64,000 nt of DNA from Halarcobacter sp. (GCA_963676565.1 OY781089.1:1888001-1952000); one strand, 5' to 3'; shown: positions 1 to 64,000, counted from the first letter of the stretch. Numbers and translations: made by a program. Notes: generated by a model not told the origin, from the letters alone.

Positions 1-245
1 TCACTAGCAGGAATAACTTCAGTTAAGCTTTTATCATATTCTCCATAAGCTTCAATTGCAGGAACTGTAAGCTCTTTTGTTTCACCTTCATTCATAGATG
101 CGATTCTTTCTTCAAGACCTTCTAAAAGTTCACCTTTCCCAAAAACAAACTCAATAGGGTCTGCATCTAAATTACTTTCAATTAAATTATCATTTACTTT
201 TAACTCATATTGTAGTTTTACAACTTGATTTTTTTCTATTGCCAT
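1..245 (-). CDS. slyD: FKBP-type peptidyl-prolyl isomerase, SlyD-like (runs off the left edge)
   Basis: Hand translation from ATG at 245: MAIEKNQVVKLQYELKVNDNLIESNLDADPIEFVFGKGELLEGLEERIASMNEGETKELTVPAIEAYGEYD..., a typical SlyD N-terminus. AAGGA RBS upstream. Not in the ORF track. Confidence 0.85.
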   Translation of the reverse strand, partial: MAIEKNQVVKLQYELKVNDNLIESNLDADPIEFVFGKGELLEGLEERIASMNEGETKELTVPAIEAYGEYDKSLTEVIPAS

Positions 246-441
246 ATTAATCCTTAAAAAATATATCTCGTACTATATCAAAATTTATTGTTGTGAAAAA
301 TTAATATTAAAACTTAGGAATAGAAATTGCAAAATTATAAATAAATTTTATTTTTTTTATAACTTTTTGTGCTATATAGAGGCTATAAAATTTGGATACA
401 CTCCTTTTTTTATATAATAACACACATTTAGAGGAATATTG

Positions 442-1641
442 ATGGACAAAGTAGTAATTATTGGTGGTGGATATGCTGGAATATATGCACTTAGAGAACT
501 TGTAAAAAACAAGAATATAAAAATAACACTTATAGATAAAAATACATTTCATAATTTACAGCCAGAAGTTTATGATTTAATAGCAAATAAATCAAGTATT
601 GCTGATGTAACTATTGACTTAACAACCTTATGCATGGGTTATAATCACCCTTATCTAGAATATAAAAATTTAAATGTAAAAAAAATTGACCAAGAAGAGA
701 AAAAGATTTTCACACAAGAGCAAGAGATAGTGGAATTTGATTATTTAGTTATGGCAGCAGGGACAAGAACATTTTTCCCACCTTCAATCTCAGGATTAAA
801 CAGTGCCCATGATATTAAAAAACTAAATTGGGCGATGTTTTTTAAACAAAGTTATGAAAATCAGTTATTTAAAAAGATTCAAGATGAGGCAAAAAAATGT
901 GATGACACTCATATTGTTGTTGTGGGAGCAGGGCTTTCAGGTGTTGAAATTGCCGCAGAGATGGCATACAATTCAAAAATGTTCTTTTCGAGGGGGAATT
1001 TCTCTTGTGATAATTTAAAAGTTTCACTTATTAGTAGCTCAGACACTATTTTACCTGGACTAACACAGGAGTTAATATCAATTTCACATAAAAGATTAAA
1101 ATCTCTGGGAATTAACGTAATAACAAACACAAAGTTACAAAAATGTGAGAATGGTTATGCCTACCTTTCAAATGGAACTAAAATAGAACATTCCTTTTTA
1201 ATCTTTACAGGGGGAGTTGAAGCTTCAAAAGTTACTGAAGAGCTTGATGTTAAGAAAAATGGAAGAGGTCAGATTGTAGTAAATGAGTATATGCAAACAG
1301 ATAAATATGAAAATATCTTTGCTATTGGAGATTCTGCCGAGATTAGAAACTCTAAAGATGAGATAATGCCTCCAAATGTTACCATTGCAAGAATCAGTGG
1401 AACAAATGCAGGTAAAAATATTTTAAATATGATTAAAAAAAGAAAACTTGAAAAATGCAATCCAAAATTAGATGGTATTTTAATAGCCCTTGGTGGTAAA
1501 TATGCAGCTGGTAATATTATGGGATTATTCCATGTAAGTGGAAGATTAGCTTATGAGATTAAACACTATGTATTTACTTCATATCGAAAGCCCTTACTAA
1601 AAACAATAAAAGCTGGATATAAAAAGTTAAAAAAACTTTAA
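442..1641 (+). CDS. NAD(P)/FAD-dependent oxidoreductase, type II NADH dehydrogenase family
   Basis: Two Rossmann motifs (IIGGGYAG, VVGAGLSGVEIAAE) and an FAIGD FAD motif. ATG at 442 follows GAGGA. Confidence 0.85.
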   Translation: MDKVVIIGGGYAGIYALRELVKNKNIKITLIDKNTFHNLQPEVYDLIANKSSIADVTIDLTTLCMGYNHPYLEYKNLNVKKIDQEEKKIFTQEQEIVEFDYLVMAAGTRTFFPPSISGLNSAHDIKKLNWAMFFKQSYENQLFKKIQDEAKKCDDTHIVVVGAGLSGVEIAAEMAYNSKMFFSRGNFSCDNLKVSLISSSDTILPGLTQELISISHKRLKSLGINVITNTKLQKCENGYAYLSNGTKIEHSFLIFTGGVEASKVTEELDVKKNGRGQIVVNEYMQTDKYENIFAIGDSAEIRNSKDEIMPPNVTIARISGTNAGKNILNMIKKRKLEKCNPKLDGILIALGGKYAAGNIMGLFHVSGRLAYEIKHYVFTSYRKPLLKTIKAGYKKLKKL

Positions 1642-1688
1642 TCTTAAATAATAAGGAGTCATAAAAGATATTTTAATTAAAATCTTTT

Positions 1689-2630
1689 ATGGTTTCTAAA
1701 TTTTTATTACTAATTTTTATTTTCACAAATATATTATTTGCTTCATTTGAATATGTAAAAATAGGTAATATAGATAGTTATTACAATAAAAAAATCTCAA
1801 ATGAAGAATTGAAATCTTTACTCCTTGAAATAAAAGAAGATTTAGAATTACAACTTCAAACTAATGTTTTTGCTTTATCAAGTACTGGAAAACCAATAAA
1901 TCTAGTTTATGTTGAACCCTCTTTACTTGAAAAAAGAATAGAAAGAAAAATTAATAGACTAAAATCGAAGCAAAAAAAAATAGATCAATTGCAAGCATAT
2001 TTTCCCAAAAATCAAAAAATAATTAATAAAGAAAAAGAGTTATTTAAAAAAGAAAATTCACTTTTAAATAGTAGAATTAAAAACTTCAACTTCTATGTAA
2101 AAAGTATTAATAAAAAAAGAAATATGTCAGGGGAAGAGTTTAAGAAAATAAAAGCAGATATTCTTTCAAAAAAGAAAAAGCTAGATTTAGAAATAAAAAA
2201 AATGAATAGATATAGAGATGATATAAAAAGAAAGGTAAATAAGTTTAATACAAAAGTTAATAGTTTCAACGGCCAAATTAGAGAATACAAAAGACTAAGT
2301 AAAGAGCTTGAAACATTAAGAAGAGGTTTTAAAAAAGTTAAAGGTATGACTTTTGGAGTAAAAGAGATAAACACAAAAACCTATTATAAAAATGGCAAAA
2401 GAGTTCAAGAAAAAACTCAAAAACAAAGAATGGATAAAATAGAGATTTATGGATTTAGTTCTAGGGGTGAACTAAAAGCAATATTAGCCCATGAAATATT
2501 GCATTTAGTTGGAATCCCCCATATAAATGATAAATATGCTTTGATGAATAGTATAATGCAAGAAAATCAGATTAAGAATCTTAAACTAACAAAAGAAGAT
2601 ATTAAAAACTTCAAAGAAAACTTTTATTGA
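1689..2630 (+). CDS. Secreted metzincin (matrixin-like) metallopeptidase with coiled-coil insertion
   Basis: Signal peptide, HEILHLVGIPH (HExxHxxGxxH) followed by an ALM Met-turn, and a long Lys-rich coiled coil. Confidence 0.75.
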   Translation: MVSKFLLLIFIFTNILFASFEYVKIGNIDSYYNKKISNEELKSLLLEIKEDLELQLQTNVFALSSTGKPINLVYVEPSLLEKRIERKINRLKSKQKKIDQLQAYFPKNQKIINKEKELFKKENSLLNSRIKNFNFYVKSINKKRNMSGEEFKKIKADILSKKKKLDLEIKKMNRYRDDIKRKVNKFNTKVNSFNGQIREYKRLSKELETLRRGFKKVKGMTFGVKEINTKTYYKNGKRVQEKTQKQRMDKIEIYGFSSRGELKAILAHEILHLVGIPHINDKYALMNSIMQENQIKNLKLTKEDIKNFKENFY

Positions 2631-2634
2631 TACT

Positions 2635-3705
2635 TTATAACATTTTATTTATATAGGTACTACTAGTTTTAGGTAGAGTATATAGCATTTTCTCATCTAA
2701 AGATAAAAAAGGTATATCAAGTACATTTTTACTCAAAGATGCTATCTTATTAACTCTGCTTATTGCCTTTTCAAGCATCAACTCAACTACATCTGTATAA
2801 CTTAGATTTTCTGATAATTCACAAGCTTTGGGAAAGTAGCTTGAACCTTCAGTCATTCCAGGGACTAAATTAGCTTCAAGGAAAAAACATTTACCCTCTT
2901 TATTTGCTTTTATATCAATTCTTCCAAAATCTCTTCCTCCTAGATTTGCAAAAGAATCATAGGCAAGTTCTTCAACCTTTTGTTTTAAATCATAATCAGT
3001 AATAGGACTTAATATTTCGCTGTTTTCTTTTTTTGCTTTTTCACCAAGAGTTCTTAAACCATTTTTTGATTGTTCTGCAATAATCTCAATTGCATAGACA
3101 CTAATGTCATCATTTTTATTTTTTATTATTGAAACAGTAAATTCTCTTCCATCTAAATATTCCTCAACTAAAACTGGTTCTTTAAACTGTGTATAAAGAG
3201 ATAGAAGTTTATTCTCATACTCTTTAAATGTCTTTACAAAAGATTTATCATCAATACCATTTCCATTTGCTGCATCCCTTGGTTTTAAAAAAAGTGGAAA
3301 TTTTAAAGGAAGTTCATTTTCTTTATACTCTTTTGGAATTGCAGTGAAAAAATCTGCTGTAGGGATACCTTTTCTTCTTAAATATGATTTAGCAAGAATT
3401 TTATTTGAATCAAATTTTAATACATCTTTACTTGATCCGGTGTAATTAATATCATGTTTTTTAAAATAATCACTTAACCAAATATTTGGTTCATTCACTA
3501 ATGGTATATATTTTACAGCTAAAATTACTAATTCAGGCTTTCTTCCTAGTACTTTTTCTAAATCAGACTTATCTTTACAGATACTTAATCTTACTTCATA
3601 TTTTAAAGATCTTAAAGATTTTAAAATACTTTTGCACGCAATTTCTGCACCAAACCCAGTCTCTATTAAGTATTTGTTTGGTGTTGTTATTATTTCTATT
3701 TTCAT
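2635..3705 (-). CDS. D-alanine--D-alanine ligase family ATP-grasp protein
   Basis: YTGS, FPLFLKP, LVEEYLDGREFTV, GRIDIK and FLEANLVPGM motifs of Ddl-type ATP-grasp enzymes. The N-terminus is divergent. Confidence 0.8.
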   Translation of the reverse strand: MKIEIITTPNKYLIETGFGAEIACKSILKSLRSLKYEVRLSICKDKSDLEKVLGRKPELVILAVKYIPLVNEPNIWLSDYFKKHDINYTGSSKDVLKFDSNKILAKSYLRRKGIPTADFFTAIPKEYKENELPLKFPLFLKPRDAANGNGIDDKSFVKTFKEYENKLLSLYTQFKEPVLVEEYLDGREFTVSIIKNKNDDISVYAIEIIAEQSKNGLRTLGEKAKKENSEILSPITDYDLKQKVEELAYDSFANLGGRDFGRIDIKANKEGKCFFLEANLVPGMTEGSSYFPKACELSENLSYTDVVELMLEKAISRVNKIASLSKNVLDIPFLSLDEKMLYTLPKTSSTYINKML

Positions 3706-3963
3706 AGGTTTTCCTTTAAACTACAAGGGTTATAATGTGAGCAACATCTAGTGCTATTACATTATTATCTAGTAATGATATTAGTTAATATATATTTACA
3801 GTTTTAATGGAATTTAGCTATTAATTAATCACACTATGGTGAATACTATTGCTATTAGAAATACACTGTAAATAAAAGTGTATTATCAGTATGATGTTTG
3901 AACAAATAATTGGGTATTTGTTATTATAGATTAAATTATGGGTCTAAACTTAAGTAAAAGTTT

Positions 3964-4065
3964 TTATTTTGAGTTTTTTTTTGCTTTTTTCTCAGCTTTT
4001 TTTTCTTTTATTGATTTTGCAGGTGCCGTTTTTACTGCTTTTTGGGTATTTTTACCTTTAGCCAT
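3964..4065 (-). CDS. Small basic Lys-rich protein (33 aa), unannotated
   Basis: MAKGKNTQKAVKTAPAKSIKEKKAEKKAKKNSK*, with a strong AAGGAG RBS shortly upstream of the ATG. Confidence 0.65.
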   Translation of the reverse strand: MAKGKNTQKAVKTAPAKSIKEKKAEKKAKKNSK

Positions 4066-4163
4066 TTTGTCTCCTTTATAGGGTTAGTAGTACAGTATAT
4101 CTGAAAAAAAGGAATATAGCTCAATAAATAAAAATTAATTAAAAATGTTTAATAGATTAGTAG

Positions 4164-4191
4164 ACTATAATTCCTAAAAAGGAATTATAGT
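4164..4191. terminator. Inverted repeat, likely terminator of 4193..4453
   Basis: ACTATAATTCCT-AAAA-AGGAATTATAGT, a perfect 12-bp stem right after the stop codon. Confidence 0.6.
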
Positions 4192-4192
4192 T

Positions 4193-4453
4193 TTAGTTAT
4201 AAGTTTTTGATTCAAGATTTGGCATTACTTGAAGTAAACCTAAGACAAAGGCATAAAATAAGCCACATGAAAAAAATAGAATACTTTTTTGGATTGAGTC
4301 TAAATACCAAAATGGTTCATTAAAGAAACCAGAAAGTATATATGTAGGCATTAAAAGTATGTCCCCTGCAATTTGTGAAATCTCCCCATGAATTGTCACA
4401 CCTAACATTGGAATTAAAATACCAATCAAAAAACCAATAAGTATACTTCTCAT
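4193..4453 (-). CDS. Hypothetical small membrane protein
   Basis: 86 aa with 2-3 hydrophobic segments and a GGGAGA RBS. Confidence 0.65.
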   Translation of the reverse strand: MRSILIGFLIGILIPMLGVTIHGEISQIAGDILLMPTYILSGFFNEPFWYLDSIQKSILFFSCGLFYAFVLGLLQVMPNLESKTYN

Positions 4454-4618
4454 CTTCTTCTCCCCTTTGATTAGTTTACTGTCAAATTAATACTAACTAA
4501 TAAAGAAAGATAAAGTCTATAATTTTATAAAAAATTAAGAATATATTTACATAATTATTACATAATTACACACTTTTATAAGTTTTACTTATGATTGAAT
4601 ATTCATATATACTTATAA

Positions 4619-5698
4619 TTATATTTGGTAATCTGGTCTATTATCACCCCATTCAAATATAAAACACATAGGTAATTGGTCTTTTTTATTTAAATATTTT
4701 GCCGTAAAATATCCTGAAACAAATATCGAAATAATTGCTACAAGTGAAGCAAATGCTAGAGTTGAAAGTCCTGTTAATCCTTGCCCAACTGTACAACCAA
4801 TAGAAAGGATACCACCTGTTCCCATCATCGCACCACCAATCATATTATTTCTTACTCTATTTTCACCTTTTGCTGAAGTACAACCAAAACTATATTTTCT
4901 ATTGAATTTTGACATTAAAAAAGCACCAAATACAATACCAACTATTAAACTTATTGAAAAGCTAAGTTCATTTACTTGGTATAACATAAATAGTTCTAAT
5001 GTTTTTGCTGTTGGATAAACAAATGTTATTCCAGCTGGGTCAATCATTCTTTCTATACTTTCATTTCCAATTACAGAAGTTATAAACCAAGCTGCTGCAA
5101 CAAGTAATCCAATTAAAACACCATCCCAAAGGTTTGGTAATCTAACTGCATGTCTCACTAAAACTTTTAAAAGTATTAATAAAACAGCAATAACAAAATA
5201 AATATTCATTGTAAAGTTTTCTAATTTACTTGACCATTCTATTAAAGTAGGGTTATTTATAAATGGGTCTAAAAAACCATTTAATAATCCTCTTGTTGTT
5301 GCAAAAGCAAAAATACCAATAAAGATAATACTAATTAAAGAGTTTTTATCACCTTGGGCAAATTTAATCAAATGTCTATTACTACAACCATCTGCTAACA
5401 TCATACCTACACCAAATAAGGCACCACCAAATATAATTGCAAAATAGTTTAAATTATCTTTGTAATAAACTGTATTAGTTAAGTCAAGTTCAAAATATGA
5501 AGAAACTAAAAATGTAGAGATTATCGCCACAATCATAGCCATAATAACAGAAGCACCTCTCATTGTAGATTTTGTAAGAATATAGTCTTTTATGGAACCA
5601 CTAAAGCAAAATTGTCTTTTTTGTGCAATCATTCCAAAAGCAGACCCTAAAATAAATCCTAATAAATTTACAATTTGATATATTTCTAACTCTAACAT
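4619..5698 (-). CDS. YeeE/YedE family thiosulfate/sulfur transporter
   Basis: Polytopic membrane protein with the RQFCF, LADGCS and IGCTVGQG conserved Cys motifs. Confidence 0.85.
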   Translation of the reverse strand: MLELEIYQIVNLLGFILGSAFGMIAQKRQFCFSGSIKDYILTKSTMRGASVIMAMIVAIISTFLVSSYFELDLTNTVYYKDNLNYFAIIFGGALFGVGMMLADGCSNRHLIKFAQGDKNSLISIIFIGIFAFATTRGLLNGFLDPFINNPTLIEWSSKLENFTMNIYFVIAVLLILLKVLVRHAVRLPNLWDGVLIGLLVAAAWFITSVIGNESIERMIDPAGITFVYPTAKTLELFMLYQVNELSFSISLIVGIVFGAFLMSKFNRKYSFGCTSAKGENRVRNNMIGGAMMGTGGILSIGCTVGQGLTGLSTLAFASLVAIISIFVSGYFTAKYLNKKDQLPMCFIFEWGDNRPDYQI

Positions 5699-5831
5699 TT
5701 TAATCCTTATTAAATTAATACAGTATATTTATGTAGGGAATTATATATCTTTACAATTTAAATATGATGGATTTGTAAAAGTTAGTTTTTAAAATTAAGT
5801 TTAAATAAAACAAAGTAAATAAGTTGAGATT

Positions 5832-6092
5832 CTAAAAATCTTGATTCTCAACTTTCATATCTTCAAGTCCTTCTAAAATATCTAAGGCTTGTTCTTGTGT
5901 TAGTAGATTTTTATCAATATCAATTAAAACTTCATCAAAATAAAGTTTAACTTGTTTCATATAATCTAATTCCTCTTTCAAGGCTTTATTTTTCTTTTTT
6001 GATAATTGAGTTTCTATATCTTTTAAGTTTTCATTTACTTCAGGTAAGATATCTGTTTGAATAAGGTTTGTAAGTTCTTTGATATAATCCAT
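5832..6092 (-). CDS. Hypothetical protein
   Basis: 86-aa helical acidic ORF with an AGGAG RBS. Confidence 0.7.
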   Translation of the reverse strand: MDYIKELTNLIQTDILPEVNENLKDIETQLSKKKNKALKEELDYMKQVKLYFDEVLIDIDKNLLTQEQALDILEGLEDMKVENQDF

Positions 6093-6162
6093 TTAATCTC
6101 CTGTTTAATCTTTTTTCATTTTCCGGAATTATATCAAAAGATAAAGGATTTTCTCCTTTATC

Positions 6163-6900
6163 TTATTTTTTCAATGTTTCATCTAATATTTCAGAAAATC
6201 TTTTCCATGAAGCTTTATCTGCTCTTTCATGATATCTATCAGAACCAAACTTCGTAAATGCATGGGGTGCACCACTATAAGTTAACATCTCATGGGTCAC
6301 TTTTTGTGCTTCCATTCTTTTAGCTATATCAGCAAAATCATCCATACTAACTGCTTTATCAGCTGTTCCATGAAATACTACAATCTCACCTTTAACTTTA
6401 GAATAATCTTGACCCTCAGGAGTTGTTAATCCTCCATGAAAAGGAACAAACTTTTTAAGTTCTGCTCCACTTCTTGCCATTTCTAAGATTACAGTACCAC
6501 CAAAACAATAACCCAATCCAACTGCATTATTAGTATTTGCACCTAGTTTTTTTGCTTCATCAAAACCACCATTTATTAAGGTTCTCATTTTTTCTCTATC
6601 TTTATATAAAGCTCCTGTTAAAGCTTTTCTTTTTTCTACTGTATCAGCTACTACACCTTTACCAAACATATCTGCTGCAAAAACTGCATAACCCATATCA
6701 TTTAACATCTCTGCTCTTTTTATTTCATACTTATCTATTCCATCCCAATCATGAATCATAAATACCAAAGGGGCATTTTTTGAAGGACTTGAATAATACC
6801 CTTGATAATCTTTTCCATCTACATTATAAGTAACATATTCGCCATTTGCTAATAAAAAACTTGAAGTTAATAGCAAAGCAGAAACTATTTTTTTCATCAC
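6163..6900 (-). CDS. Dienelactone hydrolase family protein (exported)
   Basis: Signal peptide, GYCFGG nucleophile motif, FHGTAD and HAF catalytic triad. Confidence 0.9.
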   Translation of the reverse strand: MMKKIVSALLLTSSFLLANGEYVTYNVDGKDYQGYYSSPSKNAPLVFMIHDWDGIDKYEIKRAEMLNDMGYAVFAADMFGKGVVADTVEKRKALTGALYKDREKMRTLINGGFDEAKKLGANTNNAVGLGYCFGGTVILEMARSGAELKKFVPFHGGLTTPEGQDYSKVKGEIVVFHGTADKAVSMDDFADIAKRMEAQKVTHEMLTYSGAPHAFTKFGSDRYHERADKASWKRFSEILDETLKK

Positions 6901-7027
6901 AACTCCTTTATAATATTTTTAAATATCTTACCTTTCAAAAAATAATTTAAACTTAATATTTTGAGTTAAAATGAACACTTTTTTCACACATAAAGATTGT
7001 ATAATAAGAGAAATGTTTAGGATTGTT

Positions 7028-8050
7028 ATGATTGATCTAATAAAAAAACTACCAAAAGCAGAACTACACTTACATATAGAAGGTTCTTTAGAACCAGAAC
7101 TTATGTTTAAACTAGCTAAAAAAAATAAAATAAAGATTCCTTACAATAGTATTGAAGAAATAAAAAAAGCATATGATTTTTCAAACCTTCAAAGTTTTTT
7201 AGATATCTATTATGCAGGGGCAGCTGTATTAATTACAAAAGAAGATTTCTATGATATGACTTGGGCTTATGTAGAAAAATGTGTTGAAAATAACATTATC
7301 CATACAGAGATATTTTTTGATCCACAAACCCATACACAAAGGGGGATAAGCTTTGAAACTGTAATTTTAGGAATAAAACAAGCCTTAGATGATGCAAAAG
7401 AAAAGTATGGAATCACTTCTCATATAATAATGTGTTTCTTAAGACACCTATCTCAAGAAGAAGCTTTTAAAACATTTGAAGAAGCATTATTATTTAAAAA
7501 TATCATAAAAGGAATTGGTTTAGACTCATCAGAAATAGGGCATCCTCCATCAAAATTTAAAGATGTTTTTAAAAAAGCAAAAGAGGAAGGTTTTGAAATA
7601 GTTGCCCATGCAGGTGAAGAAGCAGATGTTTCATATATTTACGAAGCTTTAGATTTATTAGAAGTTAAAAGAATAGATCATGGGGTTCAAGCTATAAACT
7701 CAAAAGAATTAATGAAAAGATTAAAAGATGAGCAAATACCTTTAACCGTATGTCCAAATTCAAATATTGAATTAAAAGTTTTTAACTCATATAAAGAACA
7801 CAATATAAAAAAATTACTAGATAACAATCTTTTAGTTACAGTTAATTCAGATGATCCAGCATATTTTAAAGGTTATTTAAATCAAAACTATATTAATCTT
7901 GTTGAAAATATAGAATTAACACAAGAGGATATTATTCAACTTGTTAAAAACTCTTTTAAAGCTTCATTTATAAGTGATGAATTAAAAGAAAAATATCTAA
8001 AAAAGGTAGATGAAATTGGAAGAGATTATAAACTACATCAAAATAAATGA
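7028..8050 (+). CDS. Adenosine/adenine deaminase
   Basis: PKAELHLHIEG, HAGE, RIDHG and NSDDPAYF motifs. Start placed at ATG 7028 after AGGA (track start is 6971). Confidence 0.9.
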   Translation: MIDLIKKLPKAELHLHIEGSLEPELMFKLAKKNKIKIPYNSIEEIKKAYDFSNLQSFLDIYYAGAAVLITKEDFYDMTWAYVEKCVENNIIHTEIFFDPQTHTQRGISFETVILGIKQALDDAKEKYGITSHIIMCFLRHLSQEEAFKTFEEALLFKNIIKGIGLDSSEIGHPPSKFKDVFKKAKEEGFEIVAHAGEEADVSYIYEALDLLEVKRIDHGVQAINSKELMKRLKDEQIPLTVCPNSNIELKVFNSYKEHNIKKLLDNNLLVTVNSDDPAYFKGYLNQNYINLVENIELTQEDIIQLVKNSFKASFISDELKEKYLKKVDEIGRDYKLHQNK

Positions 8051-8468
8051 AAACCTCTCAACATCAGGTCAGCCTACAGTTGAACAATTTAAAGATATAA
8101 AAAGTGAAGGTTTTGAAGTAGTAATAAATCTTGCTTTACACAACGCTTCAAATGCTATAGAAAATGAAGATAAAACTGTTACTGATTTAGAGATGGCATA
8201 TTTTCATATTCCAGTTGATTTTGAAAATCCTAAAATAGAGCAAGCTTCTCTTTTTCTAAACCTTTTAACCTCTTTAAAAAACAAAAAAGTTTGGGTGCAT
8301 TGTGCACTAAACTATAGAGTTACAGTATTTTGTTATCTTTATCATAAACATATTCTACATACACCTTTTGAAGAGATAGATTTTAAAATCTTTGACGAAT
8401 GGACACCTAGTGAGAAATGGCAAGATATGATGAAAACTCCATATGAAGACTTAAATTTACTTAAATAA
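8010..8468 (+). CDS. Protein-tyrosine-phosphatase-like (DUF442/BLH-type) protein
   Basis: TSGQP motif and an HCALNYR (CX4R) active-site loop. Confidence 0.75.
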   Translation: MKLEEIINYIKINENLSTSGQPTVEQFKDIKSEGFEVVINLALHNASNAIENEDKTVTDLEMAYFHIPVDFENPKIEQASLFLNLLTSLKNKKVWVHCALNYRVTVFCYLYHKHILHTPFEEIDFKIFDEWTPSEKWQDMMKTPYEDLNLLK

Positions 8469-8544
8469 AATTAACTAGTAATTTATATAATTTTAGCTAC
8501 CATATCTCCACTATTAAAAGAGATTATTATATTTTGGAATCAAA

Positions 8545-9651
8545 TTGAGATTAGAAACAAAACTAGAAAAATTTAATGAACCCTTATATCTAGAAAGTGG
8601 TAGGATTCTAGAAAAGTTTGAGATTGTTTATGAAACATATGGTGAATTAAATGAAGATAAATCAAATGTTATTGTAATTTGTCATGCTTTAGCTGGAAGT
8701 CATCATGCCGCTGGAAGATATGCTGATGAAGCAAAACCAGGTTGGTGGGATAAATTAATTGGAGATGGCAAGGCAATTGATACACAAAAATATTTTGTGA
8801 TTTGTTCAAACAACATTGGAAGTACTTTTGGTTCAACAAATGCTTTAAGCATCGACCCTTCTACAAAAAAAGAGTACAGATTAAAATTCCCTGTATTAAC
8901 AATTTCTGATATTGTAAAAGCTCAAATGAGACTTTATAAAAAACTTGGAATTGAAAAGGCTAAAGCTGTTGTAGGTGGAAGTATGGGAGGAATGCAAGCA
9001 TTGTGTTACTCTATTGAGTTTCCAGATTTTGCAGAGCATGTTTTTGCACTAGCTACTACAGCTTACACTAGACCTTGGGCAATTGCTATAAATAAAATTG
9101 CCATTGAATCAATAAGACATGACCCAGCCTTTAAAGATGGACATTATGAAAAAGGTGATTTGGAAGCTTCTGGATTACCAGGACTTGCAATTGGAAGAAT
9201 GGCAGGATTAATCGCATATTTAAGTCCAAATCTTTTTAATAAAAAGTTTGGAAGGGATTATGCTAGAACAGATGGTTTATATGAGTTAATGGGTAGATTT
9301 GAAGTTGAAAGATATTTAGAATACAATGCCTATTCTTTTCCTAAAATCTTTGATCCATTGTCATATTTGTATATTTGTAAAACAATGAACATATTTGATG
9401 CAGGTAGAAATAAAGATAAACTTGAAGACTCATTTGAAAAGGTTAATGCTAAACTGCACCTTATATCTTTTTCTGATGATATGCTGTTTTTCCCTGAAGA
9501 GATGGAAGAGATTAGAGATATTATGATTAAAATTGGAAAAGGTGATCAAATAACATATAAAATGATTGAAAGTAAATCTGGACACGATTCTTTTTTAGTA
9601 GAAGTTGAAAAATTTGATCAATATTTAGTTGATTTATTGGAAGGAAAATAA
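8545..9651 (+). CDS. metX: Homoserine O-acetyltransferase
   Basis: YETYGELN, CHALAGSHH, GWWD, GGSMGG and GHDSFL motifs. Confidence 0.93.
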   Translation: MRLETKLEKFNEPLYLESGRILEKFEIVYETYGELNEDKSNVIVICHALAGSHHAAGRYADEAKPGWWDKLIGDGKAIDTQKYFVICSNNIGSTFGSTNALSIDPSTKKEYRLKFPVLTISDIVKAQMRLYKKLGIEKAKAVVGGSMGGMQALCYSIEFPDFAEHVFALATTAYTRPWAIAINKIAIESIRHDPAFKDGHYEKGDLEASGLPGLAIGRMAGLIAYLSPNLFNKKFGRDYARTDGLYELMGRFEVERYLEYNAYSFPKIFDPLSYLYICKTMNIFDAGRNKDKLEDSFEKVNAKLHLISFSDDMLFFPEEMEEIRDIMIKIGKGDQITYKMIESKSGHDSFLVEVEKFDQYLVDLLEGK

Positions 9652-9866
9652 TGAGCGAAGAGCAAAAAGAAGAACAAACATTTGAAGTAAAAATCGAAAA
9701 AGCAAAAGAACTTTTGGAAAAACTATCAAATCCTCAAATCACACTAAGTGATTCTTTAGACCTTTATAAAAATGGGATAAAAGAACTAGATGAAGCCCAA
9801 AAACTTCTAGATGAAGCAAAACTTATTTTAGAAGTTGATAGAAAAGAAGAATCTGAACCTTTTTAA
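9651..9866 (+). CDS. xseB: Exodeoxyribonuclease VII small subunit
   Basis: FE..LE.L...ITLSDSLDLYKNG pattern; TAATG overlap with metX. Confidence 0.85.
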   Translation: MSEEQKEEQTFEVKIEKAKELLEKLSNPQITLSDSLDLYKNGIKELDEAQKLLDEAKLILEVDRKEESEPF

Positions 9867-9903
9867 ATTAGATAAACTTTCTTCAATGTTTAGGAGAAAG
9901 TTT

Positions 9904-9969
9904 ATGAAAACTATTACACAACTTCATGAAATTGATAAACCAAGGGAAAGATTATATAAATTGAGTTAA
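9904..9969 (+). pseudogene. 5' remnant of a RadC/JAB-domain gene
   Basis: AGGAG RBS, then MKTITQLHEIDKPRERLYKLS*. (D/E)xPRE(R/K)L is the hallmark N-terminus of long-form RadC. Truncated after 21 codons. Confidence 0.6.
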
Positions 9970-10099
9970 AAGTAGTACTTAAACCAAACTAATTTACTCA
10001 ACTTTTTCTTTGATTTAAATCAACATTTTTTAACCTAAATCTGCTATTATTATAACCATAGATATGAAAAATATACAACTAATTTACTAAGGATTATGC

Positions 10100-10780
10100 A
10101 TGAGTGAGATTCACGAGTTTTTCAACAGACAAATAAAACTTTGGGGAGAAGAAACACAAGATTCCCTTCAAAATAAAAAAGTAGCTATTATTGGAAGTGG
10201 CGGATTAGGGTGTAGTTTAGGTATTGCATTAGGAGCTTCTGGTATTGGTGAGTTTGCATTTGTTGATTTTGATGAAGTAGGTGTTCACAATATTCACAGA
10301 CAAATTGGTTTTAAAGTTGGTGATGATGGAAAACCAAAGTGTGAAGTTTTAAAAGAGCTTGTTGAATCAAGATGTCCATATACAAAAGTTACTGCATATA
10401 ATGAAGGATTTGAAGAATTTTCTGCAAGAGATTTAGAATTTGATTTGATTATTGATGCAACTGATAATCTTCCAACAAGAGCTGCCATAAATGAATATTG
10501 CATAAATAAAAAACAACCATGGATTTATGGAAGTGTTGAAGAGTTTCATGGTCAAGTTTGTTTTTTTGAAGAAGCATCATATGAAGCTGTATTTCAAATA
10601 AATGATAGAAAACCAAACGGTATTGCTTGTCCTATTGTTATGCATATTGCATCTTTACAAGCAAATTTAGCGATTAGACATCTTGCTGGACTTCCTGTAA
10701 AAAAAGATATTTTATATTACCTTTCATTTGATGCTGAGGGTGTATTACAAAATCAAAAATTCAATCTTCCAAAAAATTAA
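10100..10780 (+). CDS. ThiF/MoeB/HesA family adenylyltransferase
   Basis: FNRQIKL, IIGSGGLG, DFDEV..HNIHRQ and DATDN motifs; lacks the Zn-binding CxxC pairs. Confidence 0.85.
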   Translation: MSEIHEFFNRQIKLWGEETQDSLQNKKVAIIGSGGLGCSLGIALGASGIGEFAFVDFDEVGVHNIHRQIGFKVGDDGKPKCEVLKELVESRCPYTKVTAYNEGFEEFSARDLEFDLIIDATDNLPTRAAINEYCINKKQPWIYGSVEEFHGQVCFFEEASYEAVFQINDRKPNGIACPIVMHIASLQANLAIRHLAGLPVKKDILYYLSFDAEGVLQNQKFNLPKN

Positions 10781-10806
10781 ATACAAGTGTCATTAGACAC
10801 TTGTAT
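10781..10806 (+). terminator. Inverted repeat/terminator
   Basis: ATACAAGTGTC-ATTA-GACACTTGTAT, a perfect 11-bp stem directly after the stop. Confidence 0.6.
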
Positions 10807-10911
10807 AAGCTTTAAACAAAACTACTAATCTCTAACCCATTTTTAAGTACTTTTTTACTATAATATCCAGATTTTTAACTACATAATTGAAACTATTACG
10901 GGGAACTATAA

Positions 10912-13900
10912 ATGCCAAAACGAGAAGACATAAAATCTATTTTACTTATCGGTTCAGGACCAATTGTTATTGGACAAGCTTGTGAGTTTGATTACTCTGG
11001 TACTCAAGCAACAAAAACGCTAAAAGAGTTAGGATATAGAGTTGTTTTAATCAATTCAAATCCAGCTACTATTATGACAGACCCTGAATTTGCAGATAAG
11101 ACTTATATTGAGCCAATTACAGAAGAGGTTGTTGCAAAAATAATTGAAAAAGAAAATATTGATGCTATTTTACCAACTATGGGTGGTCAAACAGCACTTA
11201 ATGTTGCAACTTCAATGTACGATAAAGGGATGCTTGATGGAATTCATTTCCTTGGAGCAAACCCAGAAGCAATTAAAAAAGGTGAAGATAGACACTTATT
11301 TAATGAAGCTATGATTAAAATTGGTATGGATTTACCAAAAAGTGCAAATGCATATAATTTAGAAGAAGCAATTAAAGTTGCTAAAGAAATAGGTTTCCCA
11401 GTAATCTCAAGGGCATCATTTACTCTTGCAGGTGGTGGTTCTGGTGTTGCATATAACATGGATGAGTTTAAAGCATTAGCAGAAGCTGGTCTTGAAGCAT
11501 CTCCAATTAATGAAATTGAGATTATGGAATCTATGCTTGGTTGGAAAGAATACGAAATGGAAGTTATCAGAGATAGAAATGATAACTGTATTATTGTATG
11601 TTCAATTGAAAACCTTGACCCAATGGGTGTACACACAGGAGACTCTGTAACAATTGCACCAGCACTTACTCTTACAGATAAAGAGTACCAAAATATGAGA
11701 AATGCATCATTTGCTATTTTAAGAGAGATTGGTGTGGATACTGGTGGTTCAAATGTACAGTTCTCAATTTGTCCAAAAACAGGAAGAATGATTGTAATTG
11801 AAATGAATCCAAGAGTTTCAAGATCTTCTGCACTTGCATCTAAAGCAACTGGTTATCCTATCGCAAAAGTTGCTACACTGCTTGCAGTTGGATTTACACT
11901 AGATGAAATTGAAAATGATATTACAGGAACAGCTGCATCTTTTGAGCCAGTAATTGATTATATTGTAACTAAGATTCCAAGATTTACTTTTGAAAAATTC
12001 CCTAAAGCAGATTCAACATTAACAACAGGAATGAAATCTGTTGGTGAGGTTATGGCTATAGGTAGAACATTTAATGAATCTATACAAAAAGCACTTTGCT
12101 CAATGGAAACTGGAATAGTTGGATTTGATCCAATTTGTGATGATTTAGAAAAAATCAAAGCAGAAATTAGAAGACCAAATGCAGATAGATTAAGATATTT
12201 AATGGAAGCATATAGAAAAGGTCTTACAAATGAAGAGATTTTTGAGTTATGTGCTATTGATCCATGGTTCTTAGCAAAATTTAGAGAGATTTTTAATATT
12301 GAACAATCAATTGATGAAACAATTTTAAATGATGAAATAAAAATGAGAAATGCTAAAACAAATGGTTTCTCTGATTCTATGATTGCAATGTTAATTGATA
12401 AAACTGAAGAGGATGTTTATAGTGCTAGAAAAGCATTAGGTGTAGATTTTGAATACAATGAAGTTGATACTTGTGCAGCAGAATTTAAAGCTTTAACTCC
12501 TTATTTATATTCAACTACAAATATTACAAAGTTACCAAAAGTTGAGAAAAAAGATGATGAGAAAAAAGTTCTAATCATTGGTGGTGGTCCAAACAGAATT
12601 GGACAAGGTATTGAATTTGATTATTGTTGTGTACACGCTTCATTTGCATTAAATGAGATTGGTGTTAAAACAATCATGTACAACTGTAACCCTGAAACAG
12701 TTTCAACAGATTATGATACTTCAGATATTTTATATTTTGAGCCAATTGACTTTGAACATGTAAGATCTGTAATTGAGCAAGAAAATCCAGATGGTATTAT
12801 TGTTCACTTTGGTGGACAAACTCCATTAAAACTTGCAAATGCTATCCATGATGCAGGTGGAAAAATTATTGGTACAACTGCTGAAGTTATTGATTTAGCA
12901 GAAGATAGAGAAAAGTTCTCTAGTTTTGTTGAAAAAGCTGGATTATTACAACCAGAGAATGGTACAGCAGTAGAAGTAAATGAAGCTATTGCAATTGCTG
13001 AAAGAATTGGATATCCAGTATTAGTTAGACCATCATTTGTTCTTGGTGGTAGAGGTATGAAGATTGTTTACTCAACTGATGAGTTAAAACAATATATGGA
13101 TGAAGCAGTATCTGTATCAAATGATGCTCCAGTATTAATTGATAAATTCTTAGATAGAGCAATTGAACTTGATGTTGATTGTATTTGTGATGGAAAAGAA
13201 GTATATATTGGTGGAATTATGCAACATATTGAAGAAGCTGGGGTTCACTCAGGGGATTCAGCTTGTTCTTTACCTCCAATCTCAATTGATCAAGAGTTAA
13301 TTAAAGAATTAGAAGCTAAAACAAAAGCAATGGCACTAGGACTTGGTGTTGTTGGTCTTATGAATACTCAATATGCTATTCATAAGGGTCAAATTTACCT
13401 AATCGAAGTAAACCCAAGAGCATCTAGAACAGTTCCTTTTGTAAGTAAAGCAACTGGTATGCCACTTGCAAAAGTAGCAACTAGAGTTATGTGGGGAGAG
13501 AGTTTAAGATCAGCACTTGATAATTATAACTCTGATTTAGTATGGGAAGATAATGGTGTATTAAAACCAATATTAAAAGACCATGTTGCAGTTAAAGAAG
13601 CTGTATTTCCATTTAATAAACTTAGTGGTTCAGATCCAATCTTAACTCCAGAGATGAAATCAACTGGGGAAGTTATGGGTATTTCTGATAACTTTGGTGA
13701 GTCTTATGCAAAAGCACAAAGTGCAGCGAAAAATCACTTACCAACTGAAGGTAAAGTATTTATCTCTTTATGTGATTTAGATAAAGAGTTTGCTCCAAAA
13801 CTTGCATCTGATTTAATTAAAGAAGGATTCTCTGTAGTTGCAACAGGTGGAACACATAAAGTGATTTCAGAAGCTGGAATTGAGTGTGAGAAAGTACTTA

Positions 13901-14151
13901 AAATTAGTGAGGGTAGACCAAATATTACTGATAGTATTACAAATGGTGAAATTGCATTAGCATTTAATACTTCTGACGGTAAAGGTTCTTCAAAATCTGA
14001 TGGACAAGATATTAGAAGAGTGGTATTAAAAGAGAATATTCCTTATGTTACAACAGCAGCTGCAGCTTTAGCTTGTGTTGAAGCAATGAAAGTGTTAAAG
14101 CATAAAGATGGTGTAGGTGTTAAATCTATCCAAGAATTTTTAAATGACTAA
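10912..14151 (+). CDS. carB: Carbamoyl-phosphate synthase large subunit
   Basis: [30 protein letters not shown] start, duplicated ATP-grasp halves and a C-terminal MGS domain. Confidence 0.98.
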
Positions 14152-14593
14152 ACCTTTAGATAAAGTATATTTAGTTCAAACTGACACAACAGTAGGTTTC
14201 TCATCATCTAATGATGAGAAACTTTCAGGAATAAAACAAAGACCAAATTCTCAAAAAATCCTTCAAACAGTAGATTCTTTTAAGACTTTAAATAGTTTTA
14301 CAAGAGTTCCTAAAGAGCATAGAAAAAAAGTTAGACACTCTAAAAAGACAACTTTTATTTATCCAAATGGTAATTCATATCGAGTGATTTTTCAAGATTG
14401 TAATTTTTATGATTTTATTAAGAAATTTAAGTCTTTGTATTCAACTTCTGCAAATTTAACAGGTAAAAATTTTGATGAAATTTTTGCAAAAGAAAAAAGT
14501 GATGTTATCGTTTATACAAAAGATAATTTTAATGAAACAACCGCTTCAACAATTTATAAACTAAGTAAAATAAAGAAAAAAAAGATTAGATAA
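14144..14593 (+). CDS. Sua5/YrdC (TsaC)-family protein, short epsilonproteobacterial form
   Basis: [12 protein letters not shown] and STSANLTG motifs. Confidence 0.8.
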
Positions 14594-14594
14594 A

Positions 14595-15203
14595 TTAGTT
14601 TATACGATTTTTATAAACTAGTGCTAAAGCCAATCTATCTTTTACTTTTAATTTTTTAAACAATGAACTGATATATTTTTTTACTGTAACTTCAGCTATG
14701 TCAAGAGTATTAGCTATTTTACTATTAGTTAAGCCTTGGGCTACTAGTTCTAAAACTTCTAACTCTTTGATTTTTAAATCTTCAAATATCTTTTTGCCAT
14801 TGTTTTCGTTTAAAGGTATTGAGTTTATTAAAAACTGCATTAACTCAGGATAAACCCAGGTATTTCCATTTTTTACAGTTTCTATTACACTTTCTATTAT
14901 AGTGATATCACATAAAGAGTGAATATATGATTTAAACCCTTTTTTTAATAAAGCACAACCTTCAATATTATTTGTTGCATTTCTTATAGCTATGAATTTG
15001 CAATTGTAATTATCCAATAACTCTTGATATATTTTATCTGAATCATCAGTATCTAAATGTTGTAAAAATAAGATACTCTCATCTTCTAAAAAACTTAGGT
15101 TATAGAACTCTTCATATTTTTCTATTTGAATAATTTCAAATTTTGATGATTTATTTAATTCATTTATTAAAAAATCTTGTTTTGTAAGTGCTATTATTTT
15201 CAT
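14595..15203 (-). CDS. LuxR/NarL-type regulator with degenerate receiver domain
   Basis: C-terminal HTH (ELEVLELVAQGLTNSKIANTLDIAEVTVKKYISSLFKKL). The N-terminal REC-like part lacks an obvious acidic pocket. Confidence 0.8.
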   Translation of the reverse strand: MKIIALTKQDFLINELNKSSKFEIIQIEKYEEFYNLSFLEDESILFLQHLDTDDSDKIYQELLDNYNCKFIAIRNATNNIEGCALLKKGFKSYIHSLCDITIIESVIETVKNGNTWVYPELMQFLINSIPLNENNGKKIFEDLKIKELEVLELVAQGLTNSKIANTLDIAEVTVKKYISSLFKKLKVKDRLALALVYKNRIN

Positions 15204-16936
15204 ATATCAAGTGACCTTACAATTGGTTTTAAAATATAGCTTAAAATTGTTTTCTTACCAATTAATATATCTGCATCCACAGTCATACCTGGTTTGATTT
15301 CAAGCTTTTTGTTATTGTCTAGAAATTTTGTATCTGCTTTTATATGAACAATATAACTCTCTTTTTCTGGGTCTTTTTCATCAATTAAAGTATCAGCAGA
15401 GATATAAGATATCTCACCTTCAACTGCACCATATAAAGAGAAGTCATAGGGTCTTAGTTTTATTCTAACTTTTTGTCCTTCGTATAAAAAACCTATATCA
15501 GCTGGATCAACTTTAATCTCTGCCAACATATATTTTGTATCAGGAACAATTTGAGCCATTACAACTCCAGGTGAAACAGCTTCCCCTCTTGTTTTGACAT
15601 TAATCTTTTTTATAATCCCATCATCTGGAGATTTTATAATTGTTTCTGTTAATTTTTCTTCTAAATATTTTAAATCTTCTTTTACTGTTTTTAAATCATT
15701 ATATACAACTAAAAGTTCATCTTTAGATTTTGATCTGTAGTCTTCTGTTGTTTCATCTATACTTCTTTCGATCTCTTTAATCGATGATTTTAAAGTTGGG
15801 ATTGAACCTTTTAAACTTTTTAAATCAGCTTCTACATCATTTTTCTTTCTTTGTAAGTCAAGTAATTCAACTTTAGAAATGATTCTTTCTTCAACTAGTG
15901 GTAGTTTTATTTTCATCTCTTTTTGGATTAAATTATAATTGTCTTTTGTGATTTTCAAATTCTTATATGCATCACTTAAATCATTTTTTCTTTGTTCCAA
16001 TTGCTCTTTTAATACACTTATTGAAGATTGAAATTTTTTCTCATTTATTCTAAATAGTTGAATCTCATTTTCCATTATTTCTGGATTATATTTTATAACT
16101 TCGTTATCTTTTTTTATTTCAGTATTTTCAGTTTGCGCTTTTAATCTTTGAGCTTTTGCAATGAATGTATACATATTATATTTGTTTTTTTCAATTTCAC
16201 TTTTATAATTTACATCTGAAAGTTTGAAAAGGATTTCACCTTTTTTTACTTTAGTACCTTCTTTTACAAAGCTTTCTTTTAATATTCCCCCATCAAGTGA
16301 AGAGATTGTTTGAATATTTGTACTTGTAATTACTTTTCCATTTGTTTTTACAATATCATCAATTTTAGAAAAATATGACCAAGTTAGTAAAAATATGATT
16401 GTAAAAGTAATAAGCCATAAAACCTTATGCAAACCACTTGAGGTTTTAAGTAGTATTGCAGAAGAAAATGATGGCATAAATTCTAAAGTTGATTTATCAT
16501 GTTTCTTTTTTAAAAGATTTTCTTCATTAACCTTTTTAAGAGTTTTTTCTTTACTTATATCATGACTTGTAATAATAAAACCAATATGTTCTTTGTCATC
16601 GTTAAATAGGGGTGTTATGATTGTATCTGTCCAAATTAATGAATCATTGTGAGAACTATGTTTAATCTCACCTTTCCAAGTAGTCTTTAAACTTTTTGCT
16701 TCATTGAATTGGTTATTGAAATTTATAATTGAATCTTTTCTTATTAATAATGTGTAAGGTTTATCAATTAATTCTGATGGTTTATATTTAAATACATTAC
16801 AAAGACTTGTACTTACATGTTTAATTGTTCCTTCTTTATCTGTAAGGGCCAAAATTACATAATTATCTAACAATTCTCTATTCTGAAAAGTAAAACTTCT
16901 TTTCAACTGGTCGTCAAAATCTTTTTTTTCTTCCAC
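15200..16936 (-). CDS. HlyD-family T1SS membrane fusion protein with N-terminal PAS domain
   Basis: N-terminal PAS (TDKEGTIKHVS..WKGEIK..WTDTIITP), then a TM helix and coiled coil, with IKSPDDG, DIGFLYEGQ, YGAVEG and IKPGMT HlyD motifs. GTG start. Confidence 0.88.
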   Translation of the reverse strand: MEEKKDFDDQLKRSFTFQNRELLDNYVILALTDKEGTIKHVSTSLCNVFKYKPSELIDKPYTLLIRKDSIINFNNQFNEAKSLKTTWKGEIKHSSHNDSLIWTDTIITPLFNDDKEHIGFIITSHDISKEKTLKKVNEENLLKKKHDKSTLEFMPSFSSAILLKTSSGLHKVLWLITFTIIFLLTWSYFSKIDDIVKTNGKVITSTNIQTISSLDGGILKESFVKEGTKVKKGEILFKLSDVNYKSEIEKNKYNMYTFIAKAQRLKAQTENTEIKKDNEVIKYNPEIMENEIQLFRINEKKFQSSISVLKEQLEQRKNDLSDAYKNLKITKDNYNLIQKEMKIKLPLVEERIISKVELLDLQRKKNDVEADLKSLKGSIPTLKSSIKEIERSIDETTEDYRSKSKDELLVVYNDLKTVKEDLKYLEEKLTETIIKSPDDGIIKKINVKTRGEAVSPGVVMAQIVPDTKYMLAEIKVDPADIGFLYEGQKVRIKLRPYDFSLYGAVEGEISYISADTLIDEKDPEKESYIVHIKADTKFLDNNKKLEIKPGMTVDADILIGKKTILSYILKPIVRSLDI

Positions 16937-17056
16937 TGTGAACCTTAATATTAGATAAAATCTAAGAAATGATTAAAATTAGTTATTATTTTATAAAAAT
17001 TTATATAAAACTTTGGTAATATGTACTTCTAATCTTTAGAGTGTAGGGAGAATACA

Positions 17057-19333
17057 ATGAATATTAGAATAAAAAAATTTATTATTTTTCAAATTTTAAT
17101 GGTTTCTTCTCTTTTTGGATTTTCTATAAAAGATGGTTTTCCATTAGCATTAGAAAATGACATGGATTTTAAAATTAATAAAAACAATTTAAATAATATA
17201 AATATTGATAAAAAAATTGCTGATGCATTATTATATCCATCAGTAGATTTTTCTGCAAATGTTGAAGCAAGTAGATTAACTCAAGGAAAATTAACCCCTG
17301 ACAATGAACCTTTAACAAAGTCTGACAAATATGAATTAAAATTTACTCAACCTATATTCGATGGTTTTGAATCATCATATGAAAAAAAACTTCAAGAACA
17401 AAAATTTAAATCTGCTATTTATTACTTGCAAGAGAGTCAAAATAGTATAGCTTTAAATTATGCAATTGCTTATGTAAATACTTTAAGAGAAAAAGATTTA
17501 TTAAATCTTAGTAAGGAAAGTTTACAAATTAGTAAAGATATATTTAATAAAGTTTATAAAAAAGTTAATGTTGGCTATGGTACTAAATTAGAGTTTGAAG
17601 AGGTTAAGGCAAATATGGCTGAAACTCAAGTTAACTTAGATATTCAAAAAATCAATTTGAAAGAAGCAATTGAAAATCTAAAATTGTATGTTCAAAGTGA
17701 CTTTGATAGTAGTGAGCTTGAAAAACCAAATTTAAATATAGATTTACCAAAAAATGTAAAAGAAGCTTTAGAAATAGCTTATACTAGAAATCCATCAATT
17801 AATGTTTCAAAAACAAATGTTTTTGTTGCAAAATTTGAACAACAAAGAGATAAAAAAGATTTTTATCCAAATTTAGATTTAGTTGGTTCATATAACATTA
17901 ATAATGCTTTATTTAAAGAAAGTGATGAAGAATACAATGAATATAAAGTTGGATTTGAAATTTCATATAATCTATTCAATGGTGGTAAAGACACCCTTAA
18001 AAATAAAAAATCTTTACAAAATATAAAAGATAAAGAATTATTAGTTAAAAAAAGTGAATATGAAGTAAAAACAGATTTAAGACTTGCATGGAACGCTTAT
18101 AAATTAAATAATGAAAAACAAGAGAGTTTAAAACAGTACTTAATAGTAAAAAAAGATGTATTAGATGCTACAAATAAAGAGTTTGATTTGGGACTTAAAG
18201 ATTTAAATACTCTTTTAGAAACTCACATAGAATATGTTGATATCAAAAAAGATTTAATTAGAAATACCTATGATTTAATAATTGCAAAATATAAAATACT
18301 TAATGCTATGGGTAAATTAAGTGATGTATTAGAAGATAAGTTACCAACTTTGGATAAAATTGATACTAATGATTTAGTTCAAAATATGCAAGAAAAATTA
18401 GATTTTTCATACGATAAAGATGAAAAATACAAGCAAAAGAAACTTACTGTAATAAATAAAAATAAAAAAGTCTTTTCAAAAGTTAAATATGAAAAACCAA
18501 TTAAAAAGGTTTCTTACCAAGATATTAACTATGAAAAAGTAAATACAAACCTTGAAAAAAATATTACAAATACAATAGAAAATAAGTTTAAAGAAAAGTT
18601 TTTAAATGCTTCAAAAAATAAATATACAATCAATCTTGCCTTATCTGATTCAGAAATAAAAGCTCAAAGATTATTGGATAGATATGATTTAAATGACAAT
18701 GCCTTTTTCTTTAGTTTTAGAGAAGTAAATCCATTACAAAGAATTGTAATGGGAGTTTATGATACTAAACAAGAAGCTAAAAAAGCCTTATCAAAACTTC
18801 ATAAAAATTTAAAAAGTAATAAACCTATTATAGAAAAAATTGCTATTAAACAAAAAGTTTATTACAAATATCATAGTAAAAATAAGCTAATTAAACAAAA
18901 TATTGAAATAGTAAAACCTACTCCTATAATGAATAAACCTTTAATAAGAAAAGTTGCTTTTTCTACTATTGAACCAGCTGAAAAAGAAGTTGAAAAACTT
19001 CAATATAACAGTTTTAAAGATAAGTTTTTAAATGCTTCAAAAAATAAATACACTATTAATTTAGCATATTCAGATTCTGAAATAAAAGCACAAGCTTTAT
19101 TAGATAGATATGGTTTATCAAATAATGGTTTCTTTTTCAAATTTAGATATGAAAACCCTTTACAAAAAATAATGCTTGGAGTATTTGACTCTAAAGCTGA
19201 GGCTTTAAAAGCTATGGCTTCTTTACCTAAAGGTTTAAAAATAAATAGACCAAGAGTAGAAAAAGTTTCAATTAAGCAGGCTTTATTTCATAAATATAAT
19301 AAAAATTATTCTACTAATCTTGGGAGTATATAA
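17057..19333 (+). CDS. TolC-family T1SS outer-membrane protein with two C-terminal SPOR-like domains
   Basis: Signal peptide, two OEP repeats (LYPSVDF, FYPNLDL, YNLFNGG) and a duplicated ~95-aa C-terminal domain (YTINLA...GV(Y/F)D(T/S)K.EA..A...L). Confidence 0.85.
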   Translation: MNIRIKKFIIFQILMVSSLFGFSIKDGFPLALENDMDFKINKNNLNNINIDKKIADALLYPSVDFSANVEASRLTQGKLTPDNEPLTKSDKYELKFTQPIFDGFESSYEKKLQEQKFKSAIYYLQESQNSIALNYAIAYVNTLREKDLLNLSKESLQISKDIFNKVYKKVNVGYGTKLEFEEVKANMAETQVNLDIQKINLKEAIENLKLYVQSDFDSSELEKPNLNIDLPKNVKEALEIAYTRNPSINVSKTNVFVAKFEQQRDKKDFYPNLDLVGSYNINNALFKESDEEYNEYKVGFEISYNLFNGGKDTLKNKKSLQNIKDKELLVKKSEYEVKTDLRLAWNAYKLNNEKQESLKQYLIVKKDVLDATNKEFDLGLKDLNTLLETHIEYVDIKKDLIRNTYDLIIAKYKILNAMGKLSDVLEDKLPTLDKIDTNDLVQNMQEKLDFSYDKDEKYKQKKLTVINKNKKVFSKVKYEKPIKKVSYQDINYEKVNTNLEKNITNTIENKFKEKFLNASKNKYTINLALSDSEIKAQRLLDRYDLNDNAFFFSFREVNPLQRIVMGVYDTKQEAKKALSKLHKNLKSNKPIIEKIAIKQKVYYKYHSKNKLIKQNIEIVKPTPIMNKPLIRKVAFSTIEPAEKEVEKLQYNSFKDKFLNASKNKYTINLAYSDSEIKAQALLDRYGLSNNGFFFKFRYENPLQKIMLGVFDSKAEALKAMASLPKGLKINRPRVEKVSIKQALFHKYNKNYSTNLGSI

Positions 19334-19338
19334 TTTAA

Positions 19339-21528
19339 ATGCCACAAACTGATAATTTTGATTTTAACTCTATAAAAGAGTACAACCGAGAAAATTCAAT
19401 TCTTGATACCCTTACAATATATTGTAAAATGAATGGGAGACCTTATTCTAAGGAATCTTTAATTGCAGGTTTACCTATTGAAACGGGAAGAAATACTCCT
19501 ATTTTATTTTCTAAATCTAACTCTAAATCACTTTTTTCAAGGGCTGCTTTAAAAGCAGGCTTTAAAACTAAGGTTTTAAGAGCTAAATTATATGATATCA
19601 ATCCTCTAACTTTGCCTTGTATATTACTACTAGATAATAAAAAAGACAAAGATGAACTTGAAGCATGTATTCTTTTAGGTTTCGATGAAGAGTACAAAAA
19701 TGCGAAGGTGATTTTCCCTGAAGCTCCTGAAGTAGAAAGTTTAGTTCCAATTGAAGAATTAGAGAAAAGATATTTTGGTTTTAGTATACTTCTTAAAAAA
19801 GAGCTTGATTTTAAAGAAGATAAAACATCTTTATCAATAAAAGAAAGCCACTGGTTATGGGGAAGTATAAAGATTGTAAGAAATGTATATAGAGATGTAA
19901 TTATCGCTTCTTTACTAATCAATCTTTTTGTTCTTTCTACGCCACTTTTTACAATGAATGTTTATGATAGAGTTATTCCTAATAATGCAGTTGATACCCT
20001 TTGGATATTTGCAATTGGTGTTGTCTTTATTTATGGAATTGATATAGCCTTAAAATTTTTGCGTTCTTATTTTCTGGAAACTGCAGCTAAAAAAACTGAT
20101 ATTATCGCTTCTTCAATTATTTTTGAAAAAGTTTTAGATTTAAAAATGTCATCGGTTCCAAATTCAGTTGGTTCTTTAGCGAATATTTTAAAAGAGTTTG
20201 AGAGTATTAGGGGATTTTTAACCTCTTCAACGATTGCTTTATTGATTGATGTTCCATTTATTTTTATCTTTTTATTTGCTATTTATTTTATCGGTGGAGC
20301 TTTAGTATTGGTTCCTATTGCAATTATTATCATTATTTTAATCTATACATATTATTCAAAAATAAAATTAGCAAATAGTATCAAAGAATCATATGATGCA
20401 GGTTCAAATAAAAATGGTGTATTAATTGAAAGTTTATCTTCTATAGAAACTATTAAATCTTTAGGGGCAACTGGATATTCACAATGGAGATGGGAAGAAG
20501 CTACATCAAAAATTGCAGATAAAAGTATTAATACAAAAATGATATCTTCTTCAATTACAACAGTAACTTCATTTTTAGTTCAGTTAAATACTGTTGCACT
20601 TGTAATAATGGGAACATATTTAATTATTGATAATAACCTTACTATGGGGGGATTAATTGCTACAATTATAATCTCTTCAAGAGCTATTTCTCCAATGGGA
20701 CAAGTTTCATCACTATTATCAACATTTCAACATACAAAAACTACATATGAAGCATTAAATGATATTATGAATTTACCTGTTGAACACCCACAAGGTAAGA
20801 AATTTGTAACAAGACCAGAATACAAAGGTAAAATTGATTTTAGAAATGTAAGCTTTACATATCCAAATGCTGATAAAGAGACTTTAAGTAATATCTCTTT
20901 TAGTGTAGAACCAGGGGAAAAAATTGCAATTATTGGTAAAATTGGTTCTGGAAAAACAACTATTCAAAAACTACTTGTTTCTTTATATCATCCAAATGAA
21001 GGTTCTATTTTAATAGATAATATAGATATTAAACAGTTAGACCCATCAGAACTTCGAAAAAATATTGCATATGTATCTCAAGATGTTTTACTTTTTGATG
21101 GTACAGTGAAAGAAAATATTGTTTATAGAACACCAAATATTGATGATGAAAAAATACTTGAAGCTGCTAAAATTAGTGGTGTATTAGATTTTGTTAATAA
21201 GCATCCAAAAGGTTTTGATATGCCTGTTGGGGAAAGAGGTTCTTTTCTTTCTGGTGGACAAAAACAAGCAATAGCAATTGCTAGATCTATTTTACTACCT
21301 TATCCAATTGTACTATTTGATGAACCTACAAGTTCTATGGATACATCTTCTGAAAATAGATTTATAAATAGTATAAGAAACTACCAACAAAATAAAACTG
21401 TTGTTTTAGTTACTCATAAGACATCACTTTTAAGACTAGTTGATAGAATTATTGTGGTTGAAGATGGGCAAATCATCTTAGATGGTAAAAAAGATATTAT
21501 TATCAGTAAACTAAATAATAAAAAATAA
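19339..21528 (+). CDS. T1SS ABC transporter permease/ATPase (LssB/LapB type)
   Basis: N-terminal C39-like domain, PLFTMNVYDRVIP, Walker A GKIGSGKT, LSGGQ signature and LFDEPTS Walker B. Confidence 0.93.
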   Translation: MPQTDNFDFNSIKEYNRENSILDTLTIYCKMNGRPYSKESLIAGLPIETGRNTPILFSKSNSKSLFSRAALKAGFKTKVLRAKLYDINPLTLPCILLLDNKKDKDELEACILLGFDEEYKNAKVIFPEAPEVESLVPIEELEKRYFGFSILLKKELDFKEDKTSLSIKESHWLWGSIKIVRNVYRDVIIASLLINLFVLSTPLFTMNVYDRVIPNNAVDTLWIFAIGVVFIYGIDIALKFLRSYFLETAAKKTDIIASSIIFEKVLDLKMSSVPNSVGSLANILKEFESIRGFLTSSTIALLIDVPFIFIFLFAIYFIGGALVLVPIAIIIIILIYTYYSKIKLANSIKESYDAGSNKNGVLIESLSSIETIKSLGATGYSQWRWEEATSKIADKSINTKMISSSITTVTSFLVQLNTVALVIMGTYLIIDNNLTMGGLIATIIISSRAISPMGQVSSLLSTFQHTKTTYEALNDIMNLPVEHPQGKKFVTRPEYKGKIDFRNVSFTYPNADKETLSNISFSVEPGEKIAIIGKIGSGKTTIQKLLVSLYHPNEGSILIDNIDIKQLDPSELRKNIAYVSQDVLLFDGTVKENIVYRTPNIDDEKILEAAKISGVLDFVNKHPKGFDMPVGERGSFLSGGQKQAIAIARSILLPYPIVLFDEPTSSMDTSSENRFINSIRNYQQNKTVVLVTHKTSLLRLVDRIIVVEDGQIILDGKKDIIISKLNNKK

Positions 21529-21555
21529 GACTTTAAATCTTTTCTCTATAACTAG

Positions 21556-21580
21556 AAGGTTAACTATATTAGTTGACCTT
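21556..21580 (+). terminator. Putative intrinsic terminator of tolC-ABC operon
   Basis: AAGGTTAACTA-TAT-TAGTTGACCTT stem followed by TCTT. Confidence 0.5.
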
Positions 21581-21670
21581 TCTTAAAAAATAATTTATAC
21601 CAAAGTATACTTTACAAGATAAAATAATTTTTATAATATAGTCATAATAATTTGTGTAAAAGGATTTATT

Positions 21671-24600
21671 ATGGCAATTGCAAGAATTACAGATATTAGA
21701 GGTCTTGTTTCATTGGAAAATGGAAGTTCAGAAGAAATATTAAAAAACAAAGATGTAATATCAGAACATGGTGGTTTACTAACAATTACAGAGTTTGCAA
21801 ATATTGTTTTTGATGATGGAAGAGAAGTTGAAGTAACTGGTCCTGTAACTTTCAATTTAGATTCAAGCTTCTTTAATGAAATCACATTTGAAGATTCAAT
21901 AACCCAAATAAGTGATTTTGCTAGTTTAGATTATATAAATAATGAATTAGACGAAAATATAGTTGAACCTCAAACAGAAGATTCTACTTTAGAACAAAAT
22001 AATGCAGCTATTAATATTCAAACAGAACAAATAGATACACAATTAAATAATCAAAACACTGAATTAGTAGAAGAAAATGATTCAGAATTTACACAAACTC
22101 AAACTACTATTGAATTTGAAGACAATAATGAAGAAGAACCTGTATTAGATAATGAGACTAATGAAGTTCCAATTGCCAATTCAGAAGTTAACGAATTAAA
22201 TGAAGACACAATTATAAATGGGCAGATTGATTTCTTTGACCCTGATGGAACAGCAACAGTATCAGTAGATGGAGATATCCCAACAGGATTAACATTAAAT
22301 CCAGATGGAACATATGAGTTCGATGCAAGTAGCTATGATAGTTTGACAGAGGGTGAAAGACAAGTAATAGAAGTACCATTAACAGTTACTGATAATAATG
22401 GTGCAACAACAAATACAACATTAACAATCACTGTAACTGGTACAAATGATGCCGCAACAGTAAGTAGCGCAACAGCAAACTTAATAGAAACAGATACAGC
22501 ACTAACTACAAGTGGAACATTAACAAGTACAGATGTGGATAATGCAGATAATACCTTTATAGCAAATACAATAGTAGGTGCAAATGGAACATTTACTATA
22601 GATGAAAATGGAAACTGGGATTTTACAGCAAACTCAGCATTTAATGAGTTAAATACTGGAAGTACTTTAAGTGAAACATTTACAGTATCAAGTATAGATG
22701 GTACTGAATCAACAGTAACAGTAAATATAGCTGGAACAAATGATGCTATGACTGGCTTTGAGATGAATGAAGTTAATAACTTCACTGAAGATTCAACATC
22801 TGCAGGAGATACAGTAACAACAGTAAAAACTGCACCAAGTGATGAAGATGGTGGAGATATCACATACTCAATTTCAGATACAACAAACTATGCAATTAAT
22901 GAAACAACAGGTGAAGTTACACTTACAGAAGCAGGAGCTAATTTAGTTAACTCTGGACAAGAGTTACCAGCATTTAATGTAACAGCAACAAGTGCAGGAG
23001 TAGATGGTTCAAGCCAAACAGTACAAAACTTAGATCCAGCAGTTACAACAGTAAATGATGCTATGACTGGCTTTGAGATGAATGAAGTTAATAACTTCAC
23101 TGAAGATTCAACATCTGCAGGAGATACAGTAACAACAGTAAAAACTGCACCAAGTGATGAAGATGGTGGAGATATCACATACTCAATTTCAGATACAACA
23201 AACTATGCAATTAATGAAACAACAGGTGAAGTTACACTTACAGAAGCAGGAGCTAATTTAGTTAACTCTGGACAAGAGTTACCAGCATTTAATGTAACAG
23301 CAACAAGTGCAGGAGTAGATGGTTCAAGCCAAACAGTACAAAACTTAGATCCAGCAGTTACAACAGTAAATGATGCTATGACTGGCTTTGAGATGAATGA
23401 AGTTAATAACTTCACTGAAGATTCAACATCTGCAGGAGATACAGTAACAACAGTAAAAACTGCACCAAGTGATGAAGATGGTGGAGATATCACATACTCA
23501 ATTTCAGATACAACAAACTATGCAATTAATGAAACAACAGGTGAAGTTACACTTACAGAAGCAGGAGCTAATTTAGTTAACTCTGGACAAGAGTTACCAG
23601 CATTTAATGTAACAGCAACAAGTGCAGGAGTAGATGGTTCAAGCCAAACAGTACAAAACTTAGATCCAGCAGTTACAACAGTAAATGATGCTATGACTGG
23701 CTTTGAGATGAATGAAGTTAATAACTTCACTGAAGATTCAACATCTGCAGGAGATACAGTAACAACAGTAAAAACTGCACCAAGTGATGAAGATGGTGGA
23801 GATATCACATACTCAATTTCAGATACAACAAACTATGCAATTAATGAAACAACAGGTGAAGTTACACTTACAGAAGCAGGAGCTAATTTAGTTAACTCTG
23901 GACAAGAGTTACCAGCATTTAATGTAACAGCAACAAGTGCAGGAGTAGATGGTTCAAGCCAAACAGTACAAAACTTAGATCCAGCAGTTACAACAGTAAA
24001 TGATGCTATGACTGGATTTGAGATGAATGAAGTTAATAACTTCACTGAAGATTCAACATCTGCAGGAGATACAGTAACAACAGTAAAAACTGCACCAAGT
24101 GATGAAGATGGTGGAGATATCACATACTCAATTTCAGATACAACAAACTATGCAATTAATGAAACAACAGGTGAAGTTACACTTACAGAAGCAGGAGCTA
24201 ATTTAGTTAACTCTGGACAAGAGTTACCAGCATTTAATGTAACAGCAACAAGTGCAGGAGTAGATGGTTCAAGCCAAACAGTACAAAACTTAGATCCAGC
24301 AGTTACAACAGTAAATGATGCTATGACTGGCTTTGAGATGAATGAAGTTAATAACTTCACTGAAGATTCAACATCTGCAGGAGATACAGTAACAACAGTA
24401 AAAACTGCACCAAGTGATGAAGATGGTGGAGATATCACATACTCAATTTCAGATACAACAAACTATGCAATTAATGAAACAACAGGTGAAGTTACACTTA
24501 CAGAAGCAGGAGCTAATTTAGTTAACTCTGGACAAGAGTTACCAGCATTTAATGTAACAGCAACAAGTGCAGGAGTAGATGGTTCAAGCCAAACAGTACA

Positions 24601-27600
24601 AAACTTAGATCCAGCAGTTACAACAGTAAATGATGCTATGACTGGCTTTGAGATGAATGAAGTTAATAACTTCACTGAAGATTCAACATCTGCAGGAGAT
24701 ACAGTAACAACAGTAAAAACTGCACCAAGTGATGAAGATGGTGGAGATATCACATACTCAATTTCAGATACAACAAACTATGCAATTAATGAAACAACAG
24801 GTGAAGTTACACTTACAGAAGCAGGAGCTAATTTAGTTAACTCTGGACAAGAGTTACCAGCATTTAATGTAACAGCAACAAGTGCAGGAGTAGATGGTTC
24901 AAGCCAAACAGTACAAAACTTAGATCCAGCAGTTACAACAGTAAATGATGCTATGACTGGCTTTGAGATGAATGAAGTTAATAACTTCACTGAAGATTCA
25001 ACATCTGCAGGAGATACAGTAACAACAGTAAAAACTGCACCAAGTGATGAAGATGGTGGAGATATCACATACTCAATTTCAGATACAACAAACTATGCAA
25101 TTAATGAAACAACAGGTGAAGTTACACTTACAGAAGCAGGAGCTAATTTAGTTAACTCTGGACAAGAGTTACCAGCATTTAATGTAACAGCAACAAGTGC
25201 AGGAGTAGATGGTTCAAGCCAAACAGTACAAAACTTAGATCCAGCAGTTACAACAGTAAATGATGCTATGACTGGATTTGAGATGAATGAAGTTAATAAC
25301 TTCACTGAAGATTCAACATCTGCAGGAGATACAGTAACAACAGTAAAAACTGCACCAAGTGATGAAGATGGTGGAGATATCACATACTCAATTTCAGATA
25401 CAACAAACTATGCAATTAATGAAACAACAGGTGAAGTTACACTTACAGAAGCAGGAGCTAATTTAGTTAACTCTGGACAAGAGTTACCAGCATTTAATGT
25501 AACAGCAACAAGTGCAGGAGTAGATGGTTCAAGCCAAACAGTACAAAACTTAGATCCAGCAGTTACAACAGTAAATGATGCTATGACTGGCTTTGAGATG
25601 AATGAAGTTAATAACTTCACTGAAGATTCAACATCTGCAGGAGATACAGTAACAACAGTAAAAACTGCACCAAGTGATGAAGATGGTGGAGATATCACAT
25701 ACTCAATTTCAGATACAACAAACTATGCAATTAATGAAACAACAGGTGAAGTTACACTTACAGAAGCAGGAGCTAATTTAGTTAACTCTGGACAAGAGTT
25801 ACCAGCATTTAATGTAACAGCAACAAGTGCAGGAGTAGATGGTTCAAGCCAAACAGTACAAAACTTAGATCCAGCAGTTACAACAGTAAATGATGCTATG
25901 ACTGGCTTTGAGATGAATGAAGTTAATAACTTCACTGAAGATTCAACATCTGCAGGAGATACAGTAACAACAGTAAAAACTGCACCAAGTGATGAAGATG
26001 GTGGAGATATCACATACTCAATTTCAGATACAACAAACTATGCAATTAATGAAACAACAGGTGAAGTTACACTTACAGAAGCAGGAGCTAATTTAGTTAA
26101 CTCTGGACAAGAGTTACCAGCATTTAATGTAACAGCAACAAGTGCAGGAGTAGATGGTTCAAGCCAAACAGTACAAAACTTAGATCCAGCAGTTACAACA
26201 GTAAATGATGCTATGACTGGATTTGAGATGAATGAAGTTAATAACTTCACTGAAGATTCAACATCTGCAGGAGATACAGTAACAACAGTAAAAACTGCAC
26301 CAAGTGATGAAGATGGTGGAGATATCACATACTCAATTTCAGATACAACAAACTATGCAATTAATGAAACAACAGGTGAAGTTACACTTACAGAAGCAGG
26401 AGCTAATTTAGTTAACTCTGGACAAGAGTTACCAGCATTTAATGTAACAGCAACAAGTGCAGGAGTAGATGGTTCAAGCCAAACAGTACAAAACTTAGAT
26501 CCAGCAGTTACAACAGTAAATGATGCTATGACTGGATTTGAGATGAATGAAGTTAATAACTTCACTGAAGATTCAACATCTGCAGGAGATACAGTAACAA
26601 CAGTAAAAACTGCACCAAGTGATGAAGATGGTGGAGATATCACATACTCAATTTCAGATACAACAAACTATGCAATTAATGAAACAACAGGTGAAGTTAC
26701 ACTTACAGAAGCAGGAGCTAATTTAGTTAACTCTGGACAAGAGTTACCAGCATTTAATGTAACAGCAACAAGTGCAGGAGTAGATGGTTCAAGCCAAACA
26801 GTACAAAACTTAGATCCAGCAGTTACAACAGTAAATGATGCTATGACTGGCTTTGAGATGAATGAAGTTAATAACTTCACTGAAGATTCAACATCTGCAG
26901 GAGATACAGTAACAACAGTAAAAACTGCACCAAGTGATGAAGATGGTGGAGATATCACATACTCAATTTCAGATACAACAAACTATGCAATTAATGAAAC
27001 AACAGGTGAAGTTACACTTACAGAAGCAGGAGCTAATTTAGTTAACTCTGGACAAGAGTTACCAGCATTTAATGTAACAGCAACAAGTGCAGGAGTAGAT
27101 GGTTCAAGCCAAACAGTACAAAACTTAGATCCAGCAGTTACAACAGTAAATGATGCTATGACTGGCTTTGAGATGAATGAAGTTAATAACTTCACTGAAG
27201 ATTCAACATCTGCAGGAGATACAGTAACAACAGTAAAAACTGCACCAAGTGATGAAGATGGTGGAGATATCACATACTCAATTTCAGATACAACAAACTA
27301 TGCAATTAATGAAACAACAGGTGAAGTTACACTTACAGAAGCAGGAGCTAATTTAGTTAACTCTGGACAAGAGTTACCAGCATTTAATGTAACAGCAACA
27401 AGTGCAGGAGTAGATGGTTCAAGCCAAACAGTACAAAACTTAGATCCAGCAGTTACAACAGTAAATGATGCTATGACTGGCTTTGAGATGAATGAAGTTA
27501 ATAACTTCACTGAAGATTCAACATCTGCAGGAGATACAGTAACAACAGTAAAAACTGCACCAAGTGATGAAGATGGTGGAGATATCACATACTCAATTTC

Positions 27601-30600
27601 AGATACAACAAACTATGCAATTAATGAAACAACAGGTGAAGTTACACTTACAGAAGCAGGAGCTAATTTAGTTAACTCTGGACAAGAGTTACCAGCATTT
27701 AATGTAACAGCAACAAGTGCAGGAGTAGATGGTTCAAGCCAAACAGTACAAAACTTAGATCCAGCAGTTACAACAGTAAATGATGCTATGACTGGCTTTG
27801 AGATGAATGAAGTTAATAACTTCACTGAAGATTCAACATCTGCAGGAGATACAGTAACAACAGTAAAAACTGCACCAAGTGATGAAGATGGTGGAGATAT
27901 CACATACTCAATTTCAGATACAACAAACTATGCAATTAATGAAACAACAGGTGAAGTTACACTTACAGAAGCAGGAGCTAATTTAGTTAACTCTGGACAA
28001 GAGTTACCAGCATTTAATGTAACAGCAACAAGTGCAGGAGTAGATGGTTCAAGCCAAACAGTACAAAACTTAGATCCAGCAGTTACAACAGTAAATGATG
28101 CTATGACTGGCTTTGAGATGAATGAAGTTAATAACTTCACTGAAGATTCAACATCTGCAGGAGATACAGTAACAACAGTAAAAACTGCACCAAGTGATGA
28201 AGATGGTGGAGATATCACATACTCAATTTCAGATACAACAAACTATGCAATTAATGAAACAACAGGTGAAGTTACACTTACAGAAGCAGGAGCTAATTTA
28301 GTTAACTCTGGACAAGAGTTACCAGCATTTAATGTAACAGCAACAAGTGCAGGAGTAGATGGTTCAAGCCAAACAGTACAAAACTTAGATCCAGCAGTTA
28401 CAACAGTAAATGATGCTATGACTGGCTTTGAGATGAATGAAGTTAATAACTTCACTGAAGATTCAACATCTGCAGGAGATACAGTAACAACAGTAAAAAC
28501 TGCACCAAGTGATGAAGATGGTGGAGATATCACATACTCAATTTCAGATACAACAAACTATGCAATTAATGAAACAACAGGTGAAGTTACACTTACAGAA
28601 GCAGGAGCTAATTTAGTTAACTCTGGACAAGAGTTACCAGCATTTAATGTAACAGCAACAAGTGCAGGAGTAGATGGTTCAAGCCAAACAGTACAAAACT
28701 TAGATCCAGCAGTTACAACAGTAAATGATGCTATGACTGGCTTTGAGATGAATGAAGTTAATAACTTCACTGAAGATTCAACATCTGCAGGAGATACAGT
28801 AACAACAGTAAAAACTGCACCAAGTGATGAAGATGGTGGAGATATCACATACTCAATTTCAGATACAACAAACTATGCAATTAATGAAACAACAGGTGAA
28901 GTTACACTTACAGAAGCAGGAGCTAATTTAGTTAACTCTGGACAAGAGTTACCAGCATTTAATGTAACAGCAACAAGTGCAGGAGTAGATGGTTCAAGCC
29001 AAACAGTACAAAACTTAGATCCAGCAGTTACAACAGTAAATGATGCTATGACTGGCTTTGAGATGAATGAAGTTAATAACTTCACTGAAGATTCAACATC
29101 TGCAGGAGATACAGTAACAACAGTAAAAACTGCACCAAGTGATGAAGATGGTGGAGATATCACATACTCAATTTCAGATACAACAAACTATGCAATTAAT
29201 GAAACAACAGGTGAAGTTACACTTACAGAAGCAGGAGCTAATTTAGTTAACTCTGGACAAGAGTTACCAGCATTTAATGTAACAGCAACAAGTGCAGGAG
29301 TAGATGGTTCAAGCCAAACAGTACAAAACTTAGATCCAGCAGTTACAACAGTAAATGATGCTATGACTGGCTTTGAGATGAATGAAGTTAATAACTTCAC
29401 TGAAGATTCAACATCTGCAGGAGATACAGTAACAACAGTAAAAACTGCACCAAGTGATGAAGATGGTGGAGATATCACATACTCAATTTCAGATACAACA
29501 AACTATGCAATTAATGAAACAACAGGTGAAGTTACACTTACAGAAGCAGGAGCTAATTTAGTTAACTCTGGACAAGAGTTACCAGCATTTAATGTAACAG
29601 CAACAAGTGCAGGAGTAGATGGTTCAAGCCAAACAGTACAAAACTTAGATCCAGCAGTTACAACAGTAAATGATGCTATGACTGGCTTTGAGATGAATGA
29701 AGTTAATAACTTCACTGAAGATTCAACATCTGCAGGAGATACAGTAACAACAGTAAAAACTGCACCAAGTGATGAAGATGGTGGAGATATCACATACTCA
29801 ATTTCAGATACAACAAACTATGCAATTAATGAAACAACAGGTGAAGTTACACTTACAGAAGCAGGAGCTAATTTAGTTAACTCTGGACAAGAGTTACCAG
29901 CATTTAATGTAACAGCAACAAGTGCAGGAGTAGATGGTTCAAGCCAAACAGTACAAAACTTAGATCCAGCAGTTACAACAGTAAATGATGCTATGACTGG
30001 CTTTGAGATGAATGAAGTTAATAACTTCACTGAAGATTCAACATCTGCAGGAGATACAGTAACAACAGTAAAAACTGCACCAAGTGATGAAGATGGTGGA
30101 GATATCACATACTCAATTTCAGATACAACAAACTATGCAATTAATGAAACAACAGGTGAAGTTACACTTACAGAAGCAGGAGCTAATTTAGTTAACTCTG
30201 GACAAGAGTTACCAGCATTTAATGTAACAGCAACAAGTGCAGGAGTAGATGGTTCAAGCCAAACAGTACAAAACTTAGATCCAGCAGTTACAACAGTAAA
30301 TGATGCTATGACTGGCTTTGAGATGAATGAAGTTAATAACTTCACTGAAGATTCAACATCTGCAGGAGATACAGTAACAACAGTAAAAACTGCACCAAGT
30401 GATGAAGATGGTGGAGATATCACATACTCAATTTCAGATACAACAAACTATGCAATTAATGAAACAACAGGTGAAGTTACACTTACAGAAGCAGGAGCTA
30501 ATTTAGTTAACTCTGGACAAGAGTTACCAGCATTTAATGTAACAGCAACAAGTGCAGGAGTAGATGGTTCAAGCCAAACAGTACAAAACTTAGATCCAGC

Positions 30601-33600
30601 AGTTACAACAGTAAATGATGCTATGACTGGATTTGAGATGAATGAAGTTAATAACTTCACTGAAGATTCAACATCTGCAGGAGATACAGTAACAACAGTA
30701 AAAACTGCACCAAGTGATGAAGATGGTGGAGATATCACATACTCAATTTCAGATACAACAAACTATGCAATTAATGAAACAACAGGTGAAGTTACACTTA
30801 CAGAAGCAGGAGCTAATTTAGTTAACTCTGGACAAGAGTTACCAGCATTTAATGTAACAGCAACAAGTGCAGGAGTAGATGGTTCAAGCCAAACAGTACA
30901 AAACTTAGATCCAGCAGTTACAACAGTAAATGATGCTATGACTGGCTTTGAGATGAATGAAGTTAATAACTTCACTGAAGATTCAACATCTGCAGGAGAT
31001 ACAGTAACAACAGTAAAAACTGCACCAAGTGATGAAGATGGTGGAGATATCACATACTCAATTTCAGATACAACAAACTATGCAATTAATGAAACAACAG
31101 GTGAAGTTACACTTACAGAAGCAGGAGCTAATTTAGTTAACTCTGGACAAGAGTTACCAGCATTTAATGTAACAGCAACAAGTGCAGGAGTAGATGGTTC
31201 AAGCCAAACAGTACAAAACTTAGATCCAGCAGTTACAACAGTAAATGATGCTATGACTGGCTTTGAGATGAATGAAGTTAATAACTTCACTGAAGATTCA
31301 ACATCTGCAGGAGATACAGTAACAACAGTAAAAACTGCACCAAGTGATGAAGATGGTGGAGATATCACATACTCAATTTCAGATACAACAAACTATGCAA
31401 TTAATGAAACAACAGGTGAAGTTACACTTACAGAAGCAGGAGCTAATTTAGTTAACTCTGGACAAGAGTTACCAGCATTTAATGTAACAGCAACAAGTGC
31501 AGGAGTAGATGGTTCAAGCCAAACAGTACAAAACTTAGATCCAGCAGTTACAACAGTAAATGATGCTATGACTGGCTTTGAGATGAATGAAGTTAATAAC
31601 TTCACTGAAGATTCAACATCTGCAGGAGATACAGTAACAACAGTAAAAACTGCACCAAGTGATGAAGATGGTGGAGATATCACATACTCAATTTCAGATA
31701 CAACAAACTATGCAATTAATGAAACAACAGGTGAAGTTACACTTACAGAAGCAGGAGCTAATTTAGTTAACTCTGGACAAGAGTTACCAGCATTTAATGT
31801 AACAGCAACAAGTGCAGGAGTAGATGGTTCAAGCCAAACAGTACAAAACTTAGATCCAGCAGTTACAACAGTAAATGATGCTATGACTGGATTTGAGATG
31901 AATGAAGTTAATAACTTCACTGAAGATTCAACATCTGCAGGAGATACAGTAACAACAGTAAAAACTGCACCAAGTGATGAAGATGGTGGAGATATCACAT
32001 ACTCAATTTCAGATACAACAAACTATGCAATTAATGAAACAACAGGTGAAGTTACACTTACAGAAGCAGGAGCTAATTTAGTTAACTCTGGACAAGAGTT
32101 ACCAGCATTTAATGTAACAGCAACAAGTGCAGGAGTAGATGGTTCAAGCCAAACAGTACAAAACTTAGATCCAGCAGTTACAACAGTAAATGATGCTATG
32201 ACTGGCTTTGAGATGAATGAAGTTAATAACTTCACTGAAGATTCAACATCTGCAGGAGATACAGTAACAACAGTAAAAACTGCACCAAGTGATGAAGATG
32301 GTGGAGATATCACATACTCAATTTCAGATACAACAAACTATGCAATTAATGAAACAACAGGTGAAGTTACACTTACAGAAGCAGGAGCTAATTTAGTTAA
32401 CTCTGGACAAGAGTTACCAGCATTTAATGTAACAGCAACAAGTGCAGGAGTAGATGGTTCAAGCCAAACAGTACAAAACTTAGATCCAGCAGTTACAACA
32501 GTAAATGATGCTATGACTGGCTTTGAGATGAATGAAGTTAATAACTTCACTGAAGATTCAACATCTGCAGGAGATACAGTAACAACAGTAAAAACTGCAC
32601 CAAGTGATGAAGATGGTGGAGATATCACATACTCAATTTCAGATACAACAAACTATGCAATTAATGAAACAACAGGTGAAGTTACACTTACAGAAGCAGG
32701 AGCTAATTTAGTTAACTCTGGACAAGAGTTACCAGCATTTAATGTAACAGCAACAAGTGCAGGAGTAGATGGTTCAAGCCAAACAGTACAAAACTTAGAT
32801 CCAGCAGTTACAACAGTAAATGATGCTATGACTGGCTTTGAGATGAATGAAGTTAATAACTTCACTGAAGATTCAACATCTGCAGGAGATACAGTAACAA
32901 CAGTAAAAACTGCACCAAGTGATGAAGATGGTGGAGATATCACATACTCAATTTCAGATACAACAAACTATGCAATTAATGAAACAACAGGTGAAGTTAC
33001 ACTTACAGAAGCAGGAGCTAATTTAGTTAACTCTGGACAAGAGTTACCAGCATTTAATGTAACAGCAACAAGTGCAGGAGTAGATGGTTCAAGCCAAACA
33101 GTACAAAACTTAGATCCAGCAGTTACAACAGTAAATGATGCTATGACTGGATTTGAGATGAATGAAGTTAATAACTTCACTGAAGATTCAACATCTGCAG
33201 GAGATACAGTAACAACAGTAAAAACTGCACCAAGTGATGAAGATGGTGGAGATATCACATACTCAATTTCAGATACAACAAACTATGCAATTAATGAAAC
33301 AACAGGTGAAGTTACACTTACAGAAGCAGGAGCTAATTTAGTTAACTCTGGACAAGAGTTACCAGCATTTAATGTAACAGCAACAAGTGCAGGAGTAGAT
33401 GGTTCAAGCCAAACAGTACAAAACTTAGATCCAGCAGTTACAACAGTAAATGATGAAACAGTAGTGGTAGAAGATAATGTAACTACAAGTGAAGATATTG
33501 CAATAAATATTGATGTTTTAGTAAATGATACAGATGAAGAAGGTAATATATCACCAGTTGTTTCAGTTACACAAGGTTCAAATGGAACTGTAACAATTAA

Positions 33601-36600
33601 TGAAGATGGAACAGTAAAATATACACCAAATGAAGACTTCAATGGAACAGATAGCTTTACATATACAAACGAAGAGGGAAACACAGAAACTGTAAATGTA
33701 ATAGTAGATCCAACAAATGATAATCCTATAGCCGTAGATGATGGTAATATCTCATCAGTTACGTACACAGTAAATGTAGACAATGTTCTAAATACAGATG
33801 CTTTTACCGTAAAAGCTTATAATAGTGAAGGAGTTGAAGGAGAATTAGCATTAAGAAAAGATTCAAGTCCTGAAGGTTTTGGTGTAGCTGGTGATGATGT
33901 TTCTAATGGAGCTTCTTCTGAAATTGGTGGTGAAGAGTATATTGCAATAGAATTCAAAGATGATATTCAAAGTGTTGATGTTTCTTTTGCTTGGATGGCA
34001 TCATCAGAAAATGCAGAAATTGGCTTTTATAAAGATGGTGTACTTATAGACACTCAGTACAAAATGGGTGGTACAGATAGAGTTGATGGACCTTATAATT
34101 ATGAAACTTCAGATGGACAAGCATTTGATGAAATTCGATTTGCCGGGTATGGAACAAATTCTGATTTCCTATTACATGAAATAACTGTAAATACAGTGGA
34201 TTCAACATTTGAAACAAATGAAGACACAGCAATTACTATTGATGTATTAGATAATGATACTGATGTAGAGGGAGATGAACTATCAATTATCCAAATCCAA
34301 GGGCAAGATGTAAGTACTGGTCAAACAGTTAATATCTCTGAAAATGGTGAAGTTATTGGTACAGCAAAAGTTGTTAATGGACAAATTGAGTTTACTCCTG
34401 GGGAAAATTTACAAAACCTTAGTGATGGTGAAAATCAAAATGTGACTTTTGATTATACTGTTAGTGATGGTAGTTTAACTGATACTGCAAATGTAACAGT
34501 TAATGTTACAGGAATAACAGATAACTTTGTTCCAACAAGCGAAGATGAATCTCAGTCAATCAAGTTTGAAAGTTTAAATGAAATTGATACAACATCAACT
34601 AATCTTATAATTACTCTAGATACTTCAGGTTCAATGTCTATGGAAGATTATGGAGGGGTTGTTACATTAGATGATGGATCAACTACAACAAGATTTGAAA
34701 TTGCAAAAAATTCATTAATTGATACAATAGAAGCATATAAAGAACAAGGTTCAATTGATGTAAACTTAACATTATTTGGAAGTTCAGGAGCAAACATTGG
34801 ATGGATGAGTTCAGATGAAGCAATCACCTATTTAGAAAGTCTATCAATGGATCAAAATGGAGACTTATTAAAAGATGGAAATGATTATAATGTTTCGGGA
34901 AATGGTACTGATTATTATGAAGCAATTACTGCAACAGATAATATTGATTTTAGTGGTCATCCTGCAGATAAGAATGTGGGTATATTTATATCTGATGGTG
35001 ATCCAACAGAAAATTGGTGGATGGTAAATAGTGAATATGATTCAGCAATTCAAAACTGGAAATCTTTTATTGATAATAATAATATTGATTTAAGTGTTTA
35101 TGGAATAGGTGAAAATGTAAGTTCTTCTTACCTAGACATTATTCAAGTTACTGATGGTAAAGTTGCCTCAATTATTACAAATGAAGCAGATATGTCAGAT
35201 ACATTAGTTGCTGAAGCAATTTCTAAAAGTGTAAGTGGGAATATTTTAGATAATGTTAGTGGTGGAGATGGAGATATATCAATCGTAAAAATAACTATTG
35301 ATGGCGTTGATTACACTGCAAGTGATATGCCTATAACAACACCTGATGGTGCAACATTAAATGTTGACTTCTCAAGTGGTAACTATACATATTCTGCTAA
35401 GGCAAATTTATTTACTGAAGATACTACAGAAACATTTATCGTTACAGCTTCAGATGAAGATGGTGATGAAACAAACTTTAATGTACATATAAATATAGAT
35501 GCTGCAGACTCACAAAATTATATTCAAAGTGACTATGATTACTGGGCTGATAATGAAAATATAGATGGAACAGTAAACAGTGATTATATTAATATTGGAA
35601 CGGGAAATAATAAAACTATTAATGCTGGTGATGGAGATGATATAATTGATACACCAATACAAGTCGGAAATAATTTAGGTACAGGTCATATTATTGATGG
35701 AGGAGAAGGAAACGATAAGTTAATTATTGATGATGTATTAGATAGTGGTTCTTATAAATATGAAATTACAGCTAATGGAGACGGAACATTTGATATTGAA
35801 AAAATTGGATACAATGATTATAGTCAATGGTCTTTAAATCATTATGCCGTTACAGTTGATAGTATAGAAGCAATAGAGTTTACTGACAAAACTTTTGTAT
35901 TAAATGATTCTGGTGATGCTTTTGTTGAAAGTACAGACAGTAGTGCCGATGACTTACTAGTAGCAACTTTAGTTGATGGTATCGTAGAAGGTGCTTATTA
36001 TGAAACTTCTTCAGGAGTAACAGGATACACAGATGAAAATGGTAACTTTAACTTTAGAGAAGGGGATTCTGTAACATTTAGTGTTGGTGGAGTAGTTTTA
36101 GGTACTGCAACAGCAGAAGATATCGCTTCAGGTCAAACTTTCTTACAAGATATAGCTGATGTAGATAGAACAGATTTAAATGATGAGTACCTAGAAAACA
36201 TGGCAGTATTCCTACAATCTATTGACACAGCAGATAGTGGTGATGATATTGTTATTACACAAGCTATGAGAGATGCCCTTGCTGACGTGACAATAGACCT
36301 TACAACTGCAACAGAAGAGGAAATTAAATCTTTAATTGAATCAATTGGTGGAAACTATGTAGGTGAAGATGCAGCAATGGTTCACGTTCAAGAGATGCTT
36401 CAAGAGTATGCAGGTATAGATGAATCTGAGTTTGATGAAAGAATATCTGATGATACATTAACTGCAACATTAGGAAAAGAACCACAAGCAGGAATTGAGT
36501 TTACAACTTCTTCAGGAGTTTCAGGAACTACAAATGATGATGGAAGTTTCTTCTATAATGAAGGAGATGAAATCACATTTACAAAAGATGGAGAAGTATT

Positions 36601-37027
36601 ATCAACAATAGATTCAAATGCCATTGGTGATGATTCATTAATTACATTTAATGAACTAGAAAGTTTAAATCAAACAGAAATAGACTTTGACAATCTTGAA
36701 CTTGATTTTGATAATTTAAATGAGATTACAGATAGTGATGATACTACAGTTTACGAAAAAGATGAGTCTTTAGAAGATAAAGAAATCGCTATGGAAGATA
36801 TGCTTACAAGTGAAGACTCTGATTCTTCTTTATCAACTTTACTAGGTGAAACAGAAGAGGATAGAAATATCACTTCGCTAGATGAACTTAAAACCGAAGA
36901 AACAACTACTCAAGATGATGGAAATGATGAATATTGCCCATTTAAAGCTTTAGAAGAAAGTTCTGGAAATCTTATTTCAAATATTGAAGCTGATGACACA
37001 ACAGATATAGATGATCATAATTCATAA
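21671..37027 (+). CDS. Giant T1SS-secreted RTX adhesin (LapA/Bap-like), 5118 aa
   Basis: Retention-module-like N-terminus, VCBS/Ig-like repeats (TVTGTNDA), 34 cadherin-like 105-aa repeats, Ig-like domains, vWA with MIDAS (DTSGS..T..D) and RTX nonapeptides (INAGDGDDI, IDGGEGNDK). Adjacent to the T1SS genes. Confidence 0.92.
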   Translation: MAIARITDIRGLVSLENGSSEEILKNKDVISEHGGLLTITEFANIVFDDGREVEVTGPVTFNLDSSFFNEITFEDSITQISDFASLDYINNELDENIVEPQTEDSTLEQNNAAINIQTEQIDTQLNNQNTELVEENDSEFTQTQTTIEFEDNNEEEPVLDNETNEVPIANSEVNELNEDTIINGQIDFFDPDGTATVSVDGDIPTGLTLNPDGTYEFDASSYDSLTEGERQVIEVPLTVTDNNGATTNTTLTITVTGTNDAATVSSATANLIETDTALTTSGTLTSTDVDNADNTFIANTIVGANGTFTIDENGNWDFTANSAFNELNTGSTLSETFTVSSIDGTESTVTVNIAGTNDAMTGFEMNEVNNFTEDSTSAGDTVTTVKTAPSDEDGGDITYSISDTTNYAINETTGEVTLTEAGANLVNSGQELPAFNVTATSAGVDGSSQTVQNLDPAVTTVNDAMTGFEMNEVNNFTEDSTSAGDTVTTVKTAPSDEDGGDITYSISDTTNYAINETTGEVTLTEAGANLVNSGQELPAFNVTATSAGVDGSSQTVQNLDPAVTTVNDAMTGFEMNEVNNFTEDSTSAGDTVTTVKTAPSDEDGGDITYSISDTTNYAINETTGEVTLTEAGANLVNSGQELPAFNVTATSAGVDGSSQTVQNLDPAVTTVNDAMTGFEMNEVNNFTEDSTSAGDTVTTVKTAPSDEDGGDITYSISDTTNYAINETTGEVTLTEAGANLVNSGQELPAFNVTATSAGVDGSSQTVQNLDPAVTTVNDAMTGFEMNEVNNFTEDSTSAGDTVTTVKTAPSDEDGGDITYSISDTTNYAINETTGEVTLTEAGANLVNSGQELPAFNVTATSAGVDGSSQTVQNLDPAVTTVNDAMTGFEMNEVNNFTEDSTSAGDTVTTVKTAPSDEDGGDITYSISDTTNYAINETTGEVTLTEAGANLVNSGQELPAFNVTATSAGVDGSSQTVQNLDPAVTTVNDAMTGFEMNEVNNFTEDSTSAGDTVTTVKTAPSDEDGGDITYSISDTTNYAINETTGEVTLTEAGANLVNSGQELPAFNVTATSAGVDGSSQTVQNLDPAVTTVNDAMTGFEMNEVNNFTEDSTSAGDTVTTVKTAPSDEDGGDITYSISDTTNYAINETTGEVTLTEAGANLVNSGQELPAFNVTATSAGVDGSSQTVQNLDPAVTTVNDAMTGFEMNEVNNFTEDSTSAGDTVTTVKTAPSDEDGGDITYSISDTTNYAINETTGEVTLTEAGANLVNSGQELPAFNVTATSAGVDGSSQTVQNLDPAVTTVNDAMTGFEMNEVNNFTEDSTSAGDTVTTVKTAPSDEDGGDITYSISDTTNYAINETTGEVTLTEAGANLVNSGQELPAFNVTATSAGVDGSSQTVQNLDPAVTTVNDAMTGFEMNEVNNFTEDSTSAGDTVTTVKTAPSDEDGGDITYSISDTTNYAINETTGEVTLTEAGANLVNSGQELPAFNVTATSAGVDGSSQTVQNLDPAVTTVNDAMTGFEMNEVNNFTEDSTSAGDTVTTVKTAPSDEDGGDITYSISDTTNYAINETTGEVTLTEAGANLVNSGQELPAFNVTATSAGVDGSSQTVQNLDPAVTTVNDAMTGFEMNEVNNFTEDSTSAGDTVTTVKTAPSDEDGGDITYSISDTTNYAINETTGEVTLTEAGANLVNSGQELPAFNVTATSAGVDGSSQTVQNLDPAVTTVNDAMTGFEMNEVNNFTEDSTSAGDTVTTVKTAPSDEDGGDITYSISDTTNYAINETTGEVTLTEAGANLVNSGQELPAFNVTATSAGVDGSSQTVQNLDPAVTTVNDAMTGFEMNEVNNFTEDSTSAGDTVTTVKTAPSDEDGGDITYSISDTTNYAINETTGEVTLTEAGANLVNSGQELPAFNVTATSAGVDGSSQTVQNLDPAVTTVNDAMTGFEMNEVNNFTEDSTSAGDTVTTVKTAPSDEDGGDITYSISDTTNYAINETTGEVTLTEAGANLVNSGQELPAFNVTATSAGVDGSSQTVQNLDPAVTTVNDAMTGFEMNEVNNFTEDSTSAGDTVTTVKTAPSDEDGGDITYSISDTTNYAINETTGEVTLTEAGANLVNSGQELPAFNVTATSAGVDGSSQTVQNLDPAVTTVNDAMTGFEMNEVNNFTEDSTSAGDTVTTVKTAPSDEDGGDITYSISDTTNYAINETTGEVTLTEAGANLVNSGQELPAFNVTATSAGVDGSSQTVQNLDPAVTTVNDAMTGFEMNEVNNFTEDSTSAGDTVTTVKTAPSDEDGGDITYSISDTTNYAINETTGEVTLTEAGANLVNSGQELPAFNVTATSAGVDGSSQTVQNLDPAVTTVNDAMTGFEMNEVNNFTEDSTSAGDTVTTVKTAPSDEDGGDITYSISDTTNYAINETTGEVTLTEAGANLVNSGQELPAFNVTATSAGVDGSSQTVQNLDPAVTTVNDAMTGFEMNEVNNFTEDSTSAGDTVTTVKTAPSDEDGGDITYSISDTTNYAINETTGEVTLTEAGANLVNSGQELPAFNVTATSAGVDGSSQTVQNLDPAVTTVNDAMTGFEMNEVNNFTEDSTSAGDTVTTVKTAPSDEDGGDITYSISDTTNYAINETTGEVTLTEAGANLVNSGQELPAFNVTATSAGVDGSSQTVQNLDPAVTTVNDAMTGFEMNEVNNFTEDSTSAGDTVTTVKTAPSDEDGGDITYSISDTTNYAINETTGEVTLTEAGANLVNSGQELPAFNVTATSAGVDGSSQTVQNLDPAVTTVNDAMTGFEMNEVNNFTEDSTSAGDTVTTVKTAPSDEDGGDITYSISDTTNYAINETTGEVTLTEAGANLVNSGQELPAFNVTATSAGVDGSSQTVQNLDPAVTTVNDAMTGFEMNEVNNFTEDSTSAGDTVTTVKTAPSDEDGGDITYSISDTTNYAINETTGEVTLTEAGANLVNSGQELPAFNVTATSAGVDGSSQTVQNLDPAVTTVNDAMTGFEMNEVNNFTEDSTSAGDTVTTVKTAPSDEDGGDITYSISDTTNYAINETTGEVTLTEAGANLVNSGQELPAFNVTATSAGVDGSSQTVQNLDPAVTTVNDAMTGFEMNEVNNFTEDSTSAGDTVTTVKTAPSDEDGGDITYSISDTTNYAINETTGEVTLTEAGANLVNSGQELPAFNVTATSAGVDGSSQTVQNLDPAVTTVNDAMTGFEMNEVNNFTEDSTSAGDTVTTVKTAPSDEDGGDITYSISDTTNYAINETTGEVTLTEAGANLVNSGQELPAFNVTATSAGVDGSSQTVQNLDPAVTTVNDAMTGFEMNEVNNFTEDSTSAGDTVTTVKTAPSDEDGGDITYSISDTTNYAINETTGEVTLTEAGANLVNSGQELPAFNVTATSAGVDGSSQTVQNLDPAVTTVNDAMTGFEMNEVNNFTEDSTSAGDTVTTVKTAPSDEDGGDITYSISDTTNYAINETTGEVTLTEAGANLVNSGQELPAFNVTATSAGVDGSSQTVQNLDPAVTTVNDAMTGFEMNEVNNFTEDSTSAGDTVTTVKTAPSDEDGGDITYSISDTTNYAINETTGEVTLTEAGANLVNSGQELPAFNVTATSAGVDGSSQTVQNLDPAVTTVNDAMTGFEMNEVNNFTEDSTSAGDTVTTVKTAPSDEDGGDITYSISDTTNYAINETTGEVTLTEAGANLVNSGQELPAFNVTATSAGVDGSSQTVQNLDPAVTTVNDAMTGFEMNEVNNFTEDSTSAGDTVTTVKTAPSDEDGGDITYSISDTTNYAINETTGEVTLTEAGANLVNSGQELPAFNVTATSAGVDGSSQTVQNLDPAVTTVNDAMTGFEMNEVNNFTEDSTSAGDTVTTVKTAPSDEDGGDITYSISDTTNYAINETTGEVTLTEAGANLVNSGQELPAFNVTATSAGVDGSSQTVQNLDPAVTTVNDETVVVEDNVTTSEDIAINIDVLVNDTDEEGNISPVVSVTQGSNGTVTINEDGTVKYTPNEDFNGTDSFTYTNEEGNTETVNVIVDPTNDNPIAVDDGNISSVTYTVNVDNVLNTDAFTVKAYNSEGVEGELALRKDSSPEGFGVAGDDVSNGASSEIGGEEYIAIEFKDDIQSVDVSFAWMASSENAEIGFYKDGVLIDTQYKMGGTDRVDGPYNYETSDGQAFDEIRFAGYGTNSDFLLHEITVNTVDSTFETNEDTAITIDVLDNDTDVEGDELSIIQIQGQDVSTGQTVNISENGEVIGTAKVVNGQIEFTPGENLQNLSDGENQNVTFDYTVSDGSLTDTANVTVNVTGITDNFVPTSEDESQSIKFESLNEIDTTSTNLIITLDTSGSMSMEDYGGVVTLDDGSTTTRFEIAKNSLIDTIEAYKEQGSIDVNLTLFGSSGANIGWMSSDEAITYLESLSMDQNGDLLKDGNDYNVSGNGTDYYEAITATDNIDFSGHPADKNVGIFISDGDPTENWWMVNSEYDSAIQNWKSFIDNNNIDLSVYGIGENVSSSYLDIIQVTDGKVASIITNEADMSDTLVAEAISKSVSGNILDNVSGGDGDISIVKITIDGVDYTASDMPITTPDGATLNVDFSSGNYTYSAKANLFTEDTTETFIVTASDEDGDETNFNVHINIDAADSQNYIQSDYDYWADNENIDGTVNSDYINIGTGNNKTINAGDGDDIIDTPIQVGNNLGTGHIIDGGEGNDKLIIDDVLDSGSYKYEITANGDGTFDIEKIGYNDYSQWSLNHYAVTVDSIEAIEFTDKTFVLNDSGDAFVESTDSSADDLLVATLVDGIVEGAYYETSSGVTGYTDENGNFNFREGDSVTFSVGGVVLGTATAEDIASGQTFLQDIADVDRTDLNDEYLENMAVFLQSIDTADSGDDIVITQAMRDALADVTIDLTTATEEEIKSLIESIGGNYVGEDAAMVHVQEMLQEYAGIDESEFDERISDDTLTATLGKEPQAGIEFTTSSGVSGTTNDDGSFFYNEGDEITFTKDGEVLSTIDSNAIGDDSLITFNELESLNQTEIDFDNLELDFDNLNEITDSDDTTVYEKDESLEDKEIAMEDMLTSEDSDSSLSTLLGETEEDRNITSLDELKTEETTTQDDGNDEYCPFKALEESSGNLISNIEADDTTDIDDHNS
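22739..33448 (+). repeat. Tandem array of 34 x 315-bp units
   Basis: The unit AATGATGCTATGACTGG(C/A)TTTGAG...GTTACAACAGTA recurs every 315 nt from 22739; (33451-22741)/315 = 34. The only variation seen is one synonymous C/A site. Confidence 0.95.
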
Positions 37028-37028
37028 A

Positions 37029-37056
37029 AAGAAACCCTAAAAGAATAGGGTTTCTT
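37029..37056 (+). terminator. Intrinsic terminator after the adhesin gene
   Basis: AAGAAACCCTA-AAAGAA-TAGGGTTTCTT stem. Confidence 0.7.
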
Positions 37057-37100
37057 AAGAAAAAATGAATAAATATTTATATATACTTTCATTTCTTTAT

Positions 37101-37176
37101 GACCCTGTCGTCTAGTGGCCAAGGACATTTGGATTTCCTCCAAAGAACGTAGGTTCAAATCCTACTGGGGTCGCCA
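37101..37176 (+). tRNA. tRNA-Glu(UUC) with atypical anticodon loop
   Basis: Acceptor GACCCTG/TGGGGTC, D-arm GTCT..AGGAC, anticodon stem TTTGG/CCAAA with loop ATTTCCT (anticodon TTC), 4-nt variable loop, T-arm GTAGG-TTCAAAT-CCTAC, discriminator G and encoded CCA. Confidence 0.88.
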
Positions 37177-37357
37177 TTCTTTTTTTATACTCTTAGATTT
37201 GTATTTATCTTTAAATTAGCTTCTCAAATTTTCATATATTTTCAATTAATTTTTTTTTAGAATTTAAAATCTGATATTAGAAAACAAGTAAATAAATCCT
37301 ATAATTTTTAATAATATTAATTATATAATTAAAGCAAATTAAATAAATAGGGCTGTT

Positions 37358-38569
37358 TTGAAATTATTACACACTTCCGATTGGCATCTTGGTCAGAATT
37401 TTATGGGTAAAAGTAGGGTGGAGGAGCATGAAGCTTTTTTATCTTGGCTTTTAGAAACAATAAAAGAAAATAATATAGACGTATTACTTGTATCAGGAGA
37501 TATCTTTGATACAGGAACACCACCAAACTATGCACTTGAACTTTACTACAACTTTTTAAAACAATTATCACAAGTGAATAGTTTAAATACCACAATTATA
37601 ACAGCTGGAAATCACGACTCTGTATCAACACTAAAAGCACCAAAGCAACTACTTGAAGCACTAAATGTACATGTAGTAGTAAATGGTGATGAAGATGAAA
37701 ACATAATCATCCCTATAAAAGAGCCTCTTATAGAAAATGCTACTACTAAAGCAATAATTTGTGCAGTGCCATTTTTAAGAGATAGCGTCATAAGACAATC
37801 ACTTGGTGGGGAAACAGTAAGTGATAAAGAAAAACTTGCAAACAATGGTATCAAAGCTTACTATAAAAAAGCCTACAACAAAGCAAAAGAATTAGACTCA
37901 AATACACCTATCATAGCTATGGGACACTTGACTACAGTTGGTAGTAGAAGTAGTGAGAGTGAAAGAGATATTTATATAGGTGGAACACTTGATATTGGTG
38001 GGGATTATTTAGCTAGTATGTTTGACTATGTAGCTTTGGGACACTTGCATATCAATCAAACAGTTGGCTCTGTAAAAGGTACACATGTAAGATACTCAGG
38101 CTCTCCAATACCTCTTAGTTTTTCTGAATCTAAAAACACTCAAAAAGTAAATCTAGTAACTATAGAAGAAGATGTAAAAATAGAAGAATTAGAAATCCCT
38201 TTAAAAAGAAAGCTTCAAGTTATCAAAGGTGATTTAGAGACTATCAAAAAAGAGCTAAAAGCTATCGAAGATAAAACAACATGGATAGAAGTTCATATAA
38301 AAGATGACAACCCAATGTTTGCAAATACAGAAATAAGAGAACTAGCCACAAAAATAGAGCTAACAATCCTAGCAGTTAAAATAGAAAAAAGTGAAAAGCA
38401 ATTAAGAGCAAAAGAGTTAAAAGCTATAAGCCTAGATGAACTAAGTGTTCAAGAGGTTTTTGAGAAAAGATTAGAGTTAGAAGAGATAGAAAACAAAGAG
38501 TTTAAAGAGCAGTTATCTCAAACTTTTAATGAAGTGGTCTCAAATCTTCATCAAGAGGAACAAATCTAA
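37358..38569 (+). CDS. sbcD: Exonuclease SbcCD subunit D (Mre11-like)
   Basis: HTSDWHLG, GDIFD, GNHD, ALGHLH and RYSGSP motifs. Confidence 0.93.
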   Translation: MKLLHTSDWHLGQNFMGKSRVEEHEAFLSWLLETIKENNIDVLLVSGDIFDTGTPPNYALELYYNFLKQLSQVNSLNTTIITAGNHDSVSTLKAPKQLLEALNVHVVVNGDEDENIIIPIKEPLIENATTKAIICAVPFLRDSVIRQSLGGETVSDKEKLANNGIKAYYKKAYNKAKELDSNTPIIAMGHLTTVGSRSSESERDIYIGGTLDIGGDYLASMFDYVALGHLHINQTVGSVKGTHVRYSGSPIPLSFSESKNTQKVNLVTIEEDVKIEELEIPLKRKLQVIKGDLETIKKELKAIEDKTTWIEVHIKDDNPMFANTEIRELATKIELTILAVKIEKSEKQLRAKELKAISLDELSVQEVFEKRLELEEIENKEFKEQLSQTFNEVVSNLHQEEQI

Positions 38570-41500
38570 TGAAGATATTAAAAGTAAGACTACAAAATAT
38601 AAACTCCCTAAAAGGTGAGTTTGAAATAGATTTTCAAGAGTTTTTAAAAGATGAATCTCTTTTTGCCATAACAGGACCAACAGGAGCAGGGAAAAGTACA
38701 ATTCTTGATGTAATCACTTGTGCTTTATATGGAAGAACAGCAAGATTAACAAACCCAAATGACCTGATGAGTAGACACACAGGTGAGTGTTTATGTGAAG
38801 TGGAGTTTGAGATAAAAGGCAAAATATATAGAAGTTCTTGGGCTCAAAAAAGAGCCAGAAAAAATCCAAATGGAAACTTCCAATCTGCAAAGATGGAAAT
38901 AGTAGAACTTGACTCTAACAAAATACTAGAATCATACCTTTCAAAAGTACCAAAGGTAGTAGAGGAAATCTCAGGACTTGATTTTGATAGATTTGTTCAA
39001 TCTATGATGTTAGCCCAAGGAAGTTTTGATGCCTTTTTAAAAGCCAAAGAAAACGAGCGTTCAAACCTATTAGAAAAAATCACAGGAACATATATCTACA
39101 AACAGATCTCACAAAGTATCTATGAAACATACTCACACAAGAAAAAAGAGATAGAAGCCGATGAGATTGCACTAGGAAGTATAGAACTACTAGAGCCAAA
39201 CATAGTGGAAGAAAAAACAAAACAACTAGAAACAAACAAAAAAGAAAAACAAGAATTAGATAAAAAAGAGAGCGAACTTAAAAAACTATCAAACTACTTA
39301 GAAACCCTAACTAAACTAGAACTAGATAGCCAAAAATACAACCAAGAGTTTGAGCAAATAAGCAAAAAAAAAGAAGACAATAAAGAGCAGTTTATAAAAC
39401 TAGAACTAGCAAATAAAGCCATAAGAATACAAGCCCTAAACCAAGAGAAAAACCAACTAACAAACACAATCACAAATGATAAACAGAGCTTAGAATCTTT
39501 GCAAAAAGAAGACAAAGAGTTAAAAGAACAAATCCAAACAAAAGAACAAGAGTTTAAACTTGCTAAACAAAGCCTTGAAAAAGAGCAAACAACATACAAT
39601 GAAAACTATAAAAAACTAAAAGAGTTAAGAACTATAAAAACACAAAGTGATGGTAAAAACCAGCTTTTCATAGAAAAAAGCAAAAAAATCTCACAACACC
39701 TACAAGAGTTGGCAAACCATTTTGAGATAGCTTTTGAAACACTTTTAAATGATGAATCACAAATAGACAATCTATACAAAAACTTCTCATCAAATCTAGA
39801 CACAAAAAAAGAGCAGTTAGAAACTTTAGTAGAACAATACAAAGCACTAGAAACCAAAACAAAAGATATAAACCAAAAAGAGCAAAACACAAGAGCCAAA
39901 CTAAAAGAGATAGAAGCCCTTCTAAAAGCCCTAAGTGATTATGAAACACTACAAGAGCAAATCACACAAGAGCAAAACAAGATAAAAGAGTACAACTCTC
40001 AAATAGAATCACAAACAAAACTAAACCAAGAAAAAACAAAACTAATAAACCAAATAAACGAAACTCTAACTTCACTAAAACAAACAAGAGAAAAAGAGCT
40101 TCTTATCAAAAACTACGAGCAAGATAGAGCCAAACTAAAAGATGGGCAAGAGTGTTTTTTATGTGGCTCAAAAGAGCATCCATATATAAACCACTCTTTA
40201 AATATTGACTTAGACAAAACAACAGCTAAAATAAAAGAGCAAGAAAACTACCTACAAGAGCAAAACAGTGAACTAAACAAAGCTCAAATAAACCTAGCAA
40301 AACTTAGCTCAAAACTTGAAAGCTCAAACCTAGAAATACAAAAGCAACAAAGTACAAAAGAGCAAATGGAAGAGTTCTTTAAAACAAATGATTTCAAAGT
40401 ACGAGAAGACTCAAAAGCCACACTACAAGAGCAAATGCAATTTTGCGAAAACGAGTTAAAAGAGTATGTAACTTTAAGAGAACAAAAAGAGTCTTTACAA
40501 GCAAAAAAAGAGTCTCTACAAGCATCTTTAAATAAAAAGTTGCAAAAACAACAGCAGATAAACACAAGCATAAACACTATAAAAGAGTTAAAAGAGGAAC
40601 AATCAAAAATAAAACAAGAGATAACAAAGCTTCAAACCCAAAGCAAAAATATCTTAGATATAGAAGATTTAGACCTTTTTGAGAAAACTATCCAAGATAG
40701 TTTAGATACTGTTTCAAAACAATATAACAGTTTGCAAAACCATCTTTCAAGCTTAAAATCAAAAGATGAATCCCTATCAAAACAGATAATTCAACTAAAC
40801 AAAAAACAAGAAGATGACAAACAAAACCTAGAACTCATAAAAGAGAAGTTTGAAAAAGCTTTAGTAGAGTATGGCTTCAACTCACAAGAGGAATTTGAAA
40901 AAGCAAATTTACCAAAAGAAGAGTTTGAAACCCTAACAAACCTATGCAAAACCATAGAAGAGAAATACACACAAATACAAACTCTAAAAATAGACACAAA
41001 CAAAAAACTAAAGGAACACAAACTCTTAGAAAAAGAGATAAACCCTACAAATCAAAATAAAGATGATATAAACAAAGAGTTACAAAACCTACAAATCACA
41101 ATAGACCAACTACAAGAAACCATAGGAAGTATCTCAAAAGAGTTAGAGATAAATACTCAAAATATAAAAAAATCAGAAGATAAAATCAAACAACTAGAAA
41201 AGAAAAAACAAGCCTTCCAAGTATGGGTTAAACTAAACGATATGATAGGCTCAAGCCAAGGGGACAAGTTCGCAAAATTTGCCCAAGGTATAACCCTAGA
41301 CCAACTAATCTACCTAGCAAACAAACACCTAGAGATACTAAGCCCAAGATATGAACTGCAAAGAAATACAGAATCAAACAAACTCTTAGATATAGAAATA
41401 ATCGACGGCTTCCAAGGTGACGCAGTAAGAGGTGTAAACACACTCTCAGGAGGTGAGGGCTTCATAGTAAGTCTATCTTTAGCCTTAGGATTATCAAGTC

Positions 41501-41724
41501 TAGCAAGCCAAAAGATAAGTATAGACTCACTTTTCTTAGATGAAGGGTTTGGAACACTAGATAGTGATAGTCTAGAACTAGCACTAAATGCACTAAATCA
41601 ATTACAAAGTTCAGGAAAGATGGTAGGTGTGATTTCCCATGTGGAAGCACTAAAAGAGCGAATTCCATTGCAGATAAAGGTTGAGCCTAAGGGTGATGGG
41701 ACGAGTGTGTTAGGTTTTAACTGA
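38569..41724 (+). CDS. sbcC: Exonuclease SbcCD subunit C (Rad50-like ATPase)
   Basis: Walker A GPTGAGKS, LAQGSF Q-loop, CFLC Zn hook within a long coiled coil, LSGGE, FLDEGFG and ISH. Confidence 0.93.
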   Translation: MKILKVRLQNINSLKGEFEIDFQEFLKDESLFAITGPTGAGKSTILDVITCALYGRTARLTNPNDLMSRHTGECLCEVEFEIKGKIYRSSWAQKRARKNPNGNFQSAKMEIVELDSNKILESYLSKVPKVVEEISGLDFDRFVQSMMLAQGSFDAFLKAKENERSNLLEKITGTYIYKQISQSIYETYSHKKKEIEADEIALGSIELLEPNIVEEKTKQLETNKKEKQELDKKESELKKLSNYLETLTKLELDSQKYNQEFEQISKKKEDNKEQFIKLELANKAIRIQALNQEKNQLTNTITNDKQSLESLQKEDKELKEQIQTKEQEFKLAKQSLEKEQTTYNENYKKLKELRTIKTQSDGKNQLFIEKSKKISQHLQELANHFEIAFETLLNDESQIDNLYKNFSSNLDTKKEQLETLVEQYKALETKTKDINQKEQNTRAKLKEIEALLKALSDYETLQEQITQEQNKIKEYNSQIESQTKLNQEKTKLINQINETLTSLKQTREKELLIKNYEQDRAKLKDGQECFLCGSKEHPYINHSLNIDLDKTTAKIKEQENYLQEQNSELNKAQINLAKLSSKLESSNLEIQKQQSTKEQMEEFFKTNDFKVREDSKATLQEQMQFCENELKEYVTLREQKESLQAKKESLQASLNKKLQKQQQINTSINTIKELKEEQSKIKQEITKLQTQSKNILDIEDLDLFEKTIQDSLDTVSKQYNSLQNHLSSLKSKDESLSKQIIQLNKKQEDDKQNLELIKEKFEKALVEYGFNSQEEFEKANLPKEEFETLTNLCKTIEEKYTQIQTLKIDTNKKLKEHKLLEKEINPTNQNKDDINKELQNLQITIDQLQETIGSISKELEINTQNIKKSEDKIKQLEKKKQAFQVWVKLNDMIGSSQGDKFAKFAQGITLDQLIYLANKHLEILSPRYELQRNTESNKLLDIEIIDGFQGDAVRGVNTLSGGEGFIVSLSLALGLSSLASQKISIDSLFLDEGFGTLDSDSLELALNALNQLQSSGKMVGVISHVEALKERIPLQIKVEPKGDGTSVLGFN

Positions 41725-41737
41725 AAGGAGTTTTAAT

Positions 41738-42844
41738 ATGGATATTAGTGTAAATGCAGGACCAAGAGCTATTAATGGTTTTGCTCTACAGAGGAATACT
41801 GCACTATTTTTATTATTAGATAATTTTATTGATAAATTTAAAGATAAAGAATATTTTATAAGTTTAGAACATCATGATGATTTTTTATTTTGTTTTTTTG
41901 ATTCAAAAAATGATGTTGAGTATATTGAGGCATATCAATCAAAAAAGAAATCTCCTGACGTATGGAAAATAAATGATGAATTACTTGAAATCATTAATAA
42001 GCTTTTAGAAACGGGGAATAAATTACTAGAAGATTCAATTAATAAAAGTATAAACTATAAACATTCTTTATTTTTTTCATCTAATAGTACAATATTTTTG
42101 GAAGAAAAAATAAAAAAAACTAAAACTACTTCTTCTAAATCAATTAATAAATCGATTAATGAAGAAGAAAGTGTTATATCATTTAAAGATTTAGATATAG
42201 AGTTGCAAAATAAAATAAGAAAAAAGCTAAAAGACTTTAGTTTAACAGATGAACAAGAAAAAGAATCAAACAATTTAAATTTTATTTATATTGCTTTTAC
42301 CAGAAAAGACAAAGAACAACAAAATCAATTGCATGGAAAACTTCAAGAGGTATTTAAAGAAGATATTTATGATTACAGAGCAGCTTTAGATGCACTAATG
42401 TATTTATTTAGAGAAATAGAGGCTACATACAATCAAGGACATAAAGCAAAATTACTTGATAAAACTAAAAGAGTTTCTAGTAAAACAATTAATAAAACTA
42501 TGAAAATATTAACTACTAAATCAAAAGCATTTGATTATTGGAGAAGAGAAGCAAAGAATATTTCTAAAGCATTATTAATCAAGCCTTATGAAAAAGAAGA
42601 TTTTGAAGAATATTTTAAATCTTCTTTTGAGTTATTTAAAAGTATTGAAGAAGCAGAGCATAGAAAGATTTTTAAATTTGTAGATGAAAACTATTTAGAT
42701 TGTAAATCTATTATTGAAGAAGATTGTGTCTTAGAATTGCTTGAAAAGTTTAAACAAGATAAAAATACATATTTTGAAGATATACAGTTAAAGGCAGTGA
42801 TATATGCATCATATTTTGAAGCAATAAATAAAAAGGAAAATTAG
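41738..42844 (+). CDS. Cap4/DUF4297-like PD-(D/E)XK nuclease, putative Lamassu effector LmuA
   Basis: N-terminal AGPRAINGFALQ, EHHDDF and AYQSKK match the DUF4297/Cap4 nuclease pattern. Directly upstream of an SMC-like ATPase. Confidence 0.7.
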   Translation: MDISVNAGPRAINGFALQRNTALFLLLDNFIDKFKDKEYFISLEHHDDFLFCFFDSKNDVEYIEAYQSKKKSPDVWKINDELLEIINKLLETGNKLLEDSINKSINYKHSLFFSSNSTIFLEEKIKKTKTTSSKSINKSINEEESVISFKDLDIELQNKIRKKLKDFSLTDEQEKESNNLNFIYIAFTRKDKEQQNQLHGKLQEVFKEDIYDYRAALDALMYLFREIEATYNQGHKAKLLDKTKRVSSKTINKTMKILTTKSKAFDYWRREAKNISKALLIKPYEKEDFEEYFKSSFELFKSIEEAEHRKIFKFVDENYLDCKSIIEEDCVLELLEKFKQDKNTYFEDIQLKAVIYASYFEAINKKEN

Positions 42845-42845
42845 T

Positions 42846-44582
42846 ATGAAGAAAACAATGGTAATTAAAAGGTTTTTTGCTTATTCTGAAGTTAATAATA
42901 AATATTTTAATGCAAACTTTATTGATGGAGTAAATATTGTTTATGGCAAAAATACTTCTGGGAAAAGTACACTCTTACAATCATTACTTTATACTTTTGG
43001 AATAAATGATGAGATAACAAAATTAAAAGATGTTTTAGATGAAAAAGTTATTTTTAGAATAGATTTTGATTTAGTTAGTGATAGCATAGAACATGTAAGT
43101 ATTGTTAGAGATGATGAGCTTATAATAATTAAAAGAGATAATATACCTATTAAGAAATTCATAGGTATAAGTGGTGATAAATCAGCGGAACATAAAGCTT
43201 TGAAGTTATATTTAGGAGAACTATTTAATTTTACTTTACATTTGGAAAGTTCTGGTGAATATAAACAAGCCTCTATAGAGTCTATGTTTTTACCTTATTA
43301 TGTGGCACAAGATGTGGGATGGGTATATAGACATAAATCATTTAGAGGATTGGATTTTATAAAAAACTTTAAAAGGGATTTTTTTGACTATTATTTAGGA
43401 ATCATTAATGATTATGATAGGGAAGAAAAAACTAAATTAGAAAAAGAAAAAGCTGAATTTGAAAATGAAATTAAGTTTTTATCTAATTTTGAAAGAAAAA
43501 GTGATGATATTTTATTATCTAAATTAAAGGATGAAAAATTTGTTATAGAAGCTAATAAATATATAGATGAATACACTAAAAACAAAACAGAACTAATAAA
43601 ACTTGAGAAGGATTATATTCTTAAATCAAATAAACTTTCTTATTTAGAAGAAAGAAAAAAAATTTTAAATAAAGTAAAAACTGCATTAAAGAAACAAGTT
43701 CCTTTAGAGTGTAATTGTCCTACATGTAATCAGAAATTACCTAATAACATTGAAGCAATATATACATATTATCAAAATATTAATGATAATAATAAACAAA
43801 TTAGTGATATCAATAAAAAAATAGAAGAATTAAAGAAGCTTAAAGGAACTATTAATTCCTTAGAAAAAAAGATTCAAGAATTAAAAACTTTAATTTTCAA
43901 AGATTATGAGATTTTATCAAAATATCAAATTGATGAATTAAGCTTTGAAACATGGATCACTAATAAAACTAATGTAAAATTATCTGAAAATATAGAACAA
44001 AAAATTGGAAAAATAGTAATTGAACTTGATAAAGTGGATGAGAAATTAAAAGCATTTAAAACTGATAAGGAAATATTGTCAGAACGTAGTAAAATGGATT
44101 ATAAGTTTAAAATTTATTTTGAACGATATCTTAAGGATTTAGGTGTTAAAGAGTTTGATAATGATAGGTTTCTTCTATTATACAAAATTCCTGCATTTCC
44201 AAGACAAGGTGTAGAACTTTTAAAAACCTTACTCGCTTATAATTTTGCATTTAATAAGATAATTGAAGAAACTAGTTATGTACATAGATTCCCCTTTTTA
44301 CTAGATGCAATTTTTGAGGGTGACTTTGAAGATGATAATAGAGAAAAAGTATTAAGTTTTATTAGTAAAAATTATCCATCTGATACTCAACTAATTTTTT
44401 CAATAGCTGACTCAAAAAACAATCAAATTTCAGTAAATGATTATAATGAAAAATTTTTTCATAAAAATGCTAGTCTTATATGTATTGGAAATAATGAAAA
44501 TGAGAGAGCTTTTTTAAGTAAATATCAAAATGAATTTGATGATTATTTGGATGAGACGTTAGAACTTATTAATTATATTTAA
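42846..44582 (+). CDS. SMC/Rad50-like ABC ATPase, putative Lamassu sensor LmuB
   Basis: Walker A GKNTSGKS, YVAQDVGW Q-loop, coiled coil with a CPTC Zn hook and FLLDA Walker B; 578 aa. Confidence 0.75.
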   Translation: MKKTMVIKRFFAYSEVNNKYFNANFIDGVNIVYGKNTSGKSTLLQSLLYTFGINDEITKLKDVLDEKVIFRIDFDLVSDSIEHVSIVRDDELIIIKRDNIPIKKFIGISGDKSAEHKALKLYLGELFNFTLHLESSGEYKQASIESMFLPYYVAQDVGWVYRHKSFRGLDFIKNFKRDFFDYYLGIINDYDREEKTKLEKEKAEFENEIKFLSNFERKSDDILLSKLKDEKFVIEANKYIDEYTKNKTELIKLEKDYILKSNKLSYLEERKKILNKVKTALKKQVPLECNCPTCNQKLPNNIEAIYTYYQNINDNNKQISDINKKIEELKKLKGTINSLEKKIQELKTLIFKDYEILSKYQIDELSFETWITNKTNVKLSENIEQKIGKIVIELDKVDEKLKAFKTDKEILSERSKMDYKFKIYFERYLKDLGVKEFDNDRFLLLYKIPAFPRQGVELLKTLLAYNFAFNKIIEETSYVHRFPFLLDAIFEGDFEDDNREKVLSFISKNYPSDTQLIFSIADSKNNQISVNDYNEKFFHKNASLICIGNNENERAFLSKYQNEFDDYLDETLELINYI

Positions 44583-44606
44583 GAAAATAGAAAATAGGGG
44601 TCAGGT

Positions 44607-44697
44607 GATAACGATAACTTTCTTTTAAATTAGATAGATTACAGTATTGCAAAGTGCAATATTTATAAGTAAAGATATTTTTTAATGTTATTATATT
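44607..44697 (+). repeat. Dispersed ~90-bp intergenic repeat, copy 1
   Basis: Aligns with 48536-48622. Contains the palindrome TATTGCA-AAG-TGCAATA and an extended -10-like TGTTATTAT. Confidence 0.75.
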
Positions 44698-44766
44698 TCA
44701 AAAGTTTTATAAACCATTTTCCTGACTTCGGGAACATGGTTATCAAATCCAATAAAAGGTTTTATT

Positions 44767-45165
44767 TTGGAACAAGATTATAACAACTGGAACAATATTA
44801 AAAAAGAAATTGCAAAAGATAATATATCTGTAGGATTTAAAAATAGAGATATATTTTATATGAATATGGGCAAAAATATTGGTTTTGAACAAGATGGCAA
44901 AGGTAAAAACTTTGTTCGTCCTGTAGTCGTTGTGAAAGGGTTCAATAAAAATATGTTTTTTGGTATTCCTTTATCTACAAAAATAAAAGAGGGTAAGTTT
45001 TATTATAGATTTTCATTTTATAAAAAAGATAAAGAAGTAGAAAATATTGCTTTGTTATCTCAAATGAGACTTTTCAGTACAAAAAGACTTTTAAATAAAA
45101 TTGGAATGATGAATATTGGGGATTTTAAAAATATGAAAAATAAATTTAAAGAATTGATAGATTAA
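44767..45165 (+). CDS. Orphan PemK/MazF-family endoribonuclease toxin
   Basis: G(K)NIGFEQDGKG..FVRPVVVV, GIPLST and LSQMRLFSTKRL motifs. TTG start. No protein antitoxin ORF adjacent. Confidence 0.8.
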   Translation: MEQDYNNWNNIKKEIAKDNISVGFKNRDIFYMNMGKNIGFEQDGKGKNFVRPVVVVKGFNKNMFFGIPLSTKIKEGKFYYRFSFYKKDKEVENIALLSQMRLFSTKRLLNKIGMMNIGDFKNMKNKFKELID

Positions 45166-45259
45166 CCCCATCAAAAAGATGGGTCGTCCCGTAGGAATTT
45201 AGAATATGATTATAACACAAATTATAAATAAATGCAACAACAAACAAAGGTAAATTACA

Positions 45260-46735
45260 ATGAACCTATCTAAATCCCTCTACACAAAAGGTATCCAATG
45301 CCCCAAAGCACTTTGGCTTAAAAAATATAAGCCAAGTGTTCTAACACCACCAGATGAACAAGCCCAAGCTATATTTGAAACTGGAAATATAGTAGGGGAT
45401 TTAGCTTGCCAGCTTTTCCCTGATGGTAGGGAAGTGGCATATACTACAAGTTATGATGAGATGATATATACTACAAAAGAGTGGATGGAAGAGGGTGTAT
45501 CAAATATCTATGAAGCTACTTTTAGCTATGAGGGCATACTTATCATGGTAGATATTTTAAAAGTAGAAAGTGATGGTGTATCTATCTATGAGGTTAAAAG
45601 TTCTACTGAGGTAAAAGATATTTATATTCATGATGTATCTATTCAGTATTATGTTTTACAAAACTTAGGCTTTAGTATAAAAAGTGCAAGTGTAGTGCAT
45701 ATAAACAATGAGTATGTAAGATGTGAGTCTTTAGAGTTATACAAGCTTTTTAAGATAGTTGATGTCACAAGTGAAGTACAAAGCTTACAATCAAATATCC
45801 CAAATATATTAAAAGAGTTTGAAATCTATTTAGAAGATAAAGTAAATGAGCCAGATATAGATATAGGAAAACATTGTAATAAACCTTATGAGTGTGATGC
45901 TAAAAATTATTGTTGGAAAGTACAAAGGCAGATACCTGAGTACTCTATCTTTAATATTTTCAATCTAGGAAGTAAAAAGCAAGTGGAATTATACAATCAA
46001 GGTATCATAGATATAGAAGATATCCCAGTAGATTTTGATATGACTGCAAACCAAAAACAAGCAGTAGAAAACTACAAATCAAAAGCAAGCTATATAGACA
46101 AAGAAAATATCAAAGCCTTTTTAGAAAACCTCAGATATCCAATCTATCACTTAGACTTTGAAACCTACCAACAAGCCATACCACAATACAAAGGTATAAA
46201 ACCCTTCGAGCAAATCCCTTTTCAATACTCACTTCATATAGAGTATGAAGATGGTACTTTGGAGCATAAAGAGTATTTGAGTGAGGATAGTGTAGATAGT
46301 AGATATGAATTAGCACAAAAACTATGTGAAGATATCCCAAGTGATGTTACAGTATTAGCTTACAATATGAGTTTTGAAAAAGGTGTGATAAAAAGACTAG
46401 CAAACCTTTTCCCTGACCTAAGCTCACACCTACTAGCTATAAATGAAAATATGCAAGACCTAATGCTACCTTTCCAAAAAAAGTGGTATCTAACACCAAG
46501 TATGAAAGGAAGCTACTCTATAAAGTATGTATTACCAGCACTTGTACCAGAGTTTGAAAAAGCATATAAAGAGTTAGAAGGTGTACAAAATGGAAGCCAA
46601 GCTATGAATGCCTTTACAAATCTAAGTAAACTAGATGAGGTAAGTAAACAGAAGATGAGAACTTCACTTTTCGAGTATTGTAAACTTGATACGTTAGCTA
46701 TGGTGAAGATATTAAATAAATTGAAGGGAGTTTAA
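45260..46735 (+). CDS. DUF2779-like protein: Cas4/AddB-type Fe-S PD-(D/E)XK nuclease fused to a DEDD/RNase H-like domain
   Basis: LSKS..QCPK (Cys1), DIL..EVKSS, HC..YEC...YC (Cys2-4), then LDFET, YNMSFE and YCKLD exonuclease motifs. Confidence 0.75.
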   Translation: MNLSKSLYTKGIQCPKALWLKKYKPSVLTPPDEQAQAIFETGNIVGDLACQLFPDGREVAYTTSYDEMIYTTKEWMEEGVSNIYEATFSYEGILIMVDILKVESDGVSIYEVKSSTEVKDIYIHDVSIQYYVLQNLGFSIKSASVVHINNEYVRCESLELYKLFKIVDVTSEVQSLQSNIPNILKEFEIYLEDKVNEPDIDIGKHCNKPYECDAKNYCWKVQRQIPEYSIFNIFNLGSKKQVELYNQGIIDIEDIPVDFDMTANQKQAVENYKSKASYIDKENIKAFLENLRYPIYHLDFETYQQAIPQYKGIKPFEQIPFQYSLHIEYEDGTLEHKEYLSEDSVDSRYELAQKLCEDIPSDVTVLAYNMSFEKGVIKRLANLFPDLSSHLLAINENMQDLMLPFQKKWYLTPSMKGSYSIKYVLPALVPEFEKAYKELEGVQNGSQAMNAFTNLSKLDEVSKQKMRTSLFEYCKLDTLAMVKILNKLKGV

Positions 46736-46736
46736 A

Positions 46737-47153
46737 TTGGAAGAAAAAAAAGAAGAGAATAAAAATATTTTAGAAATAGAATGTCCCCATTGTAGTGAGG
46801 CAAATACAATAAAACTGTCAAATGAAATTAAATGTAAAAAATGTAATAAAACATTACAAGGATTTAAATATAAAAGTATTATATTAAGTGGATTAACAAC
46901 TTTAATTATAGGATCCGGAATTGGTGTTACAGCAGATGCTTATTTAAATATTAATAGAGCATCAGTTAAAACTGAATATAAGATGATGAAAACATGTATT
47001 AGTAATCATGGGAATTATAAAAGTGTAAGAGATAATTGTGCTTGTGCAGTTGAATCAATGCTTGGAGTTATAGATGCACAAAAAGCTAGACTTTATTCAG
47101 GTGAATGGTTAGAAAATATTTTAAATGAAAAATATAAAGATTGTAGGGACTAA
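46737..47153 (+). CDS. Hypothetical zinc-ribbon plus transmembrane protein
   Basis: CPHC...CKKC ribbon, hydrophobic helix (IILSGLTTLIIGSGIGVTA) and a Cys-containing C-terminal domain. TTG start. Confidence 0.65.
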   Translation: MEEKKEENKNILEIECPHCSEANTIKLSNEIKCKKCNKTLQGFKYKSIILSGLTTLIIGSGIGVTADAYLNINRASVKTEYKMMKTCISNHGNYKSVRDNCACAVESMLGVIDAQKARLYSGEWLENILNEKYKDCRD

Positions 47154-47482
47154 TCAAACCAATGTTCTGGTTTTTCATCATCTAAAAGTTCTTGAATAAA
47201 ATATGTTTCATTTAAGAACTTGTAAAAATCATTAAGTTGATTTATTGTTTCTCTTTGGAAATTTCTTTTTTCTTCTATGCCTTCTTTCCATCGTTCGATT
47301 TTTCTTTTTAAATTCTTTACTTCTGTATCTTCTTCAAGATGGATACTTAAATAAAATTTTGCAAAACCATATATATTGTTTGGTTCAAATTTATCTGTTT
47401 CTTGTATCTCTTTTTCAAATAAATTCCATAGATTTACAAATTCTTCATAATTAGAATTTTTTGTCCCCATTTTTGTCCCCAT
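47150..47482 (-). CDS. Hypothetical helical protein, putative DNA-binding regulator, divergent from the peptide/Thg1 operon
   Basis: 110 aa; begins in a 12-bp tandem duplication (MGTKMGTK). Function is inferred from position only. Confidence 0.55.
   Translation of the reverse strand: MGTKMGTKNSNYEEFVNLWNLFEKEIQETDKFEPNNIYGFAKFYLSIHLEEDTEVKNLKRKIERWKEGIEEKRNFQRETINQLNDFYKFLNETYFIQELLDDEKPEHWFD
47459..47482. repeat. Perfect 12-bp direct repeat TTTTGTCCCCAT x2
   Basis: Copies at 47459-47470 and 47471-47482; GC-rich core in an AT-rich divergent promoter region. Confidence 0.85.
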
Positions 47483-47545
47483 AATAATTGTTAATATTCT
47501 AAATAGTTATTTAAATAATAACTAAAAAATCAAAAGGAGAAGATT

Positions 47546-47686
47546 ATGTCAAACAATAATCATAAAGCAAATCAAGGAAATTCAAACAAAGGTACAAGTG
47601 GTACAAATAGTGCCTATGCAAAAGTTCATGGAAATAGAGGTACCCAAATGAATCCAAATAATACAAAAGGTTCAAGGGGTAAATAA
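47546..47686 (+). CDS. Unannotated 46-aa Asn/Gly-rich peptide
   Basis: AAGGAG RBS; MSNNNHKANQGNSNKGTSGTNSAYAKVHGNRGTQMNPNNTKGSRGK*. Its stop overlaps the next ATG (TAATG). Confidence 0.8.
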   Translation: MSNNNHKANQGNSNKGTSGTNSAYAKVHGNRGTQMNPNNTKGSRGK

Positions 47687-48477
47687 TGGACTTAAATAAA
47701 GAGTTAGAAACATTATTTGAAAAGTATAAAAGAATTGAACACGAATCATTAAAAATTGATATAGTTCCAGATAATAAATTTTTAGTTGTAAGGCTTGATG
47801 GATTTAAAGTAACAAAAAACTATTTAAAAGATGTTATTGTAAATGAAAAACTTACGAATGCTATGAACTATTCAATTAATCAACTTTTTAAAAGGTTTAG
47901 AACTTATTTTACTAATGAATATTCTTCTTCAATAATAGGGACATTTTATGCAAACGATGAAGTTTCAATAATCCTCTCTAATAAAATGAATTTATCAAAA
48001 GATACTTATGGGCGAAACCTAGAAATAAAAAGAGTAATGAAAGTTTGTACAATATTTGCAGGAGCAATTTCATCATTTATGACAGAAAAAATGAATGAAA
48101 TTTTATATTTTGATGCAAGACCATTAATATTAAGTCAAAATGAACTTGGAGAATATATTTATTCAAGGCAATTAGTGGCTACTAGATATGCTTACTGGAA
48201 AATATTAAGATTAAATAATATAGAAGGATGGGAACAGGATTTTTATAAAAAAGATTTATTGAATTCTAAAAATAAAGTTAGTGAAATAGGTAAACGACAG
48301 GATGCGAATAAAATTATTAATTCATATTCTTATAATTTGATTGATAATAATATTAAACCTTCTTTTGTTTCATATAATCTATTCAAAAAGTATAACAATA
48401 GTGATGAAATTCAGAAATCAATTGATGAAAAAATTAATCAAATTATAATGTCAAGAGAGAAAATAGTGAAAATTTAA
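47686..48477 (+). CDS. Thg1-like (tRNA-His guanylyltransferase family) 3'-5' nucleotidyltransferase, divergent
   Basis: VVRLDG (D38), FYANDEVSI (D91/E92), YFDARP and YIYSRQ correspond to the Thg1/TLP motifs RxDG, SDE, FDxR and YxxWRQ. Confidence 0.8.
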   Translation: MDLNKELETLFEKYKRIEHESLKIDIVPDNKFLVVRLDGFKVTKNYLKDVIVNEKLTNAMNYSINQLFKRFRTYFTNEYSSSIIGTFYANDEVSIILSNKMNLSKDTYGRNLEIKRVMKVCTIFAGAISSFMTEKMNEILYFDARPLILSQNELGEYIYSRQLVATRYAYWKILRLNNIEGWEQDFYKKDLLNSKNKVSEIGKRQDANKIINSYSYNLIDNNIKPSFVSYNLFKKYNNSDEIQKSIDEKINQIIMSREKIVKI

Positions 48478-48535
48478 CTAGCTAACACCTCTGAGGATGA
48501 ATCTCCACTTTTACTAAGGAAGCTCTTAGTGAATA

Positions 48536-48622
48536 GATAGCGATGACTATTTTAAATTAATAGATTATGATATTGCAAAGTGTAATACTTTTTAATAAAA
48601 ATATTTTTTTATGTTATCATTT
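48536..48622 (+). repeat. Dispersed ~90-bp intergenic repeat, copy 2
   Basis: GATAGCGATGACTATTTTAAATTAATAGATTATGATATTGCAAAGTGTAATAC...ATGTTATCATTT, homologous to 44607-44697. Confidence 0.75.
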
Positions 48623-48683
48623 ATGGATATTTCCTAAAAATAGAAAAACGATAAATATATTTATTTCAAAGTAGGGCAGTAAT

Positions 48684-49322
48684 ATGAATGAAGTAATAAT
48701 TGATGAAGATATAAAAAATAAAATCTATACTATAAGAGATATGCAAGTTATGCTTGATAGTGACTTAGCAAAACTTTATGATGTGGAATCTAAAAGACTT
48801 AATGAACAAGTAAAAAGAAATATTGCACGATTTCCCCAACAGTTTCGTTTTCAACTTACTGAAGAAGAATATCAAAACTTGAGGTCGCAATTTGCGACCT
48901 CAAGTTCAAATGATTCTTTAAGGTCGCAATTTGCGACCTTAGAAAATATGAGAGGAAAGCATAGGAAATATTTACCTTATGTATTTACAGAGCAGGGTGT
49001 TTCTATGCTTTCAGCAGTACTTAAAAGTGATAAAGCTATTGAGATAAGTATCCATATTATAAATAGTTTTGTTAAGATGAGACAATTTTTGTCACACAGT
49101 GGTGATGTATTTAAACGACTAGAATTAGTTGAAAAAAGGCAAATAACTTATGAAATAAAAACAGATAAAAAATTTGAAAATTCACATGATAGATTTTTGA
49201 TATTAGATGATAAAGAACTTTACCATATAGGAGCTAGTTTGAAAGATTTAGGTAAAAAGTGGTTTGCTTTTTCAAAGATGGATTTAAGAAGTTTTGATGT
49301 TTTAGAAAGGTTAGAAACTTGA
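48684..49322 (+). CDS. ORF6N-domain DNA-binding protein (probably with an internal deletion)
   Basis: IYTIRDMQVMLDSDLAKLYDVE..RLNEQVKRNIARFP..F.FQL and PYVFTEQGVSMLS; C-terminal HDRFLILD..YHIGASLKDLGKKWF. Confidence 0.85.
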   Translation: MNEVIIDEDIKNKIYTIRDMQVMLDSDLAKLYDVESKRLNEQVKRNIARFPQQFRFQLTEEEYQNLRSQFATSSSNDSLRSQFATLENMRGKHRKYLPYVFTEQGVSMLSAVLKSDKAIEISIHIINSFVKMRQFLSHSGDVFKRLELVEKRQITYEIKTDKKFENSHDRFLILDDKELYHIGASLKDLGKKWFAFSKMDLRSFDVLERLET

Positions 49323-49358
49323 TACTTTGGCTATGGTGAAGATATTGAAGAAGTTGAA
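49315..49358 (+). repeat. Diverged duplicate of the 3' end of the DUF2779-like gene
   Basis: 39/44 identical to 46682-46725; reads KLDTLAMVKILKKL. Confidence 0.85.
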
Positions 49359-49453
49359 AATTGAAATTTTCAACTTACATTTTTAGGTAATGTTATTATA
49401 ATCTTCTTTTACTATAGTGCAAATATTATATTATGCTTTATATGGAGAAAAAT

Positions 49454-50446
49454 ATGAATAATAAAAAAATACCATTATCTGTATTAGATTTAATTCCAGT
49501 AGGTGAGGGCTTCACCATACCACAAGCTATTGAAAACAGTACAAAACTAGCCCAAGGGGTTGAAAAGTTTGGATTTACTCGTTATTGGGTTGCGGAACAT
49601 CACAATTTCCCAGGAATTGCTAGTGCCGCTACTTCTGTTGTCTTAAGTTATATTGGGTCACAAACTAAAAACATAAGAATAGGTTCGGGTGGGATTATGT
49701 TGCCCAATCACTCCCCTTTAGTTATTGCAGAGCAATTTGGTACTTTGGAGTCTTTATATCCAAATAGAATAGATTTAGGACTAGGTAGAGCTCCTGGTAC
49801 TGATAGACAAACAATGATGGCATTAAGACGAGATATTAATAATGATGATTTTCCTTCGATGCTTAAATATTTACAATACTATTTATCAGATGAAGCAGGT
49901 AAAAAAGGGATAAAAGCAATACCCGGATTCGGATTAGATATTCCTATTTGGTTACTTGGTTCTAGTACCTTTAGTGCACAATTAGCTGCCCAAAAAGGTT
50001 TACCTTTTGTTTTTGCTTCACACTTTGCACCTGATTTGATGGATGATGCTGTAAGAATATATAAACAAAACTTTAAACCATCTGCTCAACTAAAAGAGCC
50101 TTATGTAATGGTTTGTATCAATATTGTATGTGCAGACACAAATGAAGAAGCTCAATATTTAGCCACAACTGAACTTCAAAAATTTCTTTATCTTCATAGG
50201 GGAGACAATAAACAATTACCAAAACCAACAGAAGACATGAATAGCTTATGGGAAGAGTGGGAAGAACGAGGTATAAGACATAAAACAAGAGAGTCTATCT
50301 GGGGAACACCAGAATATGTTAAAGAAAGACTTGAACGTCTTATTGAAAGAACTGGTGCAAATGAAATCATGGTAAACTCAATGATACATGATCCAGATAA
50401 AAGAATAAAATCCTATGAACTTATCTCAAAAGTTTGGTTTGAGTAA
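49454..50446 (+). CDS. LLM-class flavin-dependent oxidoreductase (luciferase-like, YhbW type)
   Basis: LSVLDL, RYWVAEHHN, IGSGGIMLPNH and DLGLGRAPG motifs. Start placed at ATG 49454 after GGAG. Confidence 0.9.
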   Translation: MNNKKIPLSVLDLIPVGEGFTIPQAIENSTKLAQGVEKFGFTRYWVAEHHNFPGIASAATSVVLSYIGSQTKNIRIGSGGIMLPNHSPLVIAEQFGTLESLYPNRIDLGLGRAPGTDRQTMMALRRDINNDDFPSMLKYLQYYLSDEAGKKGIKAIPGFGLDIPIWLLGSSTFSAQLAAQKGLPFVFASHFAPDLMDDAVRIYKQNFKPSAQLKEPYVMVCINIVCADTNEEAQYLATTELQKFLYLHRGDNKQLPKPTEDMNSLWEEWEERGIRHKTRESIWGTPEYVKERLERLIERTGANEIMVNSMIHDPDKRIKSYELISKVWFE

Positions 50447-50514
50447 TATTTGGACTAAAAGATAACAAAAGCTTTAAAACTAATTATAATATACTTCCAT
50501 AAAAAAGGATTTAG

Positions 50515-50796
50515 ATGGCAAAAGCGACTGCTAGGCATATCTTATTAAACAACGAAAAACTAGCTAGAAAACTAAAAAAAGAGATTATCAAAAATGAAAT
50601 CACTTTTGAAAAAGCTGCTAAAAAATTCTCAAAATGCCCTTCAAAAAAAAGTGGGGGAAACTTAGGTACTTTTTCAAAAGGTGAGATGGTAAAAGAGTTT
50701 GACACTATTGTATTCAAAGAGGATTTAAATAGAATTCATGGACCCATCAAAACTGAGTTTGGGTTTCATTTAATTGAGATTTTAGCTAGATACTAA
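50515..50796 (+). CDS. ppiC: Parvulin-type peptidyl-prolyl isomerase
   Basis: ARHIL, SKCPS..GGNLG.F and TEFGFHLI motifs; 93 aa. Confidence 0.88.
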   Translation: MAKATARHILLNNEKLARKLKKEIIKNEITFEKAAKKFSKCPSKKSGGNLGTFSKGEMVKEFDTIVFKEDLNRIHGPIKTEFGFHLIEILARY

Positions 50797-50849
50797 TCAA
50801 AAAATATATTATATTTTAGATAACATACAAAAAAATTTAGGAACATTTT

Positions 50850-51155
50850 ATGGCAAAATTTATAAAACTAAAACTTGAAGAGACTTATCAAATCCCAGAT
50901 AAATGGGAACTTGTTACAAATGAAGAAGGAATAACTAAAATAAAAGTATCAGAAAATGAATATTATGACTTTGGATCTATTCCTTATTGTTCACCTTCTT
51001 TAGAATCTGATGAAGAGATGATGTTATTACCAGAAGAATATCTTGAGGTTCAAAGTAAAGGTTTAGAGTTGATTATGGCTGATGGTAATGTATCTGTAAT
51101 TGAAGATGAAAATGAGATAAAAGAGATACTTGATTCTGATGATGAAGAGCTTTAA
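50850..51155 (+). CDS. Hypothetical acidic protein
   Basis: 101-aa ORF with an AGGA RBS. Confidence 0.65.
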   Translation: MAKFIKLKLEETYQIPDKWELVTNEEGITKIKVSENEYYDFGSIPYCSPSLESDEEMMLLPEEYLEVQSKGLELIMADGNVSVIEDENEIKEILDSDDEEL

Positions 51156-51183
51156 TATTTAGAAAGTAAATAAAGAAGAAAAC

Positions 51184-51208
51184 ATAAAATAGGAAAATCC
51201 TATTTTAT
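51184..51208. terminator. Bidirectional terminator between convergent genes
   Basis: ATAAAATAGGA-AAA-TCCTATTTTAT stem. Confidence 0.6.
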
Positions 51209-51248
51209 CTCTTTTGAGTTTGTGCTTCTTTTCGTAGTTTTTTTAACT

Positions 51249-51824
51249 TTACCAACGTGCTTTTTGTTTTTTACTAGGAATTAGATATGGAAGTATTAAT
51301 CCGAAAATAAGACCAGCTCCTGCAACAATACCACCATATGTGAACCAACGCATCAATAGTTCATTTTGTTCTTTATCTAGCTTCTCATTTAACTTTTCAT
51401 TTTTTTGTTGAACTTGTTTTAGCTCTTTGCTCAAAGATGAATTTAACTTTTTTAATTCTTGCACTTGGTTAATATTAGTGTCTAACTCTTTTTCTAAAGT
51501 TATTTTATTTTTATCCATTTTTGAATATGAGATTTTTAGTTCTTCTAACTGTTTTTTTAATCCTGGTTGATTTGAAATATATTTTGAGCTCATCCAAACA
51601 TTACGACCTTTTGAATCTATTATTTGAGTATATTCTGCATTTTCACTTGTACTTACTACTTTGATTTTTTCACCTGCATTTACTATTCCTACAATTTTAT
51701 ATTTTGTTCCTGGCCCTGAATGGGTATATGTAAATAATTCGTCTGAAACATAATAGTTCGCTGCAAATGCTGATGTGCCTAGACAGACAGTGGTAAATAG
51801 TATTGAAAATCTTTTTTTGATCAT
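51249..51824 (-). CDS. SH3 domain-containing protein (YgiM/TIGR04211-like)
   Basis: Signal peptide, YVSDELFTYTHSGPG..Y SH3b domain, coiled coil and a C-terminal WF.YGG TM anchor with basic tail. Confidence 0.85.
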   Translation of the reverse strand: MIKKRFSILFTTVCLGTSAFAANYYVSDELFTYTHSGPGTKYKIVGIVNAGEKIKVVSTSENAEYTQIIDSKGRNVWMSSKYISNQPGLKKQLEELKISYSKMDKNKITLEKELDTNINQVQELKKLNSSLSKELKQVQQKNEKLNEKLDKEQNELLMRWFTYGGIVAGAGLIFGLILPYLIPSKKQKARW

Positions 51825-51942
51825 TTTTAACCTTTATAGTAAATAATTATTTTTTAAATTTTTACAATTATAACCTATGAAGTTATTAATATTCCTTAGT
51901 GATATTAAATGAATTTCCAAGATGTTATTGAAGTAGCTTTTA

Positions 51943-51968
51943 AATTGAGATTTTAGCTAGGTATTAAT
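51943..51968 (+). repeat. Duplicate of the ppiC 3' end
   Basis: AATTGAGATTTTAGCTAGGTATTAAT versus AATTGAGATTTTAGCTAGATACTAAT at 50772-50797; both read IEILARY*. Confidence 0.75.
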
Positions 51969-52006
51969 AAAAAGTTAAATATAATTCCAAAAATTAATTA
52001 CCTAGG

Positions 52007-52372
52007 ATGATTATGAATAAAATAGTTCTAAAACCAAAAAGTCAAAAAAGATTTAGTTTATATTGCCCATTTACAAATGAAAAACTATATAACGATGATA
52101 GTTCATTTGAAATATATGAAGGTGCTGGAAACTATCTTTTCTCTATATGTGAAGATTGTCTTTTTGTTGATGCTGGAAACAACGAAGAGATTGAAAACTA
52201 TTGGAAAGATTCTGCTATAAAAGCTATTGAAAAGTTTGTAGAAAATCATAAAGAAGATAATATTTTAGTTATTGAAGTTCAAGATGGTGAAGATACTTAT
52301 TGGTTTGGATTTTTAAATGAAGAAAATATTGAATTAACAGAAGAAGAGATAGAAAAAAGATTTATAAAATAG
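52007..52372 (+). CDS. Hypothetical protein
   Basis: 121-aa acidic ORF with CPF and CEDC motifs. Confidence 0.65.
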   Translation: MIMNKIVLKPKSQKRFSLYCPFTNEKLYNDDSSFEIYEGAGNYLFSICEDCLFVDAGNNEEIENYWKDSAIKAIEKFVENHKEDNILVIEVQDGEDTYWFGFLNEENIELTEEEIEKRFIK

Positions 52373-52385
52373 GGGGAACCCTATT

Positions 52386-52697
52386 TTATGACATTTGATT
52401 TTGTGTAGATCTTTCGTAGTTTTCTATAACTTCTAAATTTTGAAGTTGAATTACTTTATGTAAATTTATTGCATCTATAACCCACCAGATAAATAATCCC
52501 AACAATATAATATAACCCACAAGTATAAAAACAGTAATAGCTCCAACCAATCCTAATACTGGATATAACCACCATTTTGACATCCCAGCATATAATCTAT
52601 GAATACCTAGCCAACCAAGAAACCACCAAAATAAATAAGCTAGCAGAACACTTTTTTGTTGTGTTTTTGCTTTCTCTAATCCAAAGTCTGTTGCCAC
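52386..52697 (-). CDS. TM2 domain-containing protein
   Basis: KS..LAY.FWWFLG.LGIHRLYAG and WWVID motifs. Confidence 0.85.
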   Translation of the reverse strand: MATDFGLEKAKTQQKSVLLAYLFWWFLGWLGIHRLYAGMSKWWLYPVLGLVGAITVFILVGYIILLGLFIWWVIDAINLHKVIQLQNLEVIENYERSTQNQMS

Positions 52698-52860
52698 TTT
52701 TTTTATCCTTTATTTTTCAATAAATCAAATTATTAATTATGGAAATTATATCGAATAATTTATTATTATTTCTTTTGCGTTAAATAATCAGTAGTAATCA
52801 AATCTTAATTATGTTAGAATTTAAATTCCAAAATAAAATACTTCTCAAGGGATTAGTAAT

Positions 52861-53727
52861 ATGGAATATCAAATCTCCAACAATTTTATCACTGCGTGTG
52901 TAAAAGACCATGGTGCTGAGCTTTTCAGTTTAAAAAGAAATGGTGTAGACCTTGAATATATGTGGCAAGCTGATGAAAGTTATTGGGGAAGACACTCTCC
53001 TATTTTATTTCCAATAGTTGGAAAACTTTTGGATGATGAGTATGTTTATAAAGACAAAACTTACAAAATGACCCAACATGGTTTTGCAAGAGATTGTAAG
53101 TTTGAACTTTTTGAAGCAAAGAAAAATTATCTATGTTTTAAACTTCAATCCAACGAACAAACCCTTGAAAAATATCCCTTTGATTTTGAACTTTTTATCT
53201 CCTATGCACTTCTCGAAAACAAATTAAAAATCACTTACAAAGTTGTTAATTTATCAGAAAATACAATGCCTTTTTCTATTGGGGCACATCCAGCTTTTAA
53301 TTGGCCTTTAGATGATGAAAGAAGAAGTGAGTGTTATTTTAGATTTGATGAAACCAATGAACTTGAAAGACTACCTTTAACAAAAGATGGTATCTCATCA
53401 AGGAAAGAGTATATTGAACTTTTTGATGAAAGATTATATTTAAACAAAAAAATATTCAAACACGATGCTTTGGTTATAGAAAATTTAAAAAATAAATCAG
53501 TTATTTATAAAAATTGCATAAATGACAAGTTTGTTCAACTTGATTTTGAAGGTTTTGAATACCTAGGATTATGGTCAAAACCATGTGGTGCGCCATTTAT
53601 TTGTATTGAACCTTGGCATGGAATTGCAGACTTTACAGACCATAATAAAAATATAGAAGAAAAAAAAGGAATGAAGTTTTTAGAAAAAAATGAATTCTTT
53701 GAAAGTTTTTACACAATCGAGATTTAA
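52861..53727 (+). CDS. Aldose 1-epimerase family protein (LacX-like)
   Basis: WGRHSPILFPIVG, HGFAR, GAHPAF and FICIEPW motifs. Confidence 0.9.
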   Translation: MEYQISNNFITACVKDHGAELFSLKRNGVDLEYMWQADESYWGRHSPILFPIVGKLLDDEYVYKDKTYKMTQHGFARDCKFELFEAKKNYLCFKLQSNEQTLEKYPFDFELFISYALLENKLKITYKVVNLSENTMPFSIGAHPAFNWPLDDERRSECYFRFDETNELERLPLTKDGISSRKEYIELFDERLYLNKKIFKHDALVIENLKNKSVIYKNCINDKFVQLDFEGFEYLGLWSKPCGAPFICIEPWHGIADFTDHNKNIEEKKGMKFLEKNEFFESFYTIEI

Positions 53728-53810
53728 AAACTAATCCATAAAGCCCATTATAAGGCTTTTTTTAGCTGTTATTTGATATTTTATGATTAATTTTAATTTA
53801 TGGATTTTTT

Positions 53811-54851
53811 ATGATTGTAAACATTACTTTACCTGACAATACTTCTTACGATATTACAATAGACACATTAAAGAATATGACCTTTGATAGAAAAGTTGTA
53901 GTAGTAACCAACCCAACTATTAGTGCTTTGCATTTAGACTATTTAACTTCTAAAATCGATGCAAAAGAACTTTCTATTGTTACTATTCCTGATGGGGAAG
54001 AGTACAAAAGAATGAACACACTAGAAACTATACTTGAACATTGTTTTGAACACAAACTAAATAGAAGCTCACTACTAATTGCATTTGGTGGTGGAGTTAT
54101 TGGTGATATGACAGGTTTTGCTGCTTCAATTTACCAAAGGGGAATTGATTTTATTCAGATTCCAACTACTTTACTTTCACAAGTAGATGCAAGTGTTGGT
54201 GGTAAAACTGGAATAAACAACAAATATGGAAAAAATTTAATTGGTGCCTTTTATCAACCAATTGCTGTAAATATTGATCCCCACTTTTTATCAACTTTAC
54301 CAAAAAGAGAGTTTGGGGCTGGTGTTGCAGAGATAGTTAAGATGGCAGTTACTTTTAACAGTGACTTTTTTAAATGGCTTGAAGAAAATGATTTAAATGA
54401 TGAAGAAAATATTAAAGTAGCTATTGCAAAATCAGTTGAAACAAAAGCTTGGGTTGTTTCTCAAGATGAAAAAGAAAGAGGACTAAGAGCAGCCTTAAAT
54501 TATGGACATACTTTTGGTCATGTAATTGAAAATGAAACAAATTATGATACATATTTACATGGAGAAGCTGTTGGTATTGGGATGACGATGGCAAATGCAC
54601 TAGCAGTAAAAATTGGATATATGACACAAGAAGACTCAAATAGAGTTACTGCATTACTTAAAAAATACGATATTCCAACAACATACAATATCAAAGATGT
54701 AGAAGATTTCTATGAACACTTTTTCTTAGATAAAAAATCTTTAGATAATAAAATCAAATTTATTGTACCAAAAGGGATTGGTGATTGCGAAATTACTGCA
54801 AATATATCAAAAGAGGATGTGATAGAAGTTTTAAAAGGTTTTAATTCGTGA
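53811..54851 (+). CDS. aroB: 3-dehydroquinate synthase
   Basis: GGGVIGD, PTTLLSQVDASVGGKTG, LNYGHTFGH and HGEAV motifs. Confidence 0.96.
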   Translation: MIVNITLPDNTSYDITIDTLKNMTFDRKVVVVTNPTISALHLDYLTSKIDAKELSIVTIPDGEEYKRMNTLETILEHCFEHKLNRSSLLIAFGGGVIGDMTGFAASIYQRGIDFIQIPTTLLSQVDASVGGKTGINNKYGKNLIGAFYQPIAVNIDPHFLSTLPKREFGAGVAEIVKMAVTFNSDFFKWLEENDLNDEENIKVAIAKSVETKAWVVSQDEKERGLRAALNYGHTFGHVIENETNYDTYLHGEAVGIGMTMANALAVKIGYMTQEDSNRVTALLKKYDIPTTYNIKDVEDFYEHFFLDKKSLDNKIKFIVPKGIGDCEITANISKEDVIEVLKGFNS

Positions 54852-56584
54852 AAATTTTAAAAACTCTTTTTATTAGCTCTTTGTTTGCTATTAGTTTATA
54901 TTCTCAAGAAAATGAAAATATCATTGAAAAAGCAGGAAATTTAGTTAATAGTGTAGTTAATGATGCAAAAGAGATTGTAGTTAATAATCTTGATGATATT
55001 AAAAGAATTGAAGAGGAAAAAAAGCTACAAGAAGAAGCTGAACGAATAAAAAAAGAGGAAGAGGAAAAAAGATTATTAAGAGCGGTTAAAATTAATGATA
55101 TAAAAAAAAGAATTGCCTTAATTGATGAACAACTAAAAGACAATATCTTACTAAAAAGATATAACAACTATGATGCGTATAGAAAAATCTCTGAAGAATT
55201 AATTCTATTAAAGAAAAGTTTAACTAACTTAGATGATAGAAGTGCAGATCAGATTTATCATTTAAACAATAAAATTAGAATTAAGAAAAATGAATTAGAG
55301 CTTATTTCAGAATACAAGGGCTCTCCAATTGGTTCTTTAATTGACCCACCTGAAATTGAAAATTATGAAGTTATTTCAAATCCATTTGGGATATTAAATG
55401 CTTTATCTTATATCAAAAAATTAGAAAACAACAAAAAAGACTTTTTGTCTGTCGAAACTAGGGTTAGGGAACTTACAAACCTTTTAGAGGAGAAGCTTTT
55501 TGCCTATTTAGAGTTATACAACTTTGAGCAAAAGCAAGAATATAAAGAAGAGTTAGAGTTTTTAGAAAAAGAGAAAAAAGACTTTAATATGGTTTTAGAA
55601 ATTGTATCAACAACTGAAGAGGTTTATACAAGAAAAATAGAACAAGTTATTTTAGAAACAAAAGGTCAAATCTCAGAACAAATTGAAAAAATATTCAATC
55701 TTGGATTGATAATCGTAATTTTATTTTTTGTTGCTTTTTTAATAAAACTTGCACTTAAGAAGTATTTTTCTCAAAATGAAAACTATTATATGACAAATAA
55801 AATCATAAATTTTACAGTTGTCTTTTTTGTTTTGATGGTCTTACTTTTTTCTTATATTGATAATGTTTCATACATCGTAACAATCCTTGGGTTCGCATCT
55901 GCGGGTATTGCTATTGCCTTAAAAGATTGGTTTATGTCTATTTTTGGTTGGCTTGTTATTGTAACTTCAGGTTCAATCTCAGTAGGTGATAGAATCAAAG
56001 TAACAAGAGATGGTCAACAAGTTGTAGGTGATGTACTTGATATTTCATTATTCAAGATGACTATTAGAGAAGATATTACATATACTTCATATAGAGTTAA
56101 TAGAAGAACAGGAAGAATTTTCTTTATTCCAAATAACTATATTTTTTCTGAGATGATTGCAAACTATACACACTCAGGATTAAGAACAGTTTGGGATGGA
56201 ATTGATATTGCTATTACTTTTGATTCAAATCATAAAAAAGCACAAAATATTGTAAAAAATATTTTAAAACACTACTCAAAAGGTTATACAGATATCACTA
56301 GAAAACAGCTTTCAAAAATGAGAAGCAAATATCAGTTAAGAGCAACAGGTGTAGAACCTAGAGTTTACACCTTTGCTGAACCATACGGTATAGTGATTTC
56401 AGGATGGTATTTAACAAACTCATATTCAGCATTGGTTTTAAGAAGTACAATGTCTCCTGAGATTATTGAAGCATTTTTAAAAGAAGATGATATAACAATC
56501 GCATACCCAACTCAAACAGTAAACACTACAGGTGGTAATCAAAACTTTAGAGTTCCACCTGCTGATTTACCAGAGGTGCCATAA
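54848..56584 (+). CDS. MscS-family mechanosensitive channel
   Basis: Periplasmic coiled coil, TM helices, GFASAGIAIAL, VGDRI and IPN motifs. Confidence 0.85.
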   Translation: MKILKTLFISSLFAISLYSQENENIIEKAGNLVNSVVNDAKEIVVNNLDDIKRIEEEKKLQEEAERIKKEEEEKRLLRAVKINDIKKRIALIDEQLKDNILLKRYNNYDAYRKISEELILLKKSLTNLDDRSADQIYHLNNKIRIKKNELELISEYKGSPIGSLIDPPEIENYEVISNPFGILNALSYIKKLENNKKDFLSVETRVRELTNLLEEKLFAYLELYNFEQKQEYKEELEFLEKEKKDFNMVLEIVSTTEEVYTRKIEQVILETKGQISEQIEKIFNLGLIIVILFFVAFLIKLALKKYFSQNENYYMTNKIINFTVVFFVLMVLLFSYIDNVSYIVTILGFASAGIAIALKDWFMSIFGWLVIVTSGSISVGDRIKVTRDGQQVVGDVLDISLFKMTIREDITYTSYRVNRRTGRIFFIPNNYIFSEMIANYTHSGLRTVWDGIDIAITFDSNHKKAQNIVKNILKHYSKGYTDITRKQLSKMRSKYQLRATGVEPRVYTFAEPYGIVISGWYLTNSYSALVLRSTMSPEIIEAFLKEDDITIAYPTQTVNTTGGNQNFRVPPADLPEVP

Positions 56585-57853
56585 ATGAATTTCTCAACAA
56601 ATAAACAAAAAGTTTTTTTCAAAACTTTTGGATGTAGAACAAATGTATTTGATACTCAAGTTATGATGAGTAATCTAAAAGATTTTGAAGTAACACAAGA
56701 TGAAAAAGAAGCTGATATCGTTGTAATTAACTCTTGTACAGTAACAAATAGTGCTGATAGTACAGCACGTGGTTATATCAACTCATTAAACAAGTTTAAC
56801 AAACCGCCAAGGGTTGTTTTTACAGGATGTGGGGTTTGGACAAAGGGTGAAGGACTTTTTAATGAAAACAAAGTTGACTCACTTTTTGGACACTCTGAAA
56901 AAGAAAAAATCAACGATTTATTGAAAAATGAAGAAAGATTTTTTGATGCCGGAGATTTAGAACATATTGATGATACTATTGTTGAAGAGTTTATTGGAAA
57001 AAGTAGGGCGTTTATCAAAGTTCAAGAGGGATGTGACTTTAGATGCTCATATTGTATTATTCCATATGTAAGGGGTGATGCAAGAAGCTATAAAGAGGAT
57101 AAAATCCTTGAACAAATTGAAAAGTTAGCTTCAAATGGTTTTGGAGAATTTATCTTAACTGGTACAAATGTAGGAAGTTATGGTAAAAAACAACATACAT
57201 CTTTAGCAAAACTTCTTAAAAAAATGTCACAGATTAAAGGTGTTAGAAGAATTAGAATGGGAAGTATTGAACCTATTCAAATTGATGATGAATTTAAAGA
57301 GATCATCAATGAGCCATTTATGGCAAAACATCTTCATATAGCACTTCAACACACATCTAAAGAGATGTTAAAAATCATGAATAGAAGAAATAAAGTTTTA
57401 TCTGATTTAGAACTTTTTGAGTTCTTAAGGGATAATGGCTATGCCTTAGGAACTGATTTTATTGTTGGTCATCCAGGGGAAACAGATAAGTTATGGAAAG
57501 AAGCAGTTGAAAACCTTCATAGATTTCCTTTAACTCATGTTCATGCCTTTACTTATTCAAAAAGAGATGGTACACCAAGTGCAACTATGAAAGATATTGT
57601 AAGGGGAGATATTGCAAAAGAGCGATACAATGAATTAGTATCTATAATTGATGAAAAAAACTATCAGTTTAGAAAGAACAATAAAACCACTTTAGAAGTT
57701 TTAATTGAATCACAAAAAAATGGTAACTATGTAGGCTTAGATCAACATTTCAATCAAATAGAAGTACAATCATCTGCGGATTTAGTAGGAGATTGGATTT
57801 TTATTGATGACTATGAAGCAAGGCAGGATAAAAATGTCGCAGAATTTAAATAA
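56585..57853 (+). CDS. mtaB: tRNA t6A37 methylthiotransferase
   Basis: TFGCRTN, INSCTVT, TGC and the radical SAM motif CDFRCSYC. Confidence 0.92.
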   Translation: MNFSTNKQKVFFKTFGCRTNVFDTQVMMSNLKDFEVTQDEKEADIVVINSCTVTNSADSTARGYINSLNKFNKPPRVVFTGCGVWTKGEGLFNENKVDSLFGHSEKEKINDLLKNEERFFDAGDLEHIDDTIVEEFIGKSRAFIKVQEGCDFRCSYCIIPYVRGDARSYKEDKILEQIEKLASNGFGEFILTGTNVGSYGKKQHTSLAKLLKKMSQIKGVRRIRMGSIEPIQIDDEFKEIINEPFMAKHLHIALQHTSKEMLKIMNRRNKVLSDLELFEFLRDNGYALGTDFIVGHPGETDKLWKEAVENLHRFPLTHVHAFTYSKRDGTPSATMKDIVRGDIAKERYNELVSIIDEKNYQFRKNNKTTLEVLIESQKNGNYVGLDQHFNQIEVQSSADLVGDWIFIDDYEARQDKNVAEFK

Positions 57854-59297
57854 AAACAAACTTGATAAAAACATAAAACTAATGGGAATTTCAGCCGTAG
57901 TTTTATTGGTACTTTTTTTATATACACTTTATAAAAGTAGTGAACATATACAACAAAGTTCTTACTACTTTGGAATAATCTTTTTACTATTTCTTTTAGC
58001 CTTTGCAATATTTGCAAGGCTAAAACAAGATAAAATTCAAAAATTCTTAAACAAAACAAAAACAAATAACAATACTTTTTCAACACAACTTGAAACTGCC
58101 CAAGAATCAAAAGAGGAAATGAGTTCAACTATTACTGCTGTTAATTCAAATACAACCTTCAAAGATGTAGCTGGAATTTCTGAGGTTAAAGGTGAGCTTG
58201 AAGAGATTGTTGATTTTTTAAATAACCCAAGTAAATATATGCAATTTGGTGTGAAGTTACCAAAGGGTGTTTTATTGGTTGGACCTCCTGGTGTTGGTAA
58301 AACCCTTATAGCAAGAGCAGTTGCAGGGGAAGCTGATGTTCCATTTTTTTATCAAAGTGGTGCTTCTTTTGTACAAATCTATGTTGGTATGGGTGCAAAA
58401 AAGGTGCGAGAACTTTTTATGAAAGCAAAAGCTTCTGCTCCTGCAATTATATTTATTGATGAGATTGATGCTATTGGTAAACAAAGAGGTGGTAAATCAA
58501 ATGATGAAAGAGAATCTACATTAAATGAGCTTCTAACTCAAATGGATGGTTTTGATGGTGAATCTGGAGTTATTGTTATTGCTGCAACAAATAAAATAGA
58601 AGTACTAGATGAAGCACTTTTAAGAGCAGGAAGATTTGATAGAAGAGTTTTTATTAATCTACCAAATAAAGGTGATAGAAAAAAGATATTAGAGCTATAT
58701 TTAAAAAATAAACACTATGAATTTGATTTAGAGAAACTTGCTATTGATACTGCTGGATTTAATTCTGCAGCACTTTCAACACTTATAAATGAAGCCCTTT
58801 TAAATATGATAAAAAGAGATTCAAAAAACTTAGAGTTAGAAGATATTGAAATTGCAAAAAGAAAAATCGAGTTTGGTAAAAAAGAGACTCTTATTTTAGA
58901 TGAAAAACAAAAAGAGATTTTAGCTATTTATCAAGCTAGTAAAGCTTTTATTTCTAAATCAAAAATAGCATTGTTTGAAGAGGGAATCTCAAAAATTGAC
59001 TCAGTTTATCCTTCTTACAATGAATTACTTGAGAATATAAAAAGATATCTTGCTGGAACAATTGGTGTTGAAGTTATTAAAAAACAAAGATATGCGATAA
59101 ATGATGAAGATATTAAAAGTGCTTACTCTTTAGCTGATTCAATTGTTACAAACCATAAAATGGCAAAAGATGCAAACGCTTTAATAGAAAAAGTTAGTAA
59201 TGAACTAAGAACAAATCTATCTGAAAATATTCAAGAGATAAATAGATTAAAAGAGATTATCTTAAAAAATGAGGTTATAAATCAAGATGACCTTTAA
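57834..59297 (+). CDS. FtsH-like membrane AAA ATPase lacking the HEXXH protease motif
   Basis: Two TM helices, GPPGVGKT, FIDEIDA and RAGRFDR; YQASK occupies the HEAGH position. Start placed at ATG 57834 after AGGA. Confidence 0.85.
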   Translation: MSQNLNKNKLDKNIKLMGISAVVLLVLFLYTLYKSSEHIQQSSYYFGIIFLLFLLAFAIFARLKQDKIQKFLNKTKTNNNTFSTQLETAQESKEEMSSTITAVNSNTTFKDVAGISEVKGELEEIVDFLNNPSKYMQFGVKLPKGVLLVGPPGVGKTLIARAVAGEADVPFFYQSGASFVQIYVGMGAKKVRELFMKAKASAPAIIFIDEIDAIGKQRGGKSNDERESTLNELLTQMDGFDGESGVIVIAATNKIEVLDEALLRAGRFDRRVFINLPNKGDRKKILELYLKNKHYEFDLEKLAIDTAGFNSAALSTLINEALLNMIKRDSKNLELEDIEIAKRKIEFGKKETLILDEKQKEILAIYQASKAFISKSKIALFEEGISKIDSVYPSYNELLENIKRYLAGTIGVEVIKKQRYAINDEDIKSAYSLADSIVTNHKMAKDANALIEKVSNELRTNLSENIQEINRLKEIILKNEVINQDDL

Positions 59298-59811
59298 GTA
59301 TTTTAGTGGTTTTTCTTTAGAAAAGGAAAGTGAACTTTTTAAAGAATATATAAACGAAAATGATTTTACAGTTTGTGGTTTTTCCTATGGAGCTATAAAA
59401 GCTTTTGAGGAAGTTTATAACGGAAATCAAAGAGTTGATAACTTACAACTTTTTTCACCTGCTTTTTTTCAAACAGAAGATAAAAGATTCAAAAGAACAC
59501 AACTGATGTTTTTTAAAAAAGATGAAAATACCTATTGCGATAATTTTTTAGAAAACATCTCTTTTCCCTCAAACTTTAAAATGAAACAATTCTTTAAAAA
59601 AGGTTTATATGAAGAGTTAGAGGAACTTTTAAATTATGAATGGGATGAAACAAAACTTCAAGAGCTTACAAACAGAGGTGTTAAAATCGAAGTTTATTTA
59701 GGTGAAGAGGATAAAATATTTGATTCTTTAAAAGCTTGTGAATTTTTTAGAAACTATGTAACAGTTTATTTTATAAAAAATGTTGGACATATATTAAAAG
59801 AAAAGGAATAA
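59287..59811 (+). CDS. bioV: Pimeloyl-ACP methyl ester esterase BioV
   Basis: YFSGF, GFSYGA, LFSPAFFQ and a C-terminal GH. Neighbourhood typical of Campylobacterota. Confidence 0.8.
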   Translation: MTFKYFSGFSLEKESELFKEYINENDFTVCGFSYGAIKAFEEVYNGNQRVDNLQLFSPAFFQTEDKRFKRTQLMFFKKDENTYCDNFLENISFPSNFKMKQFFKKGLYEELEELLNYEWDETKLQELTNRGVKIEVYLGEEDKIFDSLKACEFFRNYVTVYFIKNVGHILKEKE

Positions 59812-59813
59812 TA

Positions 59814-60344
59814 TTGATAGCAAAAATTGGAATTATAACAGCAAGTGACAGAGCAAGTAGAGGGGAATATGAAGATATCTCTGGACAAGCAATAATTGAC
59901 ACTATGAATGATTATTTAACGTCTCCTTGGGAAAGTGTATATAGATGTATTGAAGATGATCAAAAAACAATTGAAGATACTATGAAGGACTTAGTTGATA
60001 ATGAAGGGTGCTGTTTAGTTGTAACAACAGGTGGAACTGGACCTGCTGCAAGGGATGTTACCCCTGAAGCTACTGAAGCTGTATGTGATAGAATGATGCC
60101 AGGTTTTGGAGAGCTTATGAGAGCAGAGTCTCTTAAATTTGTACCAACTGCAATTCTTTCAAGACAAACAGCCGGACTTAGAGGAAGTTCTTTAATTGTA
60201 AATCTTCCTGGAAAACCAAAATCAATAAGAGAATGTCTTGATGCGGTTTTCCCTGCAATACCTTATTGTATTGATTTAATGGAAGGACCATTTTTAGAAT
60301 GTAATGAAGAGGTTATTAAACCTTTTAGACCAAAGAAAAAATAA
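59814..60344 (+). CDS. mog: Molybdopterin adenylyltransferase
   Basis: SDRAS.G.YED, TTGGTG..RDVTPEAT and NLPGKPK motifs. Confidence 0.93.
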   Translation: MIAKIGIITASDRASRGEYEDISGQAIIDTMNDYLTSPWESVYRCIEDDQKTIEDTMKDLVDNEGCCLVVTTGGTGPAARDVTPEATEAVCDRMMPGFGELMRAESLKFVPTAILSRQTAGLRGSSLIVNLPGKPKSIRECLDAVFPAIPYCIDLMEGPFLECNEEVIKPFRPKKK

Positions 60345-60352
60345 TAGCTAAT

Positions 60353-60381
60353 ATGAAATGTACAAAGCATGTACATTTCAT
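60353..60381 (+). terminator. Inverted repeat/terminator after mog
   Basis: ATGAAATGTACA-AAGCA-TGTACATTTCAT, a 12-bp stem. Confidence 0.55.
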
Positions 60382-60508
60382 GTAAAAAGAATGTAAGAAT
60401 TAATAAAAAATAAAATATTTTGTTAATTCTTTAAGATTTACTAAAAAAAAATATTTATTTTATCTTATTTAATTTATAGTTATATATATACTACTAAAAG
60501 AGGTCAAA

Positions 60509-61843
60509 ATGAAAGGTATTTTTTTCGCATTAGTGATGGCTGTTGCAACTTTTTTAATTGCTGGTTTAGCTTTTAATACGCAACATGCAACACTATTTGG
60601 AATTATTGTATTCCTTGTAGCTTTATGGACAAATGAAGCACTACCATTAGGGGTTGTATCTTTACTTCCTATAATTTTATTCCCAAGTTTAGATATTATC
60701 AGTACAAATGCAACTGTAGCAAACTACTCTAAATCTACTATATTTTTATTTTTAGGTGGGTTTATGATGGCTATTGCAACTCAAAAAACTGAACTTCATA
60801 AGTTTATTTCAAATAAACTTTTAACCCTTTTCCCAAATACACCAAGGGGTGTTTTATTTTCATTGTCAATTACAAGTGCTTTTCTAAGTTCACTTATTTC
60901 AAACACCACAACTGCACTTTTATTAATACCAATTGCAATGTTTCTAACTGATAATATAAAGTTAAAAATGAGATTAGTTTTAGCTATTGCCTATGGAGCG
61001 AGTATTGGGGGAATAGTTACACCAATTGGAACACCACCAAACTTAATATTACTGGGGTTTATGGAGCAACATGCAATAGAAGCAATTCCATTTATCAAAT
61101 GGATGATTTTAACAGGACCTTTAGCATTAGCGATGCTAATAGTTGTACCTTTTGTACTATCTTTAGGTGTTCAAGATTTATCTTTTGAAAAAGAATTGTC
61201 AGATAATCAAAAATTAACAGTTGAGCAAAAAAGATTAATGTACATGTTAGGTTCTTTAGTTGTTTTACTTTTAGTAAATTCAAAAATAGAACCATACTAT
61301 TCAGGATTAGGTTTAAATGAAAAAGGAATCCTTCTTGGATACGGACTTTTAATGTTTATACCAAAAATAGGTTTCTTAACATGGGAAGATTCAAAGAAAA
61401 TTCCATATGAAATTATTTTTCTTTTTGGTGCAGGGTTTTCCATTGCAGCTGCATTTTCCCAAACGGGACTTGCTTCCCAAATTGCAAATTATCTATTAGG
61501 TATAACTGATTTTCCAGCGATATTATTGATTTTAATAGTTGCTTCTTTGATTACATTTACAACAGAGATTACTTCAAATACAGCCTTAATCTCAATTGCT
61601 TTACCAATAATCTATTCTTTAAATGAAGTTGCTAATGTTGATATCACACTTATTTTAATGGTTGCAACAATTTGTGCTTCTTATGCCTTTATGCTTCCAA
61701 TTGCTACACCACCAAATGCTATTGCAATGAGTAGTGGTGCAGTAAAAGTAAAAGATATGTCTAAATACGGAATAGTATTTAATATTGTAGGAATAGTATT
61801 TGTTACAATAACCGCCCTTGTTTATTGGCAGTATGCTCTGTAA
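60509..61843 (+). CDS. SLC13/DASS family sodium:anion symporter
   Basis: SNTTT, TPIGTPPN, SNTA and PIATPPNAI motifs. Confidence 0.9.
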   Translation: MKGIFFALVMAVATFLIAGLAFNTQHATLFGIIVFLVALWTNEALPLGVVSLLPIILFPSLDIISTNATVANYSKSTIFLFLGGFMMAIATQKTELHKFISNKLLTLFPNTPRGVLFSLSITSAFLSSLISNTTTALLLIPIAMFLTDNIKLKMRLVLAIAYGASIGGIVTPIGTPPNLILLGFMEQHAIEAIPFIKWMILTGPLALAMLIVVPFVLSLGVQDLSFEKELSDNQKLTVEQKRLMYMLGSLVVLLLVNSKIEPYYSGLGLNEKGILLGYGLLMFIPKIGFLTWEDSKKIPYEIIFLFGAGFSIAAAFSQTGLASQIANYLLGITDFPAILLILIVASLITFTTEITSNTALISIALPIIYSLNEVANVDITLILMVATICASYAFMLPIATPPNAIAMSSGAVKVKDMSKYGIVFNIVGIVFVTITALVYWQYAL

Positions 61844-61856
61844 TAAATTTAAAAAA

Positions 61857-63698
61857 TTAAAAAGAGGTGGTAGTAAAAACTCTTCTATTACCATCTTTTT
61901 TAATTTGAGAGAAGTTATCTAAATAATCTAAGTATGTAATTATATATTTTCTACTTAATGGAAACTTCTCTTTAAAATTTTGAATATCAATATAACCTTC
62001 TGTTGTAATTATATTTTTCATAACTTTTATAATATCTGTTAAAACTCTACTGTGTATAAAAAGATTATGTTGTAACCTTACAACAGCCTTTTTTGCACAT
62101 AAAGATTTTAAAATATCATCTCCCGTTTTTCTATCTAAATCCATCTCATCATAGATATTATATGGAGCAGTTGGAGTTAACCCTTCCTCTTCCAGTCTAT
62201 TTAAAATTATATCTTCTAATGATGTTTTAATATCTACTTTTATGTTTTTATTCTTGTATAGATTTCCCTCTTTTTCTAAGAAGTCTTCTTCTACCAACTG
62301 ATTTAATGCTAAATCAATAAAACTTTCACTTGCCCATTTCATTCTTAAGGCTAATGACGAGTTTGAAAGTAGGGCAAATTGATTTTTTCTATATATCTGT
62401 TTTATAATTTCAACTATTTTATTTTTTGTTTCAATTGGATAGATAACTAAAGCTTTTTCATCAATAAAACAATTATCTAAATCTTTTGCATACTCTAAAG
62501 CCTTTTCATGACTTAAAGCAAATCTTTGAGCAGAAGAAACTAATCCCAAGCCTTTTCTATGGGCATTTAGTAAAACCTTATATGCCTCATTGATATCTTC
62601 TTTTTCTAAAACTTCTAAAAGCTCTAATTTTTGAGATTTTTTCATTGGGTCAATTATTGGATTTAAAATTTTTCCACCAGCTACTGTTTGATTTCCTTCT
62701 CTTATAATGATTTTTTCTTTATAGATTGAAAATATTTCTTCATTAAGCTTCAATATTGCAAAACCATTTTCTGCATCACTTTGGGTATTAAATAAAAGAG
62801 CCTTACCTTCAACTTTTTTAGAGCCTATAAAAATTGAATAGTTTTGATTGTGTTTAAGTTTTTTACCCTTTAAAGCTTTAAAAGAGATGTCAACACTATT
62901 GAATCCTCTTAAATATCCTTTTTTAGAGATTAAAAAACCTTTTTTTATCTCATTAGATTTAATCCCTGAAAGATTTATTGCTGTTCTATTTGATATATTT
63001 GAAACTTCTGTATCTTCTCCATGAACTTGAAGGTTTTTAATTTTTACATCTTTTTTTATATCACAAATAAAAACTTTTTCATTTACTTCAATTGGCTTAC
63101 CTAAAACAGTTCCTGTTACAATCGTTCCGGTACCTTGTGCAGAGAAAATTCTATCAACATAGTATCTAAAAAAGTTTTCTTCAACTTTTGTATTGGCATT
63201 TAGTGTAAAAAGCTTCTCTTTTAATTTATTTATTGAGTTTTCATCATAAATTGAAACAGCACATGAAAATAAAATATCAAAGTCAAACTCTTTTACAAAT
63301 GATTCAATCTCTTCAACAATTTTTGGAAGCTCCTGTTCTTCAACTAAATCTTTTTTTGTAATAGTTAGTATGGCATTTTTTACACCTAATAGGTTTAAAA
63401 TCTCCAAATGCTCTATGGTTTGAGGCATAATTTTTTCAGAAGCACTAACTACAATCATAACACAGTCAAAAGAGAATGCTCCGGCAATCATATTCTTAAC
63501 AAGTTTTTCATGTCCTGGTACATCAATAAATGCAATATTTTGTGTTTCATTACTTAGATTTGAAAAACTTAAATCAATGGTTATTCCTCTTTGTTTTTCC
63601 TCTTTAGTACTATCACCTTCATAACCATTTAAAGCTTTAATTAAAGCTGTTTTACCATGGTCAATATGTCCGCAAGTTCCAATTATGTAATTATTCAT
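61857..63698 (-). CDS. selB: Selenocysteine-specific elongation factor
   Basis: GHIDHGKT, RGITIDL, DVPGHE and TKKD motifs with C-terminal winged-helix domains. Confidence 0.95.
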   Translation of the reverse strand: MNNYIIGTCGHIDHGKTALIKALNGYEGDSTKEEKQRGITIDLSFSNLSNETQNIAFIDVPGHEKLVKNMIAGAFSFDCVMIVVSASEKIMPQTIEHLEILNLLGVKNAILTITKKDLVEEQELPKIVEEIESFVKEFDFDILFSCAVSIYDENSINKLKEKLFTLNANTKVEENFFRYYVDRIFSAQGTGTIVTGTVLGKPIEVNEKVFICDIKKDVKIKNLQVHGEDTEVSNISNRTAINLSGIKSNEIKKGFLISKKGYLRGFNSVDISFKALKGKKLKHNQNYSIFIGSKKVEGKALLFNTQSDAENGFAILKLNEEIFSIYKEKIIIREGNQTVAGGKILNPIIDPMKKSQKLELLEVLEKEDINEAYKVLLNAHRKGLGLVSSAQRFALSHEKALEYAKDLDNCFIDEKALVIYPIETKNKIVEIIKQIYRKNQFALLSNSSLALRMKWASESFIDLALNQLVEEDFLEKEGNLYKNKNIKVDIKTSLEDIILNRLEEEGLTPTAPYNIYDEMDLDRKTGDDILKSLCAKKAVVRLQHNLFIHSRVLTDIIKVMKNIITTEGYIDIQNFKEKFPLSRKYIITYLDYLDNFSQIKKDGNRRVFTTTSF

Positions 63699-64000
63699 TT
63701 ATTATCTCTTTTAAAATATTTTCTATTTGTACTATTTCATCTTTTGCTATTGTTCTAAAATCTAATAGAAATTGTTCATTTTCAATTCTTCCTATAATAT
63801 TTTTGGCTCTTAATAATCTTTCTATTTTATTTGGTTTATAGTTTTTAAAACTTACTGATAGTGCAATAGTTGGTATTTTTTTGTTTGGAGTTGTACCTCC
63901 ACCAATTACAGTTTTTGTTTCTATAACTTCTGTTTTACTAATATCTTTTATTTTTTCTTGTAATAAAATTGCATTTTCTTTTAATTCATCAAGGGATTTA
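63691..64000 (-). CDS. selA: L-seryl-tRNA(Sec) selenium transferase, C-terminal part (runs off the right edge)
   Basis: Hand translation ...TVIGGGTTPNKKIPT...IIGRIENEQFLLDFRTI...EIINE*; overlaps the selB start. Confidence 0.88.
   Translation of the reverse strand, partial: KSLDELKENAILLQEKIKDISKTEVIETKTVIGGGTTPNKKIPTIALSVSFKNYKPNKIERLLRAKNIIGRIENEQFLLDFRTIAKDEIVQIENILKEIINE

Follow-up and report, generated by a model that had tools for sequence, protein, structure and literature searches.

Enzymes of the Thg1/TLP superfamily are homotetramers that add nucleotides in the 3'-5' direction to the 5' ends of RNA. In the window, a 64,000-nt stretch of the genome of a Halarcobacter species (GCA_963676565.1 OY781089.1:1888001-1952000), a gene for a divergent Thg1-like protein (TLP) was predicted from the sequence, directly behind a short Asn-rich peptide and near defence genes. 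The question raised by this locus is what such an enzyme would do in this position, and whether the peptide has a part in it. The original prediction was a conflict or defence module in which the enzyme could be a toxin, a signal synthase or an RNA repair enzyme, and the peptide an antitoxin, sensor or protein primer.

Layout of the locus

The gene layout, the divergent spacer and the AAGGAG ahead of the peptide gene were all found where the original prediction had placed them (Table 1), and its Lamassu-like, PemK and DUF2779 neighbours were recovered as profile matches. The peptide gene and the TLP gene are joined by a TAATG stop-start overlap at 47684-47688, in which the peptide TAA (47684-47686) shares its last A with the TLP ATG (47686-47688). 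Because the effector starts at the peptide stop, it is probably translated by termination-reinitiation. A purine-rich, Shine-Dalgarno-like AAGGGG also precedes the TLP ATG, and reinitiation may therefore not be obligatory. No small acidic ORF was found 3' of the TLP gene in the window by six-frame translation of 48440-48700.

The duplicated gene end that had been suspected to bound the block is a 44-nt direct repeat, and the same repeat match was recovered from loci L001 and L032 too. The block of about 2.6 kb between the two copies (46726-49314) contains the cassette described below and an ORF6N gene. The ORF6N protein matched Pfam ORF6N (E 3.7e-34), the PADLOC candidate PDC-S05 (E 3.9e-80) and, in PHROG, a phage anti-repressor family (E 2.2e-25).

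Table 1. Features of the locus, in window coordinates
Feature	Position	Strand	Remark
LmuA	41738-42844		E 5.5e-126
LmuB	42846-44582		E 6.8e-223
PemK	44767-45165		Pfam/defence-profile scan
DUF2779	45260-46735		Pfam/defence-profile scan
Direct repeat, left copy, 44 nt	46682-46725	+	3' end of DUF2779 gene
Zn-ribbon membrane protein, 138 aa, TTG start	46737-47153	+	convergent with p110 gene, overlapping
p110 ORF, 110 aa	47150-47482	-	ORF listing
Divergent intergenic spacer, 63 bp	47483-47545	.	AAGGAG at 47534-47539
46-aa peptide ORF, absent from annotation	47546-47686	+	AAGGAG 6 nt ahead of ATG
TLP ORF, 263 aa, effector slot	47686-48477	+	predicted Thg1-like 3'-5' nucleotidyltransferase
ORF6N/KilA-N-type protein, 212 aa	48684-49322	+	within inserted block
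Direct repeat, right copy	49315-49358	+	89% identical to left copy over 44 nt

A predicted Thg1-like enzyme with intact catalytic residues

The product of 47686-48477 is predicted, from alignment, profile matches and modelled fold, to be a divergent Thg1-like 3'-5' nucleotidyltransferase with its catalytic residues intact, in agreement with the original prediction. In the HMM search with PF04446 that had been proposed as a check, 68 of 68 relatives matched Pfam Thg1 at E ≤ 0.001 (best 5.7e-17), but the window protein as a single sequence (E 1.8e-5, 25.1 bits) did not reach the gathering score of 29.2. The family profile matched the solved TLP/Thg1 chains with E values of 5e-16 to 1e-13. Residues R36, D38, G39, D91, E92 and D143 are invariant in all 68 aligned TLP sequences, and the FDAR residues F142, D143 and R145 are invariant or nearly so in the same alignment. 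The R36-x-D38 segment aligns to R28-I-D30-G of BtTLP (4kgk), and D91-E92 to its S-D-E. The catalytic carboxylates of BtTLP are D30, D75 and E76, corresponding to human D29, D76 and E77 (PMC3701042); the metal-binding D/D/E set and the R-x-D-G, S-D-E and F-D-x-R motifs are shared between BtTLP-type TLPs (PMC3701042) and the window enzyme.

The AF2 model of the enzyme (pLDDT 94.7, pTM 0.92) gave 32 Foldseek matches at E ≤ 0.001. The 21 listed were all Thg1/TLP chains, and among these listed matches the best was 4kgk (E 6.8e-11), with a probability of 1.00 for every Thg1/TLP chain listed. VIA-align superposed the model on solved Thg1/TLP structures with Z 15.9-18.5 and rmsd 2.8-3.3 Å over 192-206 residues, and the next unrelated chain followed at Z 6.6. 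BtTLP (PDB 4KGK/4KGM) and the Methanosarcina TLP (5AXK-5AXN) matched residues 22-254 with Z 15.9-18.2. The model thus retains the whole two-domain Thg1-type architecture with its RRM-like palm, more than the palm alone, at only 14-18% sequence identity to solved structures; an N-terminal stretch of about 22 residues, a helix in the model, is not covered by the alignment.

The HINNLY motif was not found in the enzyme, as had been pointed out from the sequence, and its region reads SRQLVATRYAYWK. Nor does the enzyme have the longer HINNLYN-type motif, which we take to be a mark of eukaryote-type Thg1; YIYSRQLVATRYAYWK occupies that region. The Asn of this motif, N158 in the human and N161 in the yeast enzyme, has a role in adenylylation (for N161, PMC3701042), and HINNLY is absent from other TLPs as well (PMC3701042).

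The TLP clade is rare, with 75 clusters among 1.84 billion representatives. The gene is single-copy in its own genome and present in six of 184 Arcobacteraceae genomes, spread over four of 22 genera. The only tRNA-His gene of the host genome encodes G-1 opposite C73, so the need for post-transcriptional G-1 addition that a eukaryote-type Thg1 would serve does not exist here. Because G-1 is gene-encoded and the enzyme occurs in so few genomes, a housekeeping role is not required, as originally argued. No tblastn match to the TLP was found among 50,697 phage records and no relative was confirmed on a viral contig, and a phage origin was therefore rejected; the PHROG Thg1 family matched it weakly (E 7.2e-5).

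An exchangeable effector slot behind a constant chassis

The slot behind the peptide was surveyed in the 22 peptide-bearing genomes among the 184 Arcobacteraceae genomes. It held HicA in 10, a TLP in six, an NYN protein in one and an unknown 117-aa gene in one, and in four genomes it was empty or its gene was uncoupled. An RNA-acting enzyme was therefore present in 17 of the 18 occupied slots. The HicA matches ranged from E 6e-11 to 1.6e-15 and the NYN match was E 1.9e-27, all above the Pfam cut-offs. The cassette thus has a constant chassis (Zn-ribbon protein, p110 and peptide), whereas the effector gene that follows the peptide is exchangeable. The neighbourhood analysis proposed with the original prediction found the peptide together with the TLP in six genomes, but what the prediction overlooked is that the peptide is a chassis element common to TLP, HicA and NYN loci, and that the Zn-ribbon membrane protein belongs to the same cassette.

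The HicA genes and most of the TLP genes begin at the peptide stop or no more than a few nucleotides from it. The 1-nt overlap was observed at four of the six TLP loci and at most HicA loci, with L010 and L011 differing; in a RefSeq-annotated copy of the L010 lineage the TLP begins 1 nt past the peptide stop. The NYN gene begins 44 nt past the stop of its own peptide gene.

The exchange itself was visible between two loci of the same genus. L036 1-1638 and L005 4331-5953 are 95.9% identical from the Zn-ribbon gene region to the exact peptide stop, after which they are wholly different (NYN versus TLP); farther downstream the identity returns, at 94.4%. In L032, which is 92% identical to the window up to 47668, the effector is absent. 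Between the window and L001, which are from different genera, nucleotide identity was 90.5% across 3.2 kb. The TLPs on the chassis fall in both deep clades of the enzyme (99/99 support), with L005 in one and the window in the other, and the peptides of these two loci are 85% identical although their TLPs belong to different deep clades.

Of the 27 ORFs that were scanned on the flanks of the HicA and other non-TLP loci, none gave a HicB domain, and therefore something in the chassis must partner HicA. TLPs located off the chassis also adjoin small NPNN-motif ORFs, upstream in L057 and downstream in L008 and L012. Among the 13 TLP lineages with a readable upstream region, four (L002, L006, L007/L014 and L009) have no NPNN-motif peptide there.

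The peptide and the other chassis proteins

The peptide is basic (pI 11.3) and rich in Asn, Gly and Lys. In its ORF 11, 9 and 26 of 43 columns are variable at the first, second and third codon positions, respectively, compared with 40 of 53 columns in the poorly conserved upstream spacer (47483-47545). Since the variation lies mostly at third codon positions, the ORF is a real gene. This pattern, the presence of the gene in 22 of 184 genomes and the TAATG coupling bear out the earlier reading of the unannotated frame as a conserved and coupled gene. An RNA element in place of a peptide was ruled out by the coding-type substitutions, and Rfam gave no match at E ≤ 0.1 over 46500-49500. Four oligo-dT RNA runs under the species label of one genome with the locus gave 0 reads over 46700-48700, which is no measure of its expression.

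Members of the peptide family are 42-49 aa long and share the nearly invariant motif NHKANQ...GNRGxQxNPN; in an alignment of 35 sequences, H6, K7, N9, Q10, N12, N14, T17, G19, N21, N30 and Q34 are invariant. Conservation across phyla is at the amino-acid level, with synonymous change, and includes G16, T17 and G19. The Tyr of the window peptide is not conserved, being replaced by Asn in L001, L005 and many further peptides. The mean identity of the peptides was 0.79 across loci with different effectors and 0.81 across loci with the same effector, and the peptides of one TLP locus and the NYN locus are 100% identical. The peptide does not co-vary with the effector, and therefore a fold-specific inhibitor is unlikely.

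Outside Arcobacteraceae the peptide occurs as a stand-alone gene or fused into larger proteins. It is rare there: a sample of 401 genomes from another class (that of G184) yielded two with the peptide, stand-alone in both. A stand-alone copy lies on a Comamonas plasmid, and the motif is embedded within larger Vibrio plasmid proteins. The ESM Atlas returned unnamed 'hypothetical protein' clusters only.

The 110-aa product of the divergent gene was originally labelled a regulator, a label that does not fit what was found. p110 is an acidic protein (pI 4.86) whose AF2 model (pLDDT 79.5) folds into four helices, with residues 94-107 as a disordered tail, and no DNA-binding domain was found in it. 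Searches of Pfam (E ≤ 0.01), NCBIfam (E ≤ 0.1), PADLOC and PHROGs returned nothing for it; its model gave no Foldseek match at E ≤ 0.001, and the ESM Atlas gave no usable hit. The family comprises 47 clusters, all hypothetical or misnamed, with Arcobacter, Aliarcobacter, Malaciobacter and Sulfurimonas as named sources, and the C-terminal motif ELLxDExPEHWFD is conserved. The idea that p110 corresponds to part of the 530-aa divergent protein found at other TLP loci was rejected, as the BLASTP similarity was at chance level (E 0.067).

The Zn-ribbon protein has a CxxC...CxxC arrangement (C16/C19/C33/C36) and one hydrophobic helix, spanning approximately residues 48-66, and its C-terminal part also contains Cys; in Pfam it gave weak, sub-threshold Zn-ribbon matches only. 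By its family HMM it adjoins the p110 gene in 10 loci (the window, L001, L005, L032, L036-L039, L045 and L047). Between the p110 and peptide genes, an 8-nt inverted repeat at 47504-47524 was considered as an operator and rejected, as it is not kept in L001, L005 and L038, and promoter-like hexamers in the spacer were no more frequent than in shuffled sequence.

Defence and mobile setting

The defence or mobile setting claimed for the unit held at several independent loci. The window cassette adjoins Lamassu, and NsnABC was found at L004. A type I restriction-modification system was found at L012, integrases plus Fic at L010, a Phd antitoxin at L008, and Xre-HTH plus PIN at L057; on an Aliarcobacter plasmid the setting includes a recombinase, an integrase and IS1380. 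In PADLOC-DB v2.0.0 the TLP, peptide and p110 matched none of the families at E ≤ 1, and the Zn-ribbon protein gave a weak HEC-08 match (E 4.6e-4). No description of the cassette was found in the literature searched (Thg1-like enzymes with defence or phage, HicA with a small peptide, and the peptide motif). The papers found to link Thg1 with anti-phage topics bring it in either for its relationship by fold or for RNA repair by phages.

Comparison with known systems

What sets the window TLP apart from the TLPs that have been studied is the position of its gene, an exchangeable slot that follows a peptide gene and is embedded in mobile or defence DNA.

The cassette resembles HicAB in that a bona fide HicA takes the position of the TLP in 10 of the 22 sister genomes, and in being a short operon with the toxin after a small gene. 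It differs in that no HicB was recognised and the upstream partner is a basic peptide of 42-49 aa, and the peptide-HicA arrangement is absent among the 14 HicA contexts listed in PMC10865869. The HMM scan of the window's own genome found no HicA in the window. Because there is no HicA in the window and no HicB among the ORFs scanned at the sister loci, the window unit is not a HicAB module, although its chassis is common to it and the HicA-bearing units. As in generic type II toxin-antitoxin systems, the peptide and TLP genes are adjacent and co-oriented with overlapping stop and start codons, but most protein antitoxins lack the strongly basic character of the peptide.

MenT and AbiEii are nucleotidyltransferase toxins with a Pol-beta fold that block tRNA acceptor ends by acting at the 3' end. 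Only the proposed logic, in which nucleotides added to a tRNA end prevent its charging, would be common to them and the TLP, which is predicted to have a Thg1 palm and whose chemistry would be at the 5' end. No sequence or fold relation between the TLP and MenT/AbiEii was found, and the likeness is an analogy rather than membership.

A possible RNA-directed effector and the alternatives

We propose, with about an even chance of being right, that the unit is a toxin-antitoxin-like or abortive-infection module in which the TLP would be an RNA 5'-end-modifying effector. The TLP is read as an RNA-directed toxin or abortive-infection effector because its sister slots hold the HicA mRNA interferase or an NYN RNase. 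In the proposed mechanism, a four-gene mobile cassette encodes the Zn-ribbon membrane protein, the acidic p110, the basic Asn-rich peptide and the exchangeable effector, and the chassis would restrain the TLP through the peptide and/or p110. Phage infection or loss of the element may then release the TLP, and the freed enzyme would modify RNA 5' ends, presumably with toxic effect. The likeliest action would be 5'-adenylylation of tRNA 5' ends, or their templated extension across the 3' N73-CCA overhang, by which the acceptor end would be locked and translation halted. Thg1 enzymes can template 3'-5' addition on nucleotides at the tRNA 3' end (PMC8127993), and all characterised TLPs carry out templated addition on tRNA-His and other tRNA substrates according to PMC6471195. 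Several points count against the toxin reading. Wherever TLPs have been studied biochemically, they act in repair or maturation; the chassis lacks a coupled effector in four of 22 genomes, with a peptide that is basic and not effector-specific; four of the 13 TLP lineages have no NPNN-motif peptide upstream; the peptide is found alone or fused, and seldom, outside the family; and the TLP, peptide and p110 match no PADLOC model.

A bolder form of the proposal, which we hold as a doubtful conjecture, would cast the peptide as a universal socket by which structurally unrelated RNA-targeting effectors (HicA, NYN and Thg1-like) are licensed or held back without co-evolution, and the Thg1-like reverse polymerase as a toxin whose action is to extend or cap the 5' ends of tRNA. 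The peptide might then act on the common RNA substrate of the effectors, or by way of p110 or NPNN partners, both of them acidic.

The TLP could instead be protective cargo that mends the 5' ends of tRNA or other RNAs after damage by ribotoxins of phages or competitors or by the island's own RNases, and the peptide would then be a cofactor or simply expressed along with it. All TLPs characterised from bacteria and archaea mend 5'-truncated tRNAs in vitro (PMC3061083, PMC4820378, PMC6471195), and the jumbo-phage Thg1 genes, which likewise place a Thg1-family enzyme in a setting of biological conflict, are taken as RNA repair (PMC7824862). The full active-site set is conserved in the window TLP, and the gene of the PemK/MazF RNase is 2.5 kb away. 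Nevertheless we consider repair unlikely, because the slot is that of HicA and NYN, RNases that serve as toxins rather than in repair, and because no RNA ligase, kinase/phosphatase or other repair partner was found in the loci scanned. The neighbours of the window TLP indicate no repair role, and its clade is far from the studied TLPs, as its Pfam score and its low identity to solved structures indicate.

A quite unlikely alternative is that there is no functional link at all, the peptide being independent and the site past its stop a recombination hotspot for unrelated accessory genes. Such independence would agree with the genomes in which no coupled gene follows the peptide, with the peptide found alone (the Comamonas plasmid and two of 401 genomes) or within larger Vibrio plasmid proteins, and with its failure to co-vary with the effector. 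However, a hotspot for unrelated genes is at odds with slots filled almost without exception by RNA-acting enzymes, and the effector starts at or near the peptide stop in the HicA and most TLP genes suggest selection for coupled translation. Moreover, a HicA gene would not be expected to last with nothing to neutralise it, and the ORFs scanned included no HicB; and even the TLPs off the chassis adjoin small NPNN-motif ORFs.

We think it very unlikely that the small ORF is a translational gate or sensor, in which an Asn/Lys/His/Gln-rich frame would set the amount of effector through stop-start coupling, for example in response to the condition of the tRNAs for NAN codons. The TAATG overlap of the HicA and most TLP loci, the invariant residues of the peptide, mostly N, H, K and Q, and the absence of co-variation with the effector fold are all as a gate would have them. 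A gate would not account for the amino-acid-level conservation across phyla, glycines and T17 included, and the motif inside larger proteins and stand-alone genes indicates a function of the peptide itself; the AAGGGG ahead of the TLP ATG, with which reinitiation may be dispensable, also counts against it. That the TLP makes a nucleotide signal or nucleotidylates the peptide is scarcely credible: the Thg1 palm is related to GGDEF and Cas10 cyclase domains (PMC12657218, citing Anantharaman et al. 2010) and T17 is invariant, but the entire two-domain Thg1/TLP architecture is retained, the Tyr once suggested as a protein primer is not conserved, HicA and NYN, RNases rather than nucleotidyltransferases, follow the same peptide, and none of the cassette genes was recognised as a signal-binding effector.

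Implications

The biological substrates of bacterial TLPs are described as not settled in PMC6471195. Since the enzyme lies here in a slot otherwise used by RNase toxins, the cassette offers a direct genetic handle on the natural function of TLPs, and it could show whether reverse polymerisation serves as a weapon. If the TLP is a toxin, this would be the first conflict role of 3'-5' polymerisation, as opposed to RNA maturation or repair. If the peptide is a socket, the control logic would be one undescribed for any toxin-antitoxin type. The peptide family itself is widespread and unrecognised, appearing in several sources as hypothetical or under the misnomer 'alpha-amylase', and a chassis with swappable effectors may yield small toxin-control parts and further RNA-modifying effectors.

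An exchangeable gene downstream of the peptide

The ORF upstream of the Thg1-like 3'-5' nucleotidyltransferase (TLP) encodes a basic peptide rich in Asn, Gly and Lys, which was found by six-frame search in 22 of 184 Arcobacteraceae genomes, against six for the TLP. The gene position after the peptide stop (the effector slot) was assigned by reading the loci and scanning with HMMs built for this analysis, and its content varied among the genomes. The HicA (E 6e-11 to 1.6e-15) and NYN (E 1.9e-27) assignments were both above the Pfam cut-offs. HicA and most TLP genes start at the peptide stop or a few nucleotides away, with a 1-nt stop/start overlap in most HicA loci and four of the six TLP loci. 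The exceptions among the latter were L010 and L011 (L numbers denote loci sampled from other records); for the L010 lineage, the copy annotated in RefSeq places the TLP start 1 nt past the peptide stop. The NYN gene starts 44 nt past it. In ten loci the peptide was accompanied, regardless of the effector, by a divergent gene for an acidic protein of 106-116 aa (p110 in the window) and a convergent gene for a Zn-ribbon membrane protein; these three genes are called the chassis here.

Content of the effector slot in the surveyed genomes (G numbers) and loci with the full chassis
Slot content	Genomes	Genome handles	Full chassis
TLP	6	G000, G148, G101, G057, G028, G012	window, L001, L005
HicA, 75-77 aa	10 (G096 with a truncated peptide)	G159, G049, G032, G133, G016, G003, G160, G062, G015, G096	L037, L038, L039, L047
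NYN-domain protein	1	G059	L036
Unknown 117-aa protein	1	G167	
Nothing coupled	4	G153, G172, G170, G010	L032, L045

L036 and L005, from one genus, are 95.9% identical over 1.6 kb, ending exactly at the peptide stop. Past this point L036 carries NYN (724 nt) and L005 an unrelated TLP (774 nt), and identity returns in the downstream dehydrogenase gene (94.4%). L032 lacks an effector; its identity to the window is 92% as far as 47668. The peptides of L005 and L036 are identical, and mean peptide identity was 0.81 within effector types (36 pairs) vs 0.79 between them (55 pairs); the peptide does not track effector type. In a maximum likelihood tree of 39 TLPs, peptide-linked and unlinked enzymes were interspersed. 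The L005 enzyme, a long branch whose exact placement is unsure, fell in one of two clades (99/99 support) and the window enzyme in the other, and thus a single chassis type has received TLPs from more than one lineage.

Identity of the Thg1-like enzyme

As a single sequence, the window TLP scored 25.1 bits (E 1.8e-5) against Pfam Thg1, whose cut-off is 29.2, and had no NCBIfam or PADLOC match. Relatives are rare: a word-indexed search of 5.8 billion proteins gave eight, and 75 clusters were found at E ≤ 0.001 among 1.84 billion representatives. All 68 members of the aligned family matched PF04446 at E ≤ 0.001. In this alignment R36, D38, G39, D91, E92 and D143 were invariant, and E18, K119, S129, F142, R145, P146, Y157, R161 and K172 nearly so. 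The family profile matched solved TLP/Thg1 chains at E 5e-16 to 1e-13, aligning R-x-D-G with R28-I-D30-G and S-D-E with S-D75-E76 of the Bacillus thuringiensis TLP, whose residue roles are taken from excerpts of PMC3701042. The eukaryote-type HINNLY region is absent, as the original prediction had stated. The AlphaFold model was of high confidence (pLDDT 94.7, pTM 0.92); Foldseek returned 32 matches at E ≤ 0.001, and the 21 listed were all Thg1/TLP chains (best 6.8e-11). VIA-align superposed 192-206 residues within residues 22-254 on Thg1/TLP chains at Z 15.9-18.5, the next unrelated chain reaching Z 6.6. Taken together, the family-level and structural evidence indicates that the 263-aa protein is a member of the Thg1/TLP superfamily and that its active site is intact.

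Two genomes of another Campylobacterales family (L058, L059) also encode a TLP of 226 aa, a distant one that the TLP family profile matches at E about 1e-15. Its gene lies between solute-binding-protein and outer-membrane-like genes, lacks the peptide and seems to represent a different lineage outside any island.

The peptide gene and p110

Aligned at the DNA level, seven loci had a poorly conserved spacer (40 of 53 columns variable) and a well conserved peptide ORF, in which third codon positions take most of the variation (11, 9 and 26 variable columns of 43 at the first, second and third). Rfam gave no match over the spacer/peptide stretch. A protein-collection search yielded 35 peptide clusters of 33-68 aa, the named sources being Arcobacter, Sulfurimonas, Agaribacter, Aliivibrio, Shewanella and Psychroserpens; several members carry the source label 'alpha-amylase'. 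H6, K7, N9, Q10, N12, N14, T17, G19, N21, N30 and Q34 are invariant in the family, and the peptide has a pI of 11.3 with zero acidic residues. By these comparisons the ORF is a real gene, older and wider-spread than the TLP.

Outside Arcobacteraceae, sampling of 401 genomes from the class around G184 gave the peptide in two, with no adjacent effector gene seen at either; no listed ORF coincides in strand and place with one of these matches (L055). It is also present on plasmids: embedded in 237-245-aa proteins in Vibrio, as an ORF of 93 aa amid arrayed resistance cassettes in Klebsiella, and alone as a 50-aa ORF beside a HipA module in Comamonas. Such stand-alone and embedded occurrences speak for an independent role of the peptide, beyond that of a simple leader. 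A chromosome-size Neisseria record filed among plasmids held a 35-residue match (63% identity) in an unannotated stretch.

The upstream region was readable in 13 TLP lineages. The basic peptide lies directly 5' of the TLP in seven: the window, L001, the L003/L010/L025 plasmid lineage, L004, L005, L011 and L008, the last with a frameshift. L057 has an acidic ORF of 48 aa upstream, bearing the motif 'NHANQLNPNNDEYWNSRG'. Four lineages had no such peptide (L002, L006, L007/L014 and L009), L009 having a different, Gly-rich small ORF instead. Acidic NPNN-motif ORFs lie 3' of the TLP in L008 and L012; akin ORFs come after HicA in L033 and L049, other acidic small ORFs after HicA in L030 and L039; that of L047 is farther upstream, between the peptide and p110 genes. 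Basic and acidic peptides have an 'NQ.NPNN' core in common, and no Pfam family covers either.

The divergent p110, called a regulator in the original prediction, bore no mark of a DNA-binding regulator in fold and domain searches. It had no match in Pfam (E ≤ 0.01), NCBIfam (E ≤ 0.1), PADLOC or PHROGs, no fold match at E ≤ 0.001 and no usable Atlas match. Its family comprises 47 clusters, the named ones from Campylobacterota. The predicted model has four helices followed by a disordered, acidic tail whose end, HWFD, is conserved; with a pI of 4.86, p110 may possibly be a partner of the very basic peptide. In one TLP lineage, L003/L010/L025 (530 aa) and L004 (531 aa), the divergent neighbour of the peptide-TLP pair is instead a conserved protein of ~530 aa that resembles neither p110 nor any Pfam or PADLOC family.

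Features of the window and of compared loci
Feature	Record	Position	Strand	Remarks
Repeat ORF, 5118 aa	window	21671-37027	+	34 copies of a 315-nt (105-aa) tandem repeat, 99% alike, 22738-33455
tRNA-Glu gene	window	37101-37176		start of the region holding the defence genes
71-nt element	window	44624-44694; 48550-48620		79% alike; one 5' of PemK gene, one 5' of ORF6N gene
DUF2779 gene 3' end, 44 nt, and its copy	window	46682-46725; 49315-49358		89% identity
Zn-ribbon membrane protein, 138 aa	window	46737-47153		CxxC...CxxC zinc ribbon, one hydrophobic helix
p110 gene, 110 aa	window	47150-47482	-	ORF listing and direct reading
Spacer, 63 bp	window	between p110 gene and peptide ORF		AAGGAG at 47534-47539, 6 nt 5' of peptide ATG
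Peptide ORF, 46 aa	window	47546-47686	+	ORF listing and direct reading
TLP ORF, 263 aa	window	47686-48477	+	ATG and peptide TAA have one base in common
Peptide motif, Vibrio/Klebsiella/Comamonas plasmids	L052; L054; L051; L053	2845-3558; 2785-3522; 2917-3198; 2959-3111		
Very acidic NPNN(D) ORFs, 40-48 aa	L033; L049; L008; L012; L057	1889-2011; 1113-1250; 1049-1186; 6765-6893; 2211-2357		beside HicA/TLP
Distant TLP, 226 aa	L058; L059	1315-1995; 1486-2166		
Second peptide paralogue, 98 aa	L033	2243-2539		fused to acidic C-terminal part, 0.6 kb downstream of peptide-HicA pair

Genomic context and distribution

ORF listing and direct reading confirmed the predicted layout of 110-aa ORF, spacer, AAGGAG, 46-aa ORF and 263-aa ORF. 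The proposed defence-island setting also held: upstream are the Lamassu genes LmuA (E 5.5e-126) and LmuB (E 6.8e-223), along with SbcD/SbcC-like genes and genes for a PemK/MazF-family and a DUF2779 protein, and the downstream ORF6N gene matches the PADLOC candidate PDC-S05. Since the 3' end of the DUF2779 gene recurs, the ~2.6-kb block between the copies is bounded by a duplicated gene end, as had been proposed; it includes the Zn-ribbon gene, absent from the earlier description. A 71-nt element precedes both the PemK and ORF6N genes and PemK comes after ORF6N in L001, and therefore the two may form or share a unit, rearranged in the window. The 5118-aa ORF looks like a giant repetitive surface-protein gene; antisense 96-aa ORFs recurring every 315 nt are by-products of its repeat.

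Independent TLP loci adjoin Lamassu (window), NsnABC (L004), a type I R-M system (L012), integrases and Fic (L010), a Phd antitoxin (L008) or Xre-HTH and PIN (L057). On a 140-kb Aliarcobacter faecis plasmid the TLP lies beside a recombinase, an integrase and IS1380, RefSeq labelling the enzyme 'Thg1 family protein' and the peptide hypothetical. L005 is the exception, a bare four-gene cassette flanked by housekeeping-like genes. The 90.5% nucleotide identity of the window and L001 over 3.2 kb, despite their different genera, is a probable sign of recent transfer. No phage record held a relative of the window TLP.

The sole tRNA-His gene of the host encodes G at -1, opposite C73, and a strong TLP match occurs in six of 184 Arcobacteraceae genomes (4 of 22 genera), leaving out three with 50-residue matches only (E 2e-4 to 9e-4). 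The TLP is not needed for tRNA-His in this host, in agreement with the original prediction that no housekeeping role is required.

Interpretation

A toxin-antitoxin-like or abortive-infection module, with an effector that here would modify RNA 5' ends, would explain the observations most economically. We give this reading an even chance, because the slot otherwise holds two kinds of RNase toxin, the loci lie in mobile or defence DNA, the spread is sporadic, the active site is intact and no HicB domain occurs in the 27 ORFs scanned beside HicA and other non-TLP loci. By analogy with the toxins MenT and AbiEii, the TLP would 5'-adenylylate tRNAs or extend their 5' ends in a templated manner across the 3' N73-CCA. 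This proposed chemistry also draws on published Thg1/TLP activities, as given in excerpts of PMC8127993 and PMC6471195.

The module reading is hardest to square with the basic peptide, which is almost invariant and so could not readily inhibit three unrelated folds in a specific way. That the TLP is a repair enzyme, carried as cargo on mobile DNA, is unlikely; the same slot holds RNase toxins elsewhere. A mere landing site for genes after the peptide would fit the four genomes with nothing coupled to the peptide, is set against the tight coupling of most starts, and seems rather improbable. We find it hard to credit the peptide ORF as a translational gate, with the stop/start overlaps on one side and the stand-alone peptides on the other. 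A signal-making or priming TLP deserves hardly any weight; the Tyr once offered as priming site is not conserved among peptide family members.

PADLOC v2 has no model for the TLP, the peptide or p110. A literature search by words found no Thg1-family enzyme described as a toxin or defence effector and no account of the peptide; the excerpted HicA context survey (PMC10865869) gives 14 classes, none with such a peptide. It is doubtful that the control logic of the module is itself new. In our view the cassette is best classed with toxin-antitoxin or abortive-infection-type modules, its parts being new.
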